Shown here: piece by piece, positions 1 through 64,000 of the stretch
Position numbering within the stretch: the first letter of the stretch is position 1
Layout of the letters: each line of letters starts with the position of its first letter
Assembly (NCBI GenBank): GCA_965219335.1
Contig: CBDCNG010000005.1
Coordinates: forward strand, 121,992 to 185,991
Length of the DNA: 64,000 bases
Source of the DNA: Leeuwenhoekiella sp.
GTDB taxonomy: Bacteria; Bacteroidota; Bacteroidia; Flavobacteriales; Flavobacteriaceae
Direction of reading: 5' to 3'
Notes under the pieces: generated by a model
Database searches by the model: none
Told to the model about the DNA's origin: nothing
What the model saw: only the letters and a program-made list of their open reading frames with translations
Translations under genes and position numbers: made by a program

Positions 1-2
1 TT

Positions 3-155
3 GAAGAGCTGCGCGAAGCGCTTGTGGCATGGCTTTCCTATGAGCTGTGTTTAGAGCAAATGACCCATTATCTCCAGCAGAATTATGCAGCCATGCTTTG
101 GATAAAATCAAAAAATGGATCGCTTGAGCGAATCATGGTCGTTAAATGGGAATAA
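3..155 (+). CDS. 3' end of an unidentified CDS running in from the left edge
   Basis: Open frame from position 3 (EELREALVAWLSYELCLEQ...IMVVKWE) ending at TAA 153-155; too short to identify. Confidence 0.35.
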   Translation, partial: EELREALVAWLSYELCLEQMTHYLQQNYAAMLWIKSKNGSLERIMVVKWE

Positions 156-472
156 CTTTTCTGTCAATAGTATTTAAAACTATAATTGCTTGATATTAAT
201 AAGATTATAATCGAATATTTTTTCTGCAGCCATTACTGATTTAGAATATTATGTATAGCTTATTCATTGAAAGCTGCTGTTAGATGAATTGATTTCGCGC
301 GAGCGAGCTTAGCAGCATTTACAATATAGTAGCTTCTTGTAGCACGTTTTAAATATTTCTTTTCTCTTCTTCACTTCTCTTTAAAGCTTCTTAAGCATCA
401 TTAACAGCCATTTGTGAAGTCCTTGGCTTTCCCTTAATGCCGTGACCCTTATATTGAAGAAAAATTCAAATT

Positions 473-982
473 ATGATCAAACCCAACACCAAAGTACCAG
501 AAATCAGTTTAGACCTAATCAACAGCACCAAATGGGAACTTAAGAAACAAGATCCTGACAAATATACGATGATCGTCTTCTACCGTGGACTGCACTGCCC
601 GGTATGCAAGAAATACCTGGAGGATCTTAAAACGAAACTCGACGATTTCAGTCAGCGTGGCGTAAATGTGATCGCCGTGAGTATGGATACTGAAGAAAAA
701 GCGAAAAAAACAGGAGAAAAATGGAAGGTTTCGTCGCTGCCCATAGGTTATGAACTTTCTGAAGATGAAGCCCGAAATTGGGGACTTTATATCAGCAATG
801 GCATCAAGGAAGAAGAACCTGATGTATTTTCAGAACCAGGACTTTTTCTTATTAATAGTGATGGAAGCTTATATTGTTCGGCCATACAAACCATGCCTTT
901 TGCCCGGCCCAATTTTGACGAACTGCTCAAAGCAATTGATTTCGTCAAAAAAAATGATTATCCGGCACGTGGCGGTGAATAA
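473..982 (+). CDS. Peroxiredoxin-like AhpC/TSA family redoxin
   Basis: Thioredoxin-fold motif FYRGLHCPVC, plus EPGLF and QTMPFARP motifs typical of PRX-like2 proteins. Confidence 0.88.
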   Translation: MIKPNTKVPEISLDLINSTKWELKKQDPDKYTMIVFYRGLHCPVCKKYLEDLKTKLDDFSQRGVNVIAVSMDTEEKAKKTGEKWKVSSLPIGYELSEDEARNWGLYISNGIKEEEPDVFSEPGLFLINSDGSLYCSAIQTMPFARPNFDELLKAIDFVKKNDYPARGGE

Positions 983-1015
983 CCTTTGAATTATTTTATA
1001 TCTAATTTTATTAGG

Positions 1016-1046
1016 AAACCTTATAAATCCATAATTTATAGGGTTT
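1016..1046. terminator. Inverted repeat (REP-like, likely bidirectional terminator) between convergent genes
   Basis: AAACCTTATAAAT-ccata-ATTTATAGGGTTT. Confidence 0.6.
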
Positions 1047-1079
1047 TAAACATTTAAAATGTATCATAACTGGAGAATT

Positions 1080-2147
1080 CTAACGCGTAAATAATTTTTT
1101 AAAAACTGTCGCCTCATTATCACTTTTGGGATTTTCATCATAAAACATTTCCAGAAAATTTTCGGCACTTGTCCATGAAGTATGCAACATGCCCTTATAG
1201 TGAGGTCTCATTTCTTTTGTGGCATTTTTTCTAAAATCCTCTAACATTTGGTTTTGTTCTACAGCTACTTCTGGGTTTTTCCATGAGCAGGTAGCCACAT
1301 CCAGACCGTGCATTGCGAAAAAGGCAGCAGTAGGATCTGGTCTTTCATAATGCCAATCACAGATCATCACATCTTTTGGTATCATATCAATAGCACGGTA
1401 GGTTGTATTCATACTTGCTTCCCACATGCCTATTCCCGTAGTTTTTCCGTCGATAAAACGATCTCCCCAGATCCATAAACGTTTTCCCGTTTCTGCAAGA
1501 TGATTTCTGATCCTGGTCACTTCGCCCGCATATAATTTGGCTTTATCCTTACCTCCACATCTTGGGCACTGATCCATGCCGATATAAAAAACTTCATCCA
1601 TACCGGCATGAAAAGCGTTTGCATGAAAGGCTTTTGTAATCTCATCAACTAAATCAAACACCACTTTGTGTACTTCTGGATGTAGCGGGCAGTAGCTTTT
1701 ACAATACAATTCATCATCATTGGGCCATTTATAATCTTGAGGCATTTTTACATCAGGTGTTTCGTCAAATTCAGGATAGACTTCCAACAATTTTCCCAAT
1801 TTTCCTGCCCAGGATTGATGTCCCAATAAATTAATCTGTGGAATAACCTGTATATTATTTTTTTGACAGGCGGCTACAATGGCATCAACATCCTCTTGTG
1901 AAAGAGCGTTTTCTTCTGCTAATTCAGGATGAGATTTATATTGATAATTATAATCAACCCTCAACACCAATGTATTTATTTTTCTCGGTGCGAGCTCTTC
2001 ATTGATAAACTTCACAAAACGGTTTATATGGGTTTTATGAGGAGCAGCAATCGCCAATCCTTTTAACGGAAGGCTTAGACTATCGTTCTGGGCATGTACC
2101 AAAAAAGCAGTACATAAAAAGAAACATAAAATGGCTGTTTTTTTCAT
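1080..2147 (-). CDS. Family 20 glycoside hydrolase catalytic-domain protein (secreted)
   Basis: Signal peptide; IPQINLLGH, FHAGMDEVF (catalytic DE pair), WGDR and DWHY motifs of the GH20 TIM barrel. Confidence 0.8.
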   Translation of the reverse strand: MKKTAILCFFLCTAFLVHAQNDSLSLPLKGLAIAAPHKTHINRFVKFINEELAPRKINTLVLRVDYNYQYKSHPELAEENALSQEDVDAIVAACQKNNIQVIPQINLLGHQSWAGKLGKLLEVYPEFDETPDVKMPQDYKWPNDDELYCKSYCPLHPEVHKVVFDLVDEITKAFHANAFHAGMDEVFYIGMDQCPRCGGKDKAKLYAGEVTRIRNHLAETGKRLWIWGDRFIDGKTTGIGMWEASMNTTYRAIDMIPKDVMICDWHYERPDPTAAFFAMHGLDVATCSWKNPEVAVEQNQMLEDFRKNATKEMRPHYKGMLHTSWTSAENFLEMFYDENPKSDNEATVFKKLFTR

Positions 2148-2172
2148 CTTTATCTTATTTGAAGTTTATTAC

Positions 2173-2264
2173 CCGCTAATGCTAATAATTTTTACAAACA
2201 TCATTCTGATCTTGTTCCGATAGATATTGGAACAATATCTCATAAACATTGAGTGCTCAATATT
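2173..2264. repeat. Dispersed ~65-90 bp palindrome-rich repeat, copy A
   Basis: Core 2201-2264 aligns at about 51/66 with 38710-38775; contains hairpin TTGTTCCGA-tagata-TTGGAACAA and palindrome ATTGAG-tg-CTCAAT. Confidence 0.7.
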
Positions 2265-2338
2265 TGTAGATGCGACCTGAATCAAGTGAAGGGTGACAAT
2301 ACATTTGTGACACATTCATCACATTCAAATTTTAAGGT

Positions 2339-3130
2339 TTAGTTTTTGAAAACGTTTCCTTTTTTATCGGAAGCAACTACATATTTGAGTGCGGCTATGA
2401 TCATTCGGTTCTGTATGGCTTCCTTAAAAATTCGGCTTCCGTGTCCCATATTCATATAAACCATTCGATATTTTGTATTCGTCCACACCACAGGGGTATC
2501 ACCCCCTTGAATAATATCTTTTAGACCAAATGGATAATTTTCATCTGAAAGAGAAGCCAGGACTTTTACATTTGGATTTAAACGCGGACTTGGTTTCCAT
2601 TGATACCATTCGTTAGCTGGAGCTATGTAAGTGTCTGGCATTCCTTTGGTAACAGGATGCGATTGATCATCTATCACAATTTTTGCCGGCATGGGCGGCC
2701 AGTTATTTGTGTAAAAAACCGCTCCGCCCAAAAACCTTACAAACCAAGGCCAGTGGGTTGTTTTATCATTATAAGCGGCAACATGAAAGCCCAACCAACC
2801 ACCACCGTTTTCCATATAATCTTCAAAAGCTTTACGCTGTTGGGTTGTGTATGGAAAATCATTGAGCATCATGATTATGGAATAATCTTTAAGTTTTTCA
2901 GGATTGAGATCGTCCATATTGGAAGTAGTGTCCAAAACAAATCCATTTCCAATGGTCAAATCTTTGAAATAGGCAATGGCATCTTCAGCAAAATTTATGT
3001 GGGCCTCTTCTACTTTATGACTGTAAAAAACCAACGCCTTAAAACGTGGAAATTTTTGCGCCATCGCAGAAACAGAAAGTAATAGCAATACAATAAGAAT
3101 GCTTTTCCCTTTACTGAATGAGTGAATCAT
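2339..3130 (-). CDS. ThuA-like domain (class I glutamine amidotransferase-like) secreted protein
   Basis: Signal peptide; ENGGGWLGFHVA, HPVTKGMP, NEWY and YMNMGH motifs. Confidence 0.85.
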   Translation of the reverse strand: MIHSFSKGKSILIVLLLLSVSAMAQKFPRFKALVFYSHKVEEAHINFAEDAIAYFKDLTIGNGFVLDTTSNMDDLNPEKLKDYSIIMMLNDFPYTTQQRKAFEDYMENGGGWLGFHVAAYNDKTTHWPWFVRFLGGAVFYTNNWPPMPAKIVIDDQSHPVTKGMPDTYIAPANEWYQWKPSPRLNPNVKVLASLSDENYPFGLKDIIQGGDTPVVWTNTKYRMVYMNMGHGSRIFKEAIQNRMIIAALKYVVASDKKGNVFKN

Positions 3131-3342
3131 TTTAAGATTTATTTGATTGATTTAAATTACAGCTTAGTGAGTTGAGAAAGCAACTTTAAATATTCAAAGT
3201 GAAAATTGTATCGTGTTTTAAACTAAAAACTTTACTGATTTAGCTTGAATTAAGTACGGTTTCGATTTAATGAGGACTAAAACCTGAAAGGTAATATACT
3301 TTTTTGAAACGGGGGTTTTAATAATTTAAAGGAATATAATTA

Positions 3343-3370
3343 AAAAGTCCGATCAAATGACCGGACTTTT
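3343..3370 (-). terminator. Rho-independent terminator of the gyrA-TPR transcript
   Basis: AAAAGTCCGATCA-aa-TGACCGGACTTTT just downstream of the TPR gene stop; T-tract on the minus strand. Confidence 0.75.
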
Positions 3371-3394
3371 AATTCAATAAGAAAGATTTAAAGC

Positions 3395-4708
3395 TTACTG
3401 TTTCCCAGCACCTTGTTTATCTTGTTCAGTAGTTCCTTGAGCACCACCTCCATTTTGAAGGGCGTCAAGTTTTGCTTTGTATTCATCAGCTTTTGCCTGG
3501 TTGCCCAACTGGGTGTTAATGTTGAACAAAGTACGCATCACTTCTACATTTTTAGGATCGCTTGTTGCGGCCTTTTCCAAATAGGGAATTGCATCCTTAT
3601 AAATAGCCTGACGCTGTTTTTTAAGTTCGTCATACTTTTTATTATCAGCAGCAGAGGTTCCCAAACTGTTCATCTGGTCGACCAATTTTTTATCAGAATC
3701 TAAAACCAAGACTGCAGTATTTAGGTTTGCAATAGCGTTATCAGGATCAATTTTCAGGGCTTTGGCATAATATTCTTTAGCCTTATCAGTAGCTCCTGCG
3801 TTACCCGCGCTAATACCTAAACTCACCAAAAGATCGGGATTGTTGGGGTCTTTCTCCACAATCTTGTTCATAGTGGCATCAAATTTATCATTCATGCCAA
3901 GCTTACGATAGAGTTCAGCCTCATTTTTCATGAGCTCTACATCATCCGGATTTTTTTCACGTGCATCGGCCATGGCATCAAGAGCCTTTTGGTCTTCGCC
4001 ATTCTGCATATAAATAAGTGCGATTTTCTCAGCGATTTCTGGGCTTTTGGGTGGAGTTTTTTCAGTTTTGGGATCCTTATGGGTTCCCGCCTTAACAAAA
4101 AGGTCACGCTGAGCTTCAGTAGCGTAATTTTCGGTCTTTCCTGATTCCTTATTTACTGCGGTATATTTAGTTTCCACACCGCGATAGCCCAAATCTTTAA
4201 GTTTTAGATAATCTTTAAGGGCGGTATCATAATCTTTACCATTGACTGCGTTTGATGCTGCGTAATAAAGGTACACAGTGTCTTTTGGGCTCAGGTTATA
4301 CAATTTGGTCAATTTAGCGGCTGCGGCATCATATTTTTCAGCATTTTGATCCTCAACAGCGCTATTGATTGCCTTGTTGATGGCAACTTGTTTAAGCTCG
4401 GCAACTTCGTCACCATACTCTTTACCTTCATTGGTTTTTGAGGCCATTGCAAGGGCATCAAGAGCAGTATCCACTCCAGACATATCCTTTTCTCCGCCTA
4501 AATAGGTTTTAGCTTTCAGGTAGTAATATTCCTCTTTTTGCTCATCATCCATTTGAGCCATCATCCCTTCTAGACCATCAATTTCTGTTTTGGCCTCGGC
4601 ATAATTCTCCTTTCGAAGTGATTTATCTACGTTTCTCAACTCTTTCTTCTGCGCAAAAACAAATGCAGAGGCCGAGAGAGCAGCTGTAATTAAAATTTTG
4701 GTTTTCAT
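3395..4708 (-). CDS. Exported tetratricopeptide-repeat protein
   Basis: Signal peptide; several TPR-like units (AKEYYAKALKIDPDN, AIPYLEKAATSDPKN); directly follows gyrA. Confidence 0.85.
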   Translation of the reverse strand: MKTKILITAALSASAFVFAQKKELRNVDKSLRKENYAEAKTEIDGLEGMMAQMDDEQKEEYYYLKAKTYLGGEKDMSGVDTALDALAMASKTNEGKEYGDEVAELKQVAINKAINSAVEDQNAEKYDAAAAKLTKLYNLSPKDTVYLYYAASNAVNGKDYDTALKDYLKLKDLGYRGVETKYTAVNKESGKTENYATEAQRDLFVKAGTHKDPKTEKTPPKSPEIAEKIALIYMQNGEDQKALDAMADAREKNPDDVELMKNEAELYRKLGMNDKFDATMNKIVEKDPNNPDLLVSLGISAGNAGATDKAKEYYAKALKIDPDNAIANLNTAVLVLDSDKKLVDQMNSLGTSAADNKKYDELKKQRQAIYKDAIPYLEKAATSDPKNVEVMRTLFNINTQLGNQAKADEYKAKLDALQNGGGAQGTTEQDKQGAGKQ

Positions 4709-4735
4709 ATTGGTTTAATATTTGGTTCAACTTAA

Positions 4736-7276
4736 TTATTCCTCCTCATCAGAAGGATTTTCTTTATCTTCTATTTTTTTAGTTGTCGTGGCCTGGTCAT
4801 TAGCCTCTTTTAATGCTTCATCTTCCTCAAGATCGTCCTCATCATGCTTAACTTTCGCAACAGCGGCAATAGAGTCATTATTTTTGAGATTGATAAGTTT
4901 TACACCTTGGGTCGCCCTACCAGTAATACGCAGATCAGAAACCTCCATCCTAATGGCTATACCTGATTTATTGATGATCATGAGGTCATCATCATCTGTA
5001 ACATTGTTAATAGCAACCAAACTTCCGGTCTTTTTGGTGACGGAAATGGTTTTGACACCTTTACCGCCCCTATTGGTCACGCGGTAATCTTCTACCAAAC
5101 TTCGTTTACCGTAGCCGTTTTCAGAAACCACCAAAATATTCGAAGATGGATCATTAACGGCGACCATACCTACAACTTCATCAGTACTATCTGCAAGAGT
5201 TATGCCACGCACCCCAGAAGCGTTGCGGCCCATAGGTCGCGTTTTGCTCTCTTCAAAGCGAATGGCTTTGCCAGATTTTACACCGAGCATCACCTGGCTA
5301 TTTCCATTTGTCAATTTGGCAGTCAGTAATTCATCACCCTCTTTAATTGTAATGGCATTGATGCCATTGGTACGAGGCCTGGAATATTGCTCCAGCGATG
5401 TTTTTTTGACCTGCCCTTTTTTGGTGGCCATGATCACATAATGATTATTGATATAGTCTTCGTCCTTAAGATCGTTAGTACAGATAAATGCCATAACCTT
5501 ATCGTCTGGCTCAATATTGATCAAGTTTTGGATGGCACGCCCTTTTGAAATTTTGCTGCCCTCTGGTATTTCAAAAACACGCATCCAGAAACACTTTCCT
5601 TTTTGGGTAAAAAAGATCATATACTGGTGATTAGTACCTATAAAAAGATACTCCAAAAAGTCCTCATTACGGGTTGTTGAAGCCTTTTGACCGACGCCTC
5701 CCCTATTCTGGGTTTTATATTCGTCTAGCGAGGTGCGCTTGATGTAGCCCGCATGGGATATGGTAAGAACCACTTTCTCATCTGGGATCAGGTCGGTAAT
5801 GGACACATCACCACCTGCATATTCGATATCTGTTCTTCGCTCGTCACCAAATTTATCCCTGACTTCAATCAGTTCATCTTTAATAATCTGCATTCTACGC
5901 TCTTTGCTAGCCAGAATTTCTTTAAGATCCTCAATGGTTTTAAGTAGTTGGTCATATTCATCCCTTAACTTATCCTGCTCAAGACCGGTAAGTTGGCGCA
6001 GGCGCATCTCTACAATGGCCTTTGCCTGTATCTCGCTAAGGTCAAACCGTTCGATCAGTTTGTTCCGTGCCTCCTCGGCATTTGAACTGGAACGTATAAG
6101 AGCGATTACCTCGTCAATATTATCTGAGGCAATGATAAGCCCTTCTAAGATATGGGCCCTGTCTTCGGCTTTTTTAAGTTCATATTCAGTACGCCTCACG
6201 ACTACCTCATGCCGGTGATCCACAAAATGGTGAATCATATCTTTAAGATTCAGCATCTGCGGCCGGCCTTTTACAAGAGCGATGTTATTAACGCTAAAAG
6301 AAGATTGTAATGCTGTGTATTTATAAAGGGTATTAAGCACAATATTGGGTATCGCATCCCTTTTAAGGATGTAAACGATGCGCATTCCCTTTCTATCAGA
6401 TTCATCACGTATGGATGAAATCCCATCAATTTTTTTATCGTTGATAAGGTCTGCCGTTTTTTTGATCATATCAGCCTTATTGACCTGATAGGGAATCTCG
6501 CTAACGATGATGCATTCCCGGCCCTTGACCTCCTCAATACGAGCTTTGGCCCGAAGCACCACGCGCCCACGCCCTGTTTTAAACGCTTCCCTTACACCTT
6601 CATAACCATAAATGGTACCACCAGTGGGAAAATCTGGCGCGGTGATATATTCCATTAGGCCATCCACATCGATATCGTTGTCTTCTATATATGCCACGAT
6701 GCCGTTAATGGCTTCGGTAAGATTATGTGGTGGCATATTTGTGGCCATCCCTACTGCAATACCTGAGGCACCATTAACTAACAGACCCGGCACACGGGTA
6801 GGAAGTACGGTAGGCTCCTTAAGCGTGTCATCAAAATTGAGCTGGTGATCTACGGTATCTTTATCGATATCTGCCAGCATTTCCTCAGAAAACCTGCGCA
6901 TCCTGGCTTCAGTATAACGCATCGCCGCCGGGCTATCCCCATCTACAGAGCCAAAGTTGCCCTGCCCATCAACCAGCATATAGCGCATACTCCATTCTTG
7001 GGCCATACGTACCATAGCATCATAAACGGAAGTGTCACCGTGGGGATGATATTTACCTAAAACCTCGCCCACAATCCTGGCAGATTTTTTATGGGCGGTA
7101 TTGGACCTAACGCCCAGTTCATGCATCCCAAATAATACACGCCTGTGCACAGGTTTAAGTCCGTCGCGAACATCTGGGAGGGCACGTGACACGATGACCG
7201 ACATTGAATAATCAATGTAGGCCGATTTCATTTCATCTTCAATATTAATGGGAATCAGCTTTTCACCTTCAGCCAT
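4736..7276 (-). CDS. gyrA: DNA gyrase subunit A
   Basis: [24 protein letters not shown] catalytic Tyr, GyrA-box QNRGGVG, C-terminal beta-pinwheel repeats. Confidence 0.99.
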
Positions 7277-7468
7277 AGATAAATTTCTTAGTTTTTAAAT
7301 GTAACGCTATCGCGCAAGATACGTAAATCAGGTGTTTTAGCCCATATTTATAGCCTTGTTGCACATAATTTTTATTAACAAAAAATAAATGCACTCTTTA
7401 ATAAGTATGCTTATCTTGTCTTGCGATTATGAAAGTAATTTTGTCAATTTACGGGACATACTTAGCAA

Positions 7469-7483
7469 CGGAACGATTTTTGA
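7469..7483 (+). promoter_or_regulatory. Possible sigma-54-type -24/-12 element upstream of clpC
   Basis: CGGAACGATTTTTGA resembles TGGCACG-N4-TTGC; a similar GGGAACGGTTTTTGG lies at 26772-26786. Confidence 0.3.
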
Positions 7484-7522
7484 AATCTTCCTGTTAAAAA
7501 ATAGCAAAGATTGAATATTGAT

Positions 7523-10069
7523 ATGGATGATAATTTTTCCCCAAGAGTTAAAGATGTAATTGCTTACAGCAAAGAGGAGGCACTGAGGTTGGGTCATGAT
7601 TACATAGGTACCGAACATCTGATGCTGGGCCTTTTGAGGGATGGTAGTGGCAAGGCCATTGAGATCCTACAGACACTGAGTATAGATTTGAGTCACTTGC
7701 GACGCAAAGTTGAGATTCTCAGCCCCGCAAGTCCCAATTATGCGGTGGGCAGCAATGAAAAAAAGAATCTGCACCTTACAAGGCAGGCAGAACGTGCGTT
7801 AAAAACGACCTTTTTGGAAGCAAAGCTTTTCCAAAGCACATCAATAAATACTGCACACCTTTTATTATGTGTATTGCGCAATGAAAATGATCCTACAACT
7901 AAATTGCTCAATAAGCTGAAAGTAGATTATGATAATGTTAAAGATCAATTCAAGCTTATGATGACTAGTGATGATAATTATATTGAGCCCATTAAGGGAG
8001 AATCCCTGAGTGATGATGACTCTACTACCGATTCTGGTAAGGAAAATCCATTTAATTCTGGAGGGGGCAAGACTACCAAAAAGTCTAAAACACCCGTACT
8101 CGATAATTTTGGCCGGGATCTAACCGTTCTTGCGCAAGAGGATAAACTGGATCCAGTAGTGGGTAGGGAAAAAGAGATTGAGCGTGTTTCGCAAATTTTA
8201 AGTCGAAGGAAAAAGAATAATCCTTTGCTTATCGGGGAGCCCGGAGTTGGTAAATCCGCTATTGCGGAAGGATTGGCGCTTCGTATTATAAAGAAAAAAG
8301 TATCCAGGATACTCTTTGATAAAAGGGTGGTAACCCTTGATCTTGCAAGTCTGGTAGCGGGTACCAAATACCGAGGCCAATTTGAGGAAAGGATGAAGGC
8401 GGTAATGAACGAACTTGAAAAGAATAATGATATTATCCTTTTTATTGATGAAATTCATACCATTGTAGGGGCTGGTGGAGCTACAGGTTCACTGGATGCG
8501 AGCAACATGTTTAAACCGGCGCTTGCCCGGGGTGAAATACAATGCATCGGCGCAACTACTTTAGATGAATATAGACAATACATCGAGAAAGATGGCGCAC
8601 TGGAGCGACGTTTTCAAAAAGTGATTGTAGAACCTACCACCATTGAGGAAACCATAGAAATCCTGGAAAATATCAAGGATAAATATGAGGATCATCACAA
8701 CGTGGTCTATACGCCCGAAGCTATTGAGGCCTGTGTAAAATTGACCAGTAGGTATATGACTGATCGTTTCTTGCCGGATAAGGCGATAGACGCTCTTGAT
8801 GAAGCGGGTTCCCGTGTGCATATTACCAATATTGATGTCCCTAAAAAAATATTGGATCTTGAACGCCAACTTGATGAGGTGCGCGAACGTAAAAATTCTG
8901 TGGTCAAAAAACAGAAATATGAAGAGGCGGCCAAATTAAGGGATGACGAAAAAAATCTGGAGAAAGATCTCGCCCTGGCCCAAGAGCGATGGGAAGAAGA
9001 ATCTAAGATGCATAAGGAGACGGTAAGTGAAGATAACGTGGCTGATGTGGTCTCTATGATGTCAGGTATTCCCGTAAATCGGATCGCCAAAACGGAAACC
9101 AATAAACTTGCGGAACTCCCAACATCAATTAAAAATAAAGTGATTGGTCAGGATGATGCTGTTGCTAAAGTTGCAAAAGCTATTCAGCGTAACAGGGCGG
9201 GTCTTAAAGATCCCCAAAAACCGATTGGTTCATTTATCTTTTTGGGTCAGACTGGAGTTGGTAAAACACAACTTGCCAAAATTTTGGCTACGGAACTATT
9301 TGATAACGAGGATGCACTCATTCGTATAGATATGAGTGAATACATGGAAAAATTTGCCGTCTCTCGTCTTGTAGGCGCGCCTCCTGGATATGTAGGCTAT
9401 GAAGAGGGTGGCCAGTTGACTGAAAAAATTCGTAGGAAACCCTACAGTGTCGTACTTCTTGATGAAATCGAAAAAGCACATCCTGATGTGTTTAACATGT
9501 TGCTGCAGGTATTGGATGACGGTTATCTAACCGATTCTTTGGGAAGAAGGATAGATTTTAGGAATACCGTGATCATTATGACCTCCAATATCGGGGCCAG
9601 AAGATTAAAGGATTTTGGTCAGGGGGTTGGCTTTGGTACTCAGGCCAGAAAGGATCAGGCAGAAGAAAATACCAGAAATGTCATTCAAAGCGCTTTAAAA
9701 AAGACTTTCGCACCAGAGTTTTTAAACCGTGTGGATGATGTAGTCATTTTTAACTCACTTGAGCGTGAGGAGATTCATAAAATAATTGACATTGAGCTCA
9801 AAAAACTTTATAAACGCATCGAAGATTTGGGTTACGACCTTAAACTTAGTGATAAGGCCAAAGACTTTATCGGCGATAAAGGATTTGATAAAGAATATGG
9901 TGCAAGGCCACTCAAAAGAGCAATTCAAAAATATATTGAAGATGCCCTTGCCGAAGAGATCATAACCGCCCACTTAGAAGAGGGTGATAGTATTTTTATG
10001 GATCTGAAAGAAGGTGAAGATGAGCTAAGTATTCATATTGACAAGCACGAGAACAGTACACAATCTTAG
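7523..10069 (+). CDS. clpC: ATP-dependent Clp protease ATP-binding subunit (ClpC type)
   Basis: Clp-N domain, two Walker A motifs ([16 protein letters not shown]), UVR-like middle coil; ATG at 7523 preferred over TTG at 7511. Confidence 0.96.
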
Positions 10070-10087
10070 TGATATTCTAACAACTTC

Positions 10088-10118
10088 AAAAAACCATCCC
10101 TTATCCGGATGGTTTTTT
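10088..10118 (+). terminator. Rho-independent terminator of clpC
   Basis: AAAAAACCATCC-cttatcc-GGATGGTTTTTT. Confidence 0.85.
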
Positions 10119-10182
10119 ATTTAATTTCATTTGGGTTATTCAGTAGTAAACTTATCTAATAAAACCCCTTTAGCTTAAACCA

Positions 10183-10563
10183 ATGAATTACAAAGCCGTT
10201 TTCCCTTTTGGCAAAGTTGAAATTTGTGACAGTTATATAATTTCAGAGCCATATGAGGGAGTTACTATAGACAATGAGGAATTACAAACCATTTTAAATC
10301 ATTGCAAAAACATATTTAAAGAAAAACCCTACGGCTACATTTGCAGAAGGGTAAACTCCTATAGTGTAAACCCGCTGGTATATCTAAAAGATAGCAAAAC
10401 GCACAATGTTAAGGCTGTCGCCATTGTGGTTAGAAGTAGTAGTGGTAATTCAATGGCAAATATTGAAAAACACTTTTCAGCCGTACCATTTCAAATTTTT
10501 AATGAAGAAGAGGAAGCCAAAAAGTGGATTATTCAACATTTGAAAGATTCGGAAGATGCTTAA
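10183..10563 (+). CDS. Hypothetical protein, STAS/SEC14 (SpoIIAA-like) fold
   Basis: YGYICRRVNSYSVNP motif and C-terminal F-x-x-x-x-x-A-x-x-W typical of Flavobacterial SpoIIAA-like proteins. Confidence 0.65.
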   Translation: MNYKAVFPFGKVEICDSYIISEPYEGVTIDNEELQTILNHCKNIFKEKPYGYICRRVNSYSVNPLVYLKDSKTHNVKAVAIVVRSSSGNSMANIEKHFSAVPFQIFNEEEEAKKWIIQHLKDSEDA

Positions 10564-10566
10564 TAT

Positions 10567-11616
10567 TTAGTTGAATTTCAGTTTGGCGATTCTTCCATTT
10601 CCAGAAGCATAGGCCGTAGAATCATTGAGAAACCGAAGAGCATAAAATCCCTCATCACTTAATGTTGACCAATGTTTCCCCTCGTCACTACTATAATGTA
10701 TGCCTTTGAAGCCGGTGGCGACAAGTGCCCTACCCCCATCGTTGGGAACAAATTGAATACAGCTGTTATAGCCTGGGCTTTGTCCCTGCGCCACAAGCGA
10801 CCAACTTTTGCCACCATCTAGCGTAATCGCCTTATTGGATTCGTTTTCCTCTGGTTTAGTGTAATCCCCACCAATTATAAAACCGATATTTTCATTATAA
10901 AAATCAATGGAATATCCTCCCTGAGTTGCTGAACCTTGTAATAAAGGGGTGTCAAAAACCTCCCAATTCTTGCCTTTATCCGATGTGTACAAAACTCTGG
11001 ATGCCATACCACCTGTGATGATCCAGGCTTTATCGCCCATGATCGCTATATTCGTATTACTCGCTGCAAACGCAGCTTCCCCCTTTTTAGCTTTAGGCAG
11101 ACCAGAACAGGAAATTTTTTTCCAGGTATTCCCTCCGTCGCGCGTAATAATGATCGAAAGGCAATCCGCTGTAGGGTCGCCCATGGCAATGCCTTCCTGA
11201 TCGTTCCAAAATTTCATACTGTCATAAAACACCTTCTCATTCTCTTCGGCGTAGACCAGTTTCATCTGTCCGTTATCACCGGTTTTGTATAGAAGGGCCG
11301 GATTTGCAACACTAAGCATCAAAAAATCTGAAGAGGTATGCGCAGTGGCCCTAAATTCGGGATTTACACTGTCACCCTTTATCACATTTGTATTCCATAA
11401 CTTGGTTTTTGGATCATAAAGTCCATATTTTCCTCCAGAACCGGCAAAGGCCAAACTTCCATCGTCCAGTATTTCAAGTGTTCTAATACTCGTGGAATCT
11501 TCATAAATGGTCTCAATTTCTACTGAAGAAAATGGAGTTTTAACAGGTTTTTGATCGTTTTTGCGGCAGCTGATTAATAAGGTTAACAGTAATAAGCACA
11601 ATGAGTTTCGCATCAA
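10567..11616 (-). CDS. BNR/Asp-box beta-propeller lipoprotein (YCF48-like)
   Basis: Lipobox LLISC; repeated T/S-x-D-G-G-x-x-W Asp-boxes (TRDGGNTW, TSDKGKNW, TLDGGKSW, SSDEGKHW). Confidence 0.85.
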   Translation of the reverse strand: MMRNSLCLLLLTLLISCRKNDQKPVKTPFSSVEIETIYEDSTSIRTLEILDDGSLAFAGSGGKYGLYDPKTKLWNTNVIKGDSVNPEFRATAHTSSDFLMLSVANPALLYKTGDNGQMKLVYAEENEKVFYDSMKFWNDQEGIAMGDPTADCLSIIITRDGGNTWKKISCSGLPKAKKGEAAFAASNTNIAIMGDKAWIITGGMASRVLYTSDKGKNWEVFDTPLLQGSATQGGYSIDFYNENIGFIIGGDYTKPEENESNKAITLDGGKSWSLVAQGQSPGYNSCIQFVPNDGGRALVATGFKGIHYSSDEGKHWSTLSDEGFYALRFLNDSTAYASGNGRIAKLKFN

Positions 11617-11658
11617 TTGAATTTTGGTTCAAAATAAAACTTTTCGTTAACAAAAACC

Positions 11659-11666
11659 TACCTTTG
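11659..11666 (+). promoter_or_regulatory. Bacteroidota -7 promoter element
   Basis: TACCTTTG matches TAnnTTTG, 22 nt upstream of the ATG at 11689. Confidence 0.65.
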
Positions 11667-11688
11667 CGGCTTATTTTAAAACTATTCC

Positions 11689-12909
11689 ATGCGCCTACAC
11701 CGCAACTTGGTATTTGCCGTTATAGACGGACTTCTAGAAATTTTTAACGAGGGTGAATATGCCGATAAAACCATCGCCAAACAGCTCAAACGCGATAAGC
11801 GCTGGGGTGCGCGTGACCGCGGTTTTATCGCTGAAACAACCTATGATATCGTGCGCTGGAAAAGGCTTTACGCCGAAATTGCCGAGGTCAGGGAGCCCTT
11901 TCAACGAAAAGATCTCTGGCGGATTTTTGCGGTATGGTGCACGCTGCGCGGAATAAAACTGCCTGACTGGCCACAAATCGAGGAAACCCCTACACGCAGA
12001 ATCAAGGGCCGTTTTGATGAACTTTCAAGTATTAGGAAATTCCGAGAAAGCATCCCCGATTGGATAGATGAGCTGGGTGAAAAGGAACTTGGTAAAAAAT
12101 GGGATGCTGAGATTGCTGCCTTAAACGAGCAGGCACCGGTGATACTGCGTGTAAATAAATTGAAGGCAACACTGGATGAAGTTCAACAACAACTCAGTAC
12201 AGAAGGACACGAAACCATAATCCTTAAAAAATATCCTGATGCGCTACAGCTTCAGGAACGAGGCAACGTTTTTATCACCGAAGCTTTCAAAAAAGGCTTT
12301 TTTGAAGTACAGGACGCCTCCTCACAATTGGTCGCTCCCCTACTCGCCGTCCAGCCCGGCATGCGCGTTGTGGACGCCTGTGCCGGTGCTGGAGGAAAAG
12401 CGCTGCACCTCGCTGCGCAAATGGATAATAAAGGGGTGATCATCGCACTGGATATCTATGCCAATAAACTCAAGGAACTAAAACGTCGTGCGCGTCGTGC
12501 CGGGGCGCATAACCTGGAGACGCGCCATATTGATTCTACTAAGGTCATTAAAAAACTTTATAATTCGGCAGATCGCGTATTGATTGATGCGCCTTGTTCC
12601 GGGTTGGGCGTTTTAAGCCGTAATCCGGATGCCAAATGGAAGCTGGAGCCTGATTTTCTTGAAAAAATTAAGAAGACTCAACAAAACCTGCTTCAGGATT
12701 ATTCCAAAATGGTCAAGCCAGGTGGCAAGATGGTCTATGCAACCTGCTCTATTTTGCCCTCCGAAAATCAAGATCAGGTCAAGACTTTTATCGCTTCTGA
12801 AGCGGGTAAGGAATTTAGTATAGAACAGCAGAAATCCATATTATCAAGTGAATCTGGATATGATGGGTTTTTTATGGCTTTGCTTTCGCGAAAGCAGGAA
12901 GAAAACTAA
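11689..12909 (+). CDS. RsmB/NOP family SAM-dependent RNA m5C methyltransferase
   Basis: EVQDASSQ, VDACAGAGGK, DAPCSG and YATCS motifs. Confidence 0.93.
   Translation: MRLHRNLVFAVIDGLLEIFNEGEYADKTIAKQLKRDKRWGARDRGFIAETTYDIVRWKRLYAEIAEVREPFQRKDLWRIFAVWCTLRGIKLPDWPQIEETPTRRIKGRFDELSSIRKFRESIPDWIDELGEKELGKKWDAEIAALNEQAPVILRVNKLKATLDEVQQQLSTEGHETIILKKYPDALQLQERGNVFITEAFKKGFFEVQDASSQLVAPLLAVQPGMRVVDACAGAGGKALHLAAQMDNKGVIIALDIYANKLKELKRRARRAGAHNLETRHIDSTKVIKKLYNSADRVLIDAPCSGLGVLSRNPDAKWKLEPDFLEKIKKTQQNLLQDYSKMVKPGGKMVYATCSILPSENQDQVKTFIASEAGKEFSIEQQKSILSSESGYDGFFMALLSRKQEEN
12881..12896. repeat. Iterated palindrome GCTTTCGCGAAAGC (exact copies at 12882, 16742, 55236; variants at 18078, 33090, 37281, 59323, 59582)
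   Basis: Read directly from the sequence; occurs in both coding and intergenic DNA. Confidence 0.75.
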
Positions 12910-13039
12910 GGATGTAGCACTGCAATCGTTCAGAAAAGAAAAATGATGTATTAAAGTGGTGAGTTATTTAAGGTTTCTGAACACATAATAGTTTAACAGT
13001 AAGCAACTGAATATTCGATAATACAAAATGATTTGAAGG

Positions 13040-14074
13040 GTGAAAAGGGCACTTTACATACTCTTTATATTATTAGGCAGCACATGCTTCGCCCAGCAGG
13101 CATATTACAACGATGTTGACCTGACCAAGCGTGGTCTCGATCTTCGGGATGAACTTGCCGATAAGGTAATTCGCACGCACGTTAATTTGCTCAGTTACAC
13201 CCCGGGGATTTGGGAAGCCTTAAAAATTATTGATACTGATCCCAAAAACCCCGATAATGTTTTGCTGATGTACGGTTTTGAAGGAGGAAATGATCAGGAT
13301 CCAGAAAATGACAGGGCCCGGAACAAAAACCAGAACGGAGGCGCTAATGGTGACTGGAACCGGGAACATATCTACCCAAAATCTTTGGGAAAACCCAATT
13401 TAGGAACTGAAGGACCGGGAGCAGACGCACATCAGTTGCGAGCTAGCGATGTAAAACGGAATGCCAGACGTGCCAACCGAAAATATGCCGAAGGAAGCGG
13501 GAATTCTGGAAATGTGGATGCGTACTGGTATCCCGGCGATGAGTGGAAAGGCGATGTCGCGCGTATGCTAATGTATATGTATCTGCATTATGGGGAGCGC
13601 TGCCTTCCTCAAAGTGTGGTGGTGGGTGATGCTAATAGCGTAGATCCCAATATGATCAACCTCTTATTAAAATGGAATGCCGAAGATCCGGTTTCCGCGG
13701 TGGAAGATCAGCGTAATGAATACCTTTCAGGCAGCGCAAAGTACGCCCAGGGCAATCGCAATCCATTTATTGATGATCCCTATCTGGCCACCTTAATATG
13801 GGGCGGACCCGCAGCCGAGGATCGCTGGGGAATATTTTCAGCGATAACTAAGGATAAGTTTATGGCAGAAGCGATCACGCAGTCCGATAGTTTGGTTCTG
13901 GTAAAAACCCCAAAAAACATAGAGCAGATCACTGTCTATGATATGAAGGGACGGCTTGTGGAACGGTATAAAAAAAGAAGTGAAATCAACACCAAATTTT
14001 ATGCTGACGGGATTTATTTTTTGGTAGTAAGTACTAAAAATGACGATGTGATCATTGACTTCAGGGTTGAATAA
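13040..14074 (+). CDS. Secreted endonuclease I family nuclease with a T9SS type-A-like C-terminal domain
   Basis: Signal peptide; WNREHIYPKS, DAHQL, KGDVARM, QGNRNPFIDDP; C-terminal ITVYDMKGRLV...GIYFLVV. Confidence 0.85.
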   Translation: MKRALYILFILLGSTCFAQQAYYNDVDLTKRGLDLRDELADKVIRTHVNLLSYTPGIWEALKIIDTDPKNPDNVLLMYGFEGGNDQDPENDRARNKNQNGGANGDWNREHIYPKSLGKPNLGTEGPGADAHQLRASDVKRNARRANRKYAEGSGNSGNVDAYWYPGDEWKGDVARMLMYMYLHYGERCLPQSVVVGDANSVDPNMINLLLKWNAEDPVSAVEDQRNEYLSGSAKYAQGNRNPFIDDPYLATLIWGGPAAEDRWGIFSAITKDKFMAEAITQSDSLVLVKTPKNIEQITVYDMKGRLVERYKKRSEINTKFYADGIYFLVVSTKNDDVIIDFRVE

Positions 14075-14299
14075 CTTAAGGAATATCAGCGGTTATTTAA
14101 TAATAAATCTACGGCAAAAACATGAAAATTATGTTGATTAATCATTGATTTATAATATTTTAAAATGCTTTACTTAATGTATTGCTTATTCAAGTTTTCA
14201 TCTATTACTATATAATCATTTGAAACGCTTTCATTCTCACGACCAAACTGGGATTACTCATTTAATAAACTTAATTTTATACCCGAAAACCACCGCATT

Positions 14300-17200
14300 A
14301 TGATCTATTTTTTCGGCGATCCGGATACTAAAGTATATACTGTACAGAAAGAAGGTGAACTAGCGCAAAAAACCATTGACAAACTCGTTTGGCTTTTTGG
14401 CGATCAACCTCAGATTCAGGCGTCTATAATCGACGCTTTTTTTATTGGCCCACGCGCCACGATGATCACGCCCTGGAGTACCAATGCTGTTGAGATCACT
14501 CAAAACATGGGTATTACAGGAATATTTCGCATCGAAGAATTTACGCCTTGTGTGGCCGATTTTGATGCGTACGACCCTATGCTTTCGCAGAAATATCGAA
14601 AGCTCGATCAGGATATTTTTCACATTGATATCGAGCCTGACCCCATACTTTATATTGAGGATATTTATGGGTATAACGAAAAAGAAGGTCTTGCGCTCAA
14701 TGAGGAGGAGATCGCTTATCTTAACGCAGTTGCTGCACGCGTTGGGCGAAAACTGACCGATAGTGAGGTTTTCGGCTTTAGCCAAGTAAATTCTGAACAT
14801 TGCAGACACAAAATCTTCAATGGCACTTTCGTGATCGATGGGAAGCAAATGTCCTCTTCCCTTTTTAAAATGATCAGGAAAACTTCAGAAAAAAACCCTA
14901 ATGGGATTATTTCGGCATATAAGGACAACGTAGCCTTTGTAAACGGCCCAAAAACCGTACAATTTGCCCCAAAAACGGCCGATAAACCCGATTATTACTG
15001 CGAGACAGACTTTGACAGTGTGCTTTCGCTCAAGGCGGAAACCCACAACTTTCCCACGACGGTAGAACCTTTTAACGGGGCCGCAACCGGCGCCGGCGGT
15101 GAGATCCGCGACCGTTTGGCCGGCGGTAAAGGTTCACTACCACTCGCTGGGACCGCTGTGTATATGACCGCATATTCCCGGCTGGGGGAAGACCGCCCCT
15201 GGGAGCAGGCAATGCCCGCCAGAAATTGGCTTTACCAGAGCCCCATCGATATTTTGATCAAAGCGTCAAATGGCGCCTCAGATTTTGGGAATAAATTCGG
15301 GCAACCGCTTATAGCCGGATCCGTATTGACGTTTGAACATGATGAGCGTTTAAATTTCCGCGAAGACGGAAATTTTTCTACTCCACGCCGCCTGGCTTAC
15401 GACAAAGTTATCATGCAGGCCGGCGGTATTGGCTACGGCAAGAAATCGCAAGCATTAAAAGATAAGCCCAAAACAGGCGATAAAATTGTTATTTTGGGCG
15501 GTGATAATTACCGCATCGGTATGGGCGGCGCTGCAGTCTCCTCAGCAGATACGGGCGAATTCCACTCTGGCATTGAGCTTAATGCGGTACAGCGTAGCAA
15601 TCCCGAGATGCAGAAACGGGCCGCAAACGCCATACGCGGGATGGTAGAAGGTGATCATAACCCCATTATTTCCATTCACGATCATGGTGCAGGTGGTCAT
15701 CTCAACTGTCTTTCTGAACTTGTGGAAGAAACCGGCGGCAATATTGACCTTGATAAACTTCCCGTGGGCGATCCTACCCTTTCCGCAAAGGAGATTATAG
15801 GCAACGAGTCGCAGGAACGTATGGGCCTTGTCATCGATGATAAAGCGATCCAGACTTTGCGGGCCATTGCAGAACGTGAGCGCTCGCCCATGTATGAAGT
15901 GGGCACTGTAACCGGTGATCACCGCTTTACGTTCAAATCAAAAACCAGTGGTGAATCCCCCATGGATCTCGACTTGCACGATATGTTCGGTAGTTCACCA
16001 AAAACCGTGATGAGCGATTCCACTATTGACCGCAATTATGCCAATTTAGACTATAATTTAGGCGATTTTCACGATTATTTGGAAGCGGTGCTGCAACTTG
16101 AAGCCGTGGCCTGTAAGGATTGGCTAACCAATAAAGTGGACCGCTGTGTGGGAGGGCGCGTGGCCAAACAACAGTGTGCGGGCAGTTTACAATTGCCGCT
16201 CAATAACTGTGGTGTAATGGCGCTCGATTTTAAGGGCAAAAAAGGTATCGCGACCTCCATAGGCCACTCCCCTATTTCTGGTTTGATCGATCCTGTAGCC
16301 GGCAGTAAAAACAGTATCGCAGAAGCCCTGACCAATATTATCTGGGCTCCGCTGGAGGATGGTTTAAAATCTGTTTCCCTGTCAGCAAATTGGATGTGGC
16401 CCTGCAACAATCCCGGTGAAGACGCACGTTTATATAAGGCTGTCGAAGCCGTTTCAGAATTTGCGGTAGCATTGGGCATTAACGTGCCAACCGGGAAAGA
16501 TTCACTCTCGATGAAACAAAAATATCCCGATGGTGAAGTTCTCGCTCCGGGAACCGTAATTATTTCGGCGGCGGGAGAATGCTCAAATATTAATCAGGTG
16601 ATCGAGCCTGTTCTAAAGGAAAATGAGGGTGCTATTTATTACATAAACCTTTCCCAAGACAATTTTAAACTGGGCGGATCATCCTTTGCACAGACGCAGA
16701 ATAAAATTGGTACAGAAGCGCCAACGATCAAAAATTCTATCGCTTTCGCGAAAGCATTTGACGTCATTCAAAACCTGATCAAAAATGAAATGATTGTTGC
16801 CGGCCACGATGTCGCTTCCGGCGGATTGATCACCACATTGTTGGAACTATGTTTTGCCGAAAATAAGTTGGGTGCAGATATTGATCTTTCCGCTTTCGCT
16901 GAAAAGGATACCGTCAAGATCCTGTTTTCCGAAAATGCGGGCATCGTTTTTCAGGCAAAAAAAGACTGCGATGTCGAAAAGATCTTGGCAGAAAAGAAGA
17001 TTGAATTTCAAAAAATAGGCAGCGTAACCTCGTCAGAAACGCTCAAAATCAGGAAAAATGGCACCGAAATCGGTCTAAATATCCCATCCCTGCGCAGGAA
17101 ATGGTTTAAAACCTCCTTTCTTTTAGATCAAAAGCAGACCGCAAACAATCTTGCGGAAGAACGATTTGATAATTTTGACAAACAGGCACTTTCTTTTGAT

Positions 17201-18004
17201 TTACCAGCTCATTTTACGGGCAAAAAACCTGCATTAAACACCCAAAAACCCCGTCCAAAAGCAGCGATTTTACGGGAAAAAGGAAGTAATTCTGAACGCG
17301 AAATGGCAAACGCTATGTTCCTTGCCGGTTTTGATGTAAAAGACGTGCACATGACCGATTTGATCGAAGGTCGGGAAACACTGGAAGATATCCAATTTCT
17401 GGGTGCTGTGGGCGGTTTTTCAAACTCAGATGTCTTGGGATCGGCCAAAGGTTGGGCGGGAGCGATTTTATACAACGAGAAAGCCAATCAGGTCATCAAG
17501 AATTTTTTCGCGCGGGAAGATACCCTCTCTGTGGGGATCTGTAATGGTTGTCAACTTTTTGCCGAACTAGATCTTATAAATCCCGACCATAAAGAAAAAA
17601 TAAAATTGCTGCACAACGACTCCCAAAAGCACGAAAGCGGCTTTACCAGCGTAAAAATAGCAGAGAATAATTCCGTCATGTTGTCCTCTTTGGCCGGAAC
17701 GACTTTAGGGGTATGGATTTCTCACGGGGAAGGAAAATTTCACCTTCCACTTGCGGAAGAAAACTACAAAATCGTGGCCAAATACGGTTTTGATGCTTAT
17801 CCTGCAAATCCAAACAATAGCGATTATAACACCGCGATGATGACCGATAAAACCGGGCGTCACTTGGTCACCATGCCGCACATCGAGCGATCCACGTTCC
17901 CTTGGAACTGGGCCAACTATCCCGAAGGAAGGGAGGATGAAGTCAGCCCGTGGATTGAGGCTTTTGTGAATGCCCGGGAATGGATCGAGGGTCGGCTCTC
18001 CTAA
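14300..18004 (+). CDS. purL: Phosphoribosylformylglycinamidine synthase (large fused form)
   Basis: NSEHCRHKIF, KAETHNFPT, HDHGAGG, GVCNGCQ-type glutaminase motif (GICNGCQ), MPHIER. Confidence 0.98.
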   Translation: MIYFFGDPDTKVYTVQKEGELAQKTIDKLVWLFGDQPQIQASIIDAFFIGPRATMITPWSTNAVEITQNMGITGIFRIEEFTPCVADFDAYDPMLSQKYRKLDQDIFHIDIEPDPILYIEDIYGYNEKEGLALNEEEIAYLNAVAARVGRKLTDSEVFGFSQVNSEHCRHKIFNGTFVIDGKQMSSSLFKMIRKTSEKNPNGIISAYKDNVAFVNGPKTVQFAPKTADKPDYYCETDFDSVLSLKAETHNFPTTVEPFNGAATGAGGEIRDRLAGGKGSLPLAGTAVYMTAYSRLGEDRPWEQAMPARNWLYQSPIDILIKASNGASDFGNKFGQPLIAGSVLTFEHDERLNFREDGNFSTPRRLAYDKVIMQAGGIGYGKKSQALKDKPKTGDKIVILGGDNYRIGMGGAAVSSADTGEFHSGIELNAVQRSNPEMQKRAANAIRGMVEGDHNPIISIHDHGAGGHLNCLSELVEETGGNIDLDKLPVGDPTLSAKEIIGNESQERMGLVIDDKAIQTLRAIAERERSPMYEVGTVTGDHRFTFKSKTSGESPMDLDLHDMFGSSPKTVMSDSTIDRNYANLDYNLGDFHDYLEAVLQLEAVACKDWLTNKVDRCVGGRVAKQQCAGSLQLPLNNCGVMALDFKGKKGIATSIGHSPISGLIDPVAGSKNSIAEALTNIIWAPLEDGLKSVSLSANWMWPCNNPGEDARLYKAVEAVSEFAVALGINVPTGKDSLSMKQKYPDGEVLAPGTVIISAAGECSNINQVIEPVLKENEGAIYYINLSQDNFKLGGSSFAQTQNKIGTEAPTIKNSIAFAKAFDVIQNLIKNEMIVAGHDVASGGLITTLLELCFAENKLGADIDLSAFAEKDTVKILFSENAGIVFQAKKDCDVEKILAEKKIEFQKIGSVTSSETLKIRKNGTEIGLNIPSLRRKWFKTSFLLDQKQTANNLAEERFDNFDKQALSFDLPAHFTGKKPALNTQKPRPKAAILREKGSNSEREMANAMFLAGFDVKDVHMTDLIEGRETLEDIQFLGAVGGFSNSDVLGSAKGWAGAILYNEKANQVIKNFFAREDTLSVGICNGCQLFAELDLINPDHKEKIKLLHNDSQKHESGFTSVKIAENNSVMLSSLAGTTLGVWISHGEGKFHLPLAEENYKIVAKYGFDAYPANPNNSDYNTAMMTDKTGRHLVTMPHIERSTFPWNWANYPEGREDEVSPWIEAFVNAREWIEGRLS

Positions 18005-18145
18005 ATAACGATAAATAGAGAATAGTGGTTTTTTTCATGGTATTTTGCCGGTTTATTTGTATGAAATCGTTGTGATTTTTCGCGAAAGCGCTAAAAATAG
18101 ACGCTAAATTTCCTATTTTGCATAAGAAACCTTTTGCCATAAACT

Positions 18146-19921
18146 ATGGAAATTAAACGTCTTTTTGACTTCCCGCAATACCAGCTGGAGAATTATCCGC
18201 TACAAGAATCCCTGGTTACCAAATACAATGGGCAATGGAAGGCACTTTCCACCCAAGAATATTTGGATCAGGCCAATCAATTGAGTCGAGGACTTATAAA
18301 ATTGGGTGTCAAACCCAATGATAAAATCGCGGTCATCTCCACCAGAAATTGTACCGAATGGAATATTGTTGACATCGGTATTTTACAGATAGGCGCTCAA
18401 AATGTTCCTATTTACCCTACGATCTCCCAAGATGAGTATGAATATGTTCTCAATCACAGTGGGGCGATCTTTTGCTTTATTTCTGATGATGAAGTTGCGT
18501 CTAAGGTCAATCAGATCAGGAATAAAGTACCTACTTTAAAAGAGGTATATTCTTTTGAGACCTTAGAGGACTGTAAAAACTGGCAGGAAGTTCTGGAGTT
18601 GGGAAATGACAAAAGCGATCAAAACGAGGTCGAAAAACGTAAAAAAGAAATCACAGAGGAAGATCTTGCCACATTGATCTATACTTCAGGTACCACAGGT
18701 AAGCCCAAGGGAGTGATGCTCAGCCATAAAAACCTGGTAAGCAATGCCCTAAATAGTGAAACGCGGTTTCCTATACGAAAAGGAAAAGATAAGGCCTTGA
18801 GTTTCTTACCGCTCTGCCACGTTTATGAGCGCATGTTGATCTATTTATATCAATATACGGGGGTAGCGATTTATTATGCCGAAAGTATCGATGCGATCAG
18901 CGAAAACCTAAAAGAAGTCAGACCGCAAGTAATGACCGCAGTTCCGCGATTACTGGAAAAAGTTTATGAAAAAATAATCGCCAAAGGCGGCGAACTCACC
19001 GGAATAAAAAAGAAGCTTTTCTTCTGGGCGGTCGATGTGGGCCTTGATTATGAGCCGTATGGCAACAACGGCTGGTGGTACGAGCAGAAATTGGCGCTTG
19101 CGCGAAAGCTGATCTTCAGTAAATGGCAGGAAGGTCTGGGTGGAAACCTTAAAGTGATCGCATCGGGCAGTGCGGCGCTACAACCTCGCTTGTCACGCGT
19201 TTTTAATGCGGCCGGCATTGGGGTAATGGAAGGCTACGGACTTACCGAAACCTCACCGGTAATCGCTGTGAATGACATGCGTAACCATGGCTTTAAAATC
19301 GGTACCGTGGGCAAACCCATTCCGGAGACCGAAATCAAAATAGATGAAGATGGCGAAATTTTGGTCAAAGGTCCACAGTTGATGTTAGGATATTATAAAG
19401 ACAAAGAAAAAACCGAGGAGGCCATTGAGGATGGTTTTTTCCACACCGGTGATATCGGTGAGGTTGACGCCGAAGGTTTCCTCAAGATCACTGACCGTAA
19501 AAAGGAAATGTTCAAGACCAGCGGAGGTAAATACATAGCCCCTCAAATCATTGAGAATGCCATGAAACAGTCACGATTTATCGAGCATATTATGGTAGTA
19601 GGCGAAGGCGAAAAAATGCCAGGAGCAATTATTCAACCCAATTTTGAGTTTATACAGGATTGGGGACGTAAAAAGAACATCAAAGTAGGGGAAAACAATA
19701 AGGAAATCGCCAAAAACCCAGATGTTATCAAACGTCTAAAAGAAGATATAGATACTTACAATGAAAAATTTGGCCATTGGGAAAAGGTCAAACGCTTCGA
19801 ACTAACCCCTGATGAATGGACGATTGAAGAAGGCCACCTAACCCCTACTTTAAAACTTAAGCGCCGTGTGGTTAAAGAGCGGTACATTGATCTTTATAAT
19901 AAGATTTATGACCATAAATAA
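18146..19921 (+). CDS. Long-chain fatty acid-CoA ligase (AMP-dependent synthetase)
   Basis: YTSGTTGKPKG, EGYGLTETSP, FHTGDIG, TDRKKEMFKTSGGKY. Confidence 0.93.
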   Translation: MEIKRLFDFPQYQLENYPLQESLVTKYNGQWKALSTQEYLDQANQLSRGLIKLGVKPNDKIAVISTRNCTEWNIVDIGILQIGAQNVPIYPTISQDEYEYVLNHSGAIFCFISDDEVASKVNQIRNKVPTLKEVYSFETLEDCKNWQEVLELGNDKSDQNEVEKRKKEITEEDLATLIYTSGTTGKPKGVMLSHKNLVSNALNSETRFPIRKGKDKALSFLPLCHVYERMLIYLYQYTGVAIYYAESIDAISENLKEVRPQVMTAVPRLLEKVYEKIIAKGGELTGIKKKLFFWAVDVGLDYEPYGNNGWWYEQKLALARKLIFSKWQEGLGGNLKVIASGSAALQPRLSRVFNAAGIGVMEGYGLTETSPVIAVNDMRNHGFKIGTVGKPIPETEIKIDEDGEILVKGPQLMLGYYKDKEKTEEAIEDGFFHTGDIGEVDAEGFLKITDRKKEMFKTSGGKYIAPQIIENAMKQSRFIEHIMVVGEGEKMPGAIIQPNFEFIQDWGRKKNIKVGENNKEIAKNPDVIKRLKEDIDTYNEKFGHWEKVKRFELTPDEWTIEEGHLTPTLKLKRRVVKERYIDLYNKIYDHK

Positions 19922-20080
19922 ATTCGACCTTCAAAGTGTTGCCGACGGGAGGAGACCTCCATGTAGGTCTTGAATTTTCTCCAACTGCTATAATAGACCT
20001 ACAAGGATCCCTTTCCCGATTGTTATCGGGATCACTCATACATGCAGGACTTATAAAAAAATAAAAATTCACAGCTATTT

Positions 20081-20096
20081 ATTATGCATGCATAGT
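20081..20096. promoter_or_regulatory. Putative MarR operator
   Basis: Perfect palindrome TATGCATGCATA (20083-20094) about 35 nt upstream of the MarR-family gene. Confidence 0.6.
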
Positions 20097-20128
20097 ATTT
20101 TTTCATATTTTTACGATAACGTTAAAGT

Positions 20129-20584
20129 ATGAAAGATCTTACGATAGATTATGCCTTAAGGGCGACCTGGCAGGCCGTAACCAAAATGTATAACGAGCAG
20201 GCCTCTCAATTTGATAGTTCGATGGCTGTGGGCTTTGCGCTTTTAAGTATTGATGTTGAAGGCGGGACGCCATCCACCGCATTGGGGCCTAAAATGGGTA
20301 TGGAAGCCACAAGCCTTTCGCGTACCCTAAAATCCATGGAAGCACGCGGTCTGATAGAACGTCGTCCCAATCCTGAAGATGGTCGTGGTGTATTAATCTA
20401 TTTAACTGATTTTGGCCGGGAAAAACGTGCGTATAGCAAAGACAGAGTCCTCCGCTTTAATGAGGCGGTCAGGACATCGGTCACCGAAGAGCAAATGAAG
20501 CATTTTTTTGAAGTCATGCACAGTATTAATGACCTTATTCAGAACAAAAAGATTTATCCACAAGAAACGAAAATAAAACAATGA
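20129..20584 (+). CDS. MarR family transcriptional regulator of the beta-oxidation operon
   Basis: Winged HTH: ATSLSRTLKSMEARGLIERRPNPEDGRGVLIYLT; ATGA overlap with the next gene. Confidence 0.93.
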   Translation: MKDLTIDYALRATWQAVTKMYNEQASQFDSSMAVGFALLSIDVEGGTPSTALGPKMGMEATSLSRTLKSMEARGLIERRPNPEDGRGVLIYLTDFGREKRAYSKDRVLRFNEAVRTSVTEEQMKHFFEVMHSINDLIQNKKIYPQETKIKQ

Positions 20585-22989
20585 GCAAGAGAAGAATCAA
20601 TAAAGTAGCGGTTATCGGCTCTGGGATCATGGGGAGTGGCATTGCCTGTCATTTCGCTAATATTGGTGTTGAAGTCCTACTTTTGGATATTTTACCCAAT
20701 GAACTTACCGATAAGGAAAAGGCTGAAAATCTTACTTTAAAAAATAAAAGCGTTCGCGATCGCATTGCAAACGAGCACCTGCAGAGCGCTATTAATTCAA
20801 AGCCTGCCCCACTCTACCATAAAAATTTCGGTTCCCGGATAAAAACCGGCAATATTGAAGACGATATTGCTAAAGTAAGCGAAGTGGATTGGATTATCGA
20901 AGTCGTCGTGGAAAGGCTCGATATCAAAAAACAGGTTTTCGAAAATCTGGACAATCATAGAAAAGAGGGAACACTAATCACCTCAAACACTTCCGGAATC
21001 CCCATTCACTTGATGAATGAAGGCCGTAGCGAGGATTTTCAAAAACATTTTTGTGGAACACATTTCTTTAATCCTGCCCGTTATCTGGAGCTTTTTGAGA
21101 TTATTCCCGGACCCCAAACATCGCAGGATGTGCTGGATTTCTTAAACGATTATGGAGCTCGTTTTTTGGGTAAAACCCCGGTTATTGCCAAAGATACCCC
21201 GGCTTTTATAGGAAACCGCATAGGTATTTTCAGTATTATGAGCCTTTTTCATACCGTCAAAGAAATGGACATGACCGTGGAGGAGGTCGATAAACTGACC
21301 GGACCTGTTATCGGTAGGCCAAAGTCAGCCACTTTCCGTACCGTTGATGTCGTGGGGCTGGATACTTTGGTACACGTTGCCAATGGCCTTTACGAAAACT
21401 GCCCCGATGACGAGCGCCACGAGCTTTTCAAACTCCCGGATTTCATCGATACCATGATGGAAAAAAAATGGTTAGGCAGCAAGACCGGACAGGGATTTTA
21501 TAAAAAGGTCAAAAAAGAGAATGGCGATAGCGAGATTTTAACGCTCGACCTCGATAAAATGGACTACCGCGACGGAAAAAAAGCCTCTTTTTCCACGTTG
21601 GAAAAAACCAAAAGCATAGACCGTGTTGAAGAGCGATTTACCGTTCTCGTAGAAGGTGATGATAAGGCAGGTAAATTCTACCGAAAGAACTTCGGAGACC
21701 TTTTTGCCTACATACAAAACCGGATCCCCGAAATCACCGATGAACTGTACAAAATAGATGATGCAATGCGGGCCGGTTTTGGCTGGGGCGATGGGCCGTT
21801 CCAGATCTGGGATGCGCTTGGCGTAAAAAAGGGTATCGAACTCATAAAAGAACAAGGTTATGAAGTGGCCGATTGGGTCAACGAACTTGCAAAGAGTGGA
21901 AAGGATTCCTTCTACGAAATTAAGGATGGCAATACCTATTATTACGACATTCCCAAAAAGGAATATGTCAAAAAACCAGGTCAAGATGGCTTCATCATCC
22001 TCGATAATATTCGAAAATCCGCTGAGGTTTTCAAAAACAGCGGCGTGGTCATCGAAGATTTGGGCGACGGCATCCTAAATGTGGATTTCCAGTCCAAAAT
22101 GAATTCCGTAGGCGGGGATGTTCTCGCGGGGATCAATAAAGTGATTGAGCTGGCCGAAAAAAATCACGCCGGCGTGGTGATCGGCAACACGGGCAAGAAC
22201 TTTTCGGTAGGCGCCAATGTGGGGATGATCTTTATGATGGCCGTAGAGCAGGAATATGACGAGCTCAATCAAGCGGTCAAGTATTTTCAGGACACCTGTA
22301 TGCGCATCCGGTATTCTTCGATTCCCGTGATCGTTGCGCCACACGATATGACCTTGGGTGGTGGCTGTGAGATGACACTACACGCCGATCGCGTTGTCGC
22401 TGCCGCGGAAAGTTATATCGGTCTCGTGGAATTTGGCGTAGGCCTCATTCCCGGCGGTGGCGGTTCTAAAGAAATGACCGTTCGCGCCAGCGATACTTAC
22501 CATAAAGATGACGTGGAACTCAACCGGCTGCGCGAATATTTTCTCGCAATCGGGATGGCCAAGGTATCCACTTCGGCCTATGAAGCCTACGATACCGGCA
22601 TCCTCAAAAAAGGAAAGGATATCGTGGTTGTTAATAAGGCCCGCCAGATCGCTGCTGCGAAAGAAGTTGCAAAATTCATGGCCGAACAGGGCTACACCAA
22701 ACCCATTGAGCGCACCGATGTCAAAGTCCTCGGCAAGCAAGCATTAGGTCCTTTTTATGTGGGCACAGACCAGATGAACGCCGGAAACTACATCAGCGAG
22801 CACGACAAAAAAATCGCCAATAAACTCGCCTACGTCATGGCCGGCGGCGATCTTTCAGAGGCGTCTTATGTGAGTGAGCAGTATTTATTAGATCTAGAAC
22901 GTGAGGCATTCCTGAGCCTTTGTGGGGAACGGAAAACCCTGGAGCGACTTGAGCATATGATTAAGAAGAATAAGCCACTTCGTAATTAG
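20581..22989 (+). CDS. 3-hydroxyacyl-CoA dehydrogenase / enoyl-CoA hydratase (FadN-like)
   Basis: GSGIMGSG Rossmann motif, TSNTSG, HFFNPARY, C-terminal crotonase domain (LGGGCE, GLVEFGVGLIPGGGG). Confidence 0.95.
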   Translation: MSKRRINKVAVIGSGIMGSGIACHFANIGVEVLLLDILPNELTDKEKAENLTLKNKSVRDRIANEHLQSAINSKPAPLYHKNFGSRIKTGNIEDDIAKVSEVDWIIEVVVERLDIKKQVFENLDNHRKEGTLITSNTSGIPIHLMNEGRSEDFQKHFCGTHFFNPARYLELFEIIPGPQTSQDVLDFLNDYGARFLGKTPVIAKDTPAFIGNRIGIFSIMSLFHTVKEMDMTVEEVDKLTGPVIGRPKSATFRTVDVVGLDTLVHVANGLYENCPDDERHELFKLPDFIDTMMEKKWLGSKTGQGFYKKVKKENGDSEILTLDLDKMDYRDGKKASFSTLEKTKSIDRVEERFTVLVEGDDKAGKFYRKNFGDLFAYIQNRIPEITDELYKIDDAMRAGFGWGDGPFQIWDALGVKKGIELIKEQGYEVADWVNELAKSGKDSFYEIKDGNTYYYDIPKKEYVKKPGQDGFIILDNIRKSAEVFKNSGVVIEDLGDGILNVDFQSKMNSVGGDVLAGINKVIELAEKNHAGVVIGNTGKNFSVGANVGMIFMMAVEQEYDELNQAVKYFQDTCMRIRYSSIPVIVAPHDMTLGGGCEMTLHADRVVAAAESYIGLVEFGVGLIPGGGGSKEMTVRASDTYHKDDVELNRLREYFLAIGMAKVSTSAYEAYDTGILKKGKDIVVVNKARQIAAAKEVAKFMAEQGYTKPIERTDVKVLGKQALGPFYVGTDQMNAGNYISEHDKKIANKLAYVMAGGDLSEASYVSEQYLLDLEREAFLSLCGERKTLERLEHMIKKNKPLRN

Positions 22990-23001
22990 ATTTCTAATTA
23001 T

Positions 23002-23025
23002 AGAAAAAAGATAATAGAGAAAAGA
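23002..23025 (+). repeat. Left arm of 24-bp inverted repeat, 7-nt-periodic purine-rich array
   Basis: AGAAAAAAGATAATAGAGAAAAGA; AGA at 23002, 23009, 23016, 23023, 23030; 23/24 complementary to 23424-23447. Confidence 0.9.
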
Positions 23026-23057
23026 AAATAGAATAGAAATCGATTAATATCAATCAT

Positions 23058-23459
23058 ATGGAAAAGCGCAAGAGACACAACTACAAAAACTTGAAAATTT
23101 GGCAATTGGGTCTTGAAATCGCAAATGATTGTTCAGATATTTTACTTGATTTTCCAAAACATGAACGTTACGATTTAAGTTCTCAGATTAGCCGATGTTC
23201 CGTTTCTATAGCTAGTAATATAGCAGAAGGTTCTTCAAGAACCAATAAATCTTTTCACCATTATATTGATATTTCTTTGGGCTCTTCTTTTGAGCTCGGA
23301 ACACAACTTTTAATTGCTCGGCATAGAAAACACATTGATACTAAAACATTAAATCTATTGGAAAAGAAGATCGAAGAATGGCAGAGAATGACAATGAGTT
23401 TCCAAAATAAACTCGGCGGTACATCTTTTCTCTCTTATCTTTTTTCTTTTTTCCTTTAA
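23058..23459 (+). CDS. Four-helix-bundle protein (23S rRNA IVP / TIGR02436-like)
   Basis: HNYKNLKIWQ, FPKHERYDLSSQISRCSVSIASNIAEG, ISLGSSFELGTQL; the C-terminal tail is translated through the right repeat arm. Confidence 0.92.
   Translation: MEKRKRHNYKNLKIWQLGLEIANDCSDILLDFPKHERYDLSSQISRCSVSIASNIAEGSSRTNKSFHHYIDISLGSSFELGTQLLIARHRKHIDTKTLNLLEKKIEEWQRMTMSFQNKLGGTSFLSYLFSFFL
23424..23447 (+). repeat. Right arm of 24-bp inverted repeat, 7-nt-periodic pyrimidine-rich array
   Basis: TCTTTTCTCTCTTATCTTTTTTCT; TCT at 23424, 23431, 23438, 23445. Confidence 0.9.
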
Positions 23460-23469
23460 AAAATAAACC

Positions 23470-24662
23470 ATGCAAAAAACCGCATATATCGTTCAAGCTT
23501 ACCGCACCGCAGTAGGAAAGGCTCCCCGGGGAACTTTTCGCTTTAAGCGGCCTGATGAACTCGCTTCGGAAACCATTCAATATCTATTGGATAAAGTGCC
23601 GCAACTTGACAAAAAACGCATCGATGACGTGATCGTCGGCAATGCCATGCCCGAGGCGGAACAAGGGCTCAATATGGGAAGACTGATCTCCCTGATGGGA
23701 CTTCAAATAGAGGATATCCCTGGGGTAACCGTAAACCGCTATTGCGCGTCTGGTATTGAGACCATTGCGATGGCTTCTGCCAAAATACAGGCGGGTATGG
23801 CCGACTGTATTCTTGCCGGCGGGGCCGAAAGTATGAGTTATATCCCCATGGGCGGCTACAAACCCGTACCTGATTATAAATTGGCCGTTGAAGGTCACGA
23901 AGATTACTACTGGAATATGGGCCTTACAGCGGAAGCGGTAGCAAAACAGTTTAAGGTTTCTCGTGAAGAACAGGACGAATTTGCCTACAATTCGCATCAA
24001 AAAGCGATTAAAGCGCAGGCGGAAAACCGCTTTCAGGATCAGATCGTGCCCATTGATGTACATGAGACTTTTGTTAACGACTCCGGTAAAAAAGAGACGA
24101 GAACCTACACAGTCAATAAAGACGAAGGGCCGCGTAAAGATACCAGCCTGGAGGTTTTGGCCAAACTGCGCCCTGTTTTCGCCGAGGGCGGAAGTGTTAC
24201 CGCCGGAAATTCGTCACAAATGAGTGACGGCGCAGCTTTCACATTGATCATGAGCGAGGAAATGGTCAAAGAACTCCATATAGAACCCATAGCCCGTTTG
24301 GTCAATTATGCACCCGTGGGGGTTGAACCGCGAATAATGGGCATAGGGCCCATAAAAGCGGTTCCCAAAGCCCTAAAACAGCCGGAAAGGAGCTGAAAGA
24401 TATGGAACTCATAGAACTGAACGAAGCATTCGCCTCTCAGTCGGTTGCCGTGATTCGCGAACTCGGTCTGAACAAAGACATCGTAAACGTTAACGGCGGA
24501 GCGATTGCTTTAGGGCATCCGCTGGGTTGTACCGGCAGCAAACTATCGGTCCAGCTTTTTGATGAAATGCGCAAGCGCAACCTGCAAGGAAAATATGGTA
24601 TGGTCACCATGTGCGTGGGTACAGGTCAGGGAGCTGCGGGGGTTTATGAGTTTCTACAGTAA
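23470..24662 (+). pseudogene. Acetyl-CoA C-acyltransferase (thiolase) split by a 1-nt deletion near 24380 (true lesion or sequencing error)
   Basis: ORF 23470-24396 has VNRYCASG; ORF 24402-24662 has ELNEAFA, GHPLG and CVGTGQG. Adding one G (CAG GCC GGA AAG) restores [19 protein letters not shown], a 397-aa thiolase. Confidence 0.85.
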
Positions 24663-24665
24663 AAA

Positions 24666-24777
24666 GACATAGGACTTGAGGACGTAGGACTTAAGACTAA
24701 AAAAGCAGACTTTAACACAATAATCATAAAGGATAAAACACATGGGTCCTACGTCTTATGTCCTACCGTCCAAAGTC
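24666..24777 (+). repeat. ORF-less inverted pair of 7-nt-periodic arrays (GAC / GTC units)
   Basis: GAC at 24666, 24673, 24681, 24688, 24695; GTC at 24746, 24753, 24760, 24768, 24775 in mirror register; 23/32 Watson-Crick plus 2 G-U pairs; 48-nt loop. Confidence 0.85.
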
Positions 24778-24790
24778 AATTAAAGAAAAG

Positions 24791-26602
24791 ATGAGCACAC
24801 AAACACTAGAAAAAAAAGACCTGCTTCGCGGGGGCCAGTTTTTGGTCAAGGAAACCAAATGCGAGGATATATTTACCCCAGAAGATTTCTCTGAGGAACA
24901 GCAGATGATGCGGGATTCGGTAAAAGAATTTGTAGACCGCGAGATCATACCGTACAAAGAGCGATTTGAAAAGAAGGATTATGCCTTTACCGAAGAAGTT
25001 ATGCGCAAGGCCGGCGAACTTGGTTTTCTGGGCGTAGCAGTTCCCGAGGAATATGACGGCCTTGGGATGGGTTTCGTCTCCACCATGCTGGTCTGTGACT
25101 ACATTTCGGGTGCTACGGGATCAGTCGCGACCGCCTTTGGTGCACATACCGGCATCGGTACCATGCCCATCACCCTTTATGGAACCGAGGCCCAAAAGAA
25201 AAAATATGTACCTAAATTGGCCACGGGCGAATGGTTTGGCTCCTATGCGCTGACCGAACCCGGCGCCGGGAGCGATGCAAACAGCGGGAAAACAAAAGCC
25301 GTCCTCTCTGAAGACGGAACTTATTATTCCATTTCCGGGCAGAAAATGTGGATTTCCAATGCTGGTTTTTGCAACCTTTTCATCGTTTTTGCCCGGATTG
25401 GGGATGATAAAAATATCACGGGTTTTATTGTAGAAAACGACCCTGAAAATGGGATTTCGCTGGGTGAAGAAGAGAAAAAATTAGGTATTCACTCCTCTTC
25501 TACCCGACAGGTCTTTTTCAATGAAACCAAAGTTCCGGTAGAAAATATATTATCTGAGCGCGGGAATGGTTTTAAGATTGCGATGAACGCGCTCAACATA
25601 GGCCGGATCAAGCTCGCCGCTGCCAGTCTGGATGCACAGCGCCGCGTGATCGGTAATGCGGTCAAATATGCCAATGAGCGGATTCAGTTTAAAACGCCAA
25701 TCTCAAAATTTGGCGCCATCAGGCAGAAATTAGCCGAAATGGCAACGTCCGCTTGGGTAGGCGAAAGCGCCAGTTACCGTGCCGGTCATGATATTGAGCA
25801 GCGCATCAGTATCCGTCAGGAAAAGGGCGCTTCTCATCAAGAGGCAGAACTTAAGGGTGTAGAAGAATATGCCATTGAGTGTTCTTTATTAAAAGTAGCC
25901 GTTTCCGAAGATATCCAGAACTGTGCAGATGAGGGCATCCAGATTTTTGGCGGAATGGGCTTTAGTGCTGATACGCCCATGGAAGCGGCGTGGCGCGATG
26001 CACGAATCGCACGGATTTATGAAGGCACCAACGAGATCAACCGGATGCTCGCCGTAGGCATGCTCGTTAAGAAAGCGATGAAAGGTCATGTAGACCTATT
26101 GAACCCGGCACAGGCCGTGGCCGACGAACTGACAGGCATCCCCTCTTTTGAAATACCCGATTTCAGCGAAGTTCTTTCCGAAGAAAAAGCAATGATTTCC
26201 AAACTTAAAAAAGTATTCCTAATGGTAGCCGGCAGCGCGGTCCAGAAATTTGGCACGGAACTCGAAGAGCACCAACAAATTCTCTTAGCCGCAGCAGATA
26301 TTCTTATCGAGATCTATATGGCAGAAAGTGGAGTGCTCAGGGCAGAAAAGGCAGCTAAACGTACTGGTAAAGAATTAGTTGAAAAACAGATCGCTATGGC
26401 ACAGCTTTATCTTTATCATGCGGTTGACACCATTAACCAAAATGGGAAAGAGGCCATTGTTTCTTTTGCCGAGGGTGACGAGCAGCGTATGATGCTTATG
26501 GGTCTGAAACGGTTTACAAAATATCAAAATCAGCCTAATGTGGTCGCCTTGCGCAATGTGATAGCCGATAAAGTTATAAACGCCAATACCTATCCATTTT
26601 AA
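24791..26602 (+). CDS. Acyl-CoA dehydrogenase
   Basis: YALTEPGAGSDA, GQKMWISN, QIFGGMGF, RIYEGTNEI; ATG at 24791 preferred over 24758, which lies inside the repeat arm. Confidence 0.95.
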   Translation: MSTQTLEKKDLLRGGQFLVKETKCEDIFTPEDFSEEQQMMRDSVKEFVDREIIPYKERFEKKDYAFTEEVMRKAGELGFLGVAVPEEYDGLGMGFVSTMLVCDYISGATGSVATAFGAHTGIGTMPITLYGTEAQKKKYVPKLATGEWFGSYALTEPGAGSDANSGKTKAVLSEDGTYYSISGQKMWISNAGFCNLFIVFARIGDDKNITGFIVENDPENGISLGEEEKKLGIHSSSTRQVFFNETKVPVENILSERGNGFKIAMNALNIGRIKLAAASLDAQRRVIGNAVKYANERIQFKTPISKFGAIRQKLAEMATSAWVGESASYRAGHDIEQRISIRQEKGASHQEAELKGVEEYAIECSLLKVAVSEDIQNCADEGIQIFGGMGFSADTPMEAAWRDARIARIYEGTNEINRMLAVGMLVKKAMKGHVDLLNPAQAVADELTGIPSFEIPDFSEVLSEEKAMISKLKKVFLMVAGSAVQKFGTELEEHQQILLAAADILIEIYMAESGVLRAEKAAKRTGKELVEKQIAMAQLYLYHAVDTINQNGKEAIVSFAEGDEQRMMLMGLKRFTKYQNQPNVVALRNVIADKVINANTYPF

Positions 26603-26717
26603 ACTCCTGAAAATCGGCCCTCATCTTCCAAAGGGGAATCATAATTTTAGAAGAGTACATTCAAATTTTTATTTGAAATTAGGAGAAATTCTTTAATTAC
26701 ATATTGATAATGGAATA

Positions 26718-26751
26718 AGACCTCACAAGTTTCAGAGACCTGCGAGGTTTT
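26718..26751. terminator. Degenerate REP-like inverted repeat / terminator
   Basis: AGACCTCACAAGT-ttcagag-ACCTGCGAGGTTTTTT after the beta-oxidation operon. Confidence 0.55.
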
Positions 26752-26813
26752 TTCACACACATTTGTTTTTCGGGAACGGTTTTTGGTCTTTCGATTTACG
26801 ATATTGAAAACTT

Positions 26814-27683
26814 ATGATCATACTTAAGTATTTTTTTATAATCGGTTTTATGCTATCCGGCAGGAATATTTTCGCGCAAAGCGATGCCAATATCCTCCTT
26901 TTTGACATCGTTCAGCATAGGGATTCGCTTACGCTGACAAATGGAAAAGATATTTCCCAAAATACGGGCTATAATAACCAGCCAGCATTTATAGATGAAA
27001 ATAGATTGCTTTACGCCCGTAATCAAAATGGGCAGACCGACGTTGCTTTATATGATCTGACCAGCAAAAATACGTCAATTATCCATCCCACCATTATAGG
27101 CAGTGAATACTCCCCAAAATCCATTCCGGGAACAGACCATATATCAGCGGTACGCCTGGACACTAACGGACTTCAGAGGCTGTATGATTATTCTTTAAAA
27201 GACAGCACTACCGTAAAAATTTCTCAACTTAAAATAGGTTATTACGATTTTTACGATCAGAAGCGGATTTTGGCAACGGTACTTACCCCCATGGCCATGG
27301 ATCTCTATTTCATAAACTTAAAGACCGAAAAAGATAGTCTTCTTTTAAAAAATGTAGGCCGATCCATCCAGAAAATTCCCGGGACTAGATCCTTAAGTTA
27401 TACGCTTATAAACGAGGAGCAGCAACTTGATCTTTATCTATTAGACTTCAAAACTTTAGAAAGCTATTTTGTATGTACCCTGCCCATAGGGATCGAGGAT
27501 TACACTTGGCTAAACCAAAATCAAATAATATTAGGGAGCAGAAGCAAATTATTTATCTATGATTTGCTAATATCCAACGAGTGGGAAGAAATAGCCGATT
27601 TATCTAAAATGGGAATCAAAAATGTAACCCGTCTTGCGGTAAGCCCATCCGGTAAAAAACTGGCGCTTGCAGCAGAAAATTAA
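26814..27683 (+). CDS. Secreted TolB-like beta-propeller protein
   Basis: Signal peptide; GYNNQPAF, SEYSP, RLAVSPSGKKLA. Confidence 0.7.
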   Translation: MIILKYFFIIGFMLSGRNIFAQSDANILLFDIVQHRDSLTLTNGKDISQNTGYNNQPAFIDENRLLYARNQNGQTDVALYDLTSKNTSIIHPTIIGSEYSPKSIPGTDHISAVRLDTNGLQRLYDYSLKDSTTVKISQLKIGYYDFYDQKRILATVLTPMAMDLYFINLKTEKDSLLLKNVGRSIQKIPGTRSLSYTLINEEQQLDLYLLDFKTLESYFVCTLPIGIEDYTWLNQNQIILGSRSKLFIYDLLISNEWEEIADLSKMGIKNVTRLAVSPSGKKLALAAEN

Positions 27684-27875
27684 TGTATAGTGGCTAATTC
27701 TTGCCGGCTGGCCCTTTTACAATAGATAAACCAAACGAGAATTTTTTAGAAGTTCTTCTCAGAAATTTTTTATGATTTTACCAACGTTATAGCAAGAGGT
27801 GATTAAAAATTTTGGGTTTCCTTAACGTTTAGGGCGCAGTGTTCTTTTTAGCTTTAGAAGCTATAAAAGTTTTTA

Positions 27876-28982
27876 ATGATGTTACTGATCACGTCTGAAC
27901 TTTCCAAATTCTTAATCATCAGCATTATCGCTGCTGCGGCTATATTTTTTGCACTTTATATCGTGCTCAAAAAATTGGGTAAAAGTCCCAATAACATTCT
28001 GCCAATAAATATCGCAGAGCGCATTAAAATTCCCCTTGCGCTATTACTCATAAGCCTAGTTTTAAAGCTTGGTAAGATACAGAAGTTACTTTCAGATTTT
28101 ATATCAGACGCAATACCAGAACAGATCGCAACTATCTTGCTGATCATCGCGCTGGTTTGGCTTGCCATCGTTACGGTTAAAATCTTCAAGCACCGTATCC
28201 TTGAAAATTATGACATCAGTTCAACAAACAATATTGCTGCGCGCAGGATTTATACGCAGTTCAATATTCTGGAGCGCGTCATCATTTTTTTACTTATTCT
28301 TATAGGTATAGCCGTGATCCTTATGAGTTTTAAAAGCATCAGGGCCATGGGTGTGGCCATGCTATCCTCTGCTGGTATAGCGGGCATTATTATAGGTTTT
28401 GCGGCTCAAAAGGCGCTGGGAACACTCCTTGCGGGTATTCAGATTGCATTTACACAACCCATACGCATCGATGATGTGGTGATCGTAGAGGGCGAATGGG
28501 GCCGTATTGAAGAGATCACATTGACCTACGTGGTTGTCGCCATTTGGGACAAACGCCGCCTGGTACTCCCAACGACTTATTTTATAGAAAAACCTTTTCA
28601 AAACTGGACGCGCAATTCCGCAGACTTGCTGGGTACCGTATTCATTTATACCGATTATAGTGTGCCATTTGATGAACTACGTGCTGAACTGACGCGCTTG
28701 CTAGATCATAATCCGCTGTGGGACCGTAAGGTAAATGTACTGCAGGTAACGGATTCCAATTCAAATTACGTAGAAGTTCGTGCCCTAATGAGCGCCAAGG
28801 ATTCGGGCACTGCCTTTGACCTTCGCGTTTATGTGCGGGAGCATTTAATCACTTTCATACAGAAAAAATATCCGGACAGCTTTGCCCGTACTCGCGTGCA
28901 AATGTTGGGAGAGCAGAAAAAAACGGCGCCAAAGGGTACTAAAAACACAAGTGAAGATAACAATCAGCAAAAAATGTTCTGA
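27876..28982 (+). CDS. Mechanosensitive ion channel, MscS family
   Basis: N-terminal TM helices; GIQIAFTQPIRIDDVV, GRIEEITLTY, PFQNW. Confidence 0.93.
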   Translation: MMLLITSELSKFLIISIIAAAAIFFALYIVLKKLGKSPNNILPINIAERIKIPLALLLISLVLKLGKIQKLLSDFISDAIPEQIATILLIIALVWLAIVTVKIFKHRILENYDISSTNNIAARRIYTQFNILERVIIFLLILIGIAVILMSFKSIRAMGVAMLSSAGIAGIIIGFAAQKALGTLLAGIQIAFTQPIRIDDVVIVEGEWGRIEEITLTYVVVAIWDKRRLVLPTTYFIEKPFQNWTRNSADLLGTVFIYTDYSVPFDELRAELTRLLDHNPLWDRKVNVLQVTDSNSNYVEVRALMSAKDSGTAFDLRVYVREHLITFIQKKYPDSFARTRVQMLGEQKKTAPKGTKNTSEDNNQQKMF

Positions 28983-29205
28983 GCAGGACGATTGCTCGTA
29001 CACTTTCGCGGCAGCGCAAAAAAACATAAATCATTTAGAAATATACCTTTGTAGAATTTACCTGAGTTTATCAGTGTCGCATGCTGGCGAAAAATTTAAT
29101 GCCAGGTAAATTCTATTAAAGTTCATTAAAATAGGCAGTTAAAACCTTATAATTTCCGAAATTTAAGAAAAATCACCATAAGCAATCCAATTAGCCAACC
29201 CATTT

Positions 29206-31419
29206 ATGAGTAAGACGATTATTATTTCAAACCGACTGCCCCTGCAGTTAAAGATAGAAAATGAGGCCATTGAAGCAACCCCTAGTGTGGGAGGCCTTGC
29301 AACCGGGATGAAATCGGTACATAAAGAATCTAATGGCGTATGGATAGGGTGGACCGGACTTACCGAAGAAGAGTTGCCAGAACATCTGGAAAAAGATGTG
29401 GCCGATGCCTGTAAAAAGGAACAATGCGTGCCGGTAAGCTTAAATGAGGAAGATCTCAACGGTTTTTATTATGGCTTTAGTAACCGCACAATCTGGCCCC
29501 TGTTCCATTATTTTATGGAATACACCGAATTTGAAAGGGAAAACTGGAATATCTATAAAAAAGTAAATCAAAAATTTGCCAAGGTCGTCCTTGAAAATAT
29601 TGAAGAAGGGGATACCGTTTGGATACATGACTATCAGCTGATGCTGCTGCCCCAGCTCATCAAAGAAGAGCGGCCGGATGTGCGCATTGGTTTTTTTCTT
29701 CATATCCCCTTTCCGTCTTACGAGGTTTTCCGCACACTGCCCTGGCGCGAATCTATCTTAAAAGGGCTTCTGGGAGCTGATCTTATAGGCTTTCACACCT
29801 ACGATTATGAGCGGCATTTTTTAAGCTCTGTAACCAGGATTTTACGGCACGATGTCGACTTTAATGAGATCATGCTCAAAGACCGTATCGTTACCGTAAA
29901 CTCCTACCCTATGGGTATTCATTACAATAAATTTGAGCAGGCCGCGCTCAAAAATCAGGAGCAGAAAAAAAAGGAGCGGTCTGAGCTACAGCGAAGGCTT
30001 GATCTGCACCTTGATGCTACTCCCGATGCAAAAATGATCCTTTCAATAGACCGGCTGGATTATACCAAAGGGATTGCCAACCGCATTCGGGCGTATGAAT
30101 ATTTTCTTGAGAAATATCCTAATTATAAAGAGAAAGTAAGGCTGGTGATGCTTGCGGTTCCCTCCCGATCTAATGTGCCCCAATACCAACTCCTCAAAAA
30201 AGAGGTGGATGAACTCGTAGGACGAATCAATGGAAAGTTTGCCACTGTAAGCTGGACGCCCATATGGTATTTTTACCGCTCCATGCCGTTTGAAAACCTG
30301 ATCGACCTGTATACCAGTTGTGATATTGCCCTGCTTACCCCGATACGGGACGGGATGAATCTTGTGGCCAAAGAGTATATTGCCACACGCACAGATAAAA
30401 AAGGTGTGCTGATACTCAGTGAAATGACAGGGGCCGCCCATGAAATGTATGAGTCCCTTTTAATAAACCCCAATAATTTTGAAGAAATCGCCGATGTGAT
30501 AAAACGGGCTATCGAGATGCCAGAAGAAGAACAGATCAAGCGGAATACCATACTTCAAAAACGGCTGAAACGCTACAATGTAGAAAAATGGGCATCTGAT
30601 TTTATGCAAAACCTCGAGAAGACTAATGAGAAGAGGCATATCTTTAATGCCGTGAAAATAGGTGATTCACAGCTTAAAGATATGATGACAGCCTATAAAG
30701 AGGCCAAAAAACGCATACTTTTTCTCGATTATGATGGTACTTTAAGAGGTTTCGTAAATAATCCTGCAGATGCAGAACCAGATCAGGCTTTACTTGATCT
30801 GATCTCACAGATTCAAAAACAGGAAAACACAGAGGTGATCCTGATAAGTGGCCGTGACCGGAATACCCTGGGCACATGGTGGCTGGATGTGCCGGTAACG
30901 CTCATAGCCGAGCACGGCGTATGGAAAAGGGATATAGGTATGGAATGGGAAATCAACGACAATGTAAAAAAAGACTGGATGCCGCAGATAAGACCCATTT
31001 TAGAGACTTTTGTAGATAGAACGCCAGGAACTTTTATTGAAGAAAAAAATTACTCCCTGGCCTGGCATTACCGCAATGCAGATCCTGCACTTGGCGAGAT
31101 GAGGGCTAATGAACTATCAACTGTGATTAAAGAATTGACCAGTAATAACGATCTGGGCGTACTGGATGGAAACAAAGTGCTGGAGATTAAAAATTCTTCG
31201 GTAAATAAGGGAAAGGCCGTATCAAAGGAAGTATTTAAAAAGGATTACGATTTTATTTTTTCAATAGGTGATGACTGGACTGACGAGTACATGTTTCAGG
31301 ATCTACCGGATTCTGCATACACCGTTAAAGTTGGATTTCATAAAACCGCTGCCCGTTTTTATGTTGATGACACGCAGCGCGTAAGAGAACTTCTAAATGA
31401 ATTTGTTTCAGCAGGTTAA
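29206..31419 (+). CDS. Bifunctional trehalose-6-phosphate synthase / phosphatase (OtsA-OtsB fusion)
   Basis: GT20 motifs WIHDYQL, HIPFP, DRLDYTKG, DGMNLVAKEY; HAD domain FLDYDGTL and IGDDWTDE. Confidence 0.96.
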   Translation: MSKTIIISNRLPLQLKIENEAIEATPSVGGLATGMKSVHKESNGVWIGWTGLTEEELPEHLEKDVADACKKEQCVPVSLNEEDLNGFYYGFSNRTIWPLFHYFMEYTEFERENWNIYKKVNQKFAKVVLENIEEGDTVWIHDYQLMLLPQLIKEERPDVRIGFFLHIPFPSYEVFRTLPWRESILKGLLGADLIGFHTYDYERHFLSSVTRILRHDVDFNEIMLKDRIVTVNSYPMGIHYNKFEQAALKNQEQKKKERSELQRRLDLHLDATPDAKMILSIDRLDYTKGIANRIRAYEYFLEKYPNYKEKVRLVMLAVPSRSNVPQYQLLKKEVDELVGRINGKFATVSWTPIWYFYRSMPFENLIDLYTSCDIALLTPIRDGMNLVAKEYIATRTDKKGVLILSEMTGAAHEMYESLLINPNNFEEIADVIKRAIEMPEEEQIKRNTILQKRLKRYNVEKWASDFMQNLEKTNEKRHIFNAVKIGDSQLKDMMTAYKEAKKRILFLDYDGTLRGFVNNPADAEPDQALLDLISQIQKQENTEVILISGRDRNTLGTWWLDVPVTLIAEHGVWKRDIGMEWEINDNVKKDWMPQIRPILETFVDRTPGTFIEEKNYSLAWHYRNADPALGEMRANELSTVIKELTSNNDLGVLDGNKVLEIKNSSVNKGKAVSKEVFKKDYDFIFSIGDDWTDEYMFQDLPDSAYTVKVGFHKTAARFYVDDTQRVRELLNEFVSAG

Positions 31420-31564
31420 GTGTAATAAATTTTAAGATAATAGTATATTTAACAACATTGAATACGCTAATATCATGATTTTCAAACTTTAGATAAATAA
31501 TTTTTTCTATTCTGTTTACTGGCAAAAAGAGTCTTTAATATGATTAACAAACTTATAGCAATTT

Positions 31565-32920
31565 ATGACCTCTAAAATTACCACCGTTCTTTTCCTTTTT
31601 TTTACGGCTTTGGCCTCTGCACAGAACACCGCACCGCCAGAGACTGATCTTCGTCTATACGATATTATCCAGTCTATTTCTGCCGATAGTATTAAAGCTG
31701 ATGTTATCAAACTTGTTGGCTTTGGCACGCGGAATACCTTCAGCGATACCGTCAGCGAAACCCGTGGGATCGGAGCTGCCAGAAGATGGATAAAAGCCGA
31801 TTTTGAAAAGACTTCGGCACTATGTAACGACTGTCTTGAGGTGTCTTATGAAAAAGATCTTGTTACAAAAGATATGGGCAGCCGCGTGCCCAAAGATGCA
31901 TATGTTGTCAATGTGATTGCCATTCAGCGAGGTACAAAATATCCCAATCGTTATATCATTATGAGCGGTGATATTGATTCGCGCAACAGTGATGCTGTAG
32001 ATTTTACAGGGGATGCTCCCGGGGCCAATGATAACGCCAGTGGTATGGCAGGTACTATGGAGGCCGCACGTGTGCTTTCCAAATATAAATTTGAGAACAG
32101 TATTATTTATGCGGGCCTTTCAGGCGAGGAGCAGGGTCTTTATGGTGGGACCGGTCTTGCAGCTTACGCGAAAAAACAAGGTTGGGACATTATTGGTATT
32201 TTCAATAATGACATGATAGGGAACATTAAGGGCGTTGACGGGACAGTAAGCAATCGCGATTTTAGGATATTTTCTGAACCCGTCCCCCCTACCGAAACAG
32301 AAAGGGAGCAAAGCGCGCGCAGGTATTACGGTGGCGAAGTTGACGGTATTTCCCGTCAACTGGCCCGTTATGTTTATGGTAATGTAAAAAAATACATGCC
32401 CGTGATGAATCCCATGATGATTTACAGGTTAGACCGGTTTGGCCGGGGTGGTCACCACAAGCCCTTTAATGATTTGGGTTATGCAGGTATTAGGATTATG
32501 GAAGCTCATGAAAATTACACACAGCAACACCAGAATATCCGCACGGAAAACGGTATAGAATATGGTGATGTTCTAAAACATGTAAACTTTCCCTATACGG
32601 CTAGTCTTACCGCTGTAAATGCCATAAACCTGGCAAGTATTGCCTGGGCGCCACCATCGCCCAAAACTGTTGAAATAGGCGGGATAGTCGAAGCCAATGC
32701 CAAATTAAAATGGAATAAAGTGGATGGAGCCGTGGGCTATAAGATTTACTGGCGAGACACCACCTCCCCTACCTGGGATCACAGCAGGTACGTAGGTAAT
32801 GTGGATAATTTTGAACTTAAGGGTATTGTGATAGACAATTCCTTTTTTGGCGTGGCAGCCGTAGGAGAAAATGGTCATGAAAGCCCGGTAGTTTTCCCCA
32901 ACGGAATCATACTTAAATAA
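31565..32920 (+). CDS. M28 family metallopeptidase, secreted
   Basis: PGANDNASG, GEEQGL, NNDMIG, DRFGRGGHH. Confidence 0.9.
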   Translation: MTSKITTVLFLFFTALASAQNTAPPETDLRLYDIIQSISADSIKADVIKLVGFGTRNTFSDTVSETRGIGAARRWIKADFEKTSALCNDCLEVSYEKDLVTKDMGSRVPKDAYVVNVIAIQRGTKYPNRYIIMSGDIDSRNSDAVDFTGDAPGANDNASGMAGTMEAARVLSKYKFENSIIYAGLSGEEQGLYGGTGLAAYAKKQGWDIIGIFNNDMIGNIKGVDGTVSNRDFRIFSEPVPPTETEREQSARRYYGGEVDGISRQLARYVYGNVKKYMPVMNPMMIYRLDRFGRGGHHKPFNDLGYAGIRIMEAHENYTQQHQNIRTENGIEYGDVLKHVNFPYTASLTAVNAINLASIAWAPPSPKTVEIGGIVEANAKLKWNKVDGAVGYKIYWRDTTSPTWDHSRYVGNVDNFELKGIVIDNSFFGVAAVGENGHESPVVFPNGIILK

Positions 32921-33409
32921 ATTGCTTAAATATCATTAATTCAAATTTTTGACCTGATAGAATAATATAGGTTGAATTGGTCAATTTTGCATTGTACAGC
33001 CAAAACTCTTGATATTGTACTGTGCTAAAAGCCAATATTAAGTTGCTGATTCGCCAAGGCGTGGTGATTTTGTAAAAAATGATTTTTAGGCTTTCGCGAA
33101 AAATTACAGTGTCAAATTTTCCATTCATCGGCAGCGCTAATATGATGACCATAAACTCAGAAGCCAGTTTTTTCGTTAGTGGTTTTTTGATGGATAGATA
33201 TTTAAAGCTAGGGAATTTTAATGATATCAAAAGGTGATATCTTGAAATTCGTATACGCTGAGAAAGAGATGTAATAATACCTCTGAAACTATAAAATTCA
33301 ATCTTGATAGAACAAAATCAATGGGAACAGATTTTTAAACAAGCTCTTAACAAATTATCTTGTGAACATCTCGAATTGAATGATTAACCTCTAAACAAAA
33401 ACCGAAAAC

Positions 33410-33646
33410 ATGAGTATTCCTAAACGCGCGGGTAACGCACCCGTAAGAATTGACCTTGAGGCCCATAAGCGCTACGTTTGGTGCAGTTGTGGCCATAGCG
33501 AGAAACAACCTTTTTGTAACGGCGCTCACAAAGCAGAGGGTGGCGTCCCGATGCCCTTTACCGTTGAGGAAGATAAAAAAGCATCCCTTTGCACATGTAA
33601 ATTGACTGATAACCCACCTTATTGTGATGGTTCTCATAAAAATTAA
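33410..33646 (+). CDS. CDGSH iron-sulfur domain protein (two motifs)
   Basis: WCSCGHSEKQPFCNGAH and LCTCKLTDNPPYCDGSH. Confidence 0.92.
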   Translation: MSIPKRAGNAPVRIDLEAHKRYVWCSCGHSEKQPFCNGAHKAEGGVPMPFTVEEDKKASLCTCKLTDNPPYCDGSHKN

Positions 33647-33687
33647 GAAAAAGGTTCTTAATCATTTGGGCGTAGCATACTAACAAC

Positions 33688-34569
33688 TTGTATATGAAAA
33701 AAAAATATTTTATACCCGTGGCATGCATATTTGCCATCTTTATGGTATACTGTAAAAATACGGGAGCTTCTGAAAAACAGGATAAGGATCCAAAAGTGGA
33801 CGACCAACGAACGTCGGCATCCATTGCAGAAAGCGATTTCGTCAAAACGATCGATAAGTCCCCACGCCATCAGGAATGGATTTCGCTGAATAGCAATGGC
33901 CGCGAACTCTACACGTTTGTGGTGTATCCCGAGAAATCTAAAAAGGCTAAAACAATCATTATGATCCATGAAAACAGGGGATTGAATGATTGGGCGCGGT
34001 ATTTTGCTGATCAGTTAGCTGCAGAAGGATTTATTGTTCTCGCCCCAGACCTGTTGTCAAATTTTGAAAATGGAATCGAAAAAACAACTGATTTTAGCAA
34101 TGCTGATCAAGCCCGGGATGCTATCTATAAATTAAAGCCCAATGCGGTGACCAATGATCTGGATGCTGTTTTCGCTTACGCGAAAAAAATAGATTCCAGC
34201 ACTGGTGAGATCGCTGTGGCCGGATTTTGCTGGGGTGGTACGCAGACTTTTGCATACGCGACACATAACCCTAATATTAGTGAGGCCCACGTTTTTTATG
34301 GTACCGCTCCAGAAAACGCCGAAGCCATTAAAAAAATTGGCGCCCCCATTTACGGCTATTACGGTGGTAATGACAACCGCGTCACAGCAACGGTAGAAAA
34401 AACCAAAACTATTATGGCCAGGTTTAACAAAAAATACACCCCTGTGATCTATGAAGGTGCAGGTCATGCTTTTATGCGCAGTGGATCAGAAGATAGTAGC
34501 AACGCTGCAAATAGAAAAGCGCATGATCAGGCGTTAAAAAGGCTTTTAAATGTTTTAAATAAGGATTAA
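33688..34569 (+). CDS. Dienelactone hydrolase family protein, probable lipoprotein
   Basis: IHENRGLN, GFCWGG nucleophile motif, YEGAGHAF. Confidence 0.9.
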   Translation: MYMKKKYFIPVACIFAIFMVYCKNTGASEKQDKDPKVDDQRTSASIAESDFVKTIDKSPRHQEWISLNSNGRELYTFVVYPEKSKKAKTIIMIHENRGLNDWARYFADQLAAEGFIVLAPDLLSNFENGIEKTTDFSNADQARDAIYKLKPNAVTNDLDAVFAYAKKIDSSTGEIAVAGFCWGGTQTFAYATHNPNISEAHVFYGTAPENAEAIKKIGAPIYGYYGGNDNRVTATVEKTKTIMARFNKKYTPVIYEGAGHAFMRSGSEDSSNAANRKAHDQALKRLLNVLNKD

Positions 34570-34656
34570 ATCAATAAGCGCACCCTAACCATGATTAAAT
34601 AAAAGGGTGCTTTATGAGAGTGCAACCTGATTTTCGATAAACTCAAAATACTTTTT

Positions 34657-35661
34657 ATGTCATTCAAACTACTTTGCTGGAACATGGAATGGATGAACGA
34701 CCTTTTTGACGGAGAGGGCAGTTTCCGTCCAGATGATTATAAGCCACAGCACAATAAAAACACTACCGTTATTGCCCGAAGACAGGATTTGGCCGGTGTC
34801 ATCAATGAGATTGCCCCTGCTGCAGTGGTTGTGGTTGAGGGGCCCAACCGCACTAAAGAGTTGCAACTTTTTTTTGACTCTGATGTAAAAGGTACCTGGC
34901 AGACTTATATTCAGACAACCAAAGGATCTTCACAATGTGTGGGCATTGCCGTTAGAACCGATACCGGTATTTTTGATGAAACCATCCCATTAAAGACCTT
35001 TAACACCGCCATTGATCCAATTTTTGATGATTTTGAATTGGATAACGAGGATGATGGCATTACAGAAATCTATAAGTTTGAGCGGCGACCTTTATATATT
35101 GAGCTAAAACTCAAAAATGGGGAGCGCTATCGGGTTCTTGGCCTACATTTAAAGAGCAAGGGTATTTTTGATCTACTGGATTGGAGCAAATGGTGGGAAA
35201 GATCTATCGCAAACCGCAGAAAAATCTTTGCGAGTGCCGTGCATTTAAGAACTGAATTTATTGAGCCATACCTGGGCGATGAGGAAACCAAAAATATCCC
35301 TTTGATCGTTTGCGGTGATATAAATGATGGTCCTGGTTTTGACACTGCAGAAAAGAAAATACTGGGTAGCGGGGTAGAAAAACTGATGGGTGATATCTGG
35401 AATCCTTCCACTATTTTGGGAAATGCTATTTATGATACCTATCAAAAATTAGATGTCAGCACAACACGGTATGCCGATCCTATTTTTAATTTCAATTATA
35501 AATACCATTATGTGTGGATCGATCATATTATGTATTCAAAAAATAAAACGGATTGGACAAAAAACGGAACGATCCATGAAGATATGAAGGAAGGAAAAAT
35601 ATGGAACGTTTATCCCCATGCATCTGACCATAGCCCTATTTCTGTTGATATTGATTCTTGA
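34657..35661 (+). CDS. Endonuclease/exonuclease/phosphatase (EEP) family protein
   Basis: WNMEW, VVEGP, HLKS, VCGDINDGPG, WIDHI, SDHSPI. Confidence 0.88.
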   Translation: MSFKLLCWNMEWMNDLFDGEGSFRPDDYKPQHNKNTTVIARRQDLAGVINEIAPAAVVVVEGPNRTKELQLFFDSDVKGTWQTYIQTTKGSSQCVGIAVRTDTGIFDETIPLKTFNTAIDPIFDDFELDNEDDGITEIYKFERRPLYIELKLKNGERYRVLGLHLKSKGIFDLLDWSKWWERSIANRRKIFASAVHLRTEFIEPYLGDEETKNIPLIVCGDINDGPGFDTAEKKILGSGVEKLMGDIWNPSTILGNAIYDTYQKLDVSTTRYADPIFNFNYKYHYVWIDHIMYSKNKTDWTKNGTIHEDMKEGKIWNVYPHASDHSPISVDIDS

Positions 35662-35699
35662 TAAACAAAATATAGCCTTCACCGCTTCAAGATAGGTCC

Positions 35700-35808
35700 A
35701 TATAAGCTTTAAAATTTATAAATATAGATTATAAGTTAATAAGCTTATAAAATTAATTTATAAGTTTTTGAACTTATAACAATATATCATAAGCTAATAT
35801 GCTTATAT
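35700..35808. promoter_or_regulatory. Array of four 22-bp palindromic operators, 29-bp period
   Basis: Consensus TTATAAGYT-N4-ARYTTATAA at 35700, 35729, 35758, 35787 with 7-bp linkers; the fourth overlaps the -7 element TATATTTG (35804-35811). Confidence 0.8.
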
Positions 35809-35816
35809 TTGTTCTC

Positions 35817-36494
35817 ATGAAAAAATTTGCGGTCATATCAGGCGACATTATAGCCTTTACAAGTCTTTCCGATGCATCAAAAAATAATCTGGAGACTGGT
35901 CTTGACGTGTTGTTTAAAGAGTTAAATTCTAGGTTCGATGCTCATTCCAGACTAATAAAAGGAGATTATCTGGAATGTGCGGTACCCAAGCCGCAAGACG
36001 GCTTGCGCATTGCACTAATCATAAAAACGTTTATTAAGACCCTAGACTTGGATGCCAAAAATGAACGCCATCGATTTTTTGAAGAATACGGCATACGTCT
36101 AGCCCTAGGATATGGCACACTCTCCCGGTATGAGCCCCAGAAAGGGATTATTGATGGGGAGGCCATCTACTTAAGTGGGAGAAAAGTAAATGAAGAAAGC
36201 ACCCATAACAAAACGCGCGTAACCATTAAAAATACATTACAATTTGTTTCTAACGATAATGCGCTCAATCAGCCCATGGAAGCCATTTTTGCTCTTTTGG
36301 ATTTTATGCTCATCCGCGCAACTCGAAAACAAAGCGAAGTAGCCCATCATAAACTTTTAGGCCGCAGTGAGGAAGAGATTGCCTCCCTATTGGGCACAAG
36401 CCAGCCTGCCGTAAACCAACATTCTACAAGCATAGGGTGGAATGCCATTGACAAGGCCGTAACCTATTATGAAAAAAAAATAACCCAACTCTAG
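35817..36494 (+). CDS. SatD family protein (nucleotidyl-cyclase-like N-domain + C-terminal HTH)
   Basis: AVISGDII...IKGDYLE, RLALGYG, GEAIYLSG, and HTH SEEEIASLLGTSQPAVNQH; ATG at 35817. Confidence 0.75.
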   Translation: MKKFAVISGDIIAFTSLSDASKNNLETGLDVLFKELNSRFDAHSRLIKGDYLECAVPKPQDGLRIALIIKTFIKTLDLDAKNERHRFFEEYGIRLALGYGTLSRYEPQKGIIDGEAIYLSGRKVNEESTHNKTRVTIKNTLQFVSNDNALNQPMEAIFALLDFMLIRATRKQSEVAHHKLLGRSEEEIASLLGTSQPAVNQHSTSIGWNAIDKAVTYYEKKITQL

Positions 36495-37217
36495 ATGCAA
36501 ACGGCTAACCTTCTCTTATTACAGCTCATTGCCCATTTATTAGCTGACTATACCTTTCAGACCAAAAGAATGGCCATAAATAAAGATAAAAAAGGATTTA
36601 AAGGTAAAATGCTCAAATGGCATATTTTGATCGTATTTACGACCAGTGCCCTTTTAGGATTGGAAAAGTCGTTTATTCCCTTTTCAGCAGTTATTGCAAT
36701 AACACACTGGTGTATAGATGGATGCAAACCACAATTACTGAAAAATAAAGTAACAAGGCACTATGTATTTTTTATAGACCAGGCCCTACATCTGGCCATA
36801 TTCACTGGAGTAGTTTTTTTATACAGGTCCCTAAATGATTGGCAGCTCATAGATCATCGATTTTTAAATACGTTTACGCTGGGGACTGCTGCAGTATTTT
36901 TAATTTGCACAAAACCGGCAAATATTTTTATTCGGGAAGTATTTAACGCTTACGGCATTTACTTTCAGGGCGGCGAAGAAGACCTACCCAATGCCGGAAG
37001 ACTCATTGGTATAATTGAACGTTGGCTGGTGCTTATTTTTATTTTATTTGGCCAATTTTCAGCGGTGGGTTTCCTTATTGGGGCAAAATCAATATTAAGA
37101 TTTAAAGAGACCACTTTCCTAAAAACCGAATATGTACTTGTGGGTACCCTTTTGAGTTTTGGCGTGGCCGTGGTACTGGGGATTTTTGTCAAACAGTTGG
37201 GCCTATATTTTCTTTAA
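36495..37217 (+). CDS. DUF3307 membrane protein
   Basis: QLIAHLLADY, THWCID, DQALHL; C-terminal AGRLIGIIER...AKSILRF...TEYVLVGTLLSF; abuts the SatD stop (TAGATG). Confidence 0.85.
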   Translation: MQTANLLLLQLIAHLLADYTFQTKRMAINKDKKGFKGKMLKWHILIVFTTSALLGLEKSFIPFSAVIAITHWCIDGCKPQLLKNKVTRHYVFFIDQALHLAIFTGVVFLYRSLNDWQLIDHRFLNTFTLGTAAVFLICTKPANIFIREVFNAYGIYFQGGEEDLPNAGRLIGIIERWLVLIFILFGQFSAVGFLIGAKSILRFKETTFLKTEYVLVGTLLSFGVAVVLGIFVKQLGLYFL

Positions 37218-37404
37218 AATCGGCGATAAGTGTCATAATGCTTATTTTTGATCGCTCAAATACGTGGTTAAAAAAATATCGCTTTCGCGGAAGCTTAAAA
37301 ATTTAAAGAATTAATCTTATACAATATAGAAGTAAAGGTTTAAAAAGTCATTTATACTAAATAAAGATTAACAAGAGTTGATCTGTACAAAAAATTAAAT
37401 TCAC

Positions 37405-38247
37405 TTGGACATAAATATAAATAATCTAGCAAAAGTAAAATTGGTGGTCAGCGATATGGACGGTACGCTACTCAATGCAAAGGGAGAAGTAAGTTCACGT
37501 TTTTTTGAACTTTATGAACAGTTAGAAAAGCACAATGTCCATTTCGTTGCTGCCAGCGGCCGTCAATATTACAGTATAATTGATAAATTGTACAAAATAA
37601 AAGATGGCATCACCGTGATTGCCGAGAATGGAGGTATCGCACAACGTCGCAGTGAGGTACTGCTTACCAAATCTTTACCCATCGATACCGTGAAAAAACT
37701 CCTGCTCAAACTACGTAAAATAGACGACGCTTACGTTGTACTCTGTGGTATGAAAAGCGGTTATGTAGAATCGCAAAATGATGAGTTTTTATCTATTTTC
37801 AGTGAGTATTACAAAAAGTACAACCGTGTGGATAACCTTTTGGATCACATAGATCAAGATGAGTTTTTTAAAATTGCTGTTTATAGTTTTAAAGGTTCTG
37901 AAAAATCTACTTTTCCGCATTTTCAAGAGGAATATGCGGATTTTAAGGTAAAGGTTTCCGCAGAAAACTGGCTCGATATCATGGGAAGCGATACTAATAA
38001 GGGAGGTGCGCTAAAGCATATTCAAGATCTACTGGGTATAACAAGCAATGAGACCTTGGTATTTGGCGACTATAACAATGACCTTGAAATGATGAAGCTT
38101 GCGCAGTTTAGCTATGCGATGGAAAACGCCCATCCCAATGTGCTGGCAGCAGCAACCTACAGGACCAAAAGTAACAATGCCCTTGGGGTGGAGCATATTT
38201 TGGAACAGCTACTGGAGGCCAAAGAAAGCTTAAACTCCAAAAGCTGA
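37405..38247 (+). CDS. Cof-type HAD-IIB hydrolase
   Basis: SDMDGTLL, ASGR, FGDYNNDLEMM. Confidence 0.92.
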   Translation: MDININNLAKVKLVVSDMDGTLLNAKGEVSSRFFELYEQLEKHNVHFVAASGRQYYSIIDKLYKIKDGITVIAENGGIAQRRSEVLLTKSLPIDTVKKLLLKLRKIDDAYVVLCGMKSGYVESQNDEFLSIFSEYYKKYNRVDNLLDHIDQDEFFKIAVYSFKGSEKSTFPHFQEEYADFKVKVSAENWLDIMGSDTNKGGALKHIQDLLGITSNETLVFGDYNNDLEMMKLAQFSYAMENAHPNVLAAATYRTKSNNALGVEHILEQLLEAKESLNSKS

Positions 38248-38652
38248 TAAAACCAGTTTTCTAGAACCACCATTATTGCGGTGTTCGCACAAATAGATGC
38301 CCTGCCATGTGCCTAAATTGAGGTTGCCATTAGTTATGGGTACCGTAACAGAAACCCCCATGAGTGATGCTTTGATATGCGCCGGCATATCATCTGGGCC
38401 CTCAAAGGTATGTATATAGTAAGATGCCCCTTCAGGAACCATAACATTCATGTGATTCTCAAAATCCGTACGGACGCTAGGATCTGCATTTTCATTAATG
38501 GTCAGGCTTGCCGAAGTATGCTTGATAAAAATCTGGAGTTGACCATTCTTGATCTTTTTAATGCTTGGTATCGAATCCACAACATCATCCGTGATTAAAT
38601 GAAAACCACGCGGCCTGGATTCCAATTTTATCTCTTTTTGGAAAAATAACAT
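38230..38652 (-). CDS. yjbQ: YjbQ family protein (UPF0047)
   Basis: HTSASLTINENAD, HTFEGPDDMPAHIK, LGTWQGIYLCEHR. Confidence 0.92.
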   Translation of the reverse strand: MLFFQKEIKLESRPRGFHLITDDVVDSIPSIKKIKNGQLQIFIKHTSASLTINENADPSVRTDFENHMNVMVPEGASYYIHTFEGPDDMPAHIKASLMGVSVTVPITNGNLNLGTWQGIYLCEHRNNGGSRKLVLSAFGV

Positions 38653-38685
38653 GTCGAATTTGATTTATAGTGAATTCTTTTTTAA

Positions 38686-38775
38686 CCGCTAATGGCATTA
38701 ATTATTACTTCATTCTAAGCTTTTTTCTGATAGCTTTCGGAACAGAATCTCAAAAAATATTGAATGCTCAATATT
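38686..38775. repeat. Dispersed repeat, copy B (homologous to 2173-2264)
   Basis: TTCTGA-tagctt-TCGGAA hairpin and AATATTGA-N4-TCAATATT palindrome. Confidence 0.7.
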
Positions 38776-39406
38776 GCACACTTAAAGAATACTAAATTAT
38801 AAAGCATAGAGGTCAGGAAACAAATTTTATATTCAATTTAACCAATGCTCGGATTTTACAACACTTACATATATAAATTGAGGACCGAAAATATCCTACA
38901 ACATCCCATTAATTGATCGAATTTTGCCACATTTAGTCGGATTTAGGCGTTTTATGTTTTTAAAGCAAACGCAGTTTCTCAATATTTATCAAGATAAAAT
39001 TACTTAAGCAAAAAAGGCATCTTACTCATAAACATTTGATATTTAAAATATTAGCATTATTTCTCATTATCTAATACAATATACCACTATAGTATATCAT
39101 CCAAATTAGCTCATCATTTTAAATTATTATTTATAATTAAGTTTAATAATTTATAGAAATACTTATTTTAAGCTCATAATGCCAACCCATTTTGTACTTA
39201 TAAAGAATCAGTAGTGGTTGATACAGTAAATTATTTTATAAAGTATTATTAATCAAACAATAATGGTTTTTATATAGTTAAGTTAGAATCTAAATAACAC
39301 ATCAATATGAATTTAAATTCTGAAAATTCCCGTTAAAGTATATTAACATTGAATTATATAAAAGCTAACAATCAGTACCGCAATAACTACTAACAAATAA
39401 AAAAGC

Positions 39407-39436
39407 TTGCACTTTATCGTAATTATAGTATATTTG
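39407..39436 (+). promoter_or_regulatory. Bacteroidota sigma-70-type promoter of the T9SS cargo operon
   Basis: TTG at 39407 and TATATTTG at 39429-39436, 19-nt spacer. Confidence 0.6.
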
Positions 39437-39476
39437 GCCGATATTTAAATAATGATCTTTCACCCAATTTATTATT

Positions 39477-42400
39477 ATGCCGATAATTACTACTCTTTCG
39501 CGTACTAGGAGTTTCGTTCTGCTCGTATTCGCTTTTTTAGGTTTTCAATCTTATTTATATGCTCAATGTGCCGGTGACGACAACGCTGTAGAATTTTGTT
39601 CAAAACAAGATCAGCAGTTCATCGATCTCTTCACACAGTTAAATGGCACCCCTGCTACTGGTGGTACCTGGAGTGACGATGACGATAGCGGCGGTCTTGA
39701 CAATGCTGATGCTACAAATGGTATGTTAAATACCTATGCCATTACGAAAGGTGGTGTTTTTCATTATACCTACACTATTAGCGGTGACGACTCCTGTACC
39801 GATAATTCAGCTACCATTACCCTTACCCTGGGATCTTATGCCGGGGTTGATAACAATGGGGCGGTGGCCTGTGGTGACGATTCTTCGGTAAATTTATTTC
39901 AATTTACGGGAAGCAGCCCAAGCCCAACCGGTGATGGCTCTTGGACAAGTCCCGACTCGCCCAATGGATATGCGGGTGGCTCCCGTTTTGATGCTTCCAA
40001 AGCGGGAAAAGGAGTTTACACTTTTATTTATACCGTACCCGCACAAGGGGATAATTGTCCTTCACAATCCAGCACAGTACAACTTGAAGTTGTGCCTTCA
40101 CCACAATCTGGCACTGCTGAAAAGCAGGTATTTTGTGAAACCCAAGATTTTTCTGGACTCAGGAATTACAATTTGAGAAGTGTCCTTCAAAATGAAGATG
40201 ATGATGGAGCATGGAGCGAGAGCAGCAAAACAAATGAAATATCCAGACCCGGAGATCCTTTTATTAATCTAGAAAACCTTCGTGATTTAGGGCCCGGCCT
40301 ATATGATTTCACTTATACTGTAAATCCTATTAATCCTACGTGTATTGCAGCATCAACGACGGTTACTATAGAGATCGAGGAGGTTATCGACTTTTCTTCA
40401 GCTGTTTTTAGTATTACGGATCCATCTGGCAATATTTGCATCAGTGATCTTCCCTATAATACAATGGGTAAAATAGTGGTAGATGCCAATGCGGTACCAG
40501 ACGATGAATACCAATTGACCTATAGCGTGTCTCCTACCCCCAATGCAGGCTCTGAGACCATACCAGTGAGTTTTAAGGGAGGTGTGGCAACTTTTGCGGT
40601 AAATCCTGACTTTATAACGGATATTGGAGACGTTAACATTGAGGTTACCCAAATAATTGATCCCAATACCCAAAATAATTGCCAGGCTTCTATTAATGGT
40701 CTTGTTGCTAACTTTAAGGTAACCGCTCCACCTGATCTATCCGACACGCAGGTTGTAATCAATGATCCCGTTTGCCTGGGCGAAAGCACCACTGCAACGC
40801 TCTCAGATAAGGGGAACAAGACGGGTATACAGCTCGCAGATGGATTGTATGGTTTAGAATATAGTATAAGTGGCTCAGATGAGACACCCTCTGCAGATGT
40901 AACTATTAATGTGGTAAACGGTACCGCGGTTTTCGGTCTTCAACTGGACGATCAGGGTACAGCCGGAGAGTATACTTTCTATCTGAAATCGGTTCGCAGT
41001 AGTGGTACCTGCATTACGAGCGCAAATATAGAAGACACTTTTACGATTTCCCCAAAAGCAGATGCAACGCTTTTAACAATTGAGGCAACAGATGCATGTG
41101 GACAGGAGAATATCACCGTCTCTCTCGCTGACGGCACAACACCGCTCAGCTTTGAGAATGGCACCTACTCCCTTAAGTATGCCCTAACAGGGAATAATGA
41201 TATTCTGGCATCCCTTGATAATGTTGTTTTTACTGACGGAAAAGCCAGTTTTAGTATTGATGCTACAACTTTAATCCAAGGTAAGACTAATATTACCATT
41301 ACGTCAATTCAAAATCAAGCATCATCATGTGAAGCAATAAATTTAGCGGACCTGACCACAAGTTTCACGCTTTCGCAAAACCCTGATTTAACAGATGCTA
41401 CTTTTAGCGTTGATCCTGTATGCGAAGGGCAGAGCGCTACGGTTGCGCTCACTGCCGCACCAGCTAACGTTCCGGATGCAAATTATACCATCAGTTATTC
41501 AGTGGCTGACGGCACAAATACAGCAGAGTATACCGCTACTGCGGAAGTTACAACCGGTACGGCATCTTTTGAAATTGCACCCGAAGCGATCACAGCTGCC
41601 ACAACCTATGCATTGACCATTAACGGGTTTTCAAACAATACTACCGGATGTGAAGCCTCGGGGCTTCCACTTACAGTAAACTTTCAAGTATTTGCAAATC
41701 CACAACTTGACACAGCTACCCTTACAGCGGCCACCGTATGCTCTGCCGATGATGTTGCGGTAGCCATAACTGGGGCAGCGCTTACCAATGGTGATTATAA
41801 GCTGGTCTATGCCATAACGGGTGCCAACACAATTAAAGACAGCATATCCAATCTAAGTTTTGTAGATGGTAAGGCTTCATTTACAATTCTTTCAAATAAA
41901 CTTGGCAAGACAGGTAAGAATACATTAGCCCTCCTAAATATCAAAACCGTACAAACGGGATGTGAAACTATACTTAGCGGAATTGAAACCAATTTTAATA
42001 TTAACACAACTCCAAATGTAACTACTGCAGAATTAAGTTATGATGCAGATTTGTGCCTTGGGGCCACGGCAATTGTCATCATTAAAGACGACGAAAATAA
42101 CCTAGAGGATGGTAATTATACATTGATCTATTCACTTGACGGCGCTAATATTATAAGTAATCAACCCGCAGTATTGGAGATAGTTTCTGGAGAAGGTTCT
42201 TTCACGATTCCCGCGGATCAACTTGTAAACTCGGGAAGCACTTATTTACGATTAATAATATTGCTCATACGGATACTTCCTGCTCACTAGATTCTCCTGG
42301 GCTTACGGGTACCTTTATCATCAATGCCCAACCAGACCTAAGTGAGGCAAGTATTCTAGTAGATGATTCCTGCGAGGGCACAATGGATAGAACAATTACA

Positions 42401-44119
42401 GTCCAGGCGCCAAATCTAGATGATGGTACCTATAACTTTACCTATACTGTTAGCGGCGCAAATGCCGGCACTGCAACTGCAGATAATATATCGATCCAAA
42501 ATGGTTCTGGTACTATGATTATAGACGGAACTCTGTTAAAAAACACGGGCGATACCGATGTTAATCTAAATGCGGTAAGCAGCGCGGCAACTTCATGTAT
42601 TTCCGACGAACTGAATGTTGCCACTACTTTTACGATTAATCCAAAGCCACAATTGGATAATGATAATCTTTCGGTCAGTTCGGTGTGTTTTGGCGAAAGC
42701 CATATAGTATCCATCAATGAGCCTGCATTGGGTAACGCGACCTATATGCTTACCTACACACTTAGCGATGCGAATGTAAAAGAAGAACAGACGATTAATA
42801 TCAGCACCGTAAATGGTAAAGCTTCCTTCAACCTTGATGCGGCAGATCTTACGGCAAGTGGAAATACGACCTTAACGATAGAGCGTATCACCAATAGTAG
42901 CACCTTGTGCACGAGTACCGGCACAAATACAGCAAGTTTTGAGGTTTATCCCATCCCTTCACTCGCAGATTCAACGGTAGCAGCGGTAGATGTATGCCTT
43001 AACGAAGATGGAATGGTAACCGTAACTGGAGGATCTGGCCTTACCGATATGGAATATAGCGTGACGTATTCCCTGAGTGGTGCGACCACCGCCATCGCTC
43101 AAGAGGCCCAACTCCTTATCACAGACGGCAAGGGCAGCTTCAATATCCCAACAGCATTGTTGAGCGCCGCAGGTATGGTAACAGTCAATATAGAAAATAT
43201 TACCAGTGCAGTAGGCTGTACTTCGGGTGCCATTTTAGTAAGTAGCTCTTTCGAAATTCTACCTCTACCGGATGCGGCTGGTATTTCGGTCGCTATAAGC
43301 GATTACTGCATCAATAATGATGTGCCCGTAAATATATCAGGGGCGGTTAATCTCGCCGATGGAGATTATAGAATTGATTATAGCCTTAATGGTGCTAATA
43401 TTGGAAATAATACCATAAATGTCGCTTTTACTGGCGGTAATGCATCCTTTACACTCCCGGCAGCAGAGCTTTCCGAACGAGGAAATACTACCCTGTCTAT
43501 TACAAACGTCAAAAACTTTATTGATCTGTGCGGTGCTGAGAACATCAATGGCGCATCTGCGACTTTTGAGGTTCAGGATCCCGATCCGCCCACGCTGGCG
43601 GCAAGTGGCAATGTGTTTTGCATTAACGATGAGCCCAAGATCAGCGATTTGTTAGCACGTATTACGCCAACTAGCGGTCTTCATATATATGAATCAGAAA
43701 CTGACAATATAGCTTTAAATGAAAACAATACCCTCATTAATGGAAAAAGTTATTTCATTTCGATAACTAGTTCAGAATCTGGCTGTGAGAGCAGCGTTAG
43801 ACTTGAGGTAACGGTAGATCTTACCGGGTGTGGTAACATATTTATCCCAGAAGGCTTCTCCCCTAATGGCGATGGCGTCAACGACACATTTACAATACAG
43901 AATATAGGTTTTGTATATCCTAGCTATACCCTTGAGATCTTTAATAGGTTGGGCAATGTGGTTTACAAGGGAGGCGCAAATATGCCTGCATGGGACGGTC
44001 ACTCAAACCAGCATACAATTAGCGATAAGGTGCTGCCCAATGGTGTCTATTTCTACATCATAAATTATAACGACGGGCAGACAAGCCCGAAACAAGGAAA
44101 ACTTTACCTAAACCGCTAA
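39477..44119 (+). pseudogene. Large T9SS type-B (gliding motility-associated CTD) surface protein, ~1547 aa, split by a 1-nt deletion near 42245 (true lesion or sequencing error)
   Basis: Signal peptide, Cys-containing Ig-like repeats (DGxYxLxYSLSGAN) in both ORFs, CTD IFIPEGFSPNGDGVNDTF...GVYFYII...GKLYLNR. Adding one T (TAT TTT ACG ATT AAT) joins the two ORFs through an open linker. Confidence 0.85.
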
Positions 44120-44132
44120 AAGGACAATCACG

Positions 44133-45083
44133 ATGAAATCAATAGCTATAAAACTTACATTTTTTGCAGTAGTTGTCCTTTTTAGTATTAAGGCGCTAGG
44201 ACAACAGGATCCACAATTTACACAGTATATGTATAACATGAGTATCATTAACCCTGCATACTCAACAGATGAGCCGGGCGTAATGAACCTGGGGGCCCTT
44301 TACCGCGCCCAATGGGTCGGCCTTGACGGCGGGCCGCGCACCCTCACGTTTTTTGCTCATTCACCAGTAAAAGAAAACGTAGAACTGGGCCTAAACATTG
44401 TTCATGATGAGATAGGCGACATTGTTAAGGAAACCAATGTTAATGCAGATTTTGCTTATAAACTAAAACTATCCGAAACAAGTAACTTTTCATTTGGCAT
44501 CAAAGCAGGTGCATCTTTTTTTAATACTGATTTTACCAGTTTGCAATTAGGTAGTGGCGGCTCCTCAACAGATATCGCCTTTGATGAAAATATTAAACAG
44601 ACCTATGCCACTCTGGGTGCGGGTGCATTTTACTTTACAGATCATTATTACCTGGGTATTTCAGCTCCTAATATGTTAAATAATACACACCTCGAGGAAA
44701 AAAATGGTGTAAAGGGCTTCGGTAAAGAAAATGTACATTATTTTTTTACCGGTGGTTATGTCTTTGACATTCATCCAGATTTTAAACTTAAGCCTTCCTT
44801 TATGGCAAGGGCCGTAGGTGGTGCTCCGGTCAACGTAGATATTAATGCCAATGTATTGCTTTATGACAAACTGGAGGCCGGTCTGGGCTATCGCATAGGT
44901 GATGCTTTGACGGGACTGGTCAACTTCAAGATAAGCCAAAATTTAAGAGTGGGATATGCTTATGATTATACCACCTCAAACCTTGGGAAATATAACAATG
45001 GAACCCACGAGATCATGCTTCTTTTTAATCTAGGTTTCCTTGACAATTCATCGCGGTTTTTTGAATCACCCCGATTCTTTTAA
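44133..45083 (+). CDS. T9SS PorP/SprF family outer-membrane beta-barrel
   Basis: QQDPQFTQYMYN, INPAY, YRAQWVG, GYAYDY, GTHEIML; directly follows the type-B cargo gene. Confidence 0.95.
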   Translation: MKSIAIKLTFFAVVVLFSIKALGQQDPQFTQYMYNMSIINPAYSTDEPGVMNLGALYRAQWVGLDGGPRTLTFFAHSPVKENVELGLNIVHDEIGDIVKETNVNADFAYKLKLSETSNFSFGIKAGASFFNTDFTSLQLGSGGSSTDIAFDENIKQTYATLGAGAFYFTDHYYLGISAPNMLNNTHLEEKNGVKGFGKENVHYFFTGGYVFDIHPDFKLKPSFMARAVGGAPVNVDINANVLLYDKLEAGLGYRIGDALTGLVNFKISQNLRVGYAYDYTTSNLGKYNNGTHEIMLLFNLGFLDNSSRFFESPRFF

Positions 45084-45122
45084 TACTCTAAATTCATTAA
45101 TATTCACTTAATTACCCCAAAT

Positions 45123-47006
45123 ATGAAAGCAGCACAATTACTTCTGGTAGCACTCCTTTTTACAGGACAGCTGACTCAAGCTCAAAAGCCTTCAACAATT
45201 GCAGACAAGCAACAACAGTCTTTTCAGCAGGGTTCTGATATATATGCCAAATCTGATTATGATCAAAAAACTGAAAATCATAATCAGGCAAATACTTATC
45301 ATAATACAGATATGGCTTTCGCCGAAAGGCATAACGACAGAAATACTGTTGAAAAGGTAAGCACATTGAGCACGCTCAAATCAGTCTCTACTCCTGTAGC
45401 GGGAGAACCAAAAGATGAACTGCTGGCCAAAACCTTTATAAAAAATACAAATCCGTTAGAAGCGTATAGTACGTATATGGCTGATCCGCATTCAGAATTT
45501 TCAGGATTTGGGCCCGCTTATTATAAGGATGAATTGGTTTTTGCGTCAGATCGCAATACAGAACGGCCTATTTATAAGGAAACAAATCGGCCTTTTCTTG
45601 ATCTTTATATGGCAAATATTGAGGATGGTAACCTGACCGGTGAAACGCTCTTTCCCGGGGATATCAATACTGATGTTCATGAAAGCAACGCCGTGTTTAC
45701 CAAAGATGGCAATACAATGTATTTTACACGCAACAGTGATAAATATAAACGTATCAATGGCAGAAAAACCGCCGTGCTTCAAATATTTAGGGCAGAACTT
45801 ATTAACGGAAAATGGCAGAATATTAAACCACTCAGCATAAGCAGCAATGGCTATAGCGTGGCGCACCCAAGCTTGAGTCCAGATGAAAAGACCCTTTATT
45901 TTTCAAGCGATATGCCCGGTGGCCAGGGAGCAAGTGATATTTATAAAGTGAGTCTCATCAAAAAAGAAAAATGTGGATTACCGATTAACCTGGGCCCTTC
46001 AGTAAATTCAGAGAACCAGGAGCAGTTTCCATTCATTTCAGAAGAAGGAAATCTCTTTTTTGCATCAGACCGAAGCTCTGGTTACGGTGGTCTCGATCTA
46101 TACCGCAGCCAAAGTGAAAACAGCGGCTTCTCCCCTGCCCATAATTTGGGAAGCTCAATCAACGGCGAATCCGATGATTTCTCATTGATCACCAAAGAAA
46201 GAAAAGGTACCGGTTACTTTTCTTCAAACAGAACTGGCCAGGATAAAATCTACAGGTTTGATAAGGAGGTAGAATCTGACGCGATCTCAGCTTTTACAAG
46301 GATGAACGGTAAATCAATACACGGTACCGTGAGCAACACCCATACCGGTAAACCTATAATAGGCGTCAGGGTAAATCTTTTAAAGCCCAATGGGGCTGTA
46401 CTCAGACAAACCTACGTTAATCCTGACGGCAGCTTTGATATTGCTTACGATCAGGACGGTGAGTATATCCTCGAGTACAGTGAAAGGATGTACAAGAAAT
46501 CAACCATGAAAATAAATTGGACCCGCACCAATGTTGAGGCTCCCAAACTTGCCCTTACTCTAGAACCAAAAAATCCCAATATTCCTCAATACAATGCACA
46601 AACTGCATGGACGCCCGAGCTTGAAAAAAAAGAGACTCCATCAGCTGAAACCGTAACGCCAAGGTTAGATCTAAAAAAACTTAATCTGAATAATATTTAT
46701 TTTGATTTTGATCAGAGCAATATCAACGCAAAAGCAGCAAAATCTCTCGATGAACTGGTAATACTGCTCAAGGCGCATAAAAAATCATATTTAAACGTAA
46801 GTGCCTACGCAGATAAAATAGGTTCAGATAATTACAATCAGCAATTATCAGAGCGCCGCGCCAATGCTGCCATAAATTACCTTACAGAAAAAGGGATTTC
46901 CAAAAAACGAATTTTCTCTCATGCATATGGTGAATCCAAGGCCATCAGCGAGGGCATGAACCTGGAAAACCGCAAATGTGAATTTAAATTAGTGGACAGG
47001 AATTAA
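45123..47006 (+). CDS. OmpA-family protein with PD40 propeller and carboxypeptidase-regulatory-like domain (PorE-like, no TPR)
   Basis: PD40 motifs (HPSLSPDEKTLYFSSDMPGG, FPFISEEGNLFFASDR), OmpA_C (IYFDFDQS, NQQLSERRA, NRKCEF). Confidence 0.88.
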   Translation: MKAAQLLLVALLFTGQLTQAQKPSTIADKQQQSFQQGSDIYAKSDYDQKTENHNQANTYHNTDMAFAERHNDRNTVEKVSTLSTLKSVSTPVAGEPKDELLAKTFIKNTNPLEAYSTYMADPHSEFSGFGPAYYKDELVFASDRNTERPIYKETNRPFLDLYMANIEDGNLTGETLFPGDINTDVHESNAVFTKDGNTMYFTRNSDKYKRINGRKTAVLQIFRAELINGKWQNIKPLSISSNGYSVAHPSLSPDEKTLYFSSDMPGGQGASDIYKVSLIKKEKCGLPINLGPSVNSENQEQFPFISEEGNLFFASDRSSGYGGLDLYRSQSENSGFSPAHNLGSSINGESDDFSLITKERKGTGYFSSNRTGQDKIYRFDKEVESDAISAFTRMNGKSIHGTVSNTHTGKPIIGVRVNLLKPNGAVLRQTYVNPDGSFDIAYDQDGEYILEYSERMYKKSTMKINWTRTNVEAPKLALTLEPKNPNIPQYNAQTAWTPELEKKETPSAETVTPRLDLKKLNLNNIYFDFDQSNINAKAAKSLDELVILLKAHKKSYLNVSAYADKIGSDNYNQQLSERRANAAINYLTEKGISKKRIFSHAYGESKAISEGMNLENRKCEFKLVDRN

Positions 47007-47030
47007 ATTTTAAGGCTTTCACCCCAAAAC

Positions 47031-47067
47031 AAAAACCTTACAGATCTGACGAATCTGTAAGGTTTTT
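47031..47067. terminator. Bidirectional terminator / REP-like inverted repeat
   Basis: Perfect 15-bp stem AAAAACCTTACAGAT-ctgacga-ATCTGTAAGGTTTTT between convergent genes. Confidence 0.85.
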
Positions 47068-47099
47068 TTACTTTTCAAATTTTCAGAATAAAATACATC

Positions 47100-47576
47100 C
47101 TACCCTGCATCCACAAATTTTGAGAACCAATTGTACAGTTCACCTTTTGTGATCGCAGCGCCCTTTTGTATAAGAGCAAAAATATCTAAATTACGATCTT
47201 CTTTAAGTATTTTGCTTGACGTATATAGATTTACACTCTCATCCATCAGGTTATCCTGTAGCCATTGATAACCAGATTTTGTGGTGATATTAATTAATTC
47301 ATCATCTACTTTTACAGAAATGAGATTGATCGTCGTACCATCAATTTGAAAAAGAAACATATGCTGGGGTGAAAAATGCTCAAGATATTCCACTTTTTCA
47401 AGTACCCCTTCCCAGATCAAATCACTAAACACATCTATTTCGTTTTCAGCAGTTTCCGGGTTATCTCGCTTGATTTCAGACCATCCTTCTGCAGTAATGG
47501 ATTGGGCGGCCAAAAAATTAATGAACTCAGGATGCAGTTCTTCCAATTGTTCTTTGGAAAGGCGTTGATATTTCAT
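47100..47576 (-). CDS. Conserved Bacteroidota hypothetical protein (DUF6495-like)
   Basis: MKYQRLSKEQLEELHPEFINFLA...FSDLIWEGVL. Confidence 0.75.
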   Translation of the reverse strand: MKYQRLSKEQLEELHPEFINFLAAQSITAEGWSEIKRDNPETAENEIDVFSDLIWEGVLEKVEYLEHFSPQHMFLFQIDGTTINLISVKVDDELINITTKSGYQWLQDNLMDESVNLYTSSKILKEDRNLDIFALIQKGAAITKGELYNWFSKFVDAG

Positions 47577-47753
47577 AAAATAAATTTGAGGTTTGTCCAG
47601 TCGTTTAATAAAAAAGAATTTCTCTCTATAAATTCTATTTTTTAATTCTGAAATACATTAGGATGTGATTATCATTAAATTAATATAAATCACATGGATT
47701 TGAGAGCCAAAGAATCAAGTATATATCAACATGATTTTTTGAAAAAATTCGCT

Positions 47754-47783
47754 ATAAAAAAAGCTCCCGAATCCGGGAGCTTT
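47754..47783 (-). terminator. Terminator of the rpsF-rpsR-rplI operon
   Basis: AAAGCTCCCG-aatc-CGGGAGCTTT with an A7 run on the + strand (T-tract on -). Confidence 0.85.
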
Positions 47784-47804
47784 ATATTTAAGTAACCCAT
47801 TATT

Positions 47805-48254
47805 TTATGCTTCTGCAATAACATCAAAGTTGAAATTTGCGACTACATCACGATGAAAACGCAATGTGGCCTCATATTGACCCAATCGCTTGATGTTACC
47901 ACCCGCAATATTGACATATTTTTTGTCGATCTCCACTCCTTCTTTTGCAAGGGCATCAGTAAGATCGACATTGGTGATAGAACCAAAAAGCCTATCTGCC
48001 TCTCCGGCTTTTGCAGTGATTTTTAATTCTATATTTTTCAGTTTATCCGCTTGGGCCTGTGCCTGCTCGACCACTTTTTTATCCTTAAAAGCGCGTTGCT
48101 TTAAGTTTTCTTCAAGTACCTTTTTTGCTGATGGTGTTGCTAATTTGGCAAATCCTTGAGGGATTAGAAAATTTCGTCCATACCCGTTTTTAACGGTAAC
48201 AAGGTCATCCACAAAACCTAGTTTGTCAACGTCTTTTTTTAATATAACTTCCAT
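47805..48254 (-). CDS. rplI: 50S ribosomal protein L9
   Basis: VKNGYGRNFLIPQG, LFGSIT. Confidence 0.98.
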   Translation of the reverse strand: MEVILKKDVDKLGFVDDLVTVKNGYGRNFLIPQGFAKLATPSAKKVLEENLKQRAFKDKKVVEQAQAQADKLKNIELKITAKAGEADRLFGSITNVDLTDALAKEGVEIDKKYVNIAGGNIKRLGQYEATLRFHRDVVANFNFDVIAEA

Positions 48255-48266
48255 ACCTTGTTTTTT

Positions 48267-48566
48267 TTATTTTAGTAAATCTGCTACGTACGGCATCAAT
48301 GCCAGATGGCGTGCCCGTTTTACGGCAACGCTCACTTTGCGCTGATACTTCAGGGAAGTACCTGTAAGGCGGCGCGGGAGCAGTTTGCCCTGCTCATTTA
48401 CAAAACTCAATAACCAGTCTGGATCTTTATAATCCACATACTTAATACCTGAGCGTTTAAAGCGGCAGTATTTCTGAGGTTTTGAGGTCTCTATTTTTAA
48501 TGGCGTCAGATAACGGATTTCCCCGTCTTTCTTTGCTTTGGCCTGTTGTTCAATACTAGTTGCCAT
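48267..48566 (-). CDS. rpsR: 30S ribosomal protein S18
   Basis: KYCRFK...DYKD...[12 protein letters not shown]...[11 protein letters not shown]. Confidence 0.98.
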
Positions 48567-48569
48567 AAA

Positions 48570-48908
48570 TTATGCTTTTTGTTTGATTTTTTTTCTTCTT
48601 TTTTCTGCCCATGCAATTGCATGTTTATCGAGTTTAACGGTAAGGAAGCGCATAATACGCTCGTCGCGCCTGAGCTCTAACTCATAGCTGGCAATTACCT
48701 CACCGGGCGCCTGAAATTCAAAAAGGTGGTAAAAGCCACTTTTTTTGTTTTGGATCGCGTAGGCTAATTTTTTTAGCCCCCAATCCTCTTTTGATACCAT
48801 CTTGGCCTCGCTGGAAAGAAGAATGTTCTCAAACTTCTTAACTGTTTCCTTTACCTGCTCATCAGATAAAACGGGATTCAAGATGAAAACAGTTTCGTAA
48901 TGATTCAT
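48570..48908 (-). CDS. rpsF: 30S ribosomal protein S6
   Basis: MNHYETVFILNP, WGLKKLAYAI, RDERIMRFL. Confidence 0.98.
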   Translation of the reverse strand: MNHYETVFILNPVLSDEQVKETVKKFENILLSSEAKMVSKEDWGLKKLAYAIQNKKSGFYHLFEFQAPGEVIASYELELRRDERIMRFLTVKLDKHAIAWAEKRRKKIKQKA

Positions 48909-48939
48909 AAAATTTATGTGTTTGTTTAAAAAATGAGTG

Positions 48940-48970
48940 CAAAATTAACCTAAACTGACCAAAATAGCAA
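48940..48970 (-). promoter_or_regulatory. Promoter of the rpsF operon
   Basis: TAATTTTG (-7) at 48940-48947 on the minus strand and TTG about 20 nt upstream. Confidence 0.6.
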
Positions 48971-49130
48971 GTGTTTAAAGGCATTAAATCGTTTAAAGTC
49001 ACCAAAAAGCTCTAACGTAATCTTAATACCAAAAATAGATAATAAAAAAGTCGACGAAATACATCTTTTTGTTGCTTAATAACTAAATTCTAACTAAATT
49101 TACATTCATTTAACCTAATTTGTTACTGTT

Positions 49131-49832
49131 TTGGAAGAACTTATTTTAGACTGCGCAGTCGTTGACGATTCTGCCCTACAACGCCTTGCGATTGTTAAGC
49201 TTATAAAAGATCATCCTAGTTTGAGACTGGTCGCTCAATATAACAATGCTATCGAAACCAAAAATGGACTTTTAGAGACCAAAGTGGATCTCATCTTTTT
49301 AGATATAGAAATGCCCATTTTGACCGGTTTTGATTTGCTTGATGACCTGGTGCATAAGCCACAAATTGTCTTTGTGACAGGGAAAACAAAATATGCATAT
49401 AAAGCATTCAACTACAACGCTATAGACTATTTGCGTAAACCACTTACTAAAGATAGGTTTAACAATGCAGTACATAAAGCGCTTAGTATGCACCGTCTCA
49501 AGATGGAGGGCAATGTGCAAGAAGACGATTTTATTTTTGTGAAGAGCAATCTTAAAAAGAAAAAAGTCTTTCTTAACGAGCTCAAATTTATCGAGGCACT
49601 GGGCGACTACGTAAAATTGATCACCTACAATGAGCCCATTATCGTACTTTCAACTATGAAAGCATTTGACGAGCAATTACCTTCAGAAAGGTTTATGCGC
49701 ATCCATAAATCCTACATTATCAATATTGATAAGGTTGAAAAATATAACAGCCGTAATATTGAGATTGAAGGTGATAAAATACCGCTTAGCCGGCATAAAA
49801 AGGCAAAATTAATGGAAGCTCTTTCCGTCTAG
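49131..49832 (+). CDS. LytTR family response regulator
   Basis: Receiver VVDD, FLDIEMP; LytTR domain FMRIHKSYIIN; no adjacent kinase. Confidence 0.92.
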   Translation: MEELILDCAVVDDSALQRLAIVKLIKDHPSLRLVAQYNNAIETKNGLLETKVDLIFLDIEMPILTGFDLLDDLVHKPQIVFVTGKTKYAYKAFNYNAIDYLRKPLTKDRFNNAVHKALSMHRLKMEGNVQEDDFIFVKSNLKKKKVFLNELKFIEALGDYVKLITYNEPIIVLSTMKAFDEQLPSERFMRIHKSYIINIDKVEKYNSRNIEIEGDKIPLSRHKKAKLMEALSV

Positions 49833-49875
49833 GGAAGAAGGTCTAATCAAAGAAACCATTTCGGCATAAGAATCC

Positions 49876-49901
49876 AAATCCCATCTTAATATGGGATTTT
49901 T
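49876..49901 (+). terminator. Terminator after the LytTR gene
   Basis: AAATCCCAT-cttaat-ATGGGATTTTT. Confidence 0.65.
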
Positions 49902-50135
49902 GCTGTTGAAAATCGTTGAAAAACATAACAAATTTTACTCCTTTAAAGGAAAATTGATTTTGGCTATATTTCGTAAGTAATAATTGATCAATACATTAAT
50001 CTTTTATAGCTCTACATTTTTTAATTGCATAAGAGACAAACGGGGAATCCTAATTGGAACACTCATCAAACCGAGCTTCTATTATGCTAAGGCAATGCTA
50101 TATACTTTAAAACTGGAATAAGAAAATTAAGTATC

Positions 50136-52589
50136 CTAGTAATTATCAACATTAATAATCAGTTTTACACTTCTAAACTGGGCGATACTCAAAAAACTGC
50201 TGCGCACTTTTAAGATTGCTTTTTTAGTATTGACAAGATTTTGTTTTTTCGGAATTTTGATAAGTATATTCCGGTAGTATTCATTTCTGATACGTGATAT
50301 GGGCGGCGGTTCAGGTCCTAGAATCTGCTGACCAAAAACATTTTTAAGACCCTGCCCCAGCCATTCGGCAGCGCTTTCTATCTTTTGAAAATCCCTGTGT
50401 TTCAACGTAATTTTTATCAAACGGCAGAATGGGGGATATTTATAAATATGCCGTTCTTCCAATTGTTCAGTGTACATCCCCGCATAATCGTTTACAGAAA
50501 CCTGCTGCAGGATCTGGTGGTAGGGATTATACGTCTGGATAAAAACCTTTCCTCTTTTTTGGGTACGGCCGGCACGTCCAGAAACCTGCTGAATCAATTG
50601 AAAACTGCGCTCATGTGCCCTAAAATCGGGTATATTTAACAGGCTATCCGCATTAAGAATACCCACCACACTCACATTTCTAAAATCTAGTCCTTTGGTA
50701 AGCATCTGTGTACCTACCAAAATATCGGTATCACCTTGTTCAAATGCGGTAATGATCTTTTCAAAACCATACTTCCCGCGGGTGGTGTCAGAGTCCATCC
50801 TTGCAATGATGGCCTCGGGAAAAAGGGGTCTGAGTTCGGCCTCGATCTGTTCTGTACCAAAGCCTTTGGTTGAGAGATCCTCGCTGCCACAGGCCATGCA
50901 TTTTTGCAACATGGCGATGTGATAGCCACAGTAATGACACCGCAGTTGGCTGCGGTGCTTGTGATAGGTCAGGCTCACGTCGCAATTGGGACATTGTGGG
51001 GAATGGCCGCAGGTATTGCATTCAAGAATGGGGGAATAGCCACGCCGATTCTGAAAAAGGATAATCTGTTCACCTGCTGAGAGTGCATCATTTACCGCGC
51101 CCAGCAAATCATCGCTAAAGTGGCCGGTCATTCTCTTTTTGAGCTTTTTTTCCTTAATATCCACAATAATATTTTCTGGCATGAGCACGTTACCAAACCG
51201 GCGGGCCAGGTCCACAAGACTATATTTGCCATGCTTGGCATTGTAATACGTCTCTAGGGCGGGTGTTGCAGATCCCATAAGTACCTTTGCGCCCTGCTGA
51301 TGGGCAAGTACGACTGCCGCGTCCCGTGCCTGATATCTTGGCGCTGGGTCAAACTGTTTATAGCTTGGCTCATGCTCTTCATCTATCACGACAAGGCCCA
51401 GATTATCAAAGGGCAATAGGACTGAGCTACGGGCACCCAAAATCAACTGCGCTTTCTTCTTGTTTTGCAGCACATTGTTCCAAACCTCCACGCGCTCATG
51501 AACCGTGTATCTGGAATGATAAACGGAAAGGCTTTCACCAAAATAAAACTGTAGCCGCGTCACCAGCTGCGTAGTCAATGCGATTTCTGGTAATAGATAG
51601 AGCACCTGATTGCCCTGATCCAGCATTTCCTGTATCAGGCTGGCATAAATCTCCGTTTTTCCTGAAGAGGTAACGCCGTGCAAGAGACAGACATCATTAC
51701 TGGTAAAGGATACTTTTATCTGTTGTAAAGCTTCTGTTTGTGCCTGATTGAGCGTTTTTACAGCTTCGGCGGGACTATTGTCATAGTCAATACGGTCTTT
51801 CTTAATCGTATAAATTTCAAAAATATCCTTCTTAACCAAGGCATTTATCTGTGCGCTGGAAGCATCTGCCGCCTTTTGAAGATCTAGCCTCTTGACGGGT
51901 TTTTTCGATTTCGCTTTAAGCGAAAAAAAGGAGAGCAAGAGTTCGCGCTGTTTTGGGGCGTTTTCCAGATGGCTTAACAAATCTTGTGTCTGCGCCTCCC
52001 CTTCCTGCGCTTTTGAAAGTTTAATATAATCTATAAGTTTTGGCCGGTAAACTTCATAAATTTCTTCCTCGATCTCCACCATTCCGTTATCGATCAGCTT
52101 TTGGATTACCGGAAGCACCTTTTTTTTGCCCAGGATGTTCATGACCTCCTGTATCTTGAGCGAAGAGTTATCCTGTAGGGCATCAATGAGCAGTTGCATG
52201 TCATCATCGTCTACGCTAACGCCATCAAGGTCGCTCCCTTTTTTATGTTTGATAATCGTCTCACTCTCCAATAAAAATGCATTGGGCAGTGCAGCACGCA
52301 TCACCTCACCCAGCGTACACATGTAATAAGTGGCAATCCATTTCCAAAAATTGAGTTGCCCCAAATGTACTACGGGGGATTCATCAAGGATATATTCGAT
52401 TTCCTTAGCCTCATAAACGGTTGGCTTGACGGTATGCACACCCACTGAGAGCGCGGTATAAATTTTTGATTTCCCGAACGGAACCGCGAGGCGCATGCCA
52501 GGTTTTATAAAGGCATATTCTGCTTCATTCACTTGATATGTAAAGGTTTTCTCGACCGGTATAGGCAGAATTACATCTACGAAATACAT
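50136..52589 (-). CDS. priA: Primosomal protein N' (replication restart helicase)
   Basis: HGVTSSGKT, IDEEHE, SATP, two CxxC zinc pairs, GTQMLTKGLDF, QVSGRAGR; ATG at 52589. Confidence 0.97.
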   Translation of the reverse strand: MYFVDVILPIPVEKTFTYQVNEAEYAFIKPGMRLAVPFGKSKIYTALSVGVHTVKPTVYEAKEIEYILDESPVVHLGQLNFWKWIATYYMCTLGEVMRAALPNAFLLESETIIKHKKGSDLDGVSVDDDDMQLLIDALQDNSSLKIQEVMNILGKKKVLPVIQKLIDNGMVEIEEEIYEVYRPKLIDYIKLSKAQEGEAQTQDLLSHLENAPKQRELLLSFFSLKAKSKKPVKRLDLQKAADASSAQINALVKKDIFEIYTIKKDRIDYDNSPAEAVKTLNQAQTEALQQIKVSFTSNDVCLLHGVTSSGKTEIYASLIQEMLDQGNQVLYLLPEIALTTQLVTRLQFYFGESLSVYHSRYTVHERVEVWNNVLQNKKKAQLILGARSSVLLPFDNLGLVVIDEEHEPSYKQFDPAPRYQARDAAVVLAHQQGAKVLMGSATPALETYYNAKHGKYSLVDLARRFGNVLMPENIIVDIKEKKLKKRMTGHFSDDLLGAVNDALSAGEQIILFQNRRGYSPILECNTCGHSPQCPNCDVSLTYHKHRSQLRCHYCGYHIAMLQKCMACGSEDLSTKGFGTEQIEAELRPLFPEAIIARMDSDTTRGKYGFEKIITAFEQGDTDILVGTQMLTKGLDFRNVSVVGILNADSLLNIPDFRAHERSFQLIQQVSGRAGRTQKRGKVFIQTYNPYHQILQQVSVNDYAGMYTEQLEERHIYKYPPFCRLIKITLKHRDFQKIESAAEWLGQGLKNVFGQQILGPEPPPISRIRNEYYRNILIKIPKKQNLVNTKKAILKVRSSFLSIAQFRSVKLIINVDNY

Positions 52590-52783
52590 ATTCTTAAATT
52601 TTGAATGCAGCATTCAGAATGCCAAGTAATTGAAGTGTGACGTGGGAATTTTTGCCTATTTTAAGCTAAAATAAGAGTCATAAGATCGGGAATTTTGGCA
52701 TTTTGATCAAAAAATCGGCAAATGGAATGGCGTAAATAATAAAGGCCTAACCTGAAAGTAACCTTTATTCTAAGATTATGAAT

Positions 52784-53212
52784 CTAATCCACCCGTGTCC
52801 AATACTGCGTGCGCCCCAGTAGTGAGAATCCTATATAACCCCTCACCTTCAGCTTATCAGGATTTTCCAGCGCAATATAACATTTGTAGAGTTTCCCGTG
52901 TACGGGATCCAGTATTTTGCCATCGGTCCACTCATCATCTTCTTTTACGAGACCTTTGATGATTTCCAGCCCTTGGATAGGCTTATCTTTATCTGCTCCT
53001 GGGCATTCTTCACATTTGGCGTCTTTTTTATCATCATTCAGTATTTCTACTATTTTCCCAAATACTCTTCCATCCCGTTCATAGATTTCTACAATGGAGC
53101 GCGCCTCACCGGTTTCATCATCAATAGTTTTCCATTTTCCGGTCACTTTTTGAGCATAAAGACCTAGGGAACAGAGTACAGTTAAAGCAAACACAAATGT
53201 TATTTTTTTCAT
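52784..53212 (-). CDS. DUF2147 domain secreted protein
   Basis: Signal peptide from MKKITF; GKWKTIDD, GKILDP, LKVRGYIGFSLLGRTQYW. Confidence 0.9.
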   Translation of the reverse strand: MKKITFVFALTVLCSLGLYAQKVTGKWKTIDDETGEARSIVEIYERDGRVFGKIVEILNDDKKDAKCEECPGADKDKPIQGLEIIKGLVKEDDEWTDGKILDPVHGKLYKCYIALENPDKLKVRGYIGFSLLGRTQYWTRVD

Positions 53213-53228
53213 AGGGGGGCAATTTAAA

Positions 53229-54149
53229 TTATCGTTTATATTTAAGAATATGCAGTGCCGCATTGAGCTCAAAGCCCAGTAGCAGTAAGTTTGAATTTAG
53301 CCAAATGTAAACCATCATGATCAATAATGCACCTATGGATCCATACAATTGGTTATAGGTTGAGAAGTTGTCAATATATATGCCAAAAAGATAAGTAGTA
53401 AGCAAAAATAGTAATGTGGTCATGAGTGCACCTGCCGAAAAAAAACGATGTTTTTTACCTTCTTTTGTTCCGTAATAGTAGAGTGTGCCTACCACGATGT
53501 AGATCTGCACCACAAAAAACAGATAACTCCCCAACTGTGAGATCCATTTATTATCCTCTGCAAAGAAAAAGTGGTATTTAAATCGAGAAATCGAATATTG
53601 ATAGTATAAAATCACCACGACAGTAATGAGCAACAACAAGGCCAAAAATATGGAGACTCCCAAGGCCACCAGGTACTGACGAATAATACTCCTATTGAGC
53701 GAAGTATGGTAACTATATTCAAAACCCGTAAAAATAGTGTTCACCCCATTGGCCATTAGAAAAATAGCAAAGATCAGTGTGAATGATAGCAGTCCCGCCC
53801 TCTGATTCGCTGCAATATCGAGCAAAATGGGCTCAAAAAAGGCCGAGGTATGCGATGGTAAAAGCCCATAGATAAAATCAAGAAAAGTCTTCTGAAAATC
53901 CTTGACCGGGATATACGGGATCATGTTGAGTACAAATAGAAAAAAAGGAAAGAGCGCCATAAAAAAGCTAAACGCAATCGCCCCAGCGCGCGTAGAGAAC
54001 GTACCTTTTACGATACCCACAGAGTATAGTTCCCAGAGATCATAAAGGCTCAGCCCTTCTGTACCAGGAATAATTATCCGCTCCATCCAGACGACTATAC
54101 GGCCTATGATGGGGATTTTTCTTAGGTTCCTCTCTACTCTTTTATCCAT
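53229..54149 (-). CDS. YihY / virulence factor BrkB family membrane protein
   Basis: AGAIAFSFFMALFP, YNQLYGSIGAL...LLLGFELN. Confidence 0.92.
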   Translation of the reverse strand: MDKRVERNLRKIPIIGRIVVWMERIIIPGTEGLSLYDLWELYSVGIVKGTFSTRAGAIAFSFFMALFPFFLFVLNMIPYIPVKDFQKTFLDFIYGLLPSHTSAFFEPILLDIAANQRAGLLSFTLIFAIFLMANGVNTIFTGFEYSYHTSLNRSIIRQYLVALGVSIFLALLLLITVVVILYYQYSISRFKYHFFFAEDNKWISQLGSYLFFVVQIYIVVGTLYYYGTKEGKKHRFFSAGALMTTLLFLLTTYLFGIYIDNFSTYNQLYGSIGALLIMMVYIWLNSNLLLLGFELNAALHILKYKR

Positions 54150-55007
54150 TTAAACAGCCTTCAGGCTCATGTCCATATTATAGACCGAATGGGTAAGTGC
54201 CCCGCTTGAGATATAATCCACCCCACATTCGGCATATTTGCGCAGGGTGTCTTCTGTGATATTACCGGATGATTCGGTCTGGCAGCTGGAACCTATCATC
54301 TGAACCGCTTCGCGCGTTTGGGCATAATCAAAATTATCGAGCAGAATACGGTGCACACCGCCCACTTGCAGAATCTGTTGCACTTCAGCCAGATTTCTGG
54401 CCTCTACGATAATCTCGAGGTCAAGTTCATTTTTTTTAAGATAATCCATCGTTTTTGAGATCGCCTGCGCAATCCCCCCGGCAAAATCGATGTGGTTATC
54501 CTTGAGCATGATCATATCATAAAGGGCAAAACGGTGGTTGTCTCCGCCCCCTATCTTTACGGCCCATTTTTCTAGTGCACGCAGTCCCGGCGTTGTCTTT
54601 CGGGTATCAAGAATTTTGGTTTTGGTACCCTGCAGCAAATCTGTATACTTACGTGTTTTGGTCGCTATGGCGCTCATACGCTGCATTCCATTGAGCACGA
54701 TCCGTTCCGCCTTAAGGATGTTTTGCGAATTGCCTTCCACATAAAAGGCGATGCTCCCCGGTTTTACTTGCGCACCATCCTTTAAAAGAATATTTACCTC
54801 AAGCTGATAATCCACGTAATTAAATACTTCCTCGGCAAATTTTACACCGGCAAGGATACCGGTATCCTTAACAAGCAATTTTGCTTTTCCCTTAGCATCA
54901 GCTGGGATGCAGGCTAGTGAACTGTGATCTCCCGGGCCCACGTCTTCACGTATGGCATTTTTGATGATAATATCTATTTCTTTGTTTAATTCTGATTTCG
55001 TGATCAT
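54150..55007 (-). CDS. nadC: Nicotinate-nucleotide pyrophosphorylase (carboxylating)
   Basis: LDTRKTTPG, HRFALYDMIMLKDNH, LLDNF, ESSGNI, ISSGALTHS. Confidence 0.97.
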   Translation of the reverse strand: MITKSELNKEIDIIIKNAIREDVGPGDHSSLACIPADAKGKAKLLVKDTGILAGVKFAEEVFNYVDYQLEVNILLKDGAQVKPGSIAFYVEGNSQNILKAERIVLNGMQRMSAIATKTRKYTDLLQGTKTKILDTRKTTPGLRALEKWAVKIGGGDNHRFALYDMIMLKDNHIDFAGGIAQAISKTMDYLKKNELDLEIIVEARNLAEVQQILQVGGVHRILLDNFDYAQTREAVQMIGSSCQTESSGNITEDTLRKYAECGVDYISSGALTHSVYNMDMSLKAV

Positions 55008-55320
55008 AGAAGCTATTTTCTGCTAAATTAATAAATATACTTCTGGCGCAGGTTGTGTTCTTAGACCAATACCGCGCTTATTTAAAGCATTATTGGCTGC
55101 GCTCAAGGCGAAAACTGATCAGAATACCAGAAATCAAATTAGAATATATCGTATTATAGAAAGCTACACATCTGTAATTTCCAAACGATTCAACCAGATT
55201 TAAAAGGGATTCTGCAACTAGACCATAACAGGAACGCTTTCGCGAAAGCAATTGGAATATGCAGCTATTTTATCCAGTAATTCAGCCATAAATTACCCAA
55301 TTTCCCCTTATTTTTGAATT

Positions 55321-55794
55321 ATGAAGATCAAACTGCTATGCATAGGCAAGACTGATGATAAACATCTTCGAGAACTCATTGACGTTTATCGGAAAAGACT
55401 AGGATTTTATATCGGTTTTGAACTGGAAATCATTCCTGATTTAAAAAAAGCGAAAAACCTGAGCCAAGAGCAGCAGAAAGAAAAAGAAGGGCAACTGATC
55501 TTAAATACGCTACAAGCACAGGAAGCCCTGGTTTTACTTGATGAAAGGGGAAAAGAATTTACAAGCATTGGGTTTTCAAAATTTCTCCAGAAAAAAATGA
55601 ACAGCGGTTTAAAAGCGTTGGTCCTGGTTATTGGCGGCCCCTATGGTTTTTCTGAAGAAGTATATTCGCAGGCTGTTGGCCGGATTTCCATGTCAAAAAT
55701 GACGTTTTCCCACCAGATGATCCGCCTTTTTGCCATAGAGCAGGTTTATCGGGCCTTTACTATTTTAAAAAATGAACCATACCATCATGAGTGA
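55321..55794 (+). CDS. rlmH: 23S rRNA (pseudouridine1915-N3)-methyltransferase
   Basis: LDERGK, IGGPYGF, MTFSHQMIR, EQVYRA...EPYHHE. Confidence 0.97.
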   Translation: MKIKLLCIGKTDDKHLRELIDVYRKRLGFYIGFELEIIPDLKKAKNLSQEQQKEKEGQLILNTLQAQEALVLLDERGKEFTSIGFSKFLQKKMNSGLKALVLVIGGPYGFSEEVYSQAVGRISMSKMTFSHQMIRLFAIEQVYRAFTILKNEPYHHE

Positions 55795-55869
55795 TAAACC
55801 ATATTTTACTAGCTATGCTAAATTACCGATCGTCATAAATGAATAACCCCACTAAAACTGCTTAAAATT

Positions 55870-56454
55870 ATGGAACTCATCTTCGCCACCCATAACCCTA
55901 ATAAGTTAAAGGAGATCAAAGCGCTGATGCCAAAAGATATTGAAGTCAAAAGCCTGACAGAGATAGGTTGCGATGAAGATATCATTGAAAGTGCCAAAAC
56001 CATTGCAGGTAATGCGCTATTAAAGGCACAGCATGTTGTAGAGAATTATCAACTTAACTGTTTTGCAGACGATACCGGCCTTGAGGTAGATCTTCTTAAT
56101 GGCGCGCCCGGTGTATATAGCGCCCGCTACGCCGGTGCTAAGAAAAATTCTGGCAATAACCGAGCAAAACTGCTTGAAGCCTTGAAAGGTGCAAAAGACC
56201 GAAATGCACAATTTCGTACAGTTATCGCTCTTATTATTGAGAATAAGGAATACCAATTTGAAGGAATATGCAAGGGAATTATAACTGAAGCTCCTCACGG
56301 CAGTGGCGGTTTTGGTTACGATTCCATCTTCAAACCCAGCGGATATGAGCAGACCTTTGCAGAAATGCCGCTAGCTCTGAAAAGCAAGATTGGACACCGC
56401 GGAAAAGCAGTGGGTAAGTTGCTGGATTTCTTAAAAAACCGTAGTGATGTTTGA
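55870..56454 (+). CDS. rdgB: Non-canonical purine NTP pyrophosphatase (RdgB/HAM1)
   Basis: ATHNPNK, ADDTGL, PGVYSARY, GFGYDSIF, GHRGKA. Confidence 0.93.
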   Translation: MELIFATHNPNKLKEIKALMPKDIEVKSLTEIGCDEDIIESAKTIAGNALLKAQHVVENYQLNCFADDTGLEVDLLNGAPGVYSARYAGAKKNSGNNRAKLLEALKGAKDRNAQFRTVIALIIENKEYQFEGICKGIITEAPHGSGGFGYDSIFKPSGYEQTFAEMPLALKSKIGHRGKAVGKLLDFLKNRSDV

Positions 56455-56574
56455 GCATTTTGACGGAATACTTCAAATGAAATCACCAATAATATAGATT
56501 ATTAAATATTAAAATACTGATTTATAAATTATTACACGCTAAATGTTTAAATAGTTCTTTCAATTAAATAAAAG

Positions 56575-56582
56575 TATCTTTG
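56575..56582 (+). promoter_or_regulatory. Bacteroidota -7 promoter element of the helicase gene
   Basis: TATCTTTG followed by CGCCC. Confidence 0.65.
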
Positions 56583-56622
56583 CGCCCTCTTAACCACTAC
56601 TGGTTAGGTTAATTTATTTAGA

Positions 56623-58401
56623 ATGAACAAATTTAAAGCGTTAGGACTTAATGATGCCATCCTCCAGGCCGTAGCAGACCTTGGGTTTACAGAACCCTCA
56701 GAAGTACAGGAGCAGGCCATCCCCGTCCTACTTAAAGACGATACAGATATCGTCGCACTCGCCCAGACCGGGACGGGAAAAACGGCAGCATTTGGTTTTC
56801 CGCTTATTCAAAAAATAAACGCAGGCAGCAAGACCACGCAGGGGCTTATCATCTCCCCTACCCGCGAGCTCTGTCTGCAGATCACCAAAGAAATACAGGC
56901 CTATGCAAAGCATGTCAAGGGCCTTAATGCGGTAGCCGTTTATGGTGGTGCCAATATTCAGGAACAGGCACGCCAGATCAAGCGGGGTGCACAGATTATT
57001 GTGGCCACCCCTGGCCGCATGATGGACATGATGCGCAGAAAACTGGTGGATATCAGTGAGATTAGTACCTGTATCCTAGACGAGGCCGATGAAATGCTCA
57101 ATATGGGCTTTTATGAGGATATCGTAACCATTCTTGCAGATACCCCTGAGAGCAAAAATACCTGGCTATTTTCAGCGACCATGCCAAAGGAAGTGGCACG
57201 TATTGCCAAAAAATTCATGAAATCTCCTGTTGAGATCACCGTGGGGGCCAAAAATACCGGGGCAGAAAATGTATCGCATGAGTATTACCTCGTCAATACC
57301 CGCGATCGTTATCAAGCACTCAAAAGGCTGGCCGATGCCAATCCTGAAATATTTTCAGTGGTTTTTTGTCGTACCAAACGCGATACTCAAAAAGTGGCTG
57401 AACAACTTATTGAAGATGGTTATAATGCCGCAGCATTGCATGGAGATTTAAGTCAGAACCAGCGCGACCTGGTGATGAAAAGCTTTAGAAGTCGCCAGAT
57501 ACAGATGCTCGTGGCTACAGACGTTGCGGCACGCGGTATCGACGTAGATGACATTACCCATGTTATCAATTACCAACTTCCAGATGAGATCGAAACCTAC
57601 ACCCACCGAAGCGGGCGTACGGGACGCGCAGGGAAAACAGGGATCTCAATGGTGATTGTCTCTAAGAGCGAGATGCGCAAGATCAAGCAGGTTGAGAAGA
57701 TCATTAATAAAAAGTTTACCCAGAAAGATATCCCCACCGGGATGGAAATTTGCGAGGTACAGCTCATGCATTTGGCCAACGATATTAAGAATACCAAAAT
57801 CAACCATGAGATTGATCCTTATATTTATAGTATCCATGAGGTGCTTGAGGGTCTTGATCGTGAGGAGATTATTAAAAAGGTATTTTCGGTAGAGTTTACC
57901 AGATTTTTCAATTATTATAAAAAAGCGAAGGATCTGAATACGGCGGTTGCTGCAGAAATGAAGCAGGCATCGGGCGATTCTACGCGCTATTTTATTAATG
58001 TGGGCGGCAGAGACAACTTTGACTGGATGAGCCTCAAGGATTTCTTAAAAGAAGCGACAGGACTTGGTGATGGTATTTATCGCGTGGATTGTAAGGATAG
58101 TTTCTCCTTTTTTAATACAGATACCGAGCATAAGGACGCCATCCTTGCACTTTTTGAAGATTTTAAATTACAGGGGCGTCAAATTCATGTAGAGATAACT
58201 AAAGACACCCGCGATAGTGGTGGCGGAAAATCTAATAAAGGTCGAAAAAAACGTAAAGGTCGCAGTGATGGTGACTTTGGCGGTGGTCGAAACAAAAAAA
58301 GCAAAAGCGGTGGCGGAAAGGGGCATCGTGGCCGCGGTGGCTCGGTTACCGAAAATAAAGGCCCATTTTCAGGCAAAAGACGTAGAAGAAATCGGGATTA
58401 A
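56623..58401 (+). CDS. DEAD-box RNA helicase (DeaD/CsdA-like) with DbpA RNA-binding domain and basic tail
   Basis: AQTGTGKT, PTREL, DEAD, SAT, ARGID, HRSGRTGR; G/K/R-rich C-terminus. Confidence 0.95.
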   Translation: MNKFKALGLNDAILQAVADLGFTEPSEVQEQAIPVLLKDDTDIVALAQTGTGKTAAFGFPLIQKINAGSKTTQGLIISPTRELCLQITKEIQAYAKHVKGLNAVAVYGGANIQEQARQIKRGAQIIVATPGRMMDMMRRKLVDISEISTCILDEADEMLNMGFYEDIVTILADTPESKNTWLFSATMPKEVARIAKKFMKSPVEITVGAKNTGAENVSHEYYLVNTRDRYQALKRLADANPEIFSVVFCRTKRDTQKVAEQLIEDGYNAAALHGDLSQNQRDLVMKSFRSRQIQMLVATDVAARGIDVDDITHVINYQLPDEIETYTHRSGRTGRAGKTGISMVIVSKSEMRKIKQVEKIINKKFTQKDIPTGMEICEVQLMHLANDIKNTKINHEIDPYIYSIHEVLEGLDREEIIKKVFSVEFTRFFNYYKKAKDLNTAVAAEMKQASGDSTRYFINVGGRDNFDWMSLKDFLKEATGLGDGIYRVDCKDSFSFFNTDTEHKDAILALFEDFKLQGRQIHVEITKDTRDSGGGKSNKGRKKRKGRSDGDFGGGRNKKSKSGGGKGHRGRGGSVTENKGPFSGKRRRRNRD

Positions 58402-58473
58402 TGCCTTTAATTCTGATATAACCGCAACTTTTTGTGTGGTTTTTAAGTCTCTTTTTCTAAATTGTCAGCCCCT

Positions 58474-59253
58474 ATGAAAAAGACTGTATTTGTATTTTTG
58501 CTCCTGCTTATTCCAATTATTTCTGTTGCGCAGGATAACGGCTTGGAGGAAACCATCGCCGGTACTGTGATCAATGCCTCGAATGATGAACCCTTAGAAG
58601 GGGTTAATATTATTAACCTCAACAATGTGAAAGGTGCGGTGACCGATGCCAAAGGCGATTTTTCGCTTCAGGCGAAAGTGAACGATACGCTGTATTTTTC
58701 TTTTTTGGGCTTTAAAACACTTCAGGTGCGGGTAACGAGCGATTGGAAAAAATTTGGTGATGTAAAGATCAAAATGACCGAAGTGGGAATTGCTCTCGAG
58801 GAAGTGGTTGTAAAAGATATACAACTTACCGGTTATCTGGAGATCGATGCCAAAAATGTGCCCATTTATAAAAATATGCGCTATAGCATCAGCGGTCTGG
58901 ATATGGGCTATGAGGCCGGTGACAGTCAGCCAAGTGCGATCAACAAAGTGATCAGCTCCGTTTTTAATCCTGCAGATTTTCTTTATAAAGCCTTTGGCAA
59001 ACGCCCAAAACAGATGAAAAAGCTGCGGGAGATGAAAGAAGATGATAACATTCGCAATCTTTTATTATCCAAATTTGATCGCGAAACCCTTGCCGCCCTT
59101 CTGCAGGTAACCACGGTAGATATTGATGAGATTCTACGCCGCTGCGACTATTCAGAAAGTTTTGTGAAGACCGCAAACGACCTGCAGATCCTTGATGCCA
59201 TTAGTAGTTGTTATGAGGAATACAAGGTGCTTAACAGAGAGAAAAAACCCTAG
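58474..59253 (+). CDS. Secreted protein with carboxypeptidase-like regulatory domain
   Basis: Signal peptide; GTVIN...GAVTDAKGDFSL...FSFLGFKT. Confidence 0.8.
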   Translation: MKKTVFVFLLLLIPIISVAQDNGLEETIAGTVINASNDEPLEGVNIINLNNVKGAVTDAKGDFSLQAKVNDTLYFSFLGFKTLQVRVTSDWKKFGDVKIKMTEVGIALEEVVVKDIQLTGYLEIDAKNVPIYKNMRYSISGLDMGYEAGDSQPSAINKVISSVFNPADFLYKAFGKRPKQMKKLREMKEDDNIRNLLLSKFDRETLAALLQVTTVDIDEILRRCDYSESFVKTANDLQILDAISSCYEEYKVLNREKKP

Positions 59254-59256
59254 CCT

Positions 59257-59865
59257 TCAGGAAGACAACCATTTTAACTGCAGGCTTTTTTGTTCACTTT
59301 CGCTCAGTTGCCATTGCTTGTCGCTTTCGCGTAAGCGGTACATCAGATCCTGAATAATAATCGCTGCAGACACTGAAATATTAAGGCTTTGGGTAAAGCC
59401 GTAAGTGGGGATATAAATAAAGTCATCGGCTTCAGCAAGTACCTCATCGCTCAAACCTTTGGCCTCGCTCCCAAAAAAAAGTGCAGCAGGTTTTTCGATA
59501 TTAAAATTAGCAAGCGTGTTTTTTTTATAATGGGGTGTGGTAGCTACAATTTTGTATCCCCGCTCGCGTAACTTTTTTATCGCTTCCGCGGAAGCGTTAT
59601 AGCGGTACAGACTGACCCATTTTTGTGCACCCATGGCAATCTCGCGGTCAATGCGCCGGCCAAACTCCTCTTCTATCACATGCACCTCCTGAATACCAAA
59701 CGCCTCGCAGCTGCGCATAACCGCGCTTGTATTATGCAGATGGCCTACATCTTCTATAGCGACGGTAAAATGATTGGTGCGGGTCTTGGCAATCTCCTCA
59801 AAAAGTTTTCTCCTTCTTGGGGTTACCTGGTTTTTTAAAAGTGAAAGCTGTTTATCATCATCCAT
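59257..59865 (-). CDS. TrmH/SpoU family RNA 2'-O-methyltransferase
   Basis: HNTSAVMRSCEAFG, FFGSEAKG, SLNISVSAA. Confidence 0.92.
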   Translation of the reverse strand: MDDDKQLSLLKNQVTPRRRKLFEEIAKTRTNHFTVAIEDVGHLHNTSAVMRSCEAFGIQEVHVIEEEFGRRIDREIAMGAQKWVSLYRYNASAEAIKKLRERGYKIVATTPHYKKNTLANFNIEKPAALFFGSEAKGLSDEVLAEADDFIYIPTYGFTQSLNISVSAAIIIQDLMYRLRESDKQWQLSESEQKSLQLKWLSS

Positions 59866-60103
59866 GCGGTCAAGATAAAATAAAGATCGATGAATTTAAT
59901 ATGAAGATTGATTTTATCATCTTTTATTGCATATAGATCATTCAACATTATGTTTTATCGCTATCAGATTTTCCATCTTTTATAATAATAAACACCTGAT
60001 TATCAATATTTTGTATATTTAAAATAAAGATTATTATTAATTATGTAGGATTTTAAGCAGGCGCTAACCGAATTCATGATTACTGATTAACCTCCCATTT
60101 ACT

Positions 60104-60575
60104 TCACTTATTTTTCTCGGCCGGCGTGATCATGATATGTGCCCTATGCGTCCATGCATCCATTAGCCATGGCATTCCCGGAGCAAATGGCGAATCTGGA
60201 AGCCCCGTGGATTCGGTAGTGGCATATGGGGTATAGATCACATAGCATAAGGAAGGGTTTTTCAATTCGCCTGTCTCCTGGTTTAGGTTTTCTTCCTCCC
60301 CGTCAATTACATACAGCATACTTGGTTCTTTGGGCATTTGTAAAGTACCTGCTTTAGCTTCTCCGTACGGATCTCCCTTTTTTTAGAAACGTTTTTCCCT
60401 TCGGCCCTCAATTCCCTTCCCCGTTTTATAAAAGGTTCAAGTTTATTGCATAACAGCTTAAATGAATCCCTTTATCCTTTGGATTATCTGCCAAGCATAT
60501 TAGGTTATTGTTCCCTTTTTTGAGCAAGACAAATTTTCCGTTTATATCATAACCATAGACTGTAACTTCAGCACG
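60104..60575 (-). pseudogene. 5'-truncated, twice-frameshifted conserved hypothetical gene
   Basis: Reconstructed RAEVTVYGYDINGKFVLLKKGNNNLICLADNPKDKGIHLSCY / NKLEPFIKRGRELRAEG / EAKAGTLQMPKEPSMLY...YTPYATTESTGLP...PWLMDAWTHRAHIMITP; frame changes near 60450 and 60362; no start or signal peptide. Confidence 0.7.
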
Positions 60576-60982
60576 TTATCCTTGCTGAGATGCACATTAA
60601 GATAACCGTCAAAATCTAACAGTTCATTATAAGTAATGCCGGTACCATCATTAAATGATTGTACATGGGTCACACTTAATCCTGTGGTACCAATCACGGG
60701 GGTGAGATCTATTAAAATAGCACTGCCCTGCGCTGCAGAATTTGCGTAAATATGCGCGGGATGACTTTTACCGGCTTTTGTTCCTTGCAAGTCAAGGGTA
60801 ATTGTGGTGGAGCCATCGCGATTTTCGGTAAATACGGCCGTACCTGAAATTCCGGGATCTGTTACTGAAACCAGGTGATACGTTTTGCTGTCGCCCGTAG
60901 GTATGTACCCATCGTCTATTTTTGTGCAGCTCCCGAATAATAAAGGTGCTGCAAGTGTTAAGAATAGTATTAGTTTTTTCAT
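60542..60982 (-). pseudogene. CHRD-like domain lipoprotein, 3'-truncated
   Basis: Lipobox FGSC; HPAHIY...IDLTPV...FDGYLNVHLS, then an abrupt out-of-frame run into the neighbouring pseudogene. Confidence 0.65.
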
Positions 60983-61060
60983 AGCAATTAAATTTGAAGA
61001 ATTGTTTTTTTTGTTACATCTTCAAAATACAGGAATATAAGCAAATAAAACCATAAAGTA

Positions 61061-61750
61061 TTGGCTTTTAAAAAGATAGCAGTGCTGACCGGCGCAGGTA
61101 TAAGTGCCGAAAGCGGCCTTAAGACATTTAGGGATGATGATGGGCTTTGGGAAGGTCATGACGTTATGACCGTCGCCACGCCAGAGGGTTGGAAAGCAGA
61201 TATGAACCTCGTGCTTGATTTTTACAATCAGCGCCGTAGGCAGTTAAAAACCGCTTTGCCCAATGCGGCACATTATGGGTTAGTGCAATTGGAAGAAATA
61301 TATGAGGTAACCATTATTACCCAAAATGTAGACGATCTGCATGAGCGTGCCGGGAGCTCAAATGTGCTGCACCTGCATGGTGAACTTTTAAAAGCCAGAA
61401 GCAGCGTTGACGATAACCTGATCATAGATTGGCCGGGCGATATCCTCATTGGCGATCTCTGTATAAAAAACAGCCAATTGAGGCCACATGTGGTCTGGTT
61501 TGGTGAGGCCGTGCCTTTGCTCGATATGGCCGCTGAAAAGGTTGCCGAAGCGGATTATATAATTATCGTGGGCACCTCAATGCAAGTATATCCCGCGGCG
61601 GGATTAATAAATTATGCAAAAGCAGGTTCAGAGGTCATTTTTATAGATCCGCAGCCCAATGTAAGGCCGCAGACAAATCTTAAAATCATAGACAAAAAAG
61701 CTGGTGAGGGAGTGCCTATTGTGGTTGCCCAGCTTTTGAAGCATACTTGA
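61061..61750 (+). CDS. cobB: SIR2 family NAD-dependent protein deacylase (CobB-like)
   Basis: GAGISAESG, TQNVDDLHERAG, LHGE, RPHVVWFGE, GTS. Confidence 0.9.
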   Translation: MAFKKIAVLTGAGISAESGLKTFRDDDGLWEGHDVMTVATPEGWKADMNLVLDFYNQRRRQLKTALPNAAHYGLVQLEEIYEVTIITQNVDDLHERAGSSNVLHLHGELLKARSSVDDNLIIDWPGDILIGDLCIKNSQLRPHVVWFGEAVPLLDMAAEKVAEADYIIIVGTSMQVYPAAGLINYAKAGSEVIFIDPQPNVRPQTNLKIIDKKAGEGVPIVVAQLLKHT

Positions 61751-62192
61751 GCCTCGCCCCCTTTGCCCAGTCAACAAGCATTGTGGTCTGCTCAGGGCTT
61801 AATTTTGCATCGTGGTGTATCAAGGTATAAGACGATAGTGGCATGCTGTGGTGTCCTACCATCCCTACAACGTGTTTTAATTTATCATCTTTCCGTTTGG
61901 CCGAATAATTATTCCACGCTGAGAAGTTAAGGTGGTGCTTGCCTTCCACAATATGGCCGTTTAGAAAAAATGAGACCGGGGCCACGTTATTATACCAGGG
62001 ATAATCGGTCTGGTCAGTGTGACAATCATAACAAGCTGTTTTTAAAATACCCTGCACCTGCTCACTGGGACCTGTTTCGGCCAGAAAAGGTTTTAATGTT
62101 TCATAACCTCCGTTATTTCGCTCAGGGCGAAAAAATTGAATGATAATCAAAGCGATGAGCGCCACTATCAAAAATCGTTTAAACCAGACCAT
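61716..62192 (-). CDS. Haem-binding domain protein (Haem_bd)
   Basis: N-terminal anchor, ACYDCH, YPWY, HLNFS, MPLSSY; 35-bp convergent overlap with cobB. Confidence 0.88.
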   Translation of the reverse strand: MVWFKRFLIVALIALIIIQFFRPERNNGGYETLKPFLAETGPSEQVQGILKTACYDCHTDQTDYPWYNNVAPVSFFLNGHIVEGKHHLNFSAWNNYSAKRKDDKLKHVVGMVGHHSMPLSSYTLIHHDAKLSPEQTTMLVDWAKGARLKYASKAGQPQ

Positions 62193-62449
62193 ATTGCAAT
62201 TTTAACCGAAAACTACAAAAAAAATGAAATTCATAACCGCAAATTTATGAAAAGTACTTTTTCTTAAAGCAGTAAAAATACAAATTTGTTTAAACCAAAC
62301 GCTTTGTTAATATACCTATCATAGATTTTACATATAATGTGCAAAACTGATAATTCCAAATATCAACCCCCGGTAACTGGTAAATCCAATAATCTTCACT
62401 TGTCAACCCACAGCAGGAACGTATATTTGCTATTAAATCAAATATTACC

Positions 62450-63793
62450 ATGCCACTATCTCCACTTGAAGCCATCTCGCCTATCGATGGGCGCTATCAT
62501 AAAAAAACCGAAGCTCTTGCGCCCTATTTTTCTGAAAAAGCGCTTATAAAATATCGCTTACGCGTAGAGGTTGAATATTTTATCTCGCTTTGCGAGCTCC
62601 CTTTACCGCAGTTAAAAGAAGTAGATCATGGAATTTTCGGTCAACTTCGGTCTATTTATCTTGATTTTACCTACGAAAACGCCCAACAAATAAAGGATAT
62701 AGAAAAAACGACCAATCATGATGTCAAAGCGGTCGAATATTTCATAAAAAAACGTTTTGATGACCTAAAACTTGAAAAATACAAGGAGTTCATCCATTTT
62801 GGACTTACCTCTCAGGATATTAACAATACGGCCATACCATTAAGCCTTAAGGAGGCGGTAGAAGATGTTTATGAGCCTCAGATCAATGCATTGCTCGATA
62901 TCCTCAGACAGCGTGCCGAAGAATGGAAAAACGTATCTATGCTTGCCCGCACCCATGGCCAGCCAGCTTCTCCCACCCGTCTGGGTAAAGAGGTCACCGT
63001 CTTTATAAAACGGTTGGAAGAGCAGTTGCAGTCCTTAAAAGTCGTTCCGCACGCGGCCAAATTTGGTGGGGCTACGGGTAATTATAATGCCCATCACGTT
63101 GCCTATCCGGAAATAAACTGGAAAGCCTTTGGTAACAATTTTGTAGAAAAAACGCTAGGTCTGCATCACTCCTATCCTACCACGCAGATTGAGCATTATG
63201 ATCATCTCGCAGCGCTCTTTGACAATCTCAAACGCATCAATACCATAATCATTGACCTTGACCGCGATCTCTGGACTTACATTTCGATGGACTATTTTAA
63301 ACAAAAGATCAAAAAGGGGGAAATTGGTTCTTCAGCAATGCCGCATAAAGTCAATCCCATCGATTTTGAGAATAGTGAGGGCAATCTGGGTCTAGCCAAT
63401 GCCATTTTTGAACATCTAGCCGCAAAACTGCCCATCTCGCGTATGCAGCGCGACCTGACTGACAGCACCGTTCTGCGGAATATTGGAGTACCTCTGGGGC
63501 ATACACTAATCGCATTGCAAAGCACCATTAAAGGGTTTAACAAGCTTTTACTCAATACGCAAAAGTTTGAAGATGACCTTGACAATAACTGGGCGGTCGT
63601 TGCAGAGGCCATCCAGACCATTTTGAGACGGGAAGCTTATCCCAATCCTTATGAGGCACTCAAGGGACTTACACGTACAAATGCTAGGATCACAAAGCTA
63701 AGCATAGCAGATTTCATAGAAACGCTTGAGGTTAAAGAAGCCGTCAAAAAAGAATTGAGAGCGATTACACCTTCTAATTTTACAGGTATTTGA
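62450..63793 (+). CDS. purB: Adenylosuccinate lyase
   Basis: SPIDGRY, TNHDVKAVEY, RTHGQPA, GSSAMPHKVNPIDFEN. Confidence 0.98.
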   Translation: MPLSPLEAISPIDGRYHKKTEALAPYFSEKALIKYRLRVEVEYFISLCELPLPQLKEVDHGIFGQLRSIYLDFTYENAQQIKDIEKTTNHDVKAVEYFIKKRFDDLKLEKYKEFIHFGLTSQDINNTAIPLSLKEAVEDVYEPQINALLDILRQRAEEWKNVSMLARTHGQPASPTRLGKEVTVFIKRLEEQLQSLKVVPHAAKFGGATGNYNAHHVAYPEINWKAFGNNFVEKTLGLHHSYPTTQIEHYDHLAALFDNLKRINTIIIDLDRDLWTYISMDYFKQKIKKGEIGSSAMPHKVNPIDFENSEGNLGLANAIFEHLAAKLPISRMQRDLTDSTVLRNIGVPLGHTLIALQSTIKGFNKLLLNTQKFEDDLDNNWAVVAEAIQTILRREAYPNPYEALKGLTRTNARITKLSIADFIETLEVKEAVKKELRAITPSNFTGI

Positions 63794-64000
63794 AAAAATA
63801 TCTGAGGCTATAAGACAGCCCATTTTTGCTTATGCCATCTTATTAAGATAAGTAGGAAACCATGGCGCTTACCGATCTTATGATGGAGGGCTAACCTGAT
63901 CTACAGTATATTCCGAAAGGTCATACACCCTAGACATTTACTTTAAAAACGATTAAGAGGAGTTTCTTGCAGGCCTGGATGGGATCATAGGGACTCGTGA

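Follow-up and report, generated by a model that had tools for sequence, protein, structure and literature searches.

The 14-bp palindrome GCTTTCGCGAAAGC occurs far above chance throughout a marine Leeuwenhoekiella genome, and its copies are made in place through point substitutions, with as many as five amino acids replaced. Often lengthened to CGCTTTCGCGAAAGCG, the motif GCTTYCGCGRAAGC is best explained as a signature word of the genome akin to HIP1 or DNA uptake sequences. That the word is real, made by substitution and maintained at the level of DNA is almost certain. Our literature search did not find a published description of it.

Over-representation in genes and spacers

The window, the whole 64-kb stretch of DNA that was analyzed, contains three exact copies compared with none in 100 dinucleotide shuffles, and 11 matches with at most two mismatches compared with 0.22 expected (Table 1). 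All exact and near copies listed in the initial annotation were recovered, the near copy placed there at 18078 corresponding to our match at 18076, and Pfam agrees with the host genes as named. The one-mismatch copy at 19096 is absent from that list. The perfect palindrome at 59581 carries a tolerated variant (T>C / A>G) in both half-sites.

Table 1. Copies of the palindrome and related matches in the window
Feature	Positions	Context	Remark	Basis for gene
Exact palindrome GCTTTCGCGAAAGC	12882..12895	RsmB/F-family CDS 11689-12909 (+), near 3' end	read L-S-R-K	Pfam
Exact palindrome GCTTTCGCGAAAGC	16742..16755	PurL CDS 14300-18004 (+)	read A-F-A-K-A	Pfam
Exact palindrome GCTTTCGCGAAAGC	55236..55249	intergenic	divergent ORFs 54150-55007 (-) and 55321-55794 (+) either side	
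One-mismatch copy GCTTGCGCGAAAGC	19096..19109	inside AMP-binding-enzyme CDS 18146-19921 (+)		Pfam
One-mismatch copy GCTTTCGCGGAAGC	37281..37294	intergenic	common Y/R variant at position 5/10	
One-mismatch copy GCTTTCGCGTAAGC	59323..59336	SpoU/TrmH-family CDS 59257-59865 (-)		Pfam
Doubly variant perfect palindrome CGCTTCCGCGGAAGCG	59581..59596	SpoU/TrmH-family CDS 59257-59865 (-)		
Two-mismatch copy TTTTTCGCGAAAGC	18076..18089	intergenic, past purL	core intact, outer GC lost	
Two-mismatch copy GCTTTCGCGAAAAA	33090..33103	doubtful 105-aa ORF	core intact, outer GC lost	
Two-mismatch match GCTTTCGCAAAACC	41369..41382		mismatch in core; possible family member	
Two-mismatch match GTTTTGGCGAAAGC	42687..42700		mismatch in core; possible family member	

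In the 4.50 Mb genome (hereafter G000) the exact word is found 189 times, or 42 times per Mb. Markov models of orders 0 to 5 predict 0.01-0.21 copies for the whole genome, giving an observed/expected ratio (O/E) of 900-19,000, and the palindrome is the top-ranked k-mer for k = 10, 12, 14 and 16. ORFs bear 114 exact copies, whereas 20 shuffles of synonymous codons yield 0.9 on average. The over-representation survives both controls, and the iterated palindrome far above chance described in the initial annotation is confirmed.

Using an ORF proxy for gene calls, 60% of the exact copies (114) lie in ORFs and the other 75 in spacers, where they are about 4.4-fold denser. The ORF copies are read in three frames, as AFAKA (74), FRES (21) and LSRK (19), and the exact word encodes 74 of the proteome's 79 AFAKA pentapeptides. 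The use of three frames and of spacers, together with the single codon string behind AFAKA, rules out a protein motif as the cause, in agreement with the initial annotation. Information content in the flanks is at background level beyond ±1, with C at -1 and G at +14 in 63% of copies; the word is weakly and symmetrically flanked by T-rich 5' and A-rich 3' sequence, and the preferences on the two sides are mutually independent.

A palindromic sequence, enriched spacers and a mild excess of intergenic copies 0-60 nt past stop codons (40% vs 25%) could suggest a mobile miniature element (REP/RAYT, MITE or an in-frame palindromic insert) or an RNA hairpin serving as terminator or stability element. 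However, most copies are in ORFs, flank homology of the kind that the initial annotation associated with a REP or MITE is absent beyond one base, and every site whose orthologue alignment is unambiguous is free of indels, which rules out MITE/REP. A terminator or promoter is likewise ruled out, as the intergenic copies occupy convergent, divergent and tandem gene-pair contexts at the expected frequencies and the flanking composition is opposite to that of a terminator. Within mRNA, the variant producing a C.A mismatch is favored over the one producing a G.U wobble (41 vs 20), and covariation is absent, ruling out an RNA hairpin. The probability of this whole group of explanations is therefore negligible.

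Substitution origin and lineage distribution

We compared orthologous codons at tens of sites, a subset of all copies, and found that the word is gained by point mutation rather than by insertion, the two routes between which the initial annotation had left the choice. The purL site aligns without indel to 21 congeners, which match 10-13 of its 14 positions. The congener G017 and four palindrome-rich genomes from three other genera have the exact word at this codon; the sequence is unrelated in palindrome-poor genera. Three sites present only in G000 align without gaps to their G017 orthologues, with 3-5 residues replaced (for example SAFAKAN vs LEYAEDN). In a cystathionine-gamma-synthase-like gene, AFAKA is encoded by the exact word in G000, G017, G013, G305 and G285; five of the seven palindrome-poor congeners tested have DFEKA (10/14 matches), which we call ancestral, and near variants of DFEKA are found in the other two and in outgroups.

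Copies stay exact, synonymous positions included, across species and genus divergence while their flanks diverge. Of the five G017 sites that could be aligned, four are exact in G000, the HSPs having 63-76% identity, and at 12 sites of low-copy congeners G000 is exact at six and one mismatch away at four. Conversely, 10 of 14 syntenic G000 sites lack a G017 counterpart, including CDS sites built by 3-5 residue replacements; for the site at 12882, the best match in the syntenic interval of G017 has 5 mismatches. The presence of the word at a single site tracks its genome-wide copy number.

The phylogenetic distribution, a check proposed in the initial annotation, shows the word to be lineage-restricted. 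All 23 of 23 Leeuwenhoekiella species carry it, in 4-189 copies, and the genus offers a natural experiment in which species with 189, 85 and 84 copies stand beside close relatives with 4. Three other Flavobacteriaceae genera hold 409-797 copies (409 in G285 and 797 in G305), most of the 302 genera surveyed hold none, and outside the Flavobacteriaceae we found at most two. Copy number is thus a fast-changing lineage trait. Furthermore, the word builds up only in DNA of long residence: no copy lies in 186 kb that include a conjugative transposon, compared with 7.8 expected, and the homologue of a shared 67-kb island is also free of the word.

In carrier genomes the word can be used to distinguish native from acquired DNA and to flag islands exported by palindrome-rich donors. 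A 25-kb island brings the word into at least five other genera. Viral contigs have mostly single, chance-level matches, and a few have two or three copies.

The G000 copies might instead be mostly a decaying fossil of an ancestral force since lost or weakened. Exact copies represent 0.33 (189/566) of those with at most two mismatches in G000, compared with 0.56-0.84 in the strong genera, and therefore part of the G000 set may be decaying. Consistent with such decay, the closest relatives of G000 (G014 and G008) have 4 copies and show SFEKA and SFSKA, respectively, resembling a decayed AFAKA. In addition, palindrome-poor congeners have 3-7 times more copies with at most two mismatches than a reversed-pattern control, a relic excess that is not seen in outgroups. 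However, the variant spectrum is strongly non-uniform, unlike neutral decay, with 81 of the 170 one-mismatch sites genome-wide varying at position 5 and 6, 1 and 4 at positions 3, 4 and 7. Exact copies still outnumber all one-mismatch copies, and the G000 sites missing from G017 fit gains on the G000 lineage. We consider a predominantly fossil set unlikely.

Half-sites and candidate factors

The commonest one-mismatch change is informative about how the word is read: T5>C accounts for 68 of the 170 variants, and nine compensated double variants are found genome-wide where half-site independence predicts about six. No compensatory covariation between the half-sites was found among these variants. 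The half-sites of GCTTYCGCGRAAGC therefore vary independently, pointing to a dimeric factor that reads duplex DNA and not to a hairpin.

A hairpin deserves consideration, as GCGAAAGC forms an extraordinarily stable mini-hairpin whose stability is documented (PMC13037366), and Ssn-type GIY-YIG nucleases target CCCGCGMAVGCGGG hairpins in ssDNA (PMC11893778). The word could accordingly be a ssDNA signal, one GCGAAAGC mini-hairpin per strand, read by such a nuclease or by a primase. It shares the core CGCGAAAGCG with the NTS hairpin of Neisseria, a stable mini-hairpin still forms with the tolerated A10>G variant (GCGGAAGC), and the targets of Ssn are numerous in the genomes they belong to and influence transformation. 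However, the equally stable GCGAGAGC, GCGATAGC, GCGAATGC and GCGAAGC are not over-represented (O/E 0.75-1.26), and solo half-sites are just about 2-fold above expectation. Positions 11 and 12 are almost invariant though the hairpin tolerates change there, and hairpin-breaking G9 variants are commoner. The O/E of the other mini-hairpins and the variant spectrum rule out the mini-hairpin d(GCGAAAGC) as the selected unit, and the DNA hairpin of the full 16-mer is unexceptional (-4.3 kcal/mol, z = -0.9). Ssn repeats, treated as extragenic in the search scheme, have asymmetric flanks, unlike the symmetric flanks and mostly intragenic placement of the word.

The search for a cognate nuclease in G000 turned up UvrC, proteins of about 450 aa and a 90-aa frame interrupted by two stops, but not an intact small GIY-YIG gene. 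Genes of this small type are found in palindrome-rich and palindrome-poor genomes alike, with one cluster spanning both; the regex for small GIY-YIG captured just 22 of the small ORFs, which leaves the resolution of subfamilies incomplete. An Ssn-like small GIY-YIG nuclease did not correlate with abundance and is a pseudogene in G000, and we regard a hairpin signal as quite improbable.

The initial annotation proposed a flavobacterial HIP analogue with a TCGCGA/CGCG core and pointed to the link between HIP1 and DNA methyltransferases. The HIP1-like iterated palindrome stands. TCGCGA and CGCG by themselves are not enriched, and enrichment is limited to the 14-16-bp word. In the model of Elhai, a HIP1-type word originates through a DNA methyltransferase together with methyl-directed or very-short-patch-like repair (PMC4390886). 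Such an origin draws on the HIP1 analogy, on the CGCG and TCGCGA cores inside the word and on C>T changes being 12 times commoner at the outer than at the inner C of CGCG (12 vs 1). Against it, a six-frame motif scan of G000 (99.96% complete) revealed no C5 and no type II N6/N4 DNA methyltransferase; the sole DNA methyltransferase located is a type I HsdM. G000, G017, G285 and G305 lack PF00145, which several palindrome-poor genomes have. PF01555 is missing from G000, G017, G013 and G009 and sub-threshold in G305. Moreover, a specificity of 14-16 bp exceeds that of known methylase sites. With no cognate type II enzyme and neither family tracking abundance, we rejected the methyltransferase link for G000. 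This origin is largely refuted and very improbable, and methylation-directed repair is not the mode of maintenance that we propose.

Chromosome-organising proteins read comparable sites, among them the Noc NBS (a 14-bp palindrome), the SlmA SBS, the MatP matS and the ParB parS, and the TTTC..GAAA flavor of the word resembles parS and NBS. The copies could therefore be individually selected binding sites of such a protein, in line with the nucleoid signal suggested in the initial annotation. A 14-16-bp palindrome with independent half-sites, intragenic sites whose position is retained across species and a number in the hundreds, a compatible order of magnitude, would all suit this explanation. 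However, ParB searches found one canonical ParB per genome and no extra copy in G000, G013, G052, G347, G285 or G305; extra copies of about 600 aa elsewhere are scattered and unrelated to abundance. An extra ParB/Noc paralogue as the factor was thus not found, and the paralogue counts lend a nucleoid signal no support. The sites scatter in Poisson-like fashion (variance/mean 1.06), with no visible gap related to ori or ter in an assembly of nine contigs, where sites are present at the one GC-skew switch that can be located (C9, ~610 kb). A range from 4 to about 800 copies among relatives, the nearest having 4, is odd for a housekeeping function, and exact copies in excess of all one-mismatch variants are unusual among collections of protein sites. 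Taken together, we judge a chromosome-organising role improbable.

Two further leads did not point to a factor. PF00437 (PilB/GspE-type ATPase) scores above the family cut-off only in G000, where the gene sits within a palindrome-free island, and in G005 and G052; G017, G013, G285, G305 and G347 lack it, and it does not correlate with abundance. An autoregulated factor beside the tandem sites C5:652334/652366 was not apparent either, the neighbors being smpB and a gene for an outer-membrane-type protein. The PilB/GspE-type ATPase, part of the usual uptake machinery, is thus missing from most palindrome-rich genomes, a point against an uptake version of the explanation, though the uptake signal offered in the initial annotation is still a candidate. 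In our literature search natural competence was found only in Riemerella, with none known for the genera carrying the palindrome, and one study reports that Flavobacterium johnsoniae is not competent (PMC7965970).

A signature word beside known systems

The force that maintains the word may well be sequence-specific and act in trans. A factor would read duplex DNA as two independent 7-8-bp half-sites, from which we infer a homodimeric DNA-recognising protein. Lineages with the factor would convert good pre-sites (D-F-E-K-A, x-F-A-x-A-F) into the word, and copies would decay in lineages that lose it. The most likely mode would be a population-level bias toward word-bearing alleles, arising either because self DNA is preferentially taken up, transferred or recombined (a molecular drive of the kind modelled for USS) or because a self-DNA mark is selected for. 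A dimeric factor combined with drive or self-recognition is a serious contender for the mechanism, though we stop short of calling it probable. More tentatively, a patchily distributed trans-acting system of Flavobacteriaceae may read the 16-bp duplex palindrome and drive it into resident genes at a measurable protein cost, marking self DNA. In such a system the word could be a tag for uptake, transfer, recombination or protection, and the patchiness could be horizontal or vertical in origin. The copy numbers of sister Leeuwenhoekiella species are about 50-fold apart, which should make the factor findable, and since site presence tracks genome-wide number, a full phyletic-profile comparison should expose the responsible gene.

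HIP1 (GCGATCGC) and alternative HIPs are known from cyanobacteria (Elhai 2015, PMC4390886; Xu et al. 2018, PMC5861425). Like HIP1, the word is a palindrome that is hyper-abundant relative to any Markov expectation, is dispersed in coding DNA in all frames and in spacers without flank homology, and is sometimes palindromically extended. Both originate by substitution, are conserved at orthologous sites and vary in abundance among relatives, some lineages having lost them. Unlike HIP1, the word resides in some Flavobacteriaceae (Bacteroidota), spans 14-16 bp instead of 8 bp and is neither GCGATCGC nor a derivative. It reaches 42 exact copies per Mb in G000 and, in other genera, as many as about 235, compared with 300-2700 per Mb for HIP1, and does not co-occur with a cognate orphan methyltransferase.

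The uptake sequences of Pasteurellaceae (USS) and Neisseriaceae (DUS) are similarly signature words built through point mutation (PMC2817400, PMC1626085, PMC2397512). Shared features include the preference for tolerant frames and weakly conserved protein positions with a cost to the proteome, enrichment in spacers and just after genes, orthologous positions common to related taxa, absence from recently acquired DNA and exact copies in excess of one-off copies. In contrast to known uptake sequences, which are not palindromes, the word is a perfect one; its density is 5-20 times lower and its distribution patchy rather than family-wide. Its genera have no documented competence, and judging by PF00437, the type IV pilus or competence-pseudopilus machinery does not accompany it.

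The Ssn/NTS (SRM) system, whose link to transformation was shown in Neisseria, also comprises hundreds of hairpin-capable repeats with a CGCGAAAGCG core and a copy number that differs between species (PMC11893778). However, SRMs are oriented repeats of about 30 bp with non-palindromic flanks (HGTCWY...RNCYNB), clustered around genes including ssnA, whereas the word has symmetric flanks without a GTC motif, no oriented ~30-bp hairpin, Poisson-like scatter and mostly intragenic copies; G000 has no intact cd10448-type small GIY-YIG gene. Nor is the word an extragenic extended repeat spread by insertion, as REP/RAYT and MITE families are.

The NBS of Bacillus subtilis is a 14-16-bp palindrome read by a dimer at tens to hundreds of mostly intragenic sites chromosome-wide. 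The word is likewise palindromic over 14-16 bp, mostly intragenic and chromosome-wide, but lacks a dedicated ParB-family paralogue and shows no visible terminus exclusion in the nine-contig assembly, and its copy number ranges 200-fold among relatives.

Genome-wide signature words are few (HIP1, USS/DUS and Chi), and the function of HIP1 is unsettled after 30 years. The present word is an independent case in another phylum, twice the length of HIP1, rewriting 3-5 amino acids at once and demonstrably without the methyltransferase that dominates thinking on HIP1. HIP1 matters for genetic tools in Synechococcus (bioRxiv 10.1101/2024.09.10.611283), and the word, if it is a tag for uptake or recombination, could matter for those in marine Flavobacteriaceae. 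Should the trans-acting, self-marking system exist, the word would join HIP1 and USS/DUS as a third class of genome-wide DNA word, independent in mechanism and requiring neither a methylase nor a type IV pilus.

Abundance and placement of the palindrome

The 4.50-Mb assembly that holds the window (genome G000; 9 contigs, 41.6% GC) carries 189 exact copies of GCTTTCGCGAAAGC against 0.01-0.21 expected under Markov orders 0-5. With genes approximated by their longest ORFs (87% coding), 114 copies fall in ORFs and 75 are intergenic, and spacers are therefore ~4.4 times denser. Shuffling synonymous codons within genes leaves 0.9 copies in ORFs. The over-representation thus survives both the Markov and the codon-preserving correction that the initial annotation had named as a check. 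TCGCGA (836) and CGCG (9212), the core proposed there, show no enrichment by themselves in G000.

The top 10-, 12-, 14- and 16-mers of the genome are the word and its sub-words (TTTCGCGAAA, 324; CGCTTTCGCGAAAGCG, 79). For k of 18 and above, the top k-mer is no longer the palindrome but a CRISPR-like repeat. That family (...ATTTCAATTCCTTTATGGGTCGATTAGAA..., ~84-86 copies) and a second one (GCTGTAAATCCTAGTACAAAGTACAATTCTGA, ~42 copies) are the top 18-20-mers, neither located in the window. Flank information is at background past one base (C at -1 and G at +14, each ~63%), apart from a weak symmetric bias, T-rich 5' and A-rich 3'. Every contig has 3-9 copies per 100 kb, with Poisson-like counts in 25-kb bins (variance/mean 1.06).

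Copies in ORFs are read as AFAKA (74), FRES (21) or LSRK (19). The exact word encodes 74 of the proteome's 79 AFAKA pentapeptides; it is the DNA word that shapes the proteins, not the other way round. Whether neighbouring genes are convergent, divergent or tandem makes no difference to intergenic copies in G000, which are mildly enriched 0-60 nt past stop codons (40% vs 25%) and depleted at ORF starts. One exact pair, 32 bp apart in the spacer that separates smpB from an outer-membrane-type ORF of 822 aa, resembles an operator pair; no DNA-binding gene adjoins it.

Within the window, three exact copies are found (0 in 100 shuffles), and matches with at most two mismatches number 11 against 0.22 expected. 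Every near copy previously listed is present, CGCTTCCGCGGAAGCG included, together with an additional one, and Pfam agrees with the host genes assigned earlier (RsmB/F, PurL, SpoU/TrmH family).

Coordinates of the palindrome copies and associated features
Feature	Location	Remarks
Window	C5:121992-185991	
Exact GCTTTCGCGAAAGC	window 12882, 16742, 55236	
Additional near copy	window 19096	
CGCTTCCGCGGAAGCG	window 59581-59596	verified
Exact pair	C5:652334, C5:652366	outside window
Type I HsdM	C5:1063780-1065549	N6_Mtase + HsdM_N; outside window
Small GIY-YIG frame (PF01541)	C3:169720-169920	90 aa, two TAA codons
Palindrome-free stretch	C7:1150-1336 kb	186 kb
Conjugative transposon	C7:1150000-1270000	outside window; contains the RHS/YD-repeat ORFs and the PilB-type cluster below
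RHS/YD-repeat giant ORFs	C7:1194276-1199102, C7:1252732-1257528	nearly identical
PilB-type ATPase + secretin cluster	C7:1237-1243 kb	inside palindrome-free stretch
~25-kb island, Flavobacteriaceae	L151-L163 (G139, G153, G176, G314, G300); G000 C7:253000-303000, C5:273000-285000	ORFs ~860-1250 aa
Viral/proviral contigs	L214/L219/L197 (IMGVR_UViG_3300039191_000362), L227 (IMGVR_UViG_2617271332_000001)	3 exact copies in 11-38 kb

Distribution among lineages and origin by substitution

Exact copies number 4-85 in each of the 22 congeners and 0 in 18 further genera of the order. A survey of 401 Flavobacteriaceae genomes (302 genera) shows three more genera to be hyper-rich (g31, 722 and 581 exact copies; g264, 409; g284, 797), with 0 in most; in ~370 genomes of other Bacteroidota families the count never exceeds 2. 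PurL of G000 is ~80% identical to that of named Leeuwenhoekiella species, whose loci interleave with those of the G000 congeners in the PurL tree, which makes G000 a Leeuwenhoekiella. In this single-gene tree g264 and g284 adjoin Leeuwenhoekiella, and g31 groups with the palindrome-poor g78. The nearest relatives of G000 within the genus, G014 and G008, have 4 copies each. The exact fraction of copies with at most two mismatches is 0.56-0.84 in the strong genera, 0.33 in G000, and 0.26 and 0.17 in the congeners G017 and G013.

Copies with at most two mismatches against a reversed-pattern control
Genome	Copies	Control
G000	566	28
Palindrome-poor congeners	33-88	8-17
G305 (strong genus)	1117	18
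G285 (strong genus)	733	48
G052 (strong genus)	864	11
Outgroup G023	22	21
Outgroup G024	5	12

Sites are gained by point mutation, not by insertion, the two routes that the initial annotation had set against each other. In purL, the site aligns gap-free in 21 congeners with 10-13 of 14 matches (e.g. GCA TTC GCG AAA ACA), and 14/14 is reached in G000 and G017 via one synonymous and one Thr>Ala change. The same codon holds the exact word in four genomes of three other genera (G285, G305, G347, G052), and unrelated sequence in palindrome-poor G066, G137, G099 and G383. Within the 400 kb examined, eight G000 ORF sites have G017 orthologues: four are exact in both, three are G000-only and gap-free with 3-5 residues replaced (SAFAKAN/LEYAEDN, IAFAKAI/FDFIQTI, ERFRESI/SKIRDQL), and the last aligns too weakly for interpretation (25% identity).

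A cystathionine-gamma-synthase-like gene encodes AFAKA with the exact word in G000 (189 copies genome-wide), G017 (85), G013 (84), G305 (797) and G285 (409). Of seven palindrome-poor congeners compared, five retain the ancestral DFEK/N-A (GAT TTT GAA AAA GC, 10/14 matches), and outgroups have near variants of it; site presence therefore tracks the genome-wide count. From codon distances, SFEKA in G014 and SFSKA in G008 look like decayed AFAKA.

Orthology comparisons, covering tens of sites, extend to G017 sites alignable in 63-76%-identity HSPs, where four of five are exact in G000 with differing immediate flanks. At 12 alignable sites of the low-copy congeners G016, G005 and G019, G000 is exact at 6, one mismatch away at 4 and unrelated at 2. 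Yet 10 of 14 syntenic G000 sites, 7 of these 10 intergenic, are without a G017 counterpart. A core of intragenic sites is therefore conserved, alongside turnover particular to each lineage.

Mobile DNA and exported islands

One stretch of C7 contains 0 copies against 7.8 expected. Within it, where GC reaches 0.45, lie RHS-type ORFs, gene pairs of SusC/D size and a conjugative transposon recognised by Pfam matches to TraG, TraM and T4CP. A ~25-kb island common to at least five genera (74-94% identity) is the source of the few copies in many low-copy genera. Its large ORFs contain 2-5 exact copies in conserved positions, a spacing of 933 bp recurring among them, and its homologue on C7 of G000 carries 0. 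The word is thus a label of DNA long resident in a palindrome-active lineage, and exported islands carry it along. A few viral or proviral contigs hold three exact copies; most other viral-contig matches are single copies, at chance level.

Proposed recognition of the word and candidate machinery

Exact copies in G000 outnumber all one-mismatch sites combined (170), of which T5>C (equivalently A10>G) accounts for 68; positions 3, 4 and 7 rarely vary (6, 1 and 4 variants). There are 9 copies of GCTTCCGCGGAAGC, the palindrome with both halves variant, where independent halves predict ~6, and the -1/+14 base preference is likewise independent between sides. In mRNA sense, the C.A-mismatch variant (41) exceeds the G.U-pair variant (20), and the 16-mer DNA hairpin is weak (-4.3 kcal/mol, no better than shuffles). 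A second palindromic 14-mer, TTCGCTTAAGCGAA, with 9 copies in G000, abuts GCTT/AAGC half-sites without the central TCGCGA.

Each strand of the word contains GCGAAAGC, an extraordinarily stable mini-hairpin (PMC13037366). This hairpin is unlikely to be the selected unit: the equally stable GCGAGAGC, GCGATAGC, GCGAATGC and GCGAAGC are not over-represented (O/E 0.75-1.26), solo half-sites are just ~2-fold above expectation (262 vs 122), and the variant spectrum departs from the published Tm table. Most simply, a homodimeric candidate factor would read duplex DNA as two half-sites of 7-8 bp (GCTTYCG).

A link to DNA methyltransferases, suggested initially, fails for G000. We found no C5 or type II amino-methyltransferase there, a type I HsdM being the sole recognisable DNA methyltransferase. 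Presence of PF00145 and PF01555 is unrelated to palindrome abundance, and G017 and G305 have neither above cut-off. A search for an extra ParB/Noc paralogue returned none. A PilB-type ATPase occurs only in G000 (within the palindrome-free island), G005 and G052. Small GIY-YIG genes are found in palindrome-rich and -poor genomes alike, and the only such frame in G000 is interrupted.

Taken together, substitutions create the word and it is kept at the level of DNA; foreign DNA lacks it, and its abundance varies as a trait of the lineage. The most likely mechanism combines a dimeric trans-acting candidate factor, which would recognise the word sequence-specifically, with a population-level advantage that word-bearing alleles may gain through drive or self-recognition. 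Our literature search returned no published occurrence of the word, nor any such word described in these genera. Ssn enzymes, which modulate Neisseria transformation, cut hairpin repeats sharing a CGCGAAAGCG core (PMC11893778), a core also present in the G000 word. The proposal of a HIP1-like element holds: the palindrome is real and highly iterated, and it extends the HIP1/USS kind of word to a new phylum.

Follow-up and report, generated by a model that had tools for sequence, protein, structure and literature searches.

The window (the whole 64 kb stretch of DNA analysed here) contains a four-helix-bundle gene of the PF05635/TIGR02436 family (IVP) placed between inverted arrays of about five heptamers, and the likeliest reading, which we hold with moderate confidence, is that of an IVS-type cassette acting at the RNA level. 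The gene (23058–23459, + strand) lies between a FadB-like and a thiolase gene, both of fatty-acid oxidation. Across about 250 loci compared, arms of this kind proved to be the rule for the family. The gene and its heptamer arms thus seem to represent a widespread type of element, the same unit being present in four or more bacterial phyla and also within 23S rRNA.

A Heptamer-Armed Cassette Between FadB-Like and Thiolase Genes

The left (5′) arm (23002–23036, + strand) consists of five purine-rich heptamers, with AGA at 23002, 23009, 23016, 23023, and 23030, and is separated from the ATG by a linker of 21 nt (23037–23057, + strand), longer than in most relatives, whose arm stops 0–10 nt from the ATG. 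The right (3′) arm (23424–23458, + strand) comprises five pyrimidine-rich heptamers complementary to the left arm, with TCT at 23424, 23431, 23438, and 23445, and TCC at 23452. Both the 7-nt units and the inverted repeat of the original prediction were recovered at the positions proposed. The repeat (23002–23025/23424–23447) spans 24 nt with one mismatch (96% complementary) and is the single inverted repeat of at least 24 nt with at most one mismatch within 600 nt in the entire window, the same criteria returning none in 20 dinucleotide shuffles. TRF detected a period of 14 (2 × 7) at 23000–23033 and a period of 7 at 23424–23457 and at 24666–24698. The predicted spacings also held, i.e., 12 nt from the FadB stop codon (22987–22989) to the left arm and 22 nt from the right arm of this repeat to the thiolase ATG (23470). 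A palindrome, TAATTAGA-tt-TCTAATTA, which the prediction had placed just ahead of the left arm, is indeed present at 22983–23000, but we rejected it as a part of the element and take it as incidental because the window has 19 such palindromes (2–8 in resamples), this one shares bases with the FadB stop codon, and relatives lack it.

Between 10.5 and 35.6 kb, the ORFs of 180 aa or more include no transposase, integrase, or reverse transcriptase (RT), in agreement with what had been anticipated; those at 26814–27683 and 34657–35661 gave no Pfam match. There was no Rfam match at 20000–27000, and scans for sigma-70 promoters and intrinsic terminators showed no enrichment, the promoter model being ill-suited to Bacteroidota. 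A frameshift in the thiolase gene, considered as a sign of operon decay, was discarded since an independent contig has the missing G. For a precise comparison with an unoccupied site, no relative of the window organism closer than about 85–89% thiolase identity was found.

The Four-Helix-Bundle Protein

The window protein is a member of the TIGR02436/PF05635 four-helix-bundle (23S rRNA IVP) family, matching PF05635 at 1.3e-28 (99.7 bits, cut-off 33.8) and TIGR02436 with 90.1 bits (cut-off 24). Its conserved core (residues 1–120; 23058–23417, + strand) is 75–83% identical to more than 100 Flavobacteriia proteins of 116–121 aa and carries the conserved R..S...SNIAEG family motif, with SRCSVSIASNIAEGS invariant or nearly so. 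The AF2 model (pLDDT 89.5) has four helices (13–29, 40–59, 63–89, and 95–119), and its best Foldseek matches were 2GSC (XCC0516, TMt 0.92–0.95) and 2RLD (BT_0352, 0.81–0.87), the two solved IVP structures, both of which contain five chains. As predicted, translation continues through the right arm, which yields the tail of the protein (GTSFLSYLFSFFL followed by the stop codon; 23418–23459, + strand), because this copy lacks the stop usually found after ...FQNGL(K). Homologues stop at about residue 117–120, and comparable read-through variants (133–135 aa) recur; the tail has pLDDT <50 in the AF2 model, and its sequence is identical in an independent Logan contig. No catalytic motif was recognisable in this four-helix protein of 120 aa, Pfam and PADLOC added no further match, and the PADLOC-DB defence models gave 0 families at E ≤ 0.01. 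With a dN/dS of 0.075, the IVP protein is under strong purifying selection.

The proposed kinship with the DGR accessory protein Avd is apparent at the structural level (TM about 0.7–0.9 to 4DWL and 8UB7 chains by Foldseek). Avd (bAvd) is a pentameric four-helix bundle, of a fold common to IVP, that binds the DGR reverse transcriptase and RNA, and this IVP-related pentamer sits in an RNA–protein complex structure. Sequence similarity is weak (PF22296, 4.7e-4), and the score with the Avd model (23 bits) falls below its cut-off of 80. The cassette has neither a nearby RT, within the ORFs surveyed above, nor a template/variable repeat pair, and heptamer arms are not a feature of DGRs. The candidate role as an Avd component of a DGR was rejected on the bit score and the missing RT.

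Heptamer Arms in Flavobacteriia

The flanks of other four-helix-bundle genes, a check suggested with the original prediction, revealed period-7 inverted arms at about 150 Flavobacteriia cassettes, all within co-directional intercistronic spacers of housekeeping operons and all co-oriented with the host operon (98/98 and 58/58 cassettes, i.e., 156/156). This constant orientation suggests that the operon mRNA includes the cassette, which would have no separate promoter. Among 65 intact clade-A loci, the clade to which the window gene belongs, autocorrelation at lags 7 and 14 reached 0.40–0.44, other lags giving about 0.30 and the interior of the gene 0.25. Five units is the commonest length in these relatives, both for the uninterrupted AGA-every-7 chain and for the TCT-every-7 chain (40/65), a peak measured in clade A only; a stricter similarity measure over all clades gave 3–4 contiguous units. 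The 5′ arm has the higher purine content in 19/23 heptamer types (0.64 vs. 0.33), and the 3′ arm ends 10–25 nt before the ATG of the next cistron.

The heptamer sequence is specific to the protein clade, so that the arms travel with the gene and not with the site. Clade A carries AGA arms at thl|ACAD, marR|fadB, fadB|thl, dapB|lepB, hmgA|hppD, sdhA|sdhB, proB|argF, and upstream of hutU, the fadB|thl placement being seen in the window only, and the fadB|thl spacer of other genomes is occupied by six other clades, each one with its own heptamers. Sharing of arm 6-mers was 0.13 for cognate pairs, 0.13 within clades, and 0.056 between clades. The self-contained cassette that had been proposed is borne out by one clade keeping its heptamer arms at no fewer than six operon sites and by different clades bearing different heptamers at one site. 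As far as can be read from sequence, these loci show that the arms and the ORF form a single unit in both inheritance and relocation.

These data also bear on a trivial explanation, namely that slippage-born heptamer microsatellites in AT-rich spacers lie beside an unrelated small gene by chance. Among the long SSRs of bacteria, heptamers are the commonest class, and work cited in PMC4679880 and PMC4692102 proposes slippage as their cause. Nevertheless, besides the Flavobacteriia IVP genes, period-7 arrays flank at least 20 IVP genes outside their phylum, a chain of at least 4 turns up in just 4/262 random 130-nt segments drawn from these loci, and the three period-7 arrays detected by TRF in the window all fall in the armed gene cassette or in the ORF-less element described below. 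Moreover, the heptamer sequence follows the protein clade. A coincidence is effectively refuted and we give it almost no credence.

An ORF-Less Element of Another Clade

Downstream in the window, a second pair of arms surrounds a loop of 46 nt without an ORF (24700–24745, + strand). The left arm (24666–24699, + strand) has GAC at 24666, 24673, 24681, 24688, and 24695 in TAGGAC/TAAGAC units, the right arm (24746–24779, + strand) has GTC at 24746, 24753, 24760, 24768, and 24775, and the RNA of 24666–24779 folds with −33.6 kcal/mol (z = −4.9). The original prediction had taken this as an empty element (24666–24777); the element is real and an ORF-less relative, but it belongs to another clade. 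Specifically, arms nearly identical to the left one flank full “L045-type” IVP genes (loci L117, L118, L123, L152, L156, and L129), and the right arm is nearly identical to that of L152. The TAGGAC type was not found in loci L001–L093 and is present among metagenome loci selected by thiolase. On sequence grounds, the element is a remnant of a cassette from a different clade than the gene cassette of the window. Its right arm lies upstream of the acyl-CoA dehydrogenase start at 24791, probably the true start, as ACAD homologues align from there.

Gain, Loss, and Inheritance

Comparison with operons lacking the ORF, another check proposed at the outset, did uncover unoccupied spacers. Among operons selected for the similarity of their thiolase, IVP genes were present at fadB|thl in 27/70 and at thl|ACAD in 31/72, both spacers being short and unoccupied in 12/64; a related Flavobacterium has a thl|ACAD spacer of 35 nt. 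This patchy occupancy, together with the unique placement of the window's clade-A gene between FadB and thiolase, indicates that the element has moved, as the predicted spread between sites implied. No clear target-site duplication was seen when occupied and unoccupied spacers and their boundaries were compared by eye. The loci also show, to judge from what the remnants retain, that frameshifts and internal deletions reduce copies to ORF-less heptamer hairpins, whose loops keep the last codons of the ORF and its stop codon, and in one case (L094) both ORF ends. ORF-less derivatives occur at other sites, also as tandem doubles, and hairpin copy number differs between close relatives. About 15/80 copies are disrupted, many operons have no IVP, and ORF-less remnants are common, so IVP is dispensable.

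A nearly neutral insertion, as originally envisaged, does not fit the selection acting on the protein or its inheritance. At thl|ACAD, the commonest site, the gene tracks host divergence and is thus mostly vertical, the protein equals the flanking enzymes in conservation, and the same spacer has been occupied long-term across Flavobacteriaceae genera. Such conservation and long residence would be expected from a domesticated host regulator, in which a TRAP-like IVP ring binds the heptamers of the operon mRNA and tunes translation or stability of the neighbouring cistrons (in the window, thiolase and acyl-CoA dehydrogenase) to the benefit of the host, mobility being only its ancient origin. The constant orientation along operon transcription, the 3′ arm just upstream of the next ATG, the five-unit arms matching a protein that is pentameric by its solved relatives, and the differential expression of an IVP gene of F. 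psychrophilum in biofilm (PMC5787105) point in the same direction. The likeness to TRAP is purely conceptual, i.e., n ring subunits binding n tandem repeats beside a start codon, while TRAP itself is a beta-sandwich 11-mer of unrelated fold that reads triplet repeats. We regard domestication as possible, though doubtful; it is opposed by the dispensability just described, by host operons as unrelated as beta-oxidation, accBC, sdhAB, dapB-lepB, cas, and 23S rRNA, which argue against a pathway-specific role, and by the decaying ORF of Coxiella (PMC4990558).

Pairing of the Arms

The arms of the window cassette pair in the predicted minimum-free-energy fold, in which its 24-nt terminal inverted repeats would form a long stem around the insert, the z-score of the whole-region fold being only −1.6. 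In clade-A loci, the duplex energy was −27.3 kcal/mol vs. −18.1 for shuffled arms, in stems that are A/U-rich and typically only 75–85% complementary. No locus-specific compensation was detected, cognate arms scoring 15.2 and non-cognate clade-A arms 14.2, with the cognate arm as strict best partner in 2/65 clade-A loci. Since cognate and non-cognate arms pair equally well, locus-specific covariation of the stem was discarded and compensatory evolution is not claimed. The asymmetry of G.U over A.C mismatches, considered as a signature of sense-RNA pairing, was likewise dropped, being not significant (36 vs. 26, p = 0.25). In view of these results, the pairing potential may be a by-product of the shared repeat motif. 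One cyanobacterial cassette (L084) has direct arrays instead of inverted ones.

What is conserved is the inverted repeat motif and not a base-pair-specific complementarity, which would suit a DNA-level mobile element whose inverted heptamer arrays act as iteron-like terminal or sub-terminal binding sites on dsDNA, recognised by an IVP oligomer or by a recombinase encoded elsewhere, with the RNA stem incidental and the ORF-less hairpins as MITE-like non-autonomous copies. ORF-less derivatives at other sites and in tandem, the variable copy number, and the presence of one clade at many sites with patchy occupancy also fit. Against this stand a small protein devoid of recognisable catalytic motifs, inheritance that is mostly vertical, and the lack of target-site duplications by eye and of any transposase, integrase, or RT within about 12 kb. 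In addition, the 156/156 co-orientation and the purine-5′/pyrimidine-3′ polarity are strand-specific and unexplained by a symmetric dsDNA site. We consider this reading unlikely and favour the cassette acting at the RNA level.

Other Phyla and Known Elements

Outside Flavobacteriia, 14 cyanobacterial loci share the cassette design, as does Gemmatirosa (Gemmatimonadota), while Xanthomonas and Rhodanobacter (Xanthomonadales) have a cassette with GGGAATC/GATTCCC arms at accB|accC. A true 23S rRNA IVS of Azospirillum contains an IVP ORF with AGAGGAC/GTCCTCT arms. The IVS-like nature originally proposed is thus supported by a shared heptamer-arm design, seen also in the GACAGAT repeats of the Coxiella IVS, where RNase III cuts at the first repeat (PMC4990558). 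The ORF-bearing 23S rRNA IVSs (Leptospira, Coxiella, Xanthomonas-type, “S23p”/IVP) have in common with the window cassette the protein family, a long stem of terminal inverted repeats with the ORF in its loop, the heptamers adjoining the ORF, and the absence of an associated mobility gene. They differ in their location, since the window copy lies in an mRNA intercistronic spacer between protein-coding genes and not in a 23S rRNA helix (H9, H25, or H45), and RNase III excision has been demonstrated for rRNA IVSs only. Furthermore, the Coxiella IVS ORF is decaying and apparently untranslated (PMC4990558), whereas the window-type protein is under strong purifying selection.

By their TRF periods of 7 and 14, the arms belong to the heptamer tandem repeats (STRR/long SSR), which are period-7 arrays in intergenic or intra-operon positions, often as inverted pairs (PMC4692102, PMC4679880). 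Families of unexplained role include GGGAATC in Xanthomonas, with 70–75 convergent inverted pairs, GGGGA(C/T)T and STRR in Nostoc/Anabaena, and TAACTGA in Beggiatoaceae, cyanobacteria, and Bacteroidetes (PMC4692102, PMC4679880). These papers treat them as stand-alone arrays (G-quadruplex or regulatory sites) with no link to IVP, yet a Xanthomonas IVP gene (XCC0516 family) is flanked by exactly the published GGGAATC/GATTCCC repeat. We found no paper describing a general association of IVP genes with heptamer arms. REP/BIME and MITEs resemble the cassette in their hairpin repeats in operon spacers, in their ORF-less copies related to a coding one, and in possible effects on mRNA stability. In contrast, the cassette has no RAYT or transposase, shows no target-site duplication by eye, and its arms are tandem 7-nt arrays and not a unique palindrome, the coding copy specifying a small non-enzymatic bundle protein. 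A REP/BIME-RAYT system was rejected on the tandem arrays and on the absence of a Y1 transposase in the region examined; of the MITE/IS features, the inverted arms are present, with no target-site duplication evident by eye and no transposase nearby, though an enzyme acting in trans may be encoded outside the 64 kb of the window.

Proposed Mechanism and Significance

For the cassette acting at the RNA level, pairing of the arms in the fadB–IVP–thiolase transcript would give a stem of about 24–30 bp (about −27 kcal/mol) with the ORF in its loop and the cistrons on either side drawn close to each other. By analogy with rRNA IVSs, this stem would likely be a substrate of RNase III. When unpaired, the A-rich 5′ arm would serve as the translation-initiation region of IVP. 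A pentameric IVP could bind the repeated heptamers, one subunit per unit, and this putative binding would control either the pairing switch or the synthesis of IVP. Movement between sites would be rare, probably via recombination between heptamer arrays or hairpins and not by a dedicated transposase. A bolder proposal, to which we give only tentative credit, is that PF05635 proteins and heptamer arrays might be one unrecognised pan-bacterial element, whose pentamer ring would read about five of its own clade-specific 7-nt units in the transcript, controlling expression and driving persistence and spread. If true, one mechanism would cover three puzzles, i.e., the ORF-bearing 23S rRNA IVSs, the heptamer families of Xanthomonas, Nostoc, and others, and the “cas-associated” IVP genes in CRISPR operons.

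PF05635/TIGR02436 is among the larger families annotated only as “four helix bundle protein,” with thousands of members in each of two single-query searches, and heptamers, which outnumber all other long simple repeats of bacterial genomes, have no accepted function. The link between the two across at least four phyla, including a classical 23S rRNA IVS, makes both puzzles directly testable. It also allows the IVP genes of cas, acc, sdh, and fad operons to be seen as passengers instead of pathway components, and ORF-less heptamer hairpins to be annotated by a simple rule. Should the pentamer indeed read clade-specific repeats, it would be a compact, programmable binder of repeat RNA or repeat DNA.

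The window cassette and its protein

A beta-oxidation operon lies on the + strand of the window, with genes, all on that strand, for an acyl-CoA synthetase (18146-19921), a MarR regulator (20129-20584), a fused 3-hydroxyacyl-CoA dehydrogenase/enoyl-CoA hydratase ("FadB-like," 20581-22989), a four-helix-bundle IVP of 133 aa (23058-23459; PF05635 at 1.3e-28; TIGR02436 at 90 bits, cut-off 24), a thiolase (23470-24662), and an acyl-CoA dehydrogenase (ACAD; probable true start 24791, end 26602). The IVP ORF is enclosed by a 24-nt inverted repeat with one mismatch (23002-23025/23424-23447), the sole one of such quality within 600 nt across the 64 kb of the window; no comparable repeat arose in 20 dinucleotide shuffles. 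Both arms consist of 7-nt units (heptamers), with AGA at 23002, 23009, 23016, 23023, and 23030 on the left, and TCT at 23424, 23431, 23438, and 23445 followed by TCC at 23452 on the right; Tandem Repeats Finder gives a period of 14 (2 × 7) for the left arm and 7 for the right one. All distances given around this cassette in the original prediction were correct. The palindrome that it placed near the FadB stop is present (22983-23000, over the stop codon), but it is not unusual in this genome and unconserved, and was therefore set aside. Two records from a soil metagenome (run X2) agree, on thin evidence, with the left boundary of the cassette: one, a 155-nt contig from a related IVP cassette (compared with window positions 22997-23140), matches from ca. 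22997, the left-arm start, and the other diverges from the window at 22998.

Three further features of the window were noted. The thiolase gene appears as two ORFs (23470-24396 and 24402-24662) split by a 1-nt frameshift (region 24376-24402), and in an independent Logan contig (run X1) one additional G after 24380 brings the two back into frame, so the frameshift probably reflects misassembly or a minor variant rather than a pseudogene. The longest acyl-CoA dehydrogenase ORF (region 24758-24793) begins at ATG 24758, within the right arm of a second, ORF-less element, and ATG 24791, from which the homologues align, is the likely true start. Lastly, a 29-nt A/T-rich unit, TTATAAAAATAAATTATAAGTTAATAAGC, is repeated in tandem in intergenic DNA at 35716-35807 (3.2 copies, 69% matches).

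The AlphaFold model of the window IVP, built on 22 homologues (pLDDT 89.5), has four helices and a disordered tail (residues 123-133). Structurally it comes closest to XCC0516 (2GSC, TM 0.92-0.95) and BT_0352 (2RLD), the two family members with solved structures, which have five chains each; the DGR protein Avd and the Avd-RT-RNA complex rank next. Against the Avd family model the protein scores 23 bits, far under the cut-off of 80, so it is an IVP rather than an Avd. More than 100 Flavobacteriia homologues are 75–83% identical to it, nearly all stopping at residue 116-121; the window IVP has 13–14 extra C-terminal residues because the usual stop codon is absent and translation continues through the right arm. 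The read-through sequence is identical in an independent contig from the same sample, and akin variants recur elsewhere.

Heptamer arms accompany the gene family

Among 80 fetched genomic loci encoding close relatives of the window IVP (clade A), nearly all carry AGA-type heptamers upstream and TCT-type ones downstream, with conserved inner ends (...ATAGAC(T)-ATG and stop-(A)GTCTAT...). Over the 65 intact loci, arm identity at lag 7/14 is 0.40–0.44, versus ~0.30 at other lags and 0.25 within the gene, the arm duplex reaches −27 kcal/mol (−18 for shuffled arms), and uninterrupted units peak sharply at five (left arms 29/65, right arms 40/65), such chains being almost absent from random pieces of the same loci. 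At the sequence level, the arms belong to the gene family and not to the window locus, and it is hardly credible that they accompany the gene by coincidence. Several Flavobacterium species (L027, L029, L031, L034, L050, and L058, ~3930-4010) have a ~65-nt insert between the left arm and the ATG of the thiolase|ACAD IVP, possibly an internal promoter or some other small insertion.

Clade-A cassettes with AGA arms were found at thiolase|ACAD (47 loci), dapB|lepB (8), hmgA|hppD (7), sdhA|sdhB (2), upstream of hutU (2), marR|fadB (1), and proB|argF-like (1), and at FadB|thiolase in the window only, one of roughly 125 operons. The FadB|thiolase spacers of other genomes contain different IVP clades, 35–44% identical to the window protein, each with its own heptamer (CTAGA-type, TTAATAC-type, TGTATAT-type, ATCTAAn, and others). 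Arm 6-mer sharing is 0.13 for cognate and same-clade pairs versus 0.056 between clades, and arm similarity correlates with IVP protein identity. Judging by these comparisons, arms and ORF travel as one unit with a clade-specific heptamer sequence. The window copy is an ordinary member of this class, except for its unusual site and lost stop codon.

In a second sample of 80 orthologous operons, picked by thiolase similarity and not by IVP, an IVP gene was present in 27/70 FadB|thiolase spacers and in 31/72 thiolase|ACAD spacers, clade A being found at the latter only, and both spacers were short and unoccupied in 12/64. All 58 of these IVP genes were co-oriented with the operon, as were 156/156 Flavobacteriia cassettes in both sets combined. 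The thiolase|ACAD spacer is just 35 nt in a relative of L027 (one of the Flavobacterium loci), and hairpin copy number differs among close relatives. From this patchy occupancy, the unique window site, and the differences in spacer and copy number, we infer that the element is gained, lost, and occasionally relocated. That it does so as a transposon-like element acting at the DNA level seems rather improbable; the absence of a nearby mobility gene, as originally stated, was borne out for the ORFs of ≥180 aa from 10.5 to 35.6 kb, none resembling a transposase, integrase, or reverse transcriptase. IVP identity at thiolase|ACAD follows the host (94% where ACAD identity is ≥95%, 88% at 90–95%, and ~75% beyond), with a median dN/dS of 0.075 (345 pairs). 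The protein is functional, mostly vertically inherited, and under purifying selection, in contrast to the Coxiella 23S rRNA intervening sequence (IVS), where the ORF is decaying.

ORF-less hairpins as remnants

In many spacers, left and right arms enclose a short loop instead of the ORF, sometimes as tandem doubles, and these loops retain the last codons of the ORF and its stop codon (in L027, cAGACTttGTAAAGTCTATTTTCTATACTCTAT in the hairpin and gGACTgaaGTAAAGTCTATTTTCTATACTCTAT where the full cassette ends). One locus, L094, is intermediate and keeps both ORF ends, and ~15/80 clade-A copies have frameshifts or premature stops, isolate genomes included. As read from these series, copies decay to ORF-less hairpins. 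The window element has five GAC units in its left arm (24666-24699) and five GTC units in its right arm (24746-24779), separated by a loop of 46 nt, with a fold z-score of −4.9. Its arms are near-identical to those of full IVP genes from another clade (L117, L118, L123, L129, L152, and L156), which marks it as the ORF-less remnant of a second, different cassette. The core of the original prediction holds: the window carries a self-contained cassette of the IVS-like kind and, close to it, a related element that lacks the ORF.

Other arrangements were seen in these operons. At FadB|thiolase in L016, L046, L012, L049, and L033, an ORF-less hairpin stands directly upstream of a full cassette with the same heptamer, with right-arm sequence on both sides of the ORF, and such composites suggest recombination between arrays. 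An unrelated family of G+C-rich twin hairpins (gcccccTAgcccccAAAGGGGGa ... tcccccTTCGGGGGcTAGGGGGc, ~100–170 nt, strong folds, z down to −11) occupies FadB|thiolase or thiolase|ACAD spacers in L002, L008, L010, L026, L105, L133, L146, L147, L151, L161, L171, and L173, and two more hairpin families (ggaacacagatt.../...aatctgtgttcc and gtcattccgacgaaggagg...) were seen as well. This beta-oxidation operon is, in its spacers, a hot spot for hairpin repeats.

Cassettes in other phyla and in 23S rRNA

A tblastn search against plasmids gave 29 records, 16 of which were examined. Inverted heptamer arms flank IVP genes in Nostoc (TAGGGAG, GGGAACA, GGGTGTG, GGGGAAA, and TCAGGAG), Stanieria (GGCAGAA), Picosynechococcus (GGAGATA, between cmr2 and cmr3), Anabaena 90 (CAGGTGA, between cas6 and cas4), Gemmatirosa (GGCAGGA), and also Geminocystis, Aulosira, and Leptolyngbya. 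Arms are weak in L085 (Calothrix). In L082 (Nostoc PCC 7120), where an ISL3 transposase lies immediately upstream, just the right arm is still clear. In Xanthomonas and Rhodanobacter, the XCC0516-type gene lies between accB and accC and has GGGAATC/GGGATTC at one flank and the complementary sequence at the opposite one. An Azospirillum match falls within a genuine 23S rRNA gene (2533 bits against Rfam) with arms AGAGGAC GGATGAC AGAGGAC GGAGGAC and GTCCTCT GTCTTCT GTCATCC GTCTTCT, the rRNA IVS thus sharing the ORF and heptamer-arm architecture of the window cassette. The 5′ arm is the more purine-rich in 19/23 heptamer types (0.64 vs. 0.33, p = 0.003), a conserved, strand-specific polarity. The only clear exception to the inverted arrays is L084 (1340-1980, Pseudanabaena galeata plasmid, cas6|IVP|cas4), with direct arrays of CTAAAAG (×15) upstream and CCAAAAG (×10) downstream.

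Several of these cassettes, on cyanobacterial plasmids, lie within CRISPR-Cas operons (L084, L086, and L087; between cas6 and cas4 in two genera, and between cmr2 and cmr3). IVP genes in cas loci have been read as cas-associated (PMC3936711); given their heptamer arms, they look like passengers.

A possible RNA-level mechanism

The arms, which pair in the MFE fold, would form a stem in the operon mRNA and thereby loop out the IVP ORF, and by analogy with rRNA the stem could be an RNase III site. The A-rich 5′ arm, when unpaired, may serve as the IVP initiation region, which would fit Bacteroidota, whose initiation regions are A-rich and not Shine-Dalgarno-based; left arms in other phyla often contain GGAG/AGGA. 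An IVP pentamer might then bind the five heptamers. We lean only slightly toward this RNA-level cassette, because neither locus-specific compensation between arms nor a G.U bias in arm mismatches was found, both counting against the stem, as do the direct arrays of Pseudanabaena. A domesticated TRAP-like regulator, which overlaps partly with the RNA-level cassette, is unlikely. The processing and recognition steps of that cassette are offered as hypotheses.

In Coxiella, 3–4 GACAGAT repeats, variable in number among strains, lie just upstream of the S23p ORF of the IVS, and RNase III cuts at the first one (PMC4990558). Arrays of GGGAATC in Xanthomonas, including 70–75 convergent pairs, and of GGGGA(C/T)T in Nostoc have been described as possible G-quadruplex repeats, IVP genes being unmentioned (PMC4692102). 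The literature likewise offers no explanation for TAACTGA repeats or for the heptamer elements of Geobacter. Within the literature searchable without subscription, we found none linking the IVP family with heptamer arms in general. As a class, these cassettes thus seem to be undescribed, and they connect several unexplained observations.

Follow-up and report, generated by a model that had tools for sequence, protein, structure and literature searches.

The hairpin that takes up the spacer between a thiolase gene and an acyl-CoA dehydrogenase (ACAD) gene in the DNA examined here is very probably, judging from its sequence and from that of its relatives, an ORF-less member of a family of IVP/IVS-type stem-loop elements. 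The window, that is, the whole stretch analysed, comprises 64,000 nt of Leeuwenhoekiella sp. (contig CBDCNG010000005.1, positions 121,992-185,991, forward strand), and coordinates are given as positions within it. A full element of this family consists of a promoter-less IVP/S23p (PF05635) gene, co-oriented with the host genes, in the loop of a long interrupted stem whose two arms are complementary arrays of about five heptamer units each. The window copy would have arisen from such a filled element through internal deletion of its cargo, an origin suggested by intermediates found at other loci. Taken as a whole, the reading of the hairpin as an ORF-less IVS-type element that originated by deletion and takes part in RNA-level processing has, in my estimate, a probability of about 0.6.

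The left (5') arm (24666..24697, plus strand) contains five GAC units at spacings of 7, 8, 7 and 7 nt, with GAC starting at 24666, 24673, 24681, 24688 and 24695, and reads GACATAG GACTTGAG GACGTAG GACTTAA GAC. It is followed by an ORF-free loop of 48 nt (24698..24745, plus strand; 54% A) and by the right (3') arm (24746..24777, plus strand), which reads GTCCTAC GTCTTAT GTCCTACC GTCCAAA GTC and contains five GTC units at spacings of 7, 7, 8 and 7 nt (starts at 24746, 24753, 24760, 24768 and 24775). When each position i is paired with position 49443-i, the 32 positions of the arms yield 23 Watson-Crick pairs, 2 G-U pairs and 7 mismatches. These coordinates, spacings and pair counts, and the 48-nt loop without an ORF, had been read from the letters in the original prediction and were reproduced exactly. 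The duplex of GAC-type elements is made of blocks of 2-6 pairs with mismatches between them, the longest unbroken helices being 5-6 bp. RNA folding of positions 24660-24795 gave -33.6 kcal/mol, compared with -17.8 +/- 3.2 kcal/mol for 200 dinucleotide shuffles.

The whole hairpin, at 112 nt, is small, has terminal inverted repeats (the 32-nt arms) and carries neither an ORF nor a transposase. It begins 3 nt from the thiolase stop; on the other side, 13 nt separate the right arm from the ACAD ATG, and the A-rich leader there, AATTAAAGAAAAG, stays unpaired. Tandem Repeats Finder reported no more than three arrays with a period of 7 or 14 in the entire 64 kb, at 23000-23033, 23424-23457 and 24666-24698, and the GAC/GTC hairpin itself is present in the window as a single copy. 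A scan of positions 22900-24900 against Rfam 15 at permissive E-values returned two chance-level matches (E 5-7), both outside the hairpin, and no rRNA; the hairpin sits between the thiolase and ACAD genes. The earlier description of a purine-rich 5' arm and a pyrimidine-rich 3' arm holds as a statement of composition (the left arm is 64% purine) but fails as a statement of orientation relative to transcription, because an inverted repeat reads alike on both strands. The purine-rich arm coming first was accordingly rejected as an orientation marker; GTC-first (reversed-type) hairpins also occur among the metagenome matches listed.

The operon opens with a MarR-family regulator (20129-20584, plus strand), which is followed by a fadB-like 3-hydroxyacyl-CoA dehydrogenase/enoyl-CoA hydratase (20581-22989, plus strand), by the thiolase as the cistron upstream of the hairpin (23470..24662, plus strand; stop TAA at 24660-24662) and by the ACAD as the cistron downstream of it (24791..26602, plus strand), whose homologues align from residue 1. 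The thiolase carries a 1-nt frameshift near 24380 in the window sequence, and a contig from the source run X1 has an extra G after 24380 that restores a thiolase ORF of 397 aa. The spacer between fadB and thiolase holds a sister element that is filled. Its complementary arms, 30 nt each, are built from AGA-type heptamers on the left (23003..23032, plus strand) and TCT-type heptamers on the right (23424..23453, plus strand), and its cargo (23058..23459, plus strand) is a 133-aa four-helix-bundle protein assigned to TIGR02436 and to PF05635 23S_rRNA_IVP (E 1e-28 for the latter), the ORF of which extends through the right arm.

When species-representative genomes were searched with the ACAD protein as query, 80 syntenic Flavobacteriaceae loci were obtained (79-85% identity, about 13.8 kb each), the closest of them in Aureitalea, Christiangramia, Mesonia and Aequorivita. 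The thiolase-ACAD spacer is minimal (5-59 nt) at 16 loci, contains an IVP gene flanked by heptamer arms at 28-30 of 78 (410-575 nt), an ORF-less heptamer-arm hairpin (70-150 nt) at about 15 and unrelated palindromic repeats at about 10. The fadB-thiolase spacer is similarly minimal at 23 loci, IVP-filled at 18 of 73 and occupied by an ORF-less heptamer-arm hairpin at about 20, some of which have two in tandem. Across this set, among arms of at least 16 nt, those of 66 spacers resemble themselves most closely at a lag of 7, and every one of the 49 IVP ORFs lies on the operon strand. The suggestion that the hairpin belongs to the same class as the element at 23.0-23.4 kb, minus its cargo, is borne out by these distributions, as both fad spacers hold filled as well as ORF-less forms.

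The same comparison bears on whether the hairpin is simply an ordinary terminator, attenuator or REP-like stabiliser of local origin, unrelated to IVP elements. A stable hairpin directly after a stop codon is what such a function would call for, and the same spacers do contain unrelated palindromic repeats in some Flavobacterium species. However, relatives have spacers of 5-30 nt, so fadB, thiolase and ACAD are normally contiguous cistrons, and the arm architecture of the hairpin is shared with IVP-filled elements. Furthermore, the stem, which encloses a loop of 48 nt, is followed by no T-run but by the A-rich leader given above. A scan of 24660-24790 found no terminator-like or sigma-70-like site, and reading 24600-24800 by eye revealed no Bacteroidetes-type -7 motif (TAnnTTTG). 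I regard this explanation as very improbable.

How a filled element might become an empty one is illustrated by the fadB-thiolase spacer of locus L013. There, a 162-nt element retains intact arms of the CTAGA type around an internally deleted IVP gene, in which the ATG and 8 codons are joined to the last 15 or so codons, and alignment with the full element of L033 resolves the difference as a single internal deletion of about 293 nt. L013 being an internally deleted IVP element, loss of cargo with retention of the arms does occur. On the evidence of such intermediates, and of a deletion in the ORF of a Coxiella element (described below), deletion is the most likely origin of the window copy. 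The 48-nt loop itself, in gapped alignment with the filled elements of contigs L141 and L092, gave only short, insignificant fragments of an IVP gene; the arms aligned well.

These filled contigs came from a metagenome scan for the right-arm pattern GTCCTANGTCTTANGTCN{4,5}GTC, which returned at least 120 matches. Those inspected among the matches listed are tandem GTCYTAN heptamer arrays, with no chance matches; 91 of the 121 listed lie in chains of at least five units, and for 48 of the 121 a mirrored GAC chain lies no more than 700 nt away. Solo heptamer arrays that have no mirrored partner are also common among the matches listed. The exact five-unit architecture of the window hairpin (7,8,7,7 / 7,7,8,7) recurs in at least nine independent metagenome contigs. 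It surrounds ORF-less loops of 21-84 nt in L155, L181, L103, L162, L173, L140 and L086 (L181 has four tandem copies of the ORF-less element, and L103 is the same element as L117), and IVP-filled loops in L141 (394 nt; identical to L161 and L178) and L092 (391 nt), both of which lie in a fadB-thiolase spacer. The arms of L141 are identical to those of the window at 32/38 and 26/34 positions, and the irregular 8-nt unit (..TACCGTC) is common to the window, L141, L139, L148, L108, L195 and L091. The IVPs of L141 and L092 fall into one cluster (at least 55% identity) with the IVP of the window. Filled GAC-type elements were also identified in other gene contexts, in L105 between the genes for an E2 acyltransferase and lipoamide dehydrogenase and in L127 between those for ACAD and etfB; in both, the IVP gene points in the same direction as its neighbours.

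The original prediction had proposed that relatives with GAC/GTC arms might carry a four-helix ORF in the loop, and L141 and L092 do carry an IVP gene there, within arms of the same spacing. Filled alleles and other mirrored period-7 arrays both exist in number. An IVP ORF is present in the elements with homologous arms (L141 and L092) and in the sister element; since the loop of the window copy has none, this copy is classed as a derivative lacking the ORF and is not counted among the full members. The recurrence also speaks to the idea that the hairpin is a chance inverted repeat generated by local slippage of a simple repeat. Short tandem heptamers can indeed expand, and their copy number differs between Coxiella strains. 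However, the fold of the hairpin is far from that of shuffled sequence (z = -4.9), and at least nine independent contigs share the five-unit architecture, down to the location of the 8-nt unit. Because an identical architecture recurs in independent contigs, an origin by chance or slippage is refuted, and I consider it extremely improbable.

The patchy presence of these elements among close relatives raises another possibility, that they are MITE-like DNA in which the arms serve as terminal inverted repeats, the ORF-less hairpin is a miniature mobilised in trans and the RNA structure is incidental. One relative from a soil metagenome, with flanks about 94% identical to those of the window, has an unalignable spacer of 148 nt compared with 127 nt in the window (a difference of 21, or 3 x 7), and in other thiolase contigs from the same soil sample the stop codon leads straight into different heptamer arms. 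Arms like those of the window occur in a different spacer, that between fadB and thiolase, in L141 and L092, and the window IVP is 76-77% identical to Flavobacterium IVPs of the other (thiolase-ACAD) spacer. Three contigs of similar depth in X1 match the window arms at 80% or more, which may point to further GAC-type copies in the source genome, although X1 is a mixed sample. A second organism D contig has the same 25-nt arms as the hairpin of L035, and elements are repeated in tandem in L181, L030, L032 and L042.

However, the elements have no associated transposase or recombinase, and the related full elements encode only the IVP, which has no known catalytic activity. No consistent target-site duplication was found at the flanks of 10 GAC-type elements, which are A-rich spacer. 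Moreover, in the 80 loci the elements are nearly confined to two spacers of one operon: the two fad spacers account for 60 of the 64 spacers with mirrored heptamers found at any point in these loci. Given this confinement, vertical inheritance followed by decay fits as well as transposition does. A comparison of X1 with the IVP locus revealed no IVP paralogue of at least 80% nucleotide identity near GAC arms. I consider an account in terms of MITE-like DNA unlikely, and the label 'non-autonomous' in the original prediction presupposes a mobility that is here no more than a possibility.

Palindromes of a broadly comparable kind occur elsewhere. The Correia elements of Neisseria and the REP/BIME sequences of E. 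coli are co-transcribed intergenic palindromes that are cut by RNase III or stabilise mRNA. Like MITE and REP palindromes, the elements described here are small ORF-less inverted repeats in transcribed spacers, are probably multi-copy, vary in presence between strains and would form a hairpin in mRNA. However, they differ in having heptamer-periodic arms, in lacking a visible target-site duplication and in having full-length relatives that carry a four-helix-bundle gene and not a transposase or RAYT.

What holds the two arms complementary was addressed with an arms-only alignment (A1) of six GAC-type elements. Of the 32 pairs, 21 are invariant and one has a double change. Variable positions pair in 79.7% of cases as opposed to 82.5 +/- 1.4% in shuffles, 494 of 500 shuffles reaching the observed value; the covariation score is lower than in 498 of 500 shuffles; and the first N position of the GAC unit never pairs. 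Arms taken from the same element of the GAC subfamily match at 23.8/32 positions, compared with 25.5/32 for arms of different elements. When the GAC family is taken more widely, the N position is paired in 24 of 66 cases, which is chance level (32% expected). Mismatches of the G-U and A-C kinds number 39 and 29, respectively, over 66 elements, and 23 and 18 after de-duplication, an asymmetry that carries no signal of selection at the RNA or strand level in these 66 elements. Compensatory covariation in the GAC subfamily is, by these shuffle tests, absent or negative, and the complementarity of its arms consists of conserved motif positions and not of compensatory evolution. The GAC-type duplex is periodic and interrupted by mismatches because pairing is limited to the motif positions and fails at the variable ones. 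In other subfamilies, near-perfect mirrored complements occur, variant units included (27/28 in L015 and 36/38 in L037).

A further claim, that architecture rather than sequence is recognised, is not established, the sequences arguing both ways. Within a single clade of IVPs (at least 55% identity), six types of arm unit are found (AGA, CAAGA, AAGAAGC, ATAGATG, CTAGA and GAC), and the unit type is always identical in both arms, that is, it has changed concordantly. These six types in one clade, changed together in both arms, favour recognition of architecture. Against it stand the 21/32 positions that never differ between unrelated contigs, together with the lack of covariation at those that do; the combination of an invariant motif with absent covariation in the GAC subfamily makes recognition of sequence equally possible. 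The arm data fit three readings: selection for pairing, copying of one arm from the other, or recognition of each heptamer by a protein subunit.

The last of these can be extended into an explanation of its own, in which the arms are protein-binding arrays, each heptamer is an RNA or DNA site for one subunit of an oligomer, possibly a pentameric IVP, and complementarity is a by-product. The GAC and TA motifs stay the same in unrelated contigs, and the nucleotides that separate them vary without covarying, as such sites might. There are five units per arm, and the solved homologue 2GSC has five chains, the S23p homologue of Xanthomonas being a homopentameric toroid (PMC4990558). Solo heptamer arrays with no mirrored partner are common, both among the metagenome matches listed and in an earlier survey (PMC4679880). 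However, the six unrelated unit types within one IVP clade of at least 55% identity are hard to reconcile with sequence-specific recognition by the IVP, and the near-perfect arm complements of L015 and L037 likewise weigh against complementarity as a by-product. I judge this explanation improbable. The MITE-like and the protein-array explanations are not mutually exclusive with a role at the RNA level, and both are compatible with it.

A broader conjecture, which I hold to be quite unlikely, is that IVS elements are general transcript-embedded cassettes, each made up of a gene for a pentameric, Avd-like four-helix-bundle protein and of heptamer arms with five units. They may settle in any transcribed spacer that tolerates the excision or insulation of a stem-loop, whether in an operon or in 23S rRNA, with arms that would form a module recognised by the IVP pentamer at one unit per subunit. 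ORF-less hairpins would then be satellites served in trans, here by the IVP encoded 1.2 kb upstream. Recognition of the arms by the pentamer could, in such a scheme, be for mobility, for copying or for handling of RNA.

The reading of the hairpin as a cargo-less IVS-type stem-loop within an operon mRNA follows from the anatomy that it shares with the IVS of Coxiella. S23p-type IVSs also occur in Leptospira and Brucella, and the known sites of insertion into 23S rRNA are at helix 9, 25 or 45. [quoted passage not shown] Its 5' region has AGAAGA followed by two to three tandem GACAGAT heptamers, the number depending on the strain; RNase III cuts the stem at the first heptamer, as determined in vitro and by RACE; and one strain has a 176-bp deletion in the IVS ORF (PMC4990558). 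The same work describes the Xanthomonas S23p homologue as a homopentameric toroid and states that the origin and function of IVS and S23p 'remain unclear' (Warrier et al., 2016, PMC4990558).

The elements described here resemble the 23S IVS in several respects. A PF05635/S23p four-helix-bundle protein is encoded in the loop, in the filled relatives and in the sister element; the ORF of filled elements lies on the sense strand of the host transcript; the stem, of about 28-32 bp, is made by inverted repeats at the two ends; tandem heptamers of variable copy number build the region of the 5' arm (GACAGAT in Coxiella, GACNTAR here); and the ORF is prone to deletion. However, the host here is a protein-coding operon and not 23S rRNA, and the window copy has no ORF. 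The stem of the window hairpin is mismatched about every 7 nt, whereas that of Coxiella has one mismatch and one bulge. Cleavage by RNase III, finally, is demonstrated for the Coxiella IVS and only inferred for the window element.

Intergenic heptamers have been reported before in another context. Direct heptamer repeats (TAACTGA and others) occur in intergenic regions of Beggiatoaceae, Cyanobacteria and Bacteroidetes, with long arrays in those of the Flavobacteriaceae Gramella forsetii and Aequorivita (MacGregor, 2015, PMC4679880). Those arrays, like the arms described here, are intergenic tandem heptamers near start codons and are missing from close relatives (PMC4679880). They differ in being direct, with only one inverted case, and in the sequence of the unit, and that work linked heptamers neither to hairpins nor to IVP genes (PMC4679880).

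A second comparison is with Avd, the protein of diversity-generating retroelements, which PF05635 resembles (PMC10053308). The cargo family is homologous to Avd, but the sister cargo scores far better as TIGR02436/PF05635: its matches to bAvd (E 5e-4) and DivGenRetAVD (E 7e-5) are both below cutoffs. The neighbourhood of the element contains no reverse transcriptase and neither a template repeat nor a variable repeat.

Transcripts from relatives support co-transcription through such elements. Single transcriptomic contigs of 6.1-6.4 kb that match L035:3600-6400 start in fadB, cross an ORF-less hairpin, the thiolase gene and an IVP element, and reach ACAD without a break. Read-through contigs of this kind come from two relatives (X10 for one, X11 and X12 for the other); they are assembled contigs, in which DNA carry-over is possible and processing is invisible.

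In the operon mRNA of the window organism, the arms would then pair to form a duplex of about 32 bp with a mismatch at roughly every seventh position. By analogy with the Coxiella IVS, this duplex is a candidate substrate for an RNase III-type enzyme, and the hairpin is, for that reason, a putative site of intercistronic processing or stability. It would separate or protect the thiolase and ACAD messages relative to each other and would not act as a terminator. I propose this RNA-level role as a processing or stability hairpin only tentatively, at somewhat less than an even chance. The stem may be a poor substrate for RNase III, since its longest unbroken helices are so short, and the hairpin may well be selectively near-neutral for its host.

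Neither IVP elements located in operon spacers nor ORF-less derivatives of them were found described in the open-access literature. What is known is the S23p IVS in 23S rRNA; what is new here is an IVS-type stem-loop that lies outside rRNA and has lost its ORF. This suggests that IVS-type elements colonise transcribed spacers generally and not rRNA only. The interest lies less in the single hairpin than in the family that the locus and its relatives expose: S23p/IVS elements, heptamer arms and bare hairpins emerge as a single family of inserts that is widespread in transcribed spacers.

The origin and function of the 23S rRNA IVS and its S23p ORF have been an open question since about 1990. 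In the Flavobacteriaceae and in many metagenomes all stages are visible in ordinary operon spacers (full elements, elements with an internal deletion and bare hairpins), and the question becomes approachable in cultivable Flavobacterium. The family also provides a rationale for the thousands of genes annotated as 'four helix bundle protein' that are wedged between unrelated cistrons, and gives a context to intergenic heptamer arrays that had been described without one. At a practical level, such hairpins disrupt short-read assemblies, and contig breaks were seen at them. In the organisms that carry them, the hairpins may determine how stable the cistrons of beta-oxidation and other operons are relative to one another.

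A single metagenome contig (L181:3038-3430) carries four tandem hairpins, each with five-unit GAC/GTC arms like those of the ORF-less hairpin in the thiolase-ACAD spacer of the window (24666-24777). Two other metagenome contigs (L127:1998-2455 and L193:6773-7218) hold filled elements, in which the gene for the four-helix-bundle protein IVP (PF05635/TIGR02436) lies between complementary heptamer arms, with the topology reversed: the IVP gene has the GTC array on its 5' side and the GAC array on its 3' side. Thus, arm order is variable within the family. Length also varies at the thiolase-ACAD spacer itself, where a soil-metagenome relative from run X2, with flanking genes about 94% identical, has 148 unalignable nt versus 127 in the window (24663-24791), a difference of 21, or 3 x 7. 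Among the 80 Flavobacteriaceae loci, L013:4531-4692 (162 nt) is an IVP element with an internal deletion that joins the ATG and eight further codons directly to the final ~15 codons of the IVP ORF, and its CTAGA-type arms are complete.

The window's own filled element is unusual at its 3' end. Relatives terminate in ...FQNGLK*, whereas the window IVP ORF (23058-23459) lacks, in its last part (23395-23459), the stop that normally precedes the right arm, and its reading frame continues across the TCT-rich right arm, giving an extra hydrophobic tail, GGTSFLSYLFSFFL. The adjoining thiolase gene (23470-24662) contains a 1-nt frameshift in the region 24365-24400, which splits it into two ORFs, 23470-24396 and 24402-24662. 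In one contig of the source run X1, a mixed sample, 24380 is followed by an additional G, and with this G included the thiolase is an intact 397 aa. The frameshift probably reflects a polymorphism or an error in assembly or base calling rather than a pseudogene.

Two further repeats in the window deserve mention. An inverted repeat of 25 nt, 80% complementary around a 38-nt loop (29040-29127), lies between a gene ending at 28982 and one starting at 29206, and has no heptamer construction. Immediately 5' of an ORF at 35799-36494, TTATAAG/CTTATAA palindromes make up an AT-rich array that repeats every 29 nt (35701-35807); this array is a repeat kind other than heptamer arms and possibly comprises operator sites.

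Elsewhere, in two Flavobacterium columnare strains, gmk and nadD are separated by a gene annotated 'four helix bundle protein', with spacers of ~35 nt. This gene was classed among phage elements (PMC5524665); I consider it probably the same kind of intercistronic insert as the IVP elements.

The two intergenic regions of the beta-oxidation operon (fadB-thiolase and thiolase-ACAD) have other occupants as well. In L014, L060, L065 and L076 the thiolase-ACAD spacer holds a more distant IVP subfamily (MKENVIAIKTFDFAL...) flanked by AT-only heptamer arms (ATTTTAA/ATTTTGA), and L060, L065 and L076 carry ORF-less versions of this element in the fadB-thiolase spacer. The thiolase-ACAD spacer of an Aureitalea sp. 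(L001:5857-6000) is made up of a long (GTTAGAT)n array and, after it, a long (ACTGAAC/ACTGAAT)n array, two heptamer arrays whose mutual complementarity is weak and which are similar to the long heptamer arrays of MacGregor 2015 (PMC4679880). Finally, both spacers can instead be taken up, in Flavobacterium species (L019, L024, L027, L036, L047 and L038, L049, L068, L074), by palindromic repeats of two unrelated families, GTCATTTCGACGAAGGAGAAATC... and GCCCCCTAACCCCCAAAGGGGGAA..., which argues that these spacers tolerate multiple kinds of hairpin insert.

Follow-up and report, generated by a model that had tools for sequence, protein, structure and literature searches.

The window, by which we mean the whole 64-kb stretch of Leeuwenhoekiella sp. 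DNA that was analysed, contains a pair of adjoining genes preceded by a region rich in palindromes. The first gene (35817-36494, + strand) encodes a SatD-like regulator of 225 aa plus stop, in which residues ~1-160 are predicted to form a class-III-cyclase-like fold and residues ~165-225 a four-helix helix-turn-helix (HTH) domain of the LuxR/sigma-70-region-4 type. The second (36495-37217, + strand) encodes a 240-aa DUF3307 membrane protein (Pfam PF11750, 4.8e-24), and because its ATG directly abuts the satD stop codon (36494/36495), we regard the DUF3307 gene as the regulated cargo of the operon. The modelled DUF3307 protein is all-alpha (pLDDT 89.5) and carries an invariant His/Asp cluster, and a search of its fold against the PDB returned no relative. 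Nine nt past the DUF3307 stop codon lies ATAAGTG-tcataa-TGCTTAT followed by TTTTTG (37226-37250, + strand), likely a weak terminator hairpin; its arms are spaced by N10 and not N8, for which reason it was left out of the operator count, and it was not called by the terminator scan, which needs at least three G-C pairs. PADLOC protein models gave no match at E≤1 to either the SatD-like or the DUF3307 protein, and the sole PHROGs match was to a DUF3307-like 'membrane protein' phrog.

Upstream of satD, positions 35700-35808 hold four imperfect 22-bp palindromes of the form TTATAAGYT-N4-ARCTTATAA, to which no strand is assigned and which follow one another from start to start in steps of exactly 29 bp. 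The promoter-distal operator O1 (35700-35721; ATATAAGCT-ttaa-AATTTATAA) is the weakest of the four, O2 (35729-35750; TTATAAGTT-aata-AGCTTATAA) has arms complementary at 8/9 positions, O3 (35758-35779; TTATAAGTT-tttg-AACTTATAA) is a perfect palindrome (9/9), and the promoter-proximal O4 (35787-35808; TCATAAGCT-aata-TGCTTATAT) has its right arm fused to the -7 box of the promoter; by arm complementarity, O1 and O4 (6/9 each) are thus weaker than O2 and O3. The letters and positions of all four sites agree exactly with the original prediction on re-reading, and the period that it gave was returned both by a direct-repeat search, which found a 49-nt repeat family spaced 29 and 29, and by TRF (period 29, 3.2 copies). 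Its description of "7-bp AT linkers" holds for the length and not for the composition, the linkers (atataga, aaattaa and caatata) being A/T-rich without being pure A/T. Its further claim that the array exceeds what A/T-richness would produce is borne out, since shuffling the A/T-rich array itself with its dinucleotides preserved gave a four-site chain in 5 of 20,000 trials. Window-wide, chains of at least three palindromes (at least 6/9) at 29-bp steps start only from 35700 and 35729, and the core ATAAG-N8-CTTAT occurs three times in the 64 kb, each time in register within the array. The array in the window is real and non-random. As separate observations, its period does not amount to an integral number of helical turns, and in the window's closest relatives (L001-L005) the first site is degenerate as well.

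The same architecture accompanies satD over a wide range of Bacteroidota. In a set of 81 promoters, comprising that of the window and those of 80 homologue loci from Flavobacteriales, Bacteroidales and Cytophagales, at least two phased sites (2-5) are present in 79; one of the remaining two is N-masked and the other lacks a clear array, and none of the assessable promoters has a single site. Absence of the array upstream of satD homologues, which had been named beforehand as the outcome that would speak against the original prediction, was looked for and is not what these promoters display. Palindromes are spaced at 29 bp (n=70), 58 bp (n=4) or 87 bp (n=1), with no other spacing enriched. SatD-encoding loci fetched through a scan with the DNA pattern carry the array directly adjacent in 45 of 45 cases, and that scan also reached very divergent bona fide PF16264 SatD proteins whose genes have TTATAAG arrays at 29 bp immediately upstream. 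It is satD-DUF3307 that the array accompanies, and not the flanks: of 80 loci, 76 have DUF3307 after satD (of the four that do not, three are contig ends), whereas the window's neighbour genes were found in 0 and 2 loci. Half-sites are lineage-specific (TTATAAG, TTATAGG, TTAAAGG, TTATGTG, TTATTAG and TTATCGG) and differ between lineages at bases 4-6, while within an array the arms are 0.81-1.00 identical and the centres 0.49-0.63. In the literature searched, we found neither a description of an operator architecture of this kind nor operators for SatD, DUF3307 or PF16264.

The position of the array relative to the promoter is likewise constrained. Promoters of Bacteroides and Flavobacterium follow the consensus TAnnTTTG, and a -7 box of this Bacteroidota type, TATATTTG (35804-35811, + strand), shares five bases with O4 and ends 5 nt ahead of the ATG at 35817, implying that the predicted mRNA would be leaderless or nearly so. 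This ATG is the start codon with homologue support; the start in the open reading frame list, 35799, falls inside O4. No -33 TTTG is recognisable at the usual distance in the window promoter, and a sigma-70 promoter scan of the window was uninformative, the promoter being of the Bacteroidota type. A search for sequencing runs returned three, all as Logan contigs of unknown library type and none usable as RNA data. Across the set, TAnnTTTG starts at -4/-2 or at +5 to +9 relative to the last operator in 69 of 81 promoters, so that the overlap of the fourth site with the -7 box, which had been pointed out at the start and is visible in the window, is kept in two fixed geometries: in one, represented by the window and 23 other promoters, the last site runs into the -7 box, and in the other, represented by 45 of the 81, it lies at the expected position of the -33 element. 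The right arm of the operator is fused to the -7 box (...CTTATATTTG) in 17 promoters of the set, the window counted. The arrangement is thus one of several phased dyad sites that extend into the core promoter from which the regulator itself would be transcribed, a promoter called solely by its match to the TAnnTTTG consensus.

Pfam and NCBIfam scans of the window protein gave a single sub-threshold match, to Sigma70_r4_2 (18.7 bits vs a cut-off of 25.7), and PF16264 gave no match even at E≤10 (gathering score 29 bits). Because these scans were sub-threshold, family placement was drawn from homologues. PF16264 scores 32.5 bits in relative P0093, 37.2 in the L200 ORF and 40.1 in the L147 ORF, and falls just under the cut-off in P0018 (27.4); precomputed PF16264 matches exist for 12-50% of the listed homologues. 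The profile of the window's own family (A1) in turn matches PF16264-positive ORFs at E 1e-12 to 1e-20 with both domains covered. Judged by this full-length profile-level homology, the window protein is a divergent Bacteroidota subfamily of SatD. It shares with PF16264 SatD, and with the sat (secretion and acid tolerance) operon of Streptococcus mutans, its length, two-part architecture and DUF3307 neighbour, and differs in that it lies below every Pfam threshold.

The AlphaFold2 (AF2) model of the SatD-like protein (pLDDT 92.8) gives shape to both halves. Every one of the 50 Foldseek matches listed against the PDB is a class III adenylyl or guanylyl cyclase, with 4wp8_B as the best (E 2.1e-4, probability 1.00, TM 0.39/0.51). 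D10 and D50 stay invariant even with the classical SatD proteins in the comparison, and they line up with the metal aspartates of Ma1120, in its TDI and GDG motifs, in an alignment that is itself marginal (E 0.03); G121 and R122 are also invariant. Pfam Guanylate_cyc gave no match to the window protein at E≤10. We do not file SatD as an active cyclase; the model and alignment point to a cyclase-like fold with both metal aspartates. At the C-terminus, helices 170-180, 185-192, 196-206 and 208-224 (pLDDT 94-98) pack into a compact four-helix domain with the recognition helix third. Profile matches of this region to PDB chains are weak and of the LuxR family (E 0.19-0.21), and relatives score 30.6-32.1 with Sigma70_r4_2 and 23.9 with GerE (cut-off 23.5). 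Neither a link to cyclases nor operator or DNA binding is reported for the SatD family in the literature searched.

The predicted recognition helix is encoded by codons 195-206 (SQPAVNQHSTSI; 36399-36434, + strand), as delimited by the AF2 helix 196-206 and by mutual information between protein columns and half-site bases. The columns that track the bases best, with phylogeny as a confounder, are T204 for base 4, S195 and Q201 for base 5, and A198 for base 6, residues spaced i, i+3, i+6 and i+9 and hence on one face of the predicted helix. S195 ranks first of ~225 columns by summed mutual information, and Q201 ranks first after entropy normalisation, a change from Q to R going with a change from A to G at base 5 in 9 of 9 loci; base 4 is tracked best by T204, and A198 is tied for the top at base 6, with A or S accompanying TTATAAG and V accompanying TTATAGG in several clades. 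However, the N-terminal columns E127, A80 and F87 score as high as the helix residues, again with phylogeny as a confounder, and classical SatD proteins with a different recognition helix (SQPAVRQRLKR) still adjoin TTATAAG arrays, from which we conclude that the read-out code is not simple. The original prediction had tied the array to the C-terminal HTH of SatD, and this co-variation of bases 4-6 with S195, A198, Q201 and T204 lends the tie indirect support.

Arrays of this type also occur away from satD. Two- or three-site arrays identical to these, 7-bp linker included, are present in 39 viral loci and in at least 70 metagenomic ones, and the DNA examined for these orphan arrays (up to 15 kb) contained neither a SatD nor a DUF3307 ORF. 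Orphan palindrome pairs lie in jumbo-phage-like contigs, often adjoining tRNA-His; the phage-type pair consists of TTATAAGG-N6-CCTTATAA repeated twice, and the phage copies lack a promoter box. The occurrence of orphan arrays in phage-like contigs was not foreseen by the original prediction. Neither HTH-only, N-terminal-only and broadened SatD profiles nor DUF3307 profiles matched in the viral loci, and all-against-all clustering of flanking and abutting ORFs yielded no common gene beside SatD-less arrays, the ORF clusters near them being small and unrelated (HsdS, a primase-like protein, a metallophosphatase and tail proteins). No array was present in the initial 50 kb of Tenacibaculum phage pT24. 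Two other classes of repeat were considered and rejected: a REPIN or MITE-like mobile palindrome, as there is one array per contig with variable inner sequences and conserved arms and spacing, and a CRISPR-like array, as the repeats are palindromic 22-mers with 7-nt linkers.

We consider it probable that 35700-35808 is a cooperative autorepression array for dimers of the operon's own SatD-like protein, SatD binding, the stoichiometry of four dimers, cooperativity, the sign of regulation and ligand control being steps that we infer. The co-variation and the lack of single-site promoters speak for this indirectly. The satD-like and DUF3307 genes would form a self-contained, two-gene operon with the array as its operator region. 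One SatD-like dimer would occupy each 22-bp dyad through the C-terminal LuxR/sigma-region-4-type HTH, with recognition-helix residues 195-204 reading the outer arm TTATAAG. The 29-bp spacing would set the conserved half-site blocks alternately ~15 and 14 bp apart, and neighbouring dimers may touch, so that the array would fill cooperatively, as one unit. The promoter-proximal dimer would then cover the -7 box, as in the window, or the -33 region, as in the other geometry class, and the occupied array would exclude RNA polymerase, so that the operon represses itself. The N-terminal class-III-cyclase-like domain, with both metal aspartates, is a likely dimerisation and signal module, in which nucleotide binding or turnover may set how tightly the protein holds the array. 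Counting against this scheme, simple HTH dimers that sit on one DNA face do not usually have half-sites ~15 bp apart. In Streptococcus pyogenes, satD is the single 'essential accessory' gene (PMC11323703), as expected for the repressor of a harmful partner. That finding also lends the original prediction's remark on toxic or defence modules its one, indirect, support, PADLOC having given no match.

Several known systems resemble parts of this arrangement, and the differences are equally instructive. The E. coli hipBA operator region holds four TATCC-N8-GGATA palindromes that HipB dimers bind cooperatively; there, as here, four 5-mer-N8-5-mer dyads span ~100 bp and run into the core promoter of a small operon whose first gene encodes an HTH regulator (the HipB repressor; predicted for the SatD-like protein) and whose second product is harmful when over-made, which for DUF3307 is a putative toxicity. 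The HTH of HipB is, however, of the Xre type whereas that of SatD is LuxR/sigma-r4-like and joined to a cyclase-like domain, the partner of SatD is a polytopic membrane protein where that of HipB is a kinase, and the period here is rigidly 29 bp family-wide. The tripartite lambda operators OR1-3 and OL1-3, on which CI dimers cooperate pairwise in autoregulation, similarly comprise several adjacent imperfect palindromes of graded quality over a promoter, but lambda sites measure 17 bp with unequal spacers (~23-24 bp), while the sites here measure 22 bp with an invariant 7-bp linker in 2-6 copies and without a divergent promoter pair. LuxR/FixJ/GerE-family regulators (TraR, LuxR, DosR and NarL) bind dyad boxes of 18-20 bp, and the SatD family shares with them a C-terminal four-helix HTH, as suggested by the weak profile matches and by the GerE and Sigma70_r4_2 matches in relatives, and putative dyad-symmetric targets ~20 bp long. 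Unlike these regulators, SatD has an N-terminal cyclase-homology fold in place of an autoinducer-binding or receiver domain, its conserved blocks are the outer 7 bp, ~15 bp apart, and its sites always form phased arrays. Mycobacterium tuberculosis Rv0386 typifies multidomain class III cyclases with a C-terminal LuxR-type HTH, and thus combines, as the SatD-like protein appears to, a cyclase-homology domain and such an HTH in one polypeptide; to our knowledge, no DNA targets of Rv0386-type proteins have been defined. MalT, a STAND-LuxR activator, oligomerises in a nucleotide-dependent manner that is coupled to its binding of repeated sites, though the boxes are asymmetric and activate transcription. 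Compared with both, SatD is a minimal two-domain protein of ~225 aa without NB-ARC/TPR modules.

Other readings of the array divide over what is bound and to what end. SatD might act positively from it, the array serving as an upstream activator track that recruits or replaces sigma contacts in an autoinductive circuit, a possibility that we judge rather unlikely. Activation is common among LuxR-type and sigma-region-4-like HTH proteins, the core promoter is preceded by three of the four sites and, with no recognisable -33 TTTG, a last site at that position could substitute for the element; however, a last site lying over the -7 box, in the window as in the 23 other promoters, is hard to square with open-complex formation, a site centred near -28 corresponds to no known activator position, and the behaviour of S. 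pyogenes satD fits a repressor better. Alternatively, the array might belong to another DNA-binding protein, a Bacteroidota host factor or one of phage type, with SatD merely a regulated neighbour. The viral and metagenomic arrays devoid of SatD or DUF3307 would fit such a binder, as does the lack of SatD homologues in IMG/VR (related-locus search) and in INPHARED phages or PLSDB plasmids (tblastn); we nonetheless give this reading little credence, since SatD-encoding loci so regularly carry the adjacent array (45/45 fetched loci and 79/81 promoters), half-site changes follow the SatD recognition helix and no other conserved gene accompanies the arrays.

The two remaining explanations dispense with a regulator or with its contacts along the DNA. 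That the palindromes are nucleic-acid structures, either RNA hairpins ending or stabilising the upstream transcript or DNA cruciforms, is hardly credible. RNA folding gives -4.9 to -5.8 kcal/mol for O2-O4, although -0.1 for O1, and many orphan arrays closely follow stop codons or adjoin terminators or tRNA genes; but 266 deviations in the arms are uncompensated vs 9 compensated, and because deviations are almost never compensated we take the sites to be protein targets and not hairpins. Moreover, pairing at arm positions 8-9 occurs in no more than 39-58% of sites, orphan sites show no self-complementarity over their inner 8 nt (0.37-0.40), the gene upstream of the array is not conserved while the array keeps a fixed offset upstream of the -7 box, and Rfam gave no match, only chance-level scores (E ≥0.16) far under the gathering thresholds. 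Very unlikely, too, is an origin of the 29-bp period in tandem duplication of a 29-bp unit whose sites are bound independently, with no constraint from protein contacts. Against it, only 3 of 108 within-array comparisons show identical linkers, and yet linkers are essentially invariant in length, a length kept across orders whose half-sites have diverged; when the linker was left free (0-30 nt), 7 was returned in all 39 viral loci, with 6 as well in four three-site arrays, and assessable promoters with a single site are wanting. Duplication would account for the 13 of 77 neighbouring pairs in genome loci whose inner 8 nt match at seven or more positions, for the greater frequency of such near-identical neighbours in metagenomic and viral arrays, and for a mean within-array linker identity of 0.53.

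If the autorepression that we favour is correct, the consequences reach beyond this organism, as SatD/DUF3307 pairs are widespread (~1,400 SatD clusters at 50% identity) and without known biochemical function. The family would gain a putative DNA target, TTATAAG-N8-CTTATAA in 29-bp phase, a helix that probably reads the site, in which four residues are candidates for setting specificity, and a cyclase-like sensor domain that retains its metal ligands, so that a domain without known function becomes a regulator-operator pair open to direct test. A period this strict, from Flavobacteriales to distant PF16264 members and phage genomes, is unusual, and if it is caused by protein-protein contact it would represent a new mode of repressor assembly along DNA. 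A bolder proposal, which we consider unlikely but put forward tentatively, is that the array is a nucleation track for a nucleotide-controlled SatD filament and that the jumbo-phage copies are functional targets of host SatD. HTH-HTH contacts across dyads would alternate with cyclase-domain contacts across the 7-bp linkers, which would account for both the alternating 15/14-bp pitch and the invariant 29-bp period, and the phage copies would be decoys that titrate the repressor or sites by which phage DNA is sensed. Were this so, satD-DUF3307 would be a phage-responsive switch, and the orphan arrays in Bacteroidota jumbo phages hint at a possible, so far unexplored host-phage interface.

The satD promoter of the window carries four 22-bp imperfect palindromes, each consisting of two 9-bp arms around a 4-bp centre: O1 (ATATAAGCT-ttaa-AATTTATAA, 35700-35721), O2 (TTATAAGTT-aata-AGCTTATAA, 35729-35750), O3 (TTATAAGTT-tttg-AACTTATAA, 35758-35779) and O4 (TCATAAGCT-aata-TGCTTATAT, 35787-35808), joined by linkers of 7 bp each (atataga, aaattaa and caatata). 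These are, letter for letter, the sites of the original prediction. Their claimed exact 29-bp period was recovered both by TRF (period 29) and by a repeat search, which returned for the array region a three-copy direct-repeat family with spacings of 29 and 29, together with nested inverted repeats, as a chain of palindromes should give. Because the G+C content of the intergenic region is only 21%, an explicit chance test was made, and the array indeed exceeds what AT-richness would give: when the array itself was shuffled with its dinucleotides preserved, a four-site chain arose in just 5 of 20,000 trials, and the core ATAAG-N8-CTTAT occurs three times in the 64 kb window, always within the array and in register. 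Chains of three or more palindromes (9-4-9, at least 6/9) at 29-bp steps start, window-wide, at 35700 and 35729 only.

The last site also overlaps the promoter as anticipated, the right arm of O4 sharing five bases with the -7 box TATATTTG (35804-35811), a match to TAnnTTTG, the -7 consensus of Bacteroidota promoters. The satD gene (35817-36494, 225 aa) starts at ATG 35817 (MKKFAVISGD...), as backed by homologue alignment; the ORF-list start at ATG 35799 (231 aa), which lies inside O4 and the -7 box and recurs in a 99%-identical database protein (P0001), is almost certainly mis-called. Since 5 nt separate the -7 box from the start codon, we infer a leaderless or nearly leaderless mRNA; the corresponding gap is 4-8 nt in the closest relatives (L001-L005), so that the satD mRNA of this clade is probably leaderless, and 15-30 nt in other clades.

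The product of satD gave only a sub-threshold Pfam match to Sigma70_r4_2 (residues 177-202), and its relatives reach the GerE and Sigma70_r4_2 cut-offs. Its homologues form 913 clusters at 90% identity, nearly all in Bacteroidota, and many have precomputed matches to PF16264 (SatD). Many subfamily members (e.g. P0005, P0009, P0029, P0062 and P0065) bear the NCBI name 'fumarate hydratase', which looks like a propagated misannotation; nothing in the sequence or fold of the subfamily backs it. For a confident AlphaFold2 model built from a 30-sequence alignment (pLDDT 92.8, pTM 0.91), the 50 Foldseek matches listed from the PDB were all class III adenylyl/guanylyl cyclase catalytic domains (best 4wp8_B, E 2.1e-4, probability 1.00), and an N-terminal-only profile that included classical, PF16264-positive SatD proteins placed the cyclase Ma1120 first, at a marginal E of 0.03. 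In that marginal alignment, the invariant D10 and D50 fall on the two metal-binding aspartate motifs of Ma1120. The C-terminal 60 residues form four helices with a profile-level likeness to the LuxR-family HTH. The cyclase-like fold and the LuxR-like helices together lead us to a two-domain assignment, in which a cyclase-homology domain is predicted to be fused directly to an HTH of LuxR/sigma-region-4 type; the invariance of the metal-binding aspartates suggests that the N-terminal domain may still bind, and perhaps turn over, a nucleotide.

The array recurs far beyond the window. One scan of GTDB species genomes yielded 80 loci with relatives of 48-75% identity in Flavobacteriales, Bacteroidales and Cytophagales, and the upstream 200 nt have the same architecture almost everywhere, with 9-4-9 palindromes spaced by 29 bp (70 cases), 58 bp (four) or 87 bp (one) and no other spacing enriched. 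When sites are scored against the half-site consensus of their own locus, two to five are present in 79 of 81 promoters (the window plus these loci), most often three (49) or four (16), which upholds the expectation that the array would be found upstream of satD homologues; the exceptions are L076, where N masks the upstream DNA, and L044, where an array is not clear. Two promoter geometries are evident. In 24 promoters, including that of the window, TAnnTTTG starts inside the last site, 4 or 2 nt short of its end, placing the last operator over the -7 box; in 45 others it begins 5-9 nt past the last site, placing the operator over the spacer and over the expected position of a -33 element.

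Several loci show further features. At L012, L046, L048 and L053 (Flavobacterium/Flavobacteriaceae MAGs) and at L013 and L023, the array is set back by 85-200 nt from satD and has a -7 box of its own fused to it, and a second TAnnTTTG lies nearer the gene, which may reflect a long leader or a second promoter; at L046, an A/T hairpin (AATGTTTTT...AAAAACATT) separates the two. L062, an Aequorivita MAG, carries three copies of a G+C-rich palindrome (GTCCGCCGCGGCGGAC) upstream of the array, at about -331, -278 and -206 from satD, which resemble a REP-type element and seem to have no relation to the operators.

After satD, in 76 of the 80 loci (three of the four exceptions being contig ends), lies a DUF3307 gene, which in the window begins at the base after the satD stop (36495-37217; PF11750, 4.8e-24). 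The flanking genes of the window are not conserved at these loci, and the array is therefore part of a self-contained satD-DUF3307 module. For the DUF3307 product, a confident model (pLDDT 89.5) shows a polytopic, all-alpha protein, and a fold search of the PDB gave no structural relative (best E 1.1). The protein has a match in a phage 'membrane protein' family (phrog_2470, 1.2e-15) and contains an invariant cluster (H14, D18, Q22, H43, H71, D75, K78, D95, Q96 and H99) that looks like a putative membrane-embedded metal site. Neither it nor the SatD-like protein matched a PADLOC model. Nine nt past the DUF3307 stop, ATAAGTG-tcataa-TGCTTAT followed by TTTTTG (37226-37250) resembles an operator at half strength but has N10 spacing, and is more likely a weak terminator hairpin at the operon end than an operator. 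The 334-aa ORF upstream (34657-35661) has no Pfam match at E<=0.01; its C terminus (...HASDHSPISVDI) presumably resembles the catalytic end of endonuclease/exonuclease/phosphatase-fold enzymes.

Half-sites vary by lineage (TTATAAG, TTATAGG, TTAAAGG/TTAAAGT, TTATGTG/TTATGTA, TTATTAG and TTATCGG), and we used mutual information at 75 loci to score half-site bases 4-6 against each column of the full-length protein alignment. For base 4, the top column is T204, tied with S44, and T changes to L/I with TTAT to TTAA in 7/7 loci. For base 5, it is S195, which also leads the summed score, or, once normalised for residue entropy, Q201, where a change from Q to R goes with A to G in 9/9 loci. A198 ties for the top at base 6, with A/S accompanying TTATAAG in 36 of 37 loci and V accompanying TTATAGG in 23 loci spread across Cytophagales, Bacteroidales and several Flavobacteriaceae genera. 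Spaced i, i+3, i+6 and i+9 on model helix 196-206, S195, A198, Q201 and T204 thus occupy one face of the predicted recognition helix. We regard this as strong circumstantial evidence, not proof, that the SatD HTH reads the sites, because the statistic ignores phylogeny and the variable N-terminal columns E127, A80 and F87 score equally high.

The array also extends to the SatD family at large. When metagenome contigs were scanned for the exact pattern of two perfect sites in 29-bp phase, at least 120 loci were found, at least 45 of them with an adjoining SatD ORF (at least 50 with a broadened profile); among the matches listed, none had SatD located away from the array. Several of these proteins are just 21-28% identical to the window protein and lie above the PF16264 cut-off, which carries the array-SatD link across the family; their recognition helices differ (e.g. 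ISQPAVRQRLKRAG), and the read-out code is evidently not simple one-to-one. Individual loci show further arrangements: a three-site array that separates the satD stop from the start of DUF3307 (L169:1-1050), a ~124-bp unit of array plus the first ~15 satD codons repeated in tandem (L193:13540-13810), and an array followed by a satD frame broken after 40 codons (L100:220-420). At L110, L114 and L126, the array directly follows the stop of the type I restriction specificity gene hsdS; satD starts after it at L110, and a 410-aa P-loop ATPase gene takes that place at L126, where the operator seems to be reused before another gene in a restriction/defence neighbourhood.

At least about 70 metagenome arrays (within L081-L200) had no SatD or DUF3307 ORF in the DNA fetched, and their neighbours are heterogeneous and often phage-like. 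A scan of IMG/VR with the linker left free (0-30 nt) gave 39 loci, or 26 distinct arrays; the linker is 7 nt in 39/39, with 6 nt additionally in four three-site arrays. No SatD or DUF3307 gene was found within the <=15 kb examined around them, nor any SatD homologue in IMG/VR, INPHARED or PLSDB. These orphan arrays, for example the pairs or triples of TTATAAG-N8-CTTATAA at L212:2539-2589, L203:3053-3103 and L104:722-772, resemble the operators of classical SatD proteins in composition, and the inner 8 nt of their sites are not self-complementary (0.37-0.40). Many lie on contigs of jumbo-phage size with 22-25% G+C, directly past stop codons, beside bidirectional terminators or within tRNA clusters, and, among cultured phages, those of Tenacibaculum, Prevotella (Lak), Chryseobacterium and Flavobacterium carry the closest relatives of nearby phage genes. 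In the tRNA clusters, the array adjoins tRNA-His in 8 of 11 loci checked (L212, L214, L224, L239, L217, L228, L109 and L094), where it is flanked by tRNA-Cys and tRNA-His in three cases and directly follows tRNA-His on the 3' side in five; in the other three it lies beside tRNA-Gln or tRNA-Phe. TAnnTTTG at canonical offsets is rare (6/70 metagenome and 1/39 IMG/VR arrays). Host SatD is the obvious candidate binder, but another protein that recognises DNA in this geometry may be responsible instead.

Negative autoregulation is the best-supported reading of the satD array. The orphan arrays speak for a binder other than SatD, but the co-variation of half-sites with SatD and the strict adjacency of array and satD argue against one, and the overlap of O4 with the -7 box argues against an activator track. 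A structural role in RNA or DNA was also considered. Across 240 sites, however, deviations from the locus consensus at arm positions 1-7 are uncompensated in 266 cases and compensated in 9, and just 39% and 58% of sites have complementary bases at arm positions 8 and 9, respectively. The information content is highest at T2 A3 T4 and A19 T20 A21, the centre prefers T-rich then A-rich sequence, the linker is weakly constrained, and identity within an array is 81-100% in the arms and 49-63% in the centre; nothing was found for the array in Rfam. The uncompensated deviations and this arm/centre pattern point to two half-sites read by a symmetric protein, and the conservation is, at the level of sequence, that of such half-sites and not of a conserved stem. 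Retention of the period merely through tandem duplication is countered by linkers that have diverged in sequence and stayed constant in length.

Under negative autoregulation, SatD dimers would occupy the four dyads via their HTH domains, the promoter-proximal dimer covering the -7 box (or, in the other geometry, the -33 region) and excluding RNA polymerase. Adjacent dimers would be in contact and fill the array cooperatively, as argued by the invariance of the period across lineages with diverged half-sites and linkers, the absence of single-site promoters among assessable promoters, and the weakness of O1 and O4 relative to O2 and O3. Because 29 bp correspond to 2.76 turns of B-DNA, and four sites to 116 bp or 11.05 turns, each dimer would be turned by about -86 degrees relative to the one before, and the four sites together would complete a revolution. 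The spacing of the conserved outer blocks is ~15 bp inside a site and ~14 bp across the linker, so that the half-sites form a nearly even alternating chain, a geometry that, we speculate, fits a daisy chain in which dimers are joined by HTH-HTH contacts and by cyclase-domain contacts. A nucleotide on the N-terminal domain would set operator occupancy. In S. pyogenes, satD is the single gene that is accessory in the pangenome (178/249 genomes) and yet essential in all strains tested by transposon sequencing (PMC11323703), which fits a repressor of a harmful partner.

The closest arrangement generally known in form is the hipBA promoter, with four operators of TATCC-N8-GGATA, followed by the lambda tripartite operators; LuxR/GerE regulators are closest in HTH type, and mycobacterial cyclase-...-LuxR proteins and MalT in domain logic. 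Unlike these, the SatD system has its cyclase-homology domain fused directly to the HTH, conserves the outer 7 bp of the 22-bp dyad, keeps a family-wide, rigid period of non-integral helical turns, and has promoter-less array copies in phage genomes. In the library of literature searched, no paper was found that connects SatD or DUF3307 with DNA binding, operators or cyclases. We rate the satD array as a probable autoregulatory operator array with ordinary regulatory logic at its core; its phage copies are a real loose end, and it opens the uncharacterised, widespread SatD family to direct test.
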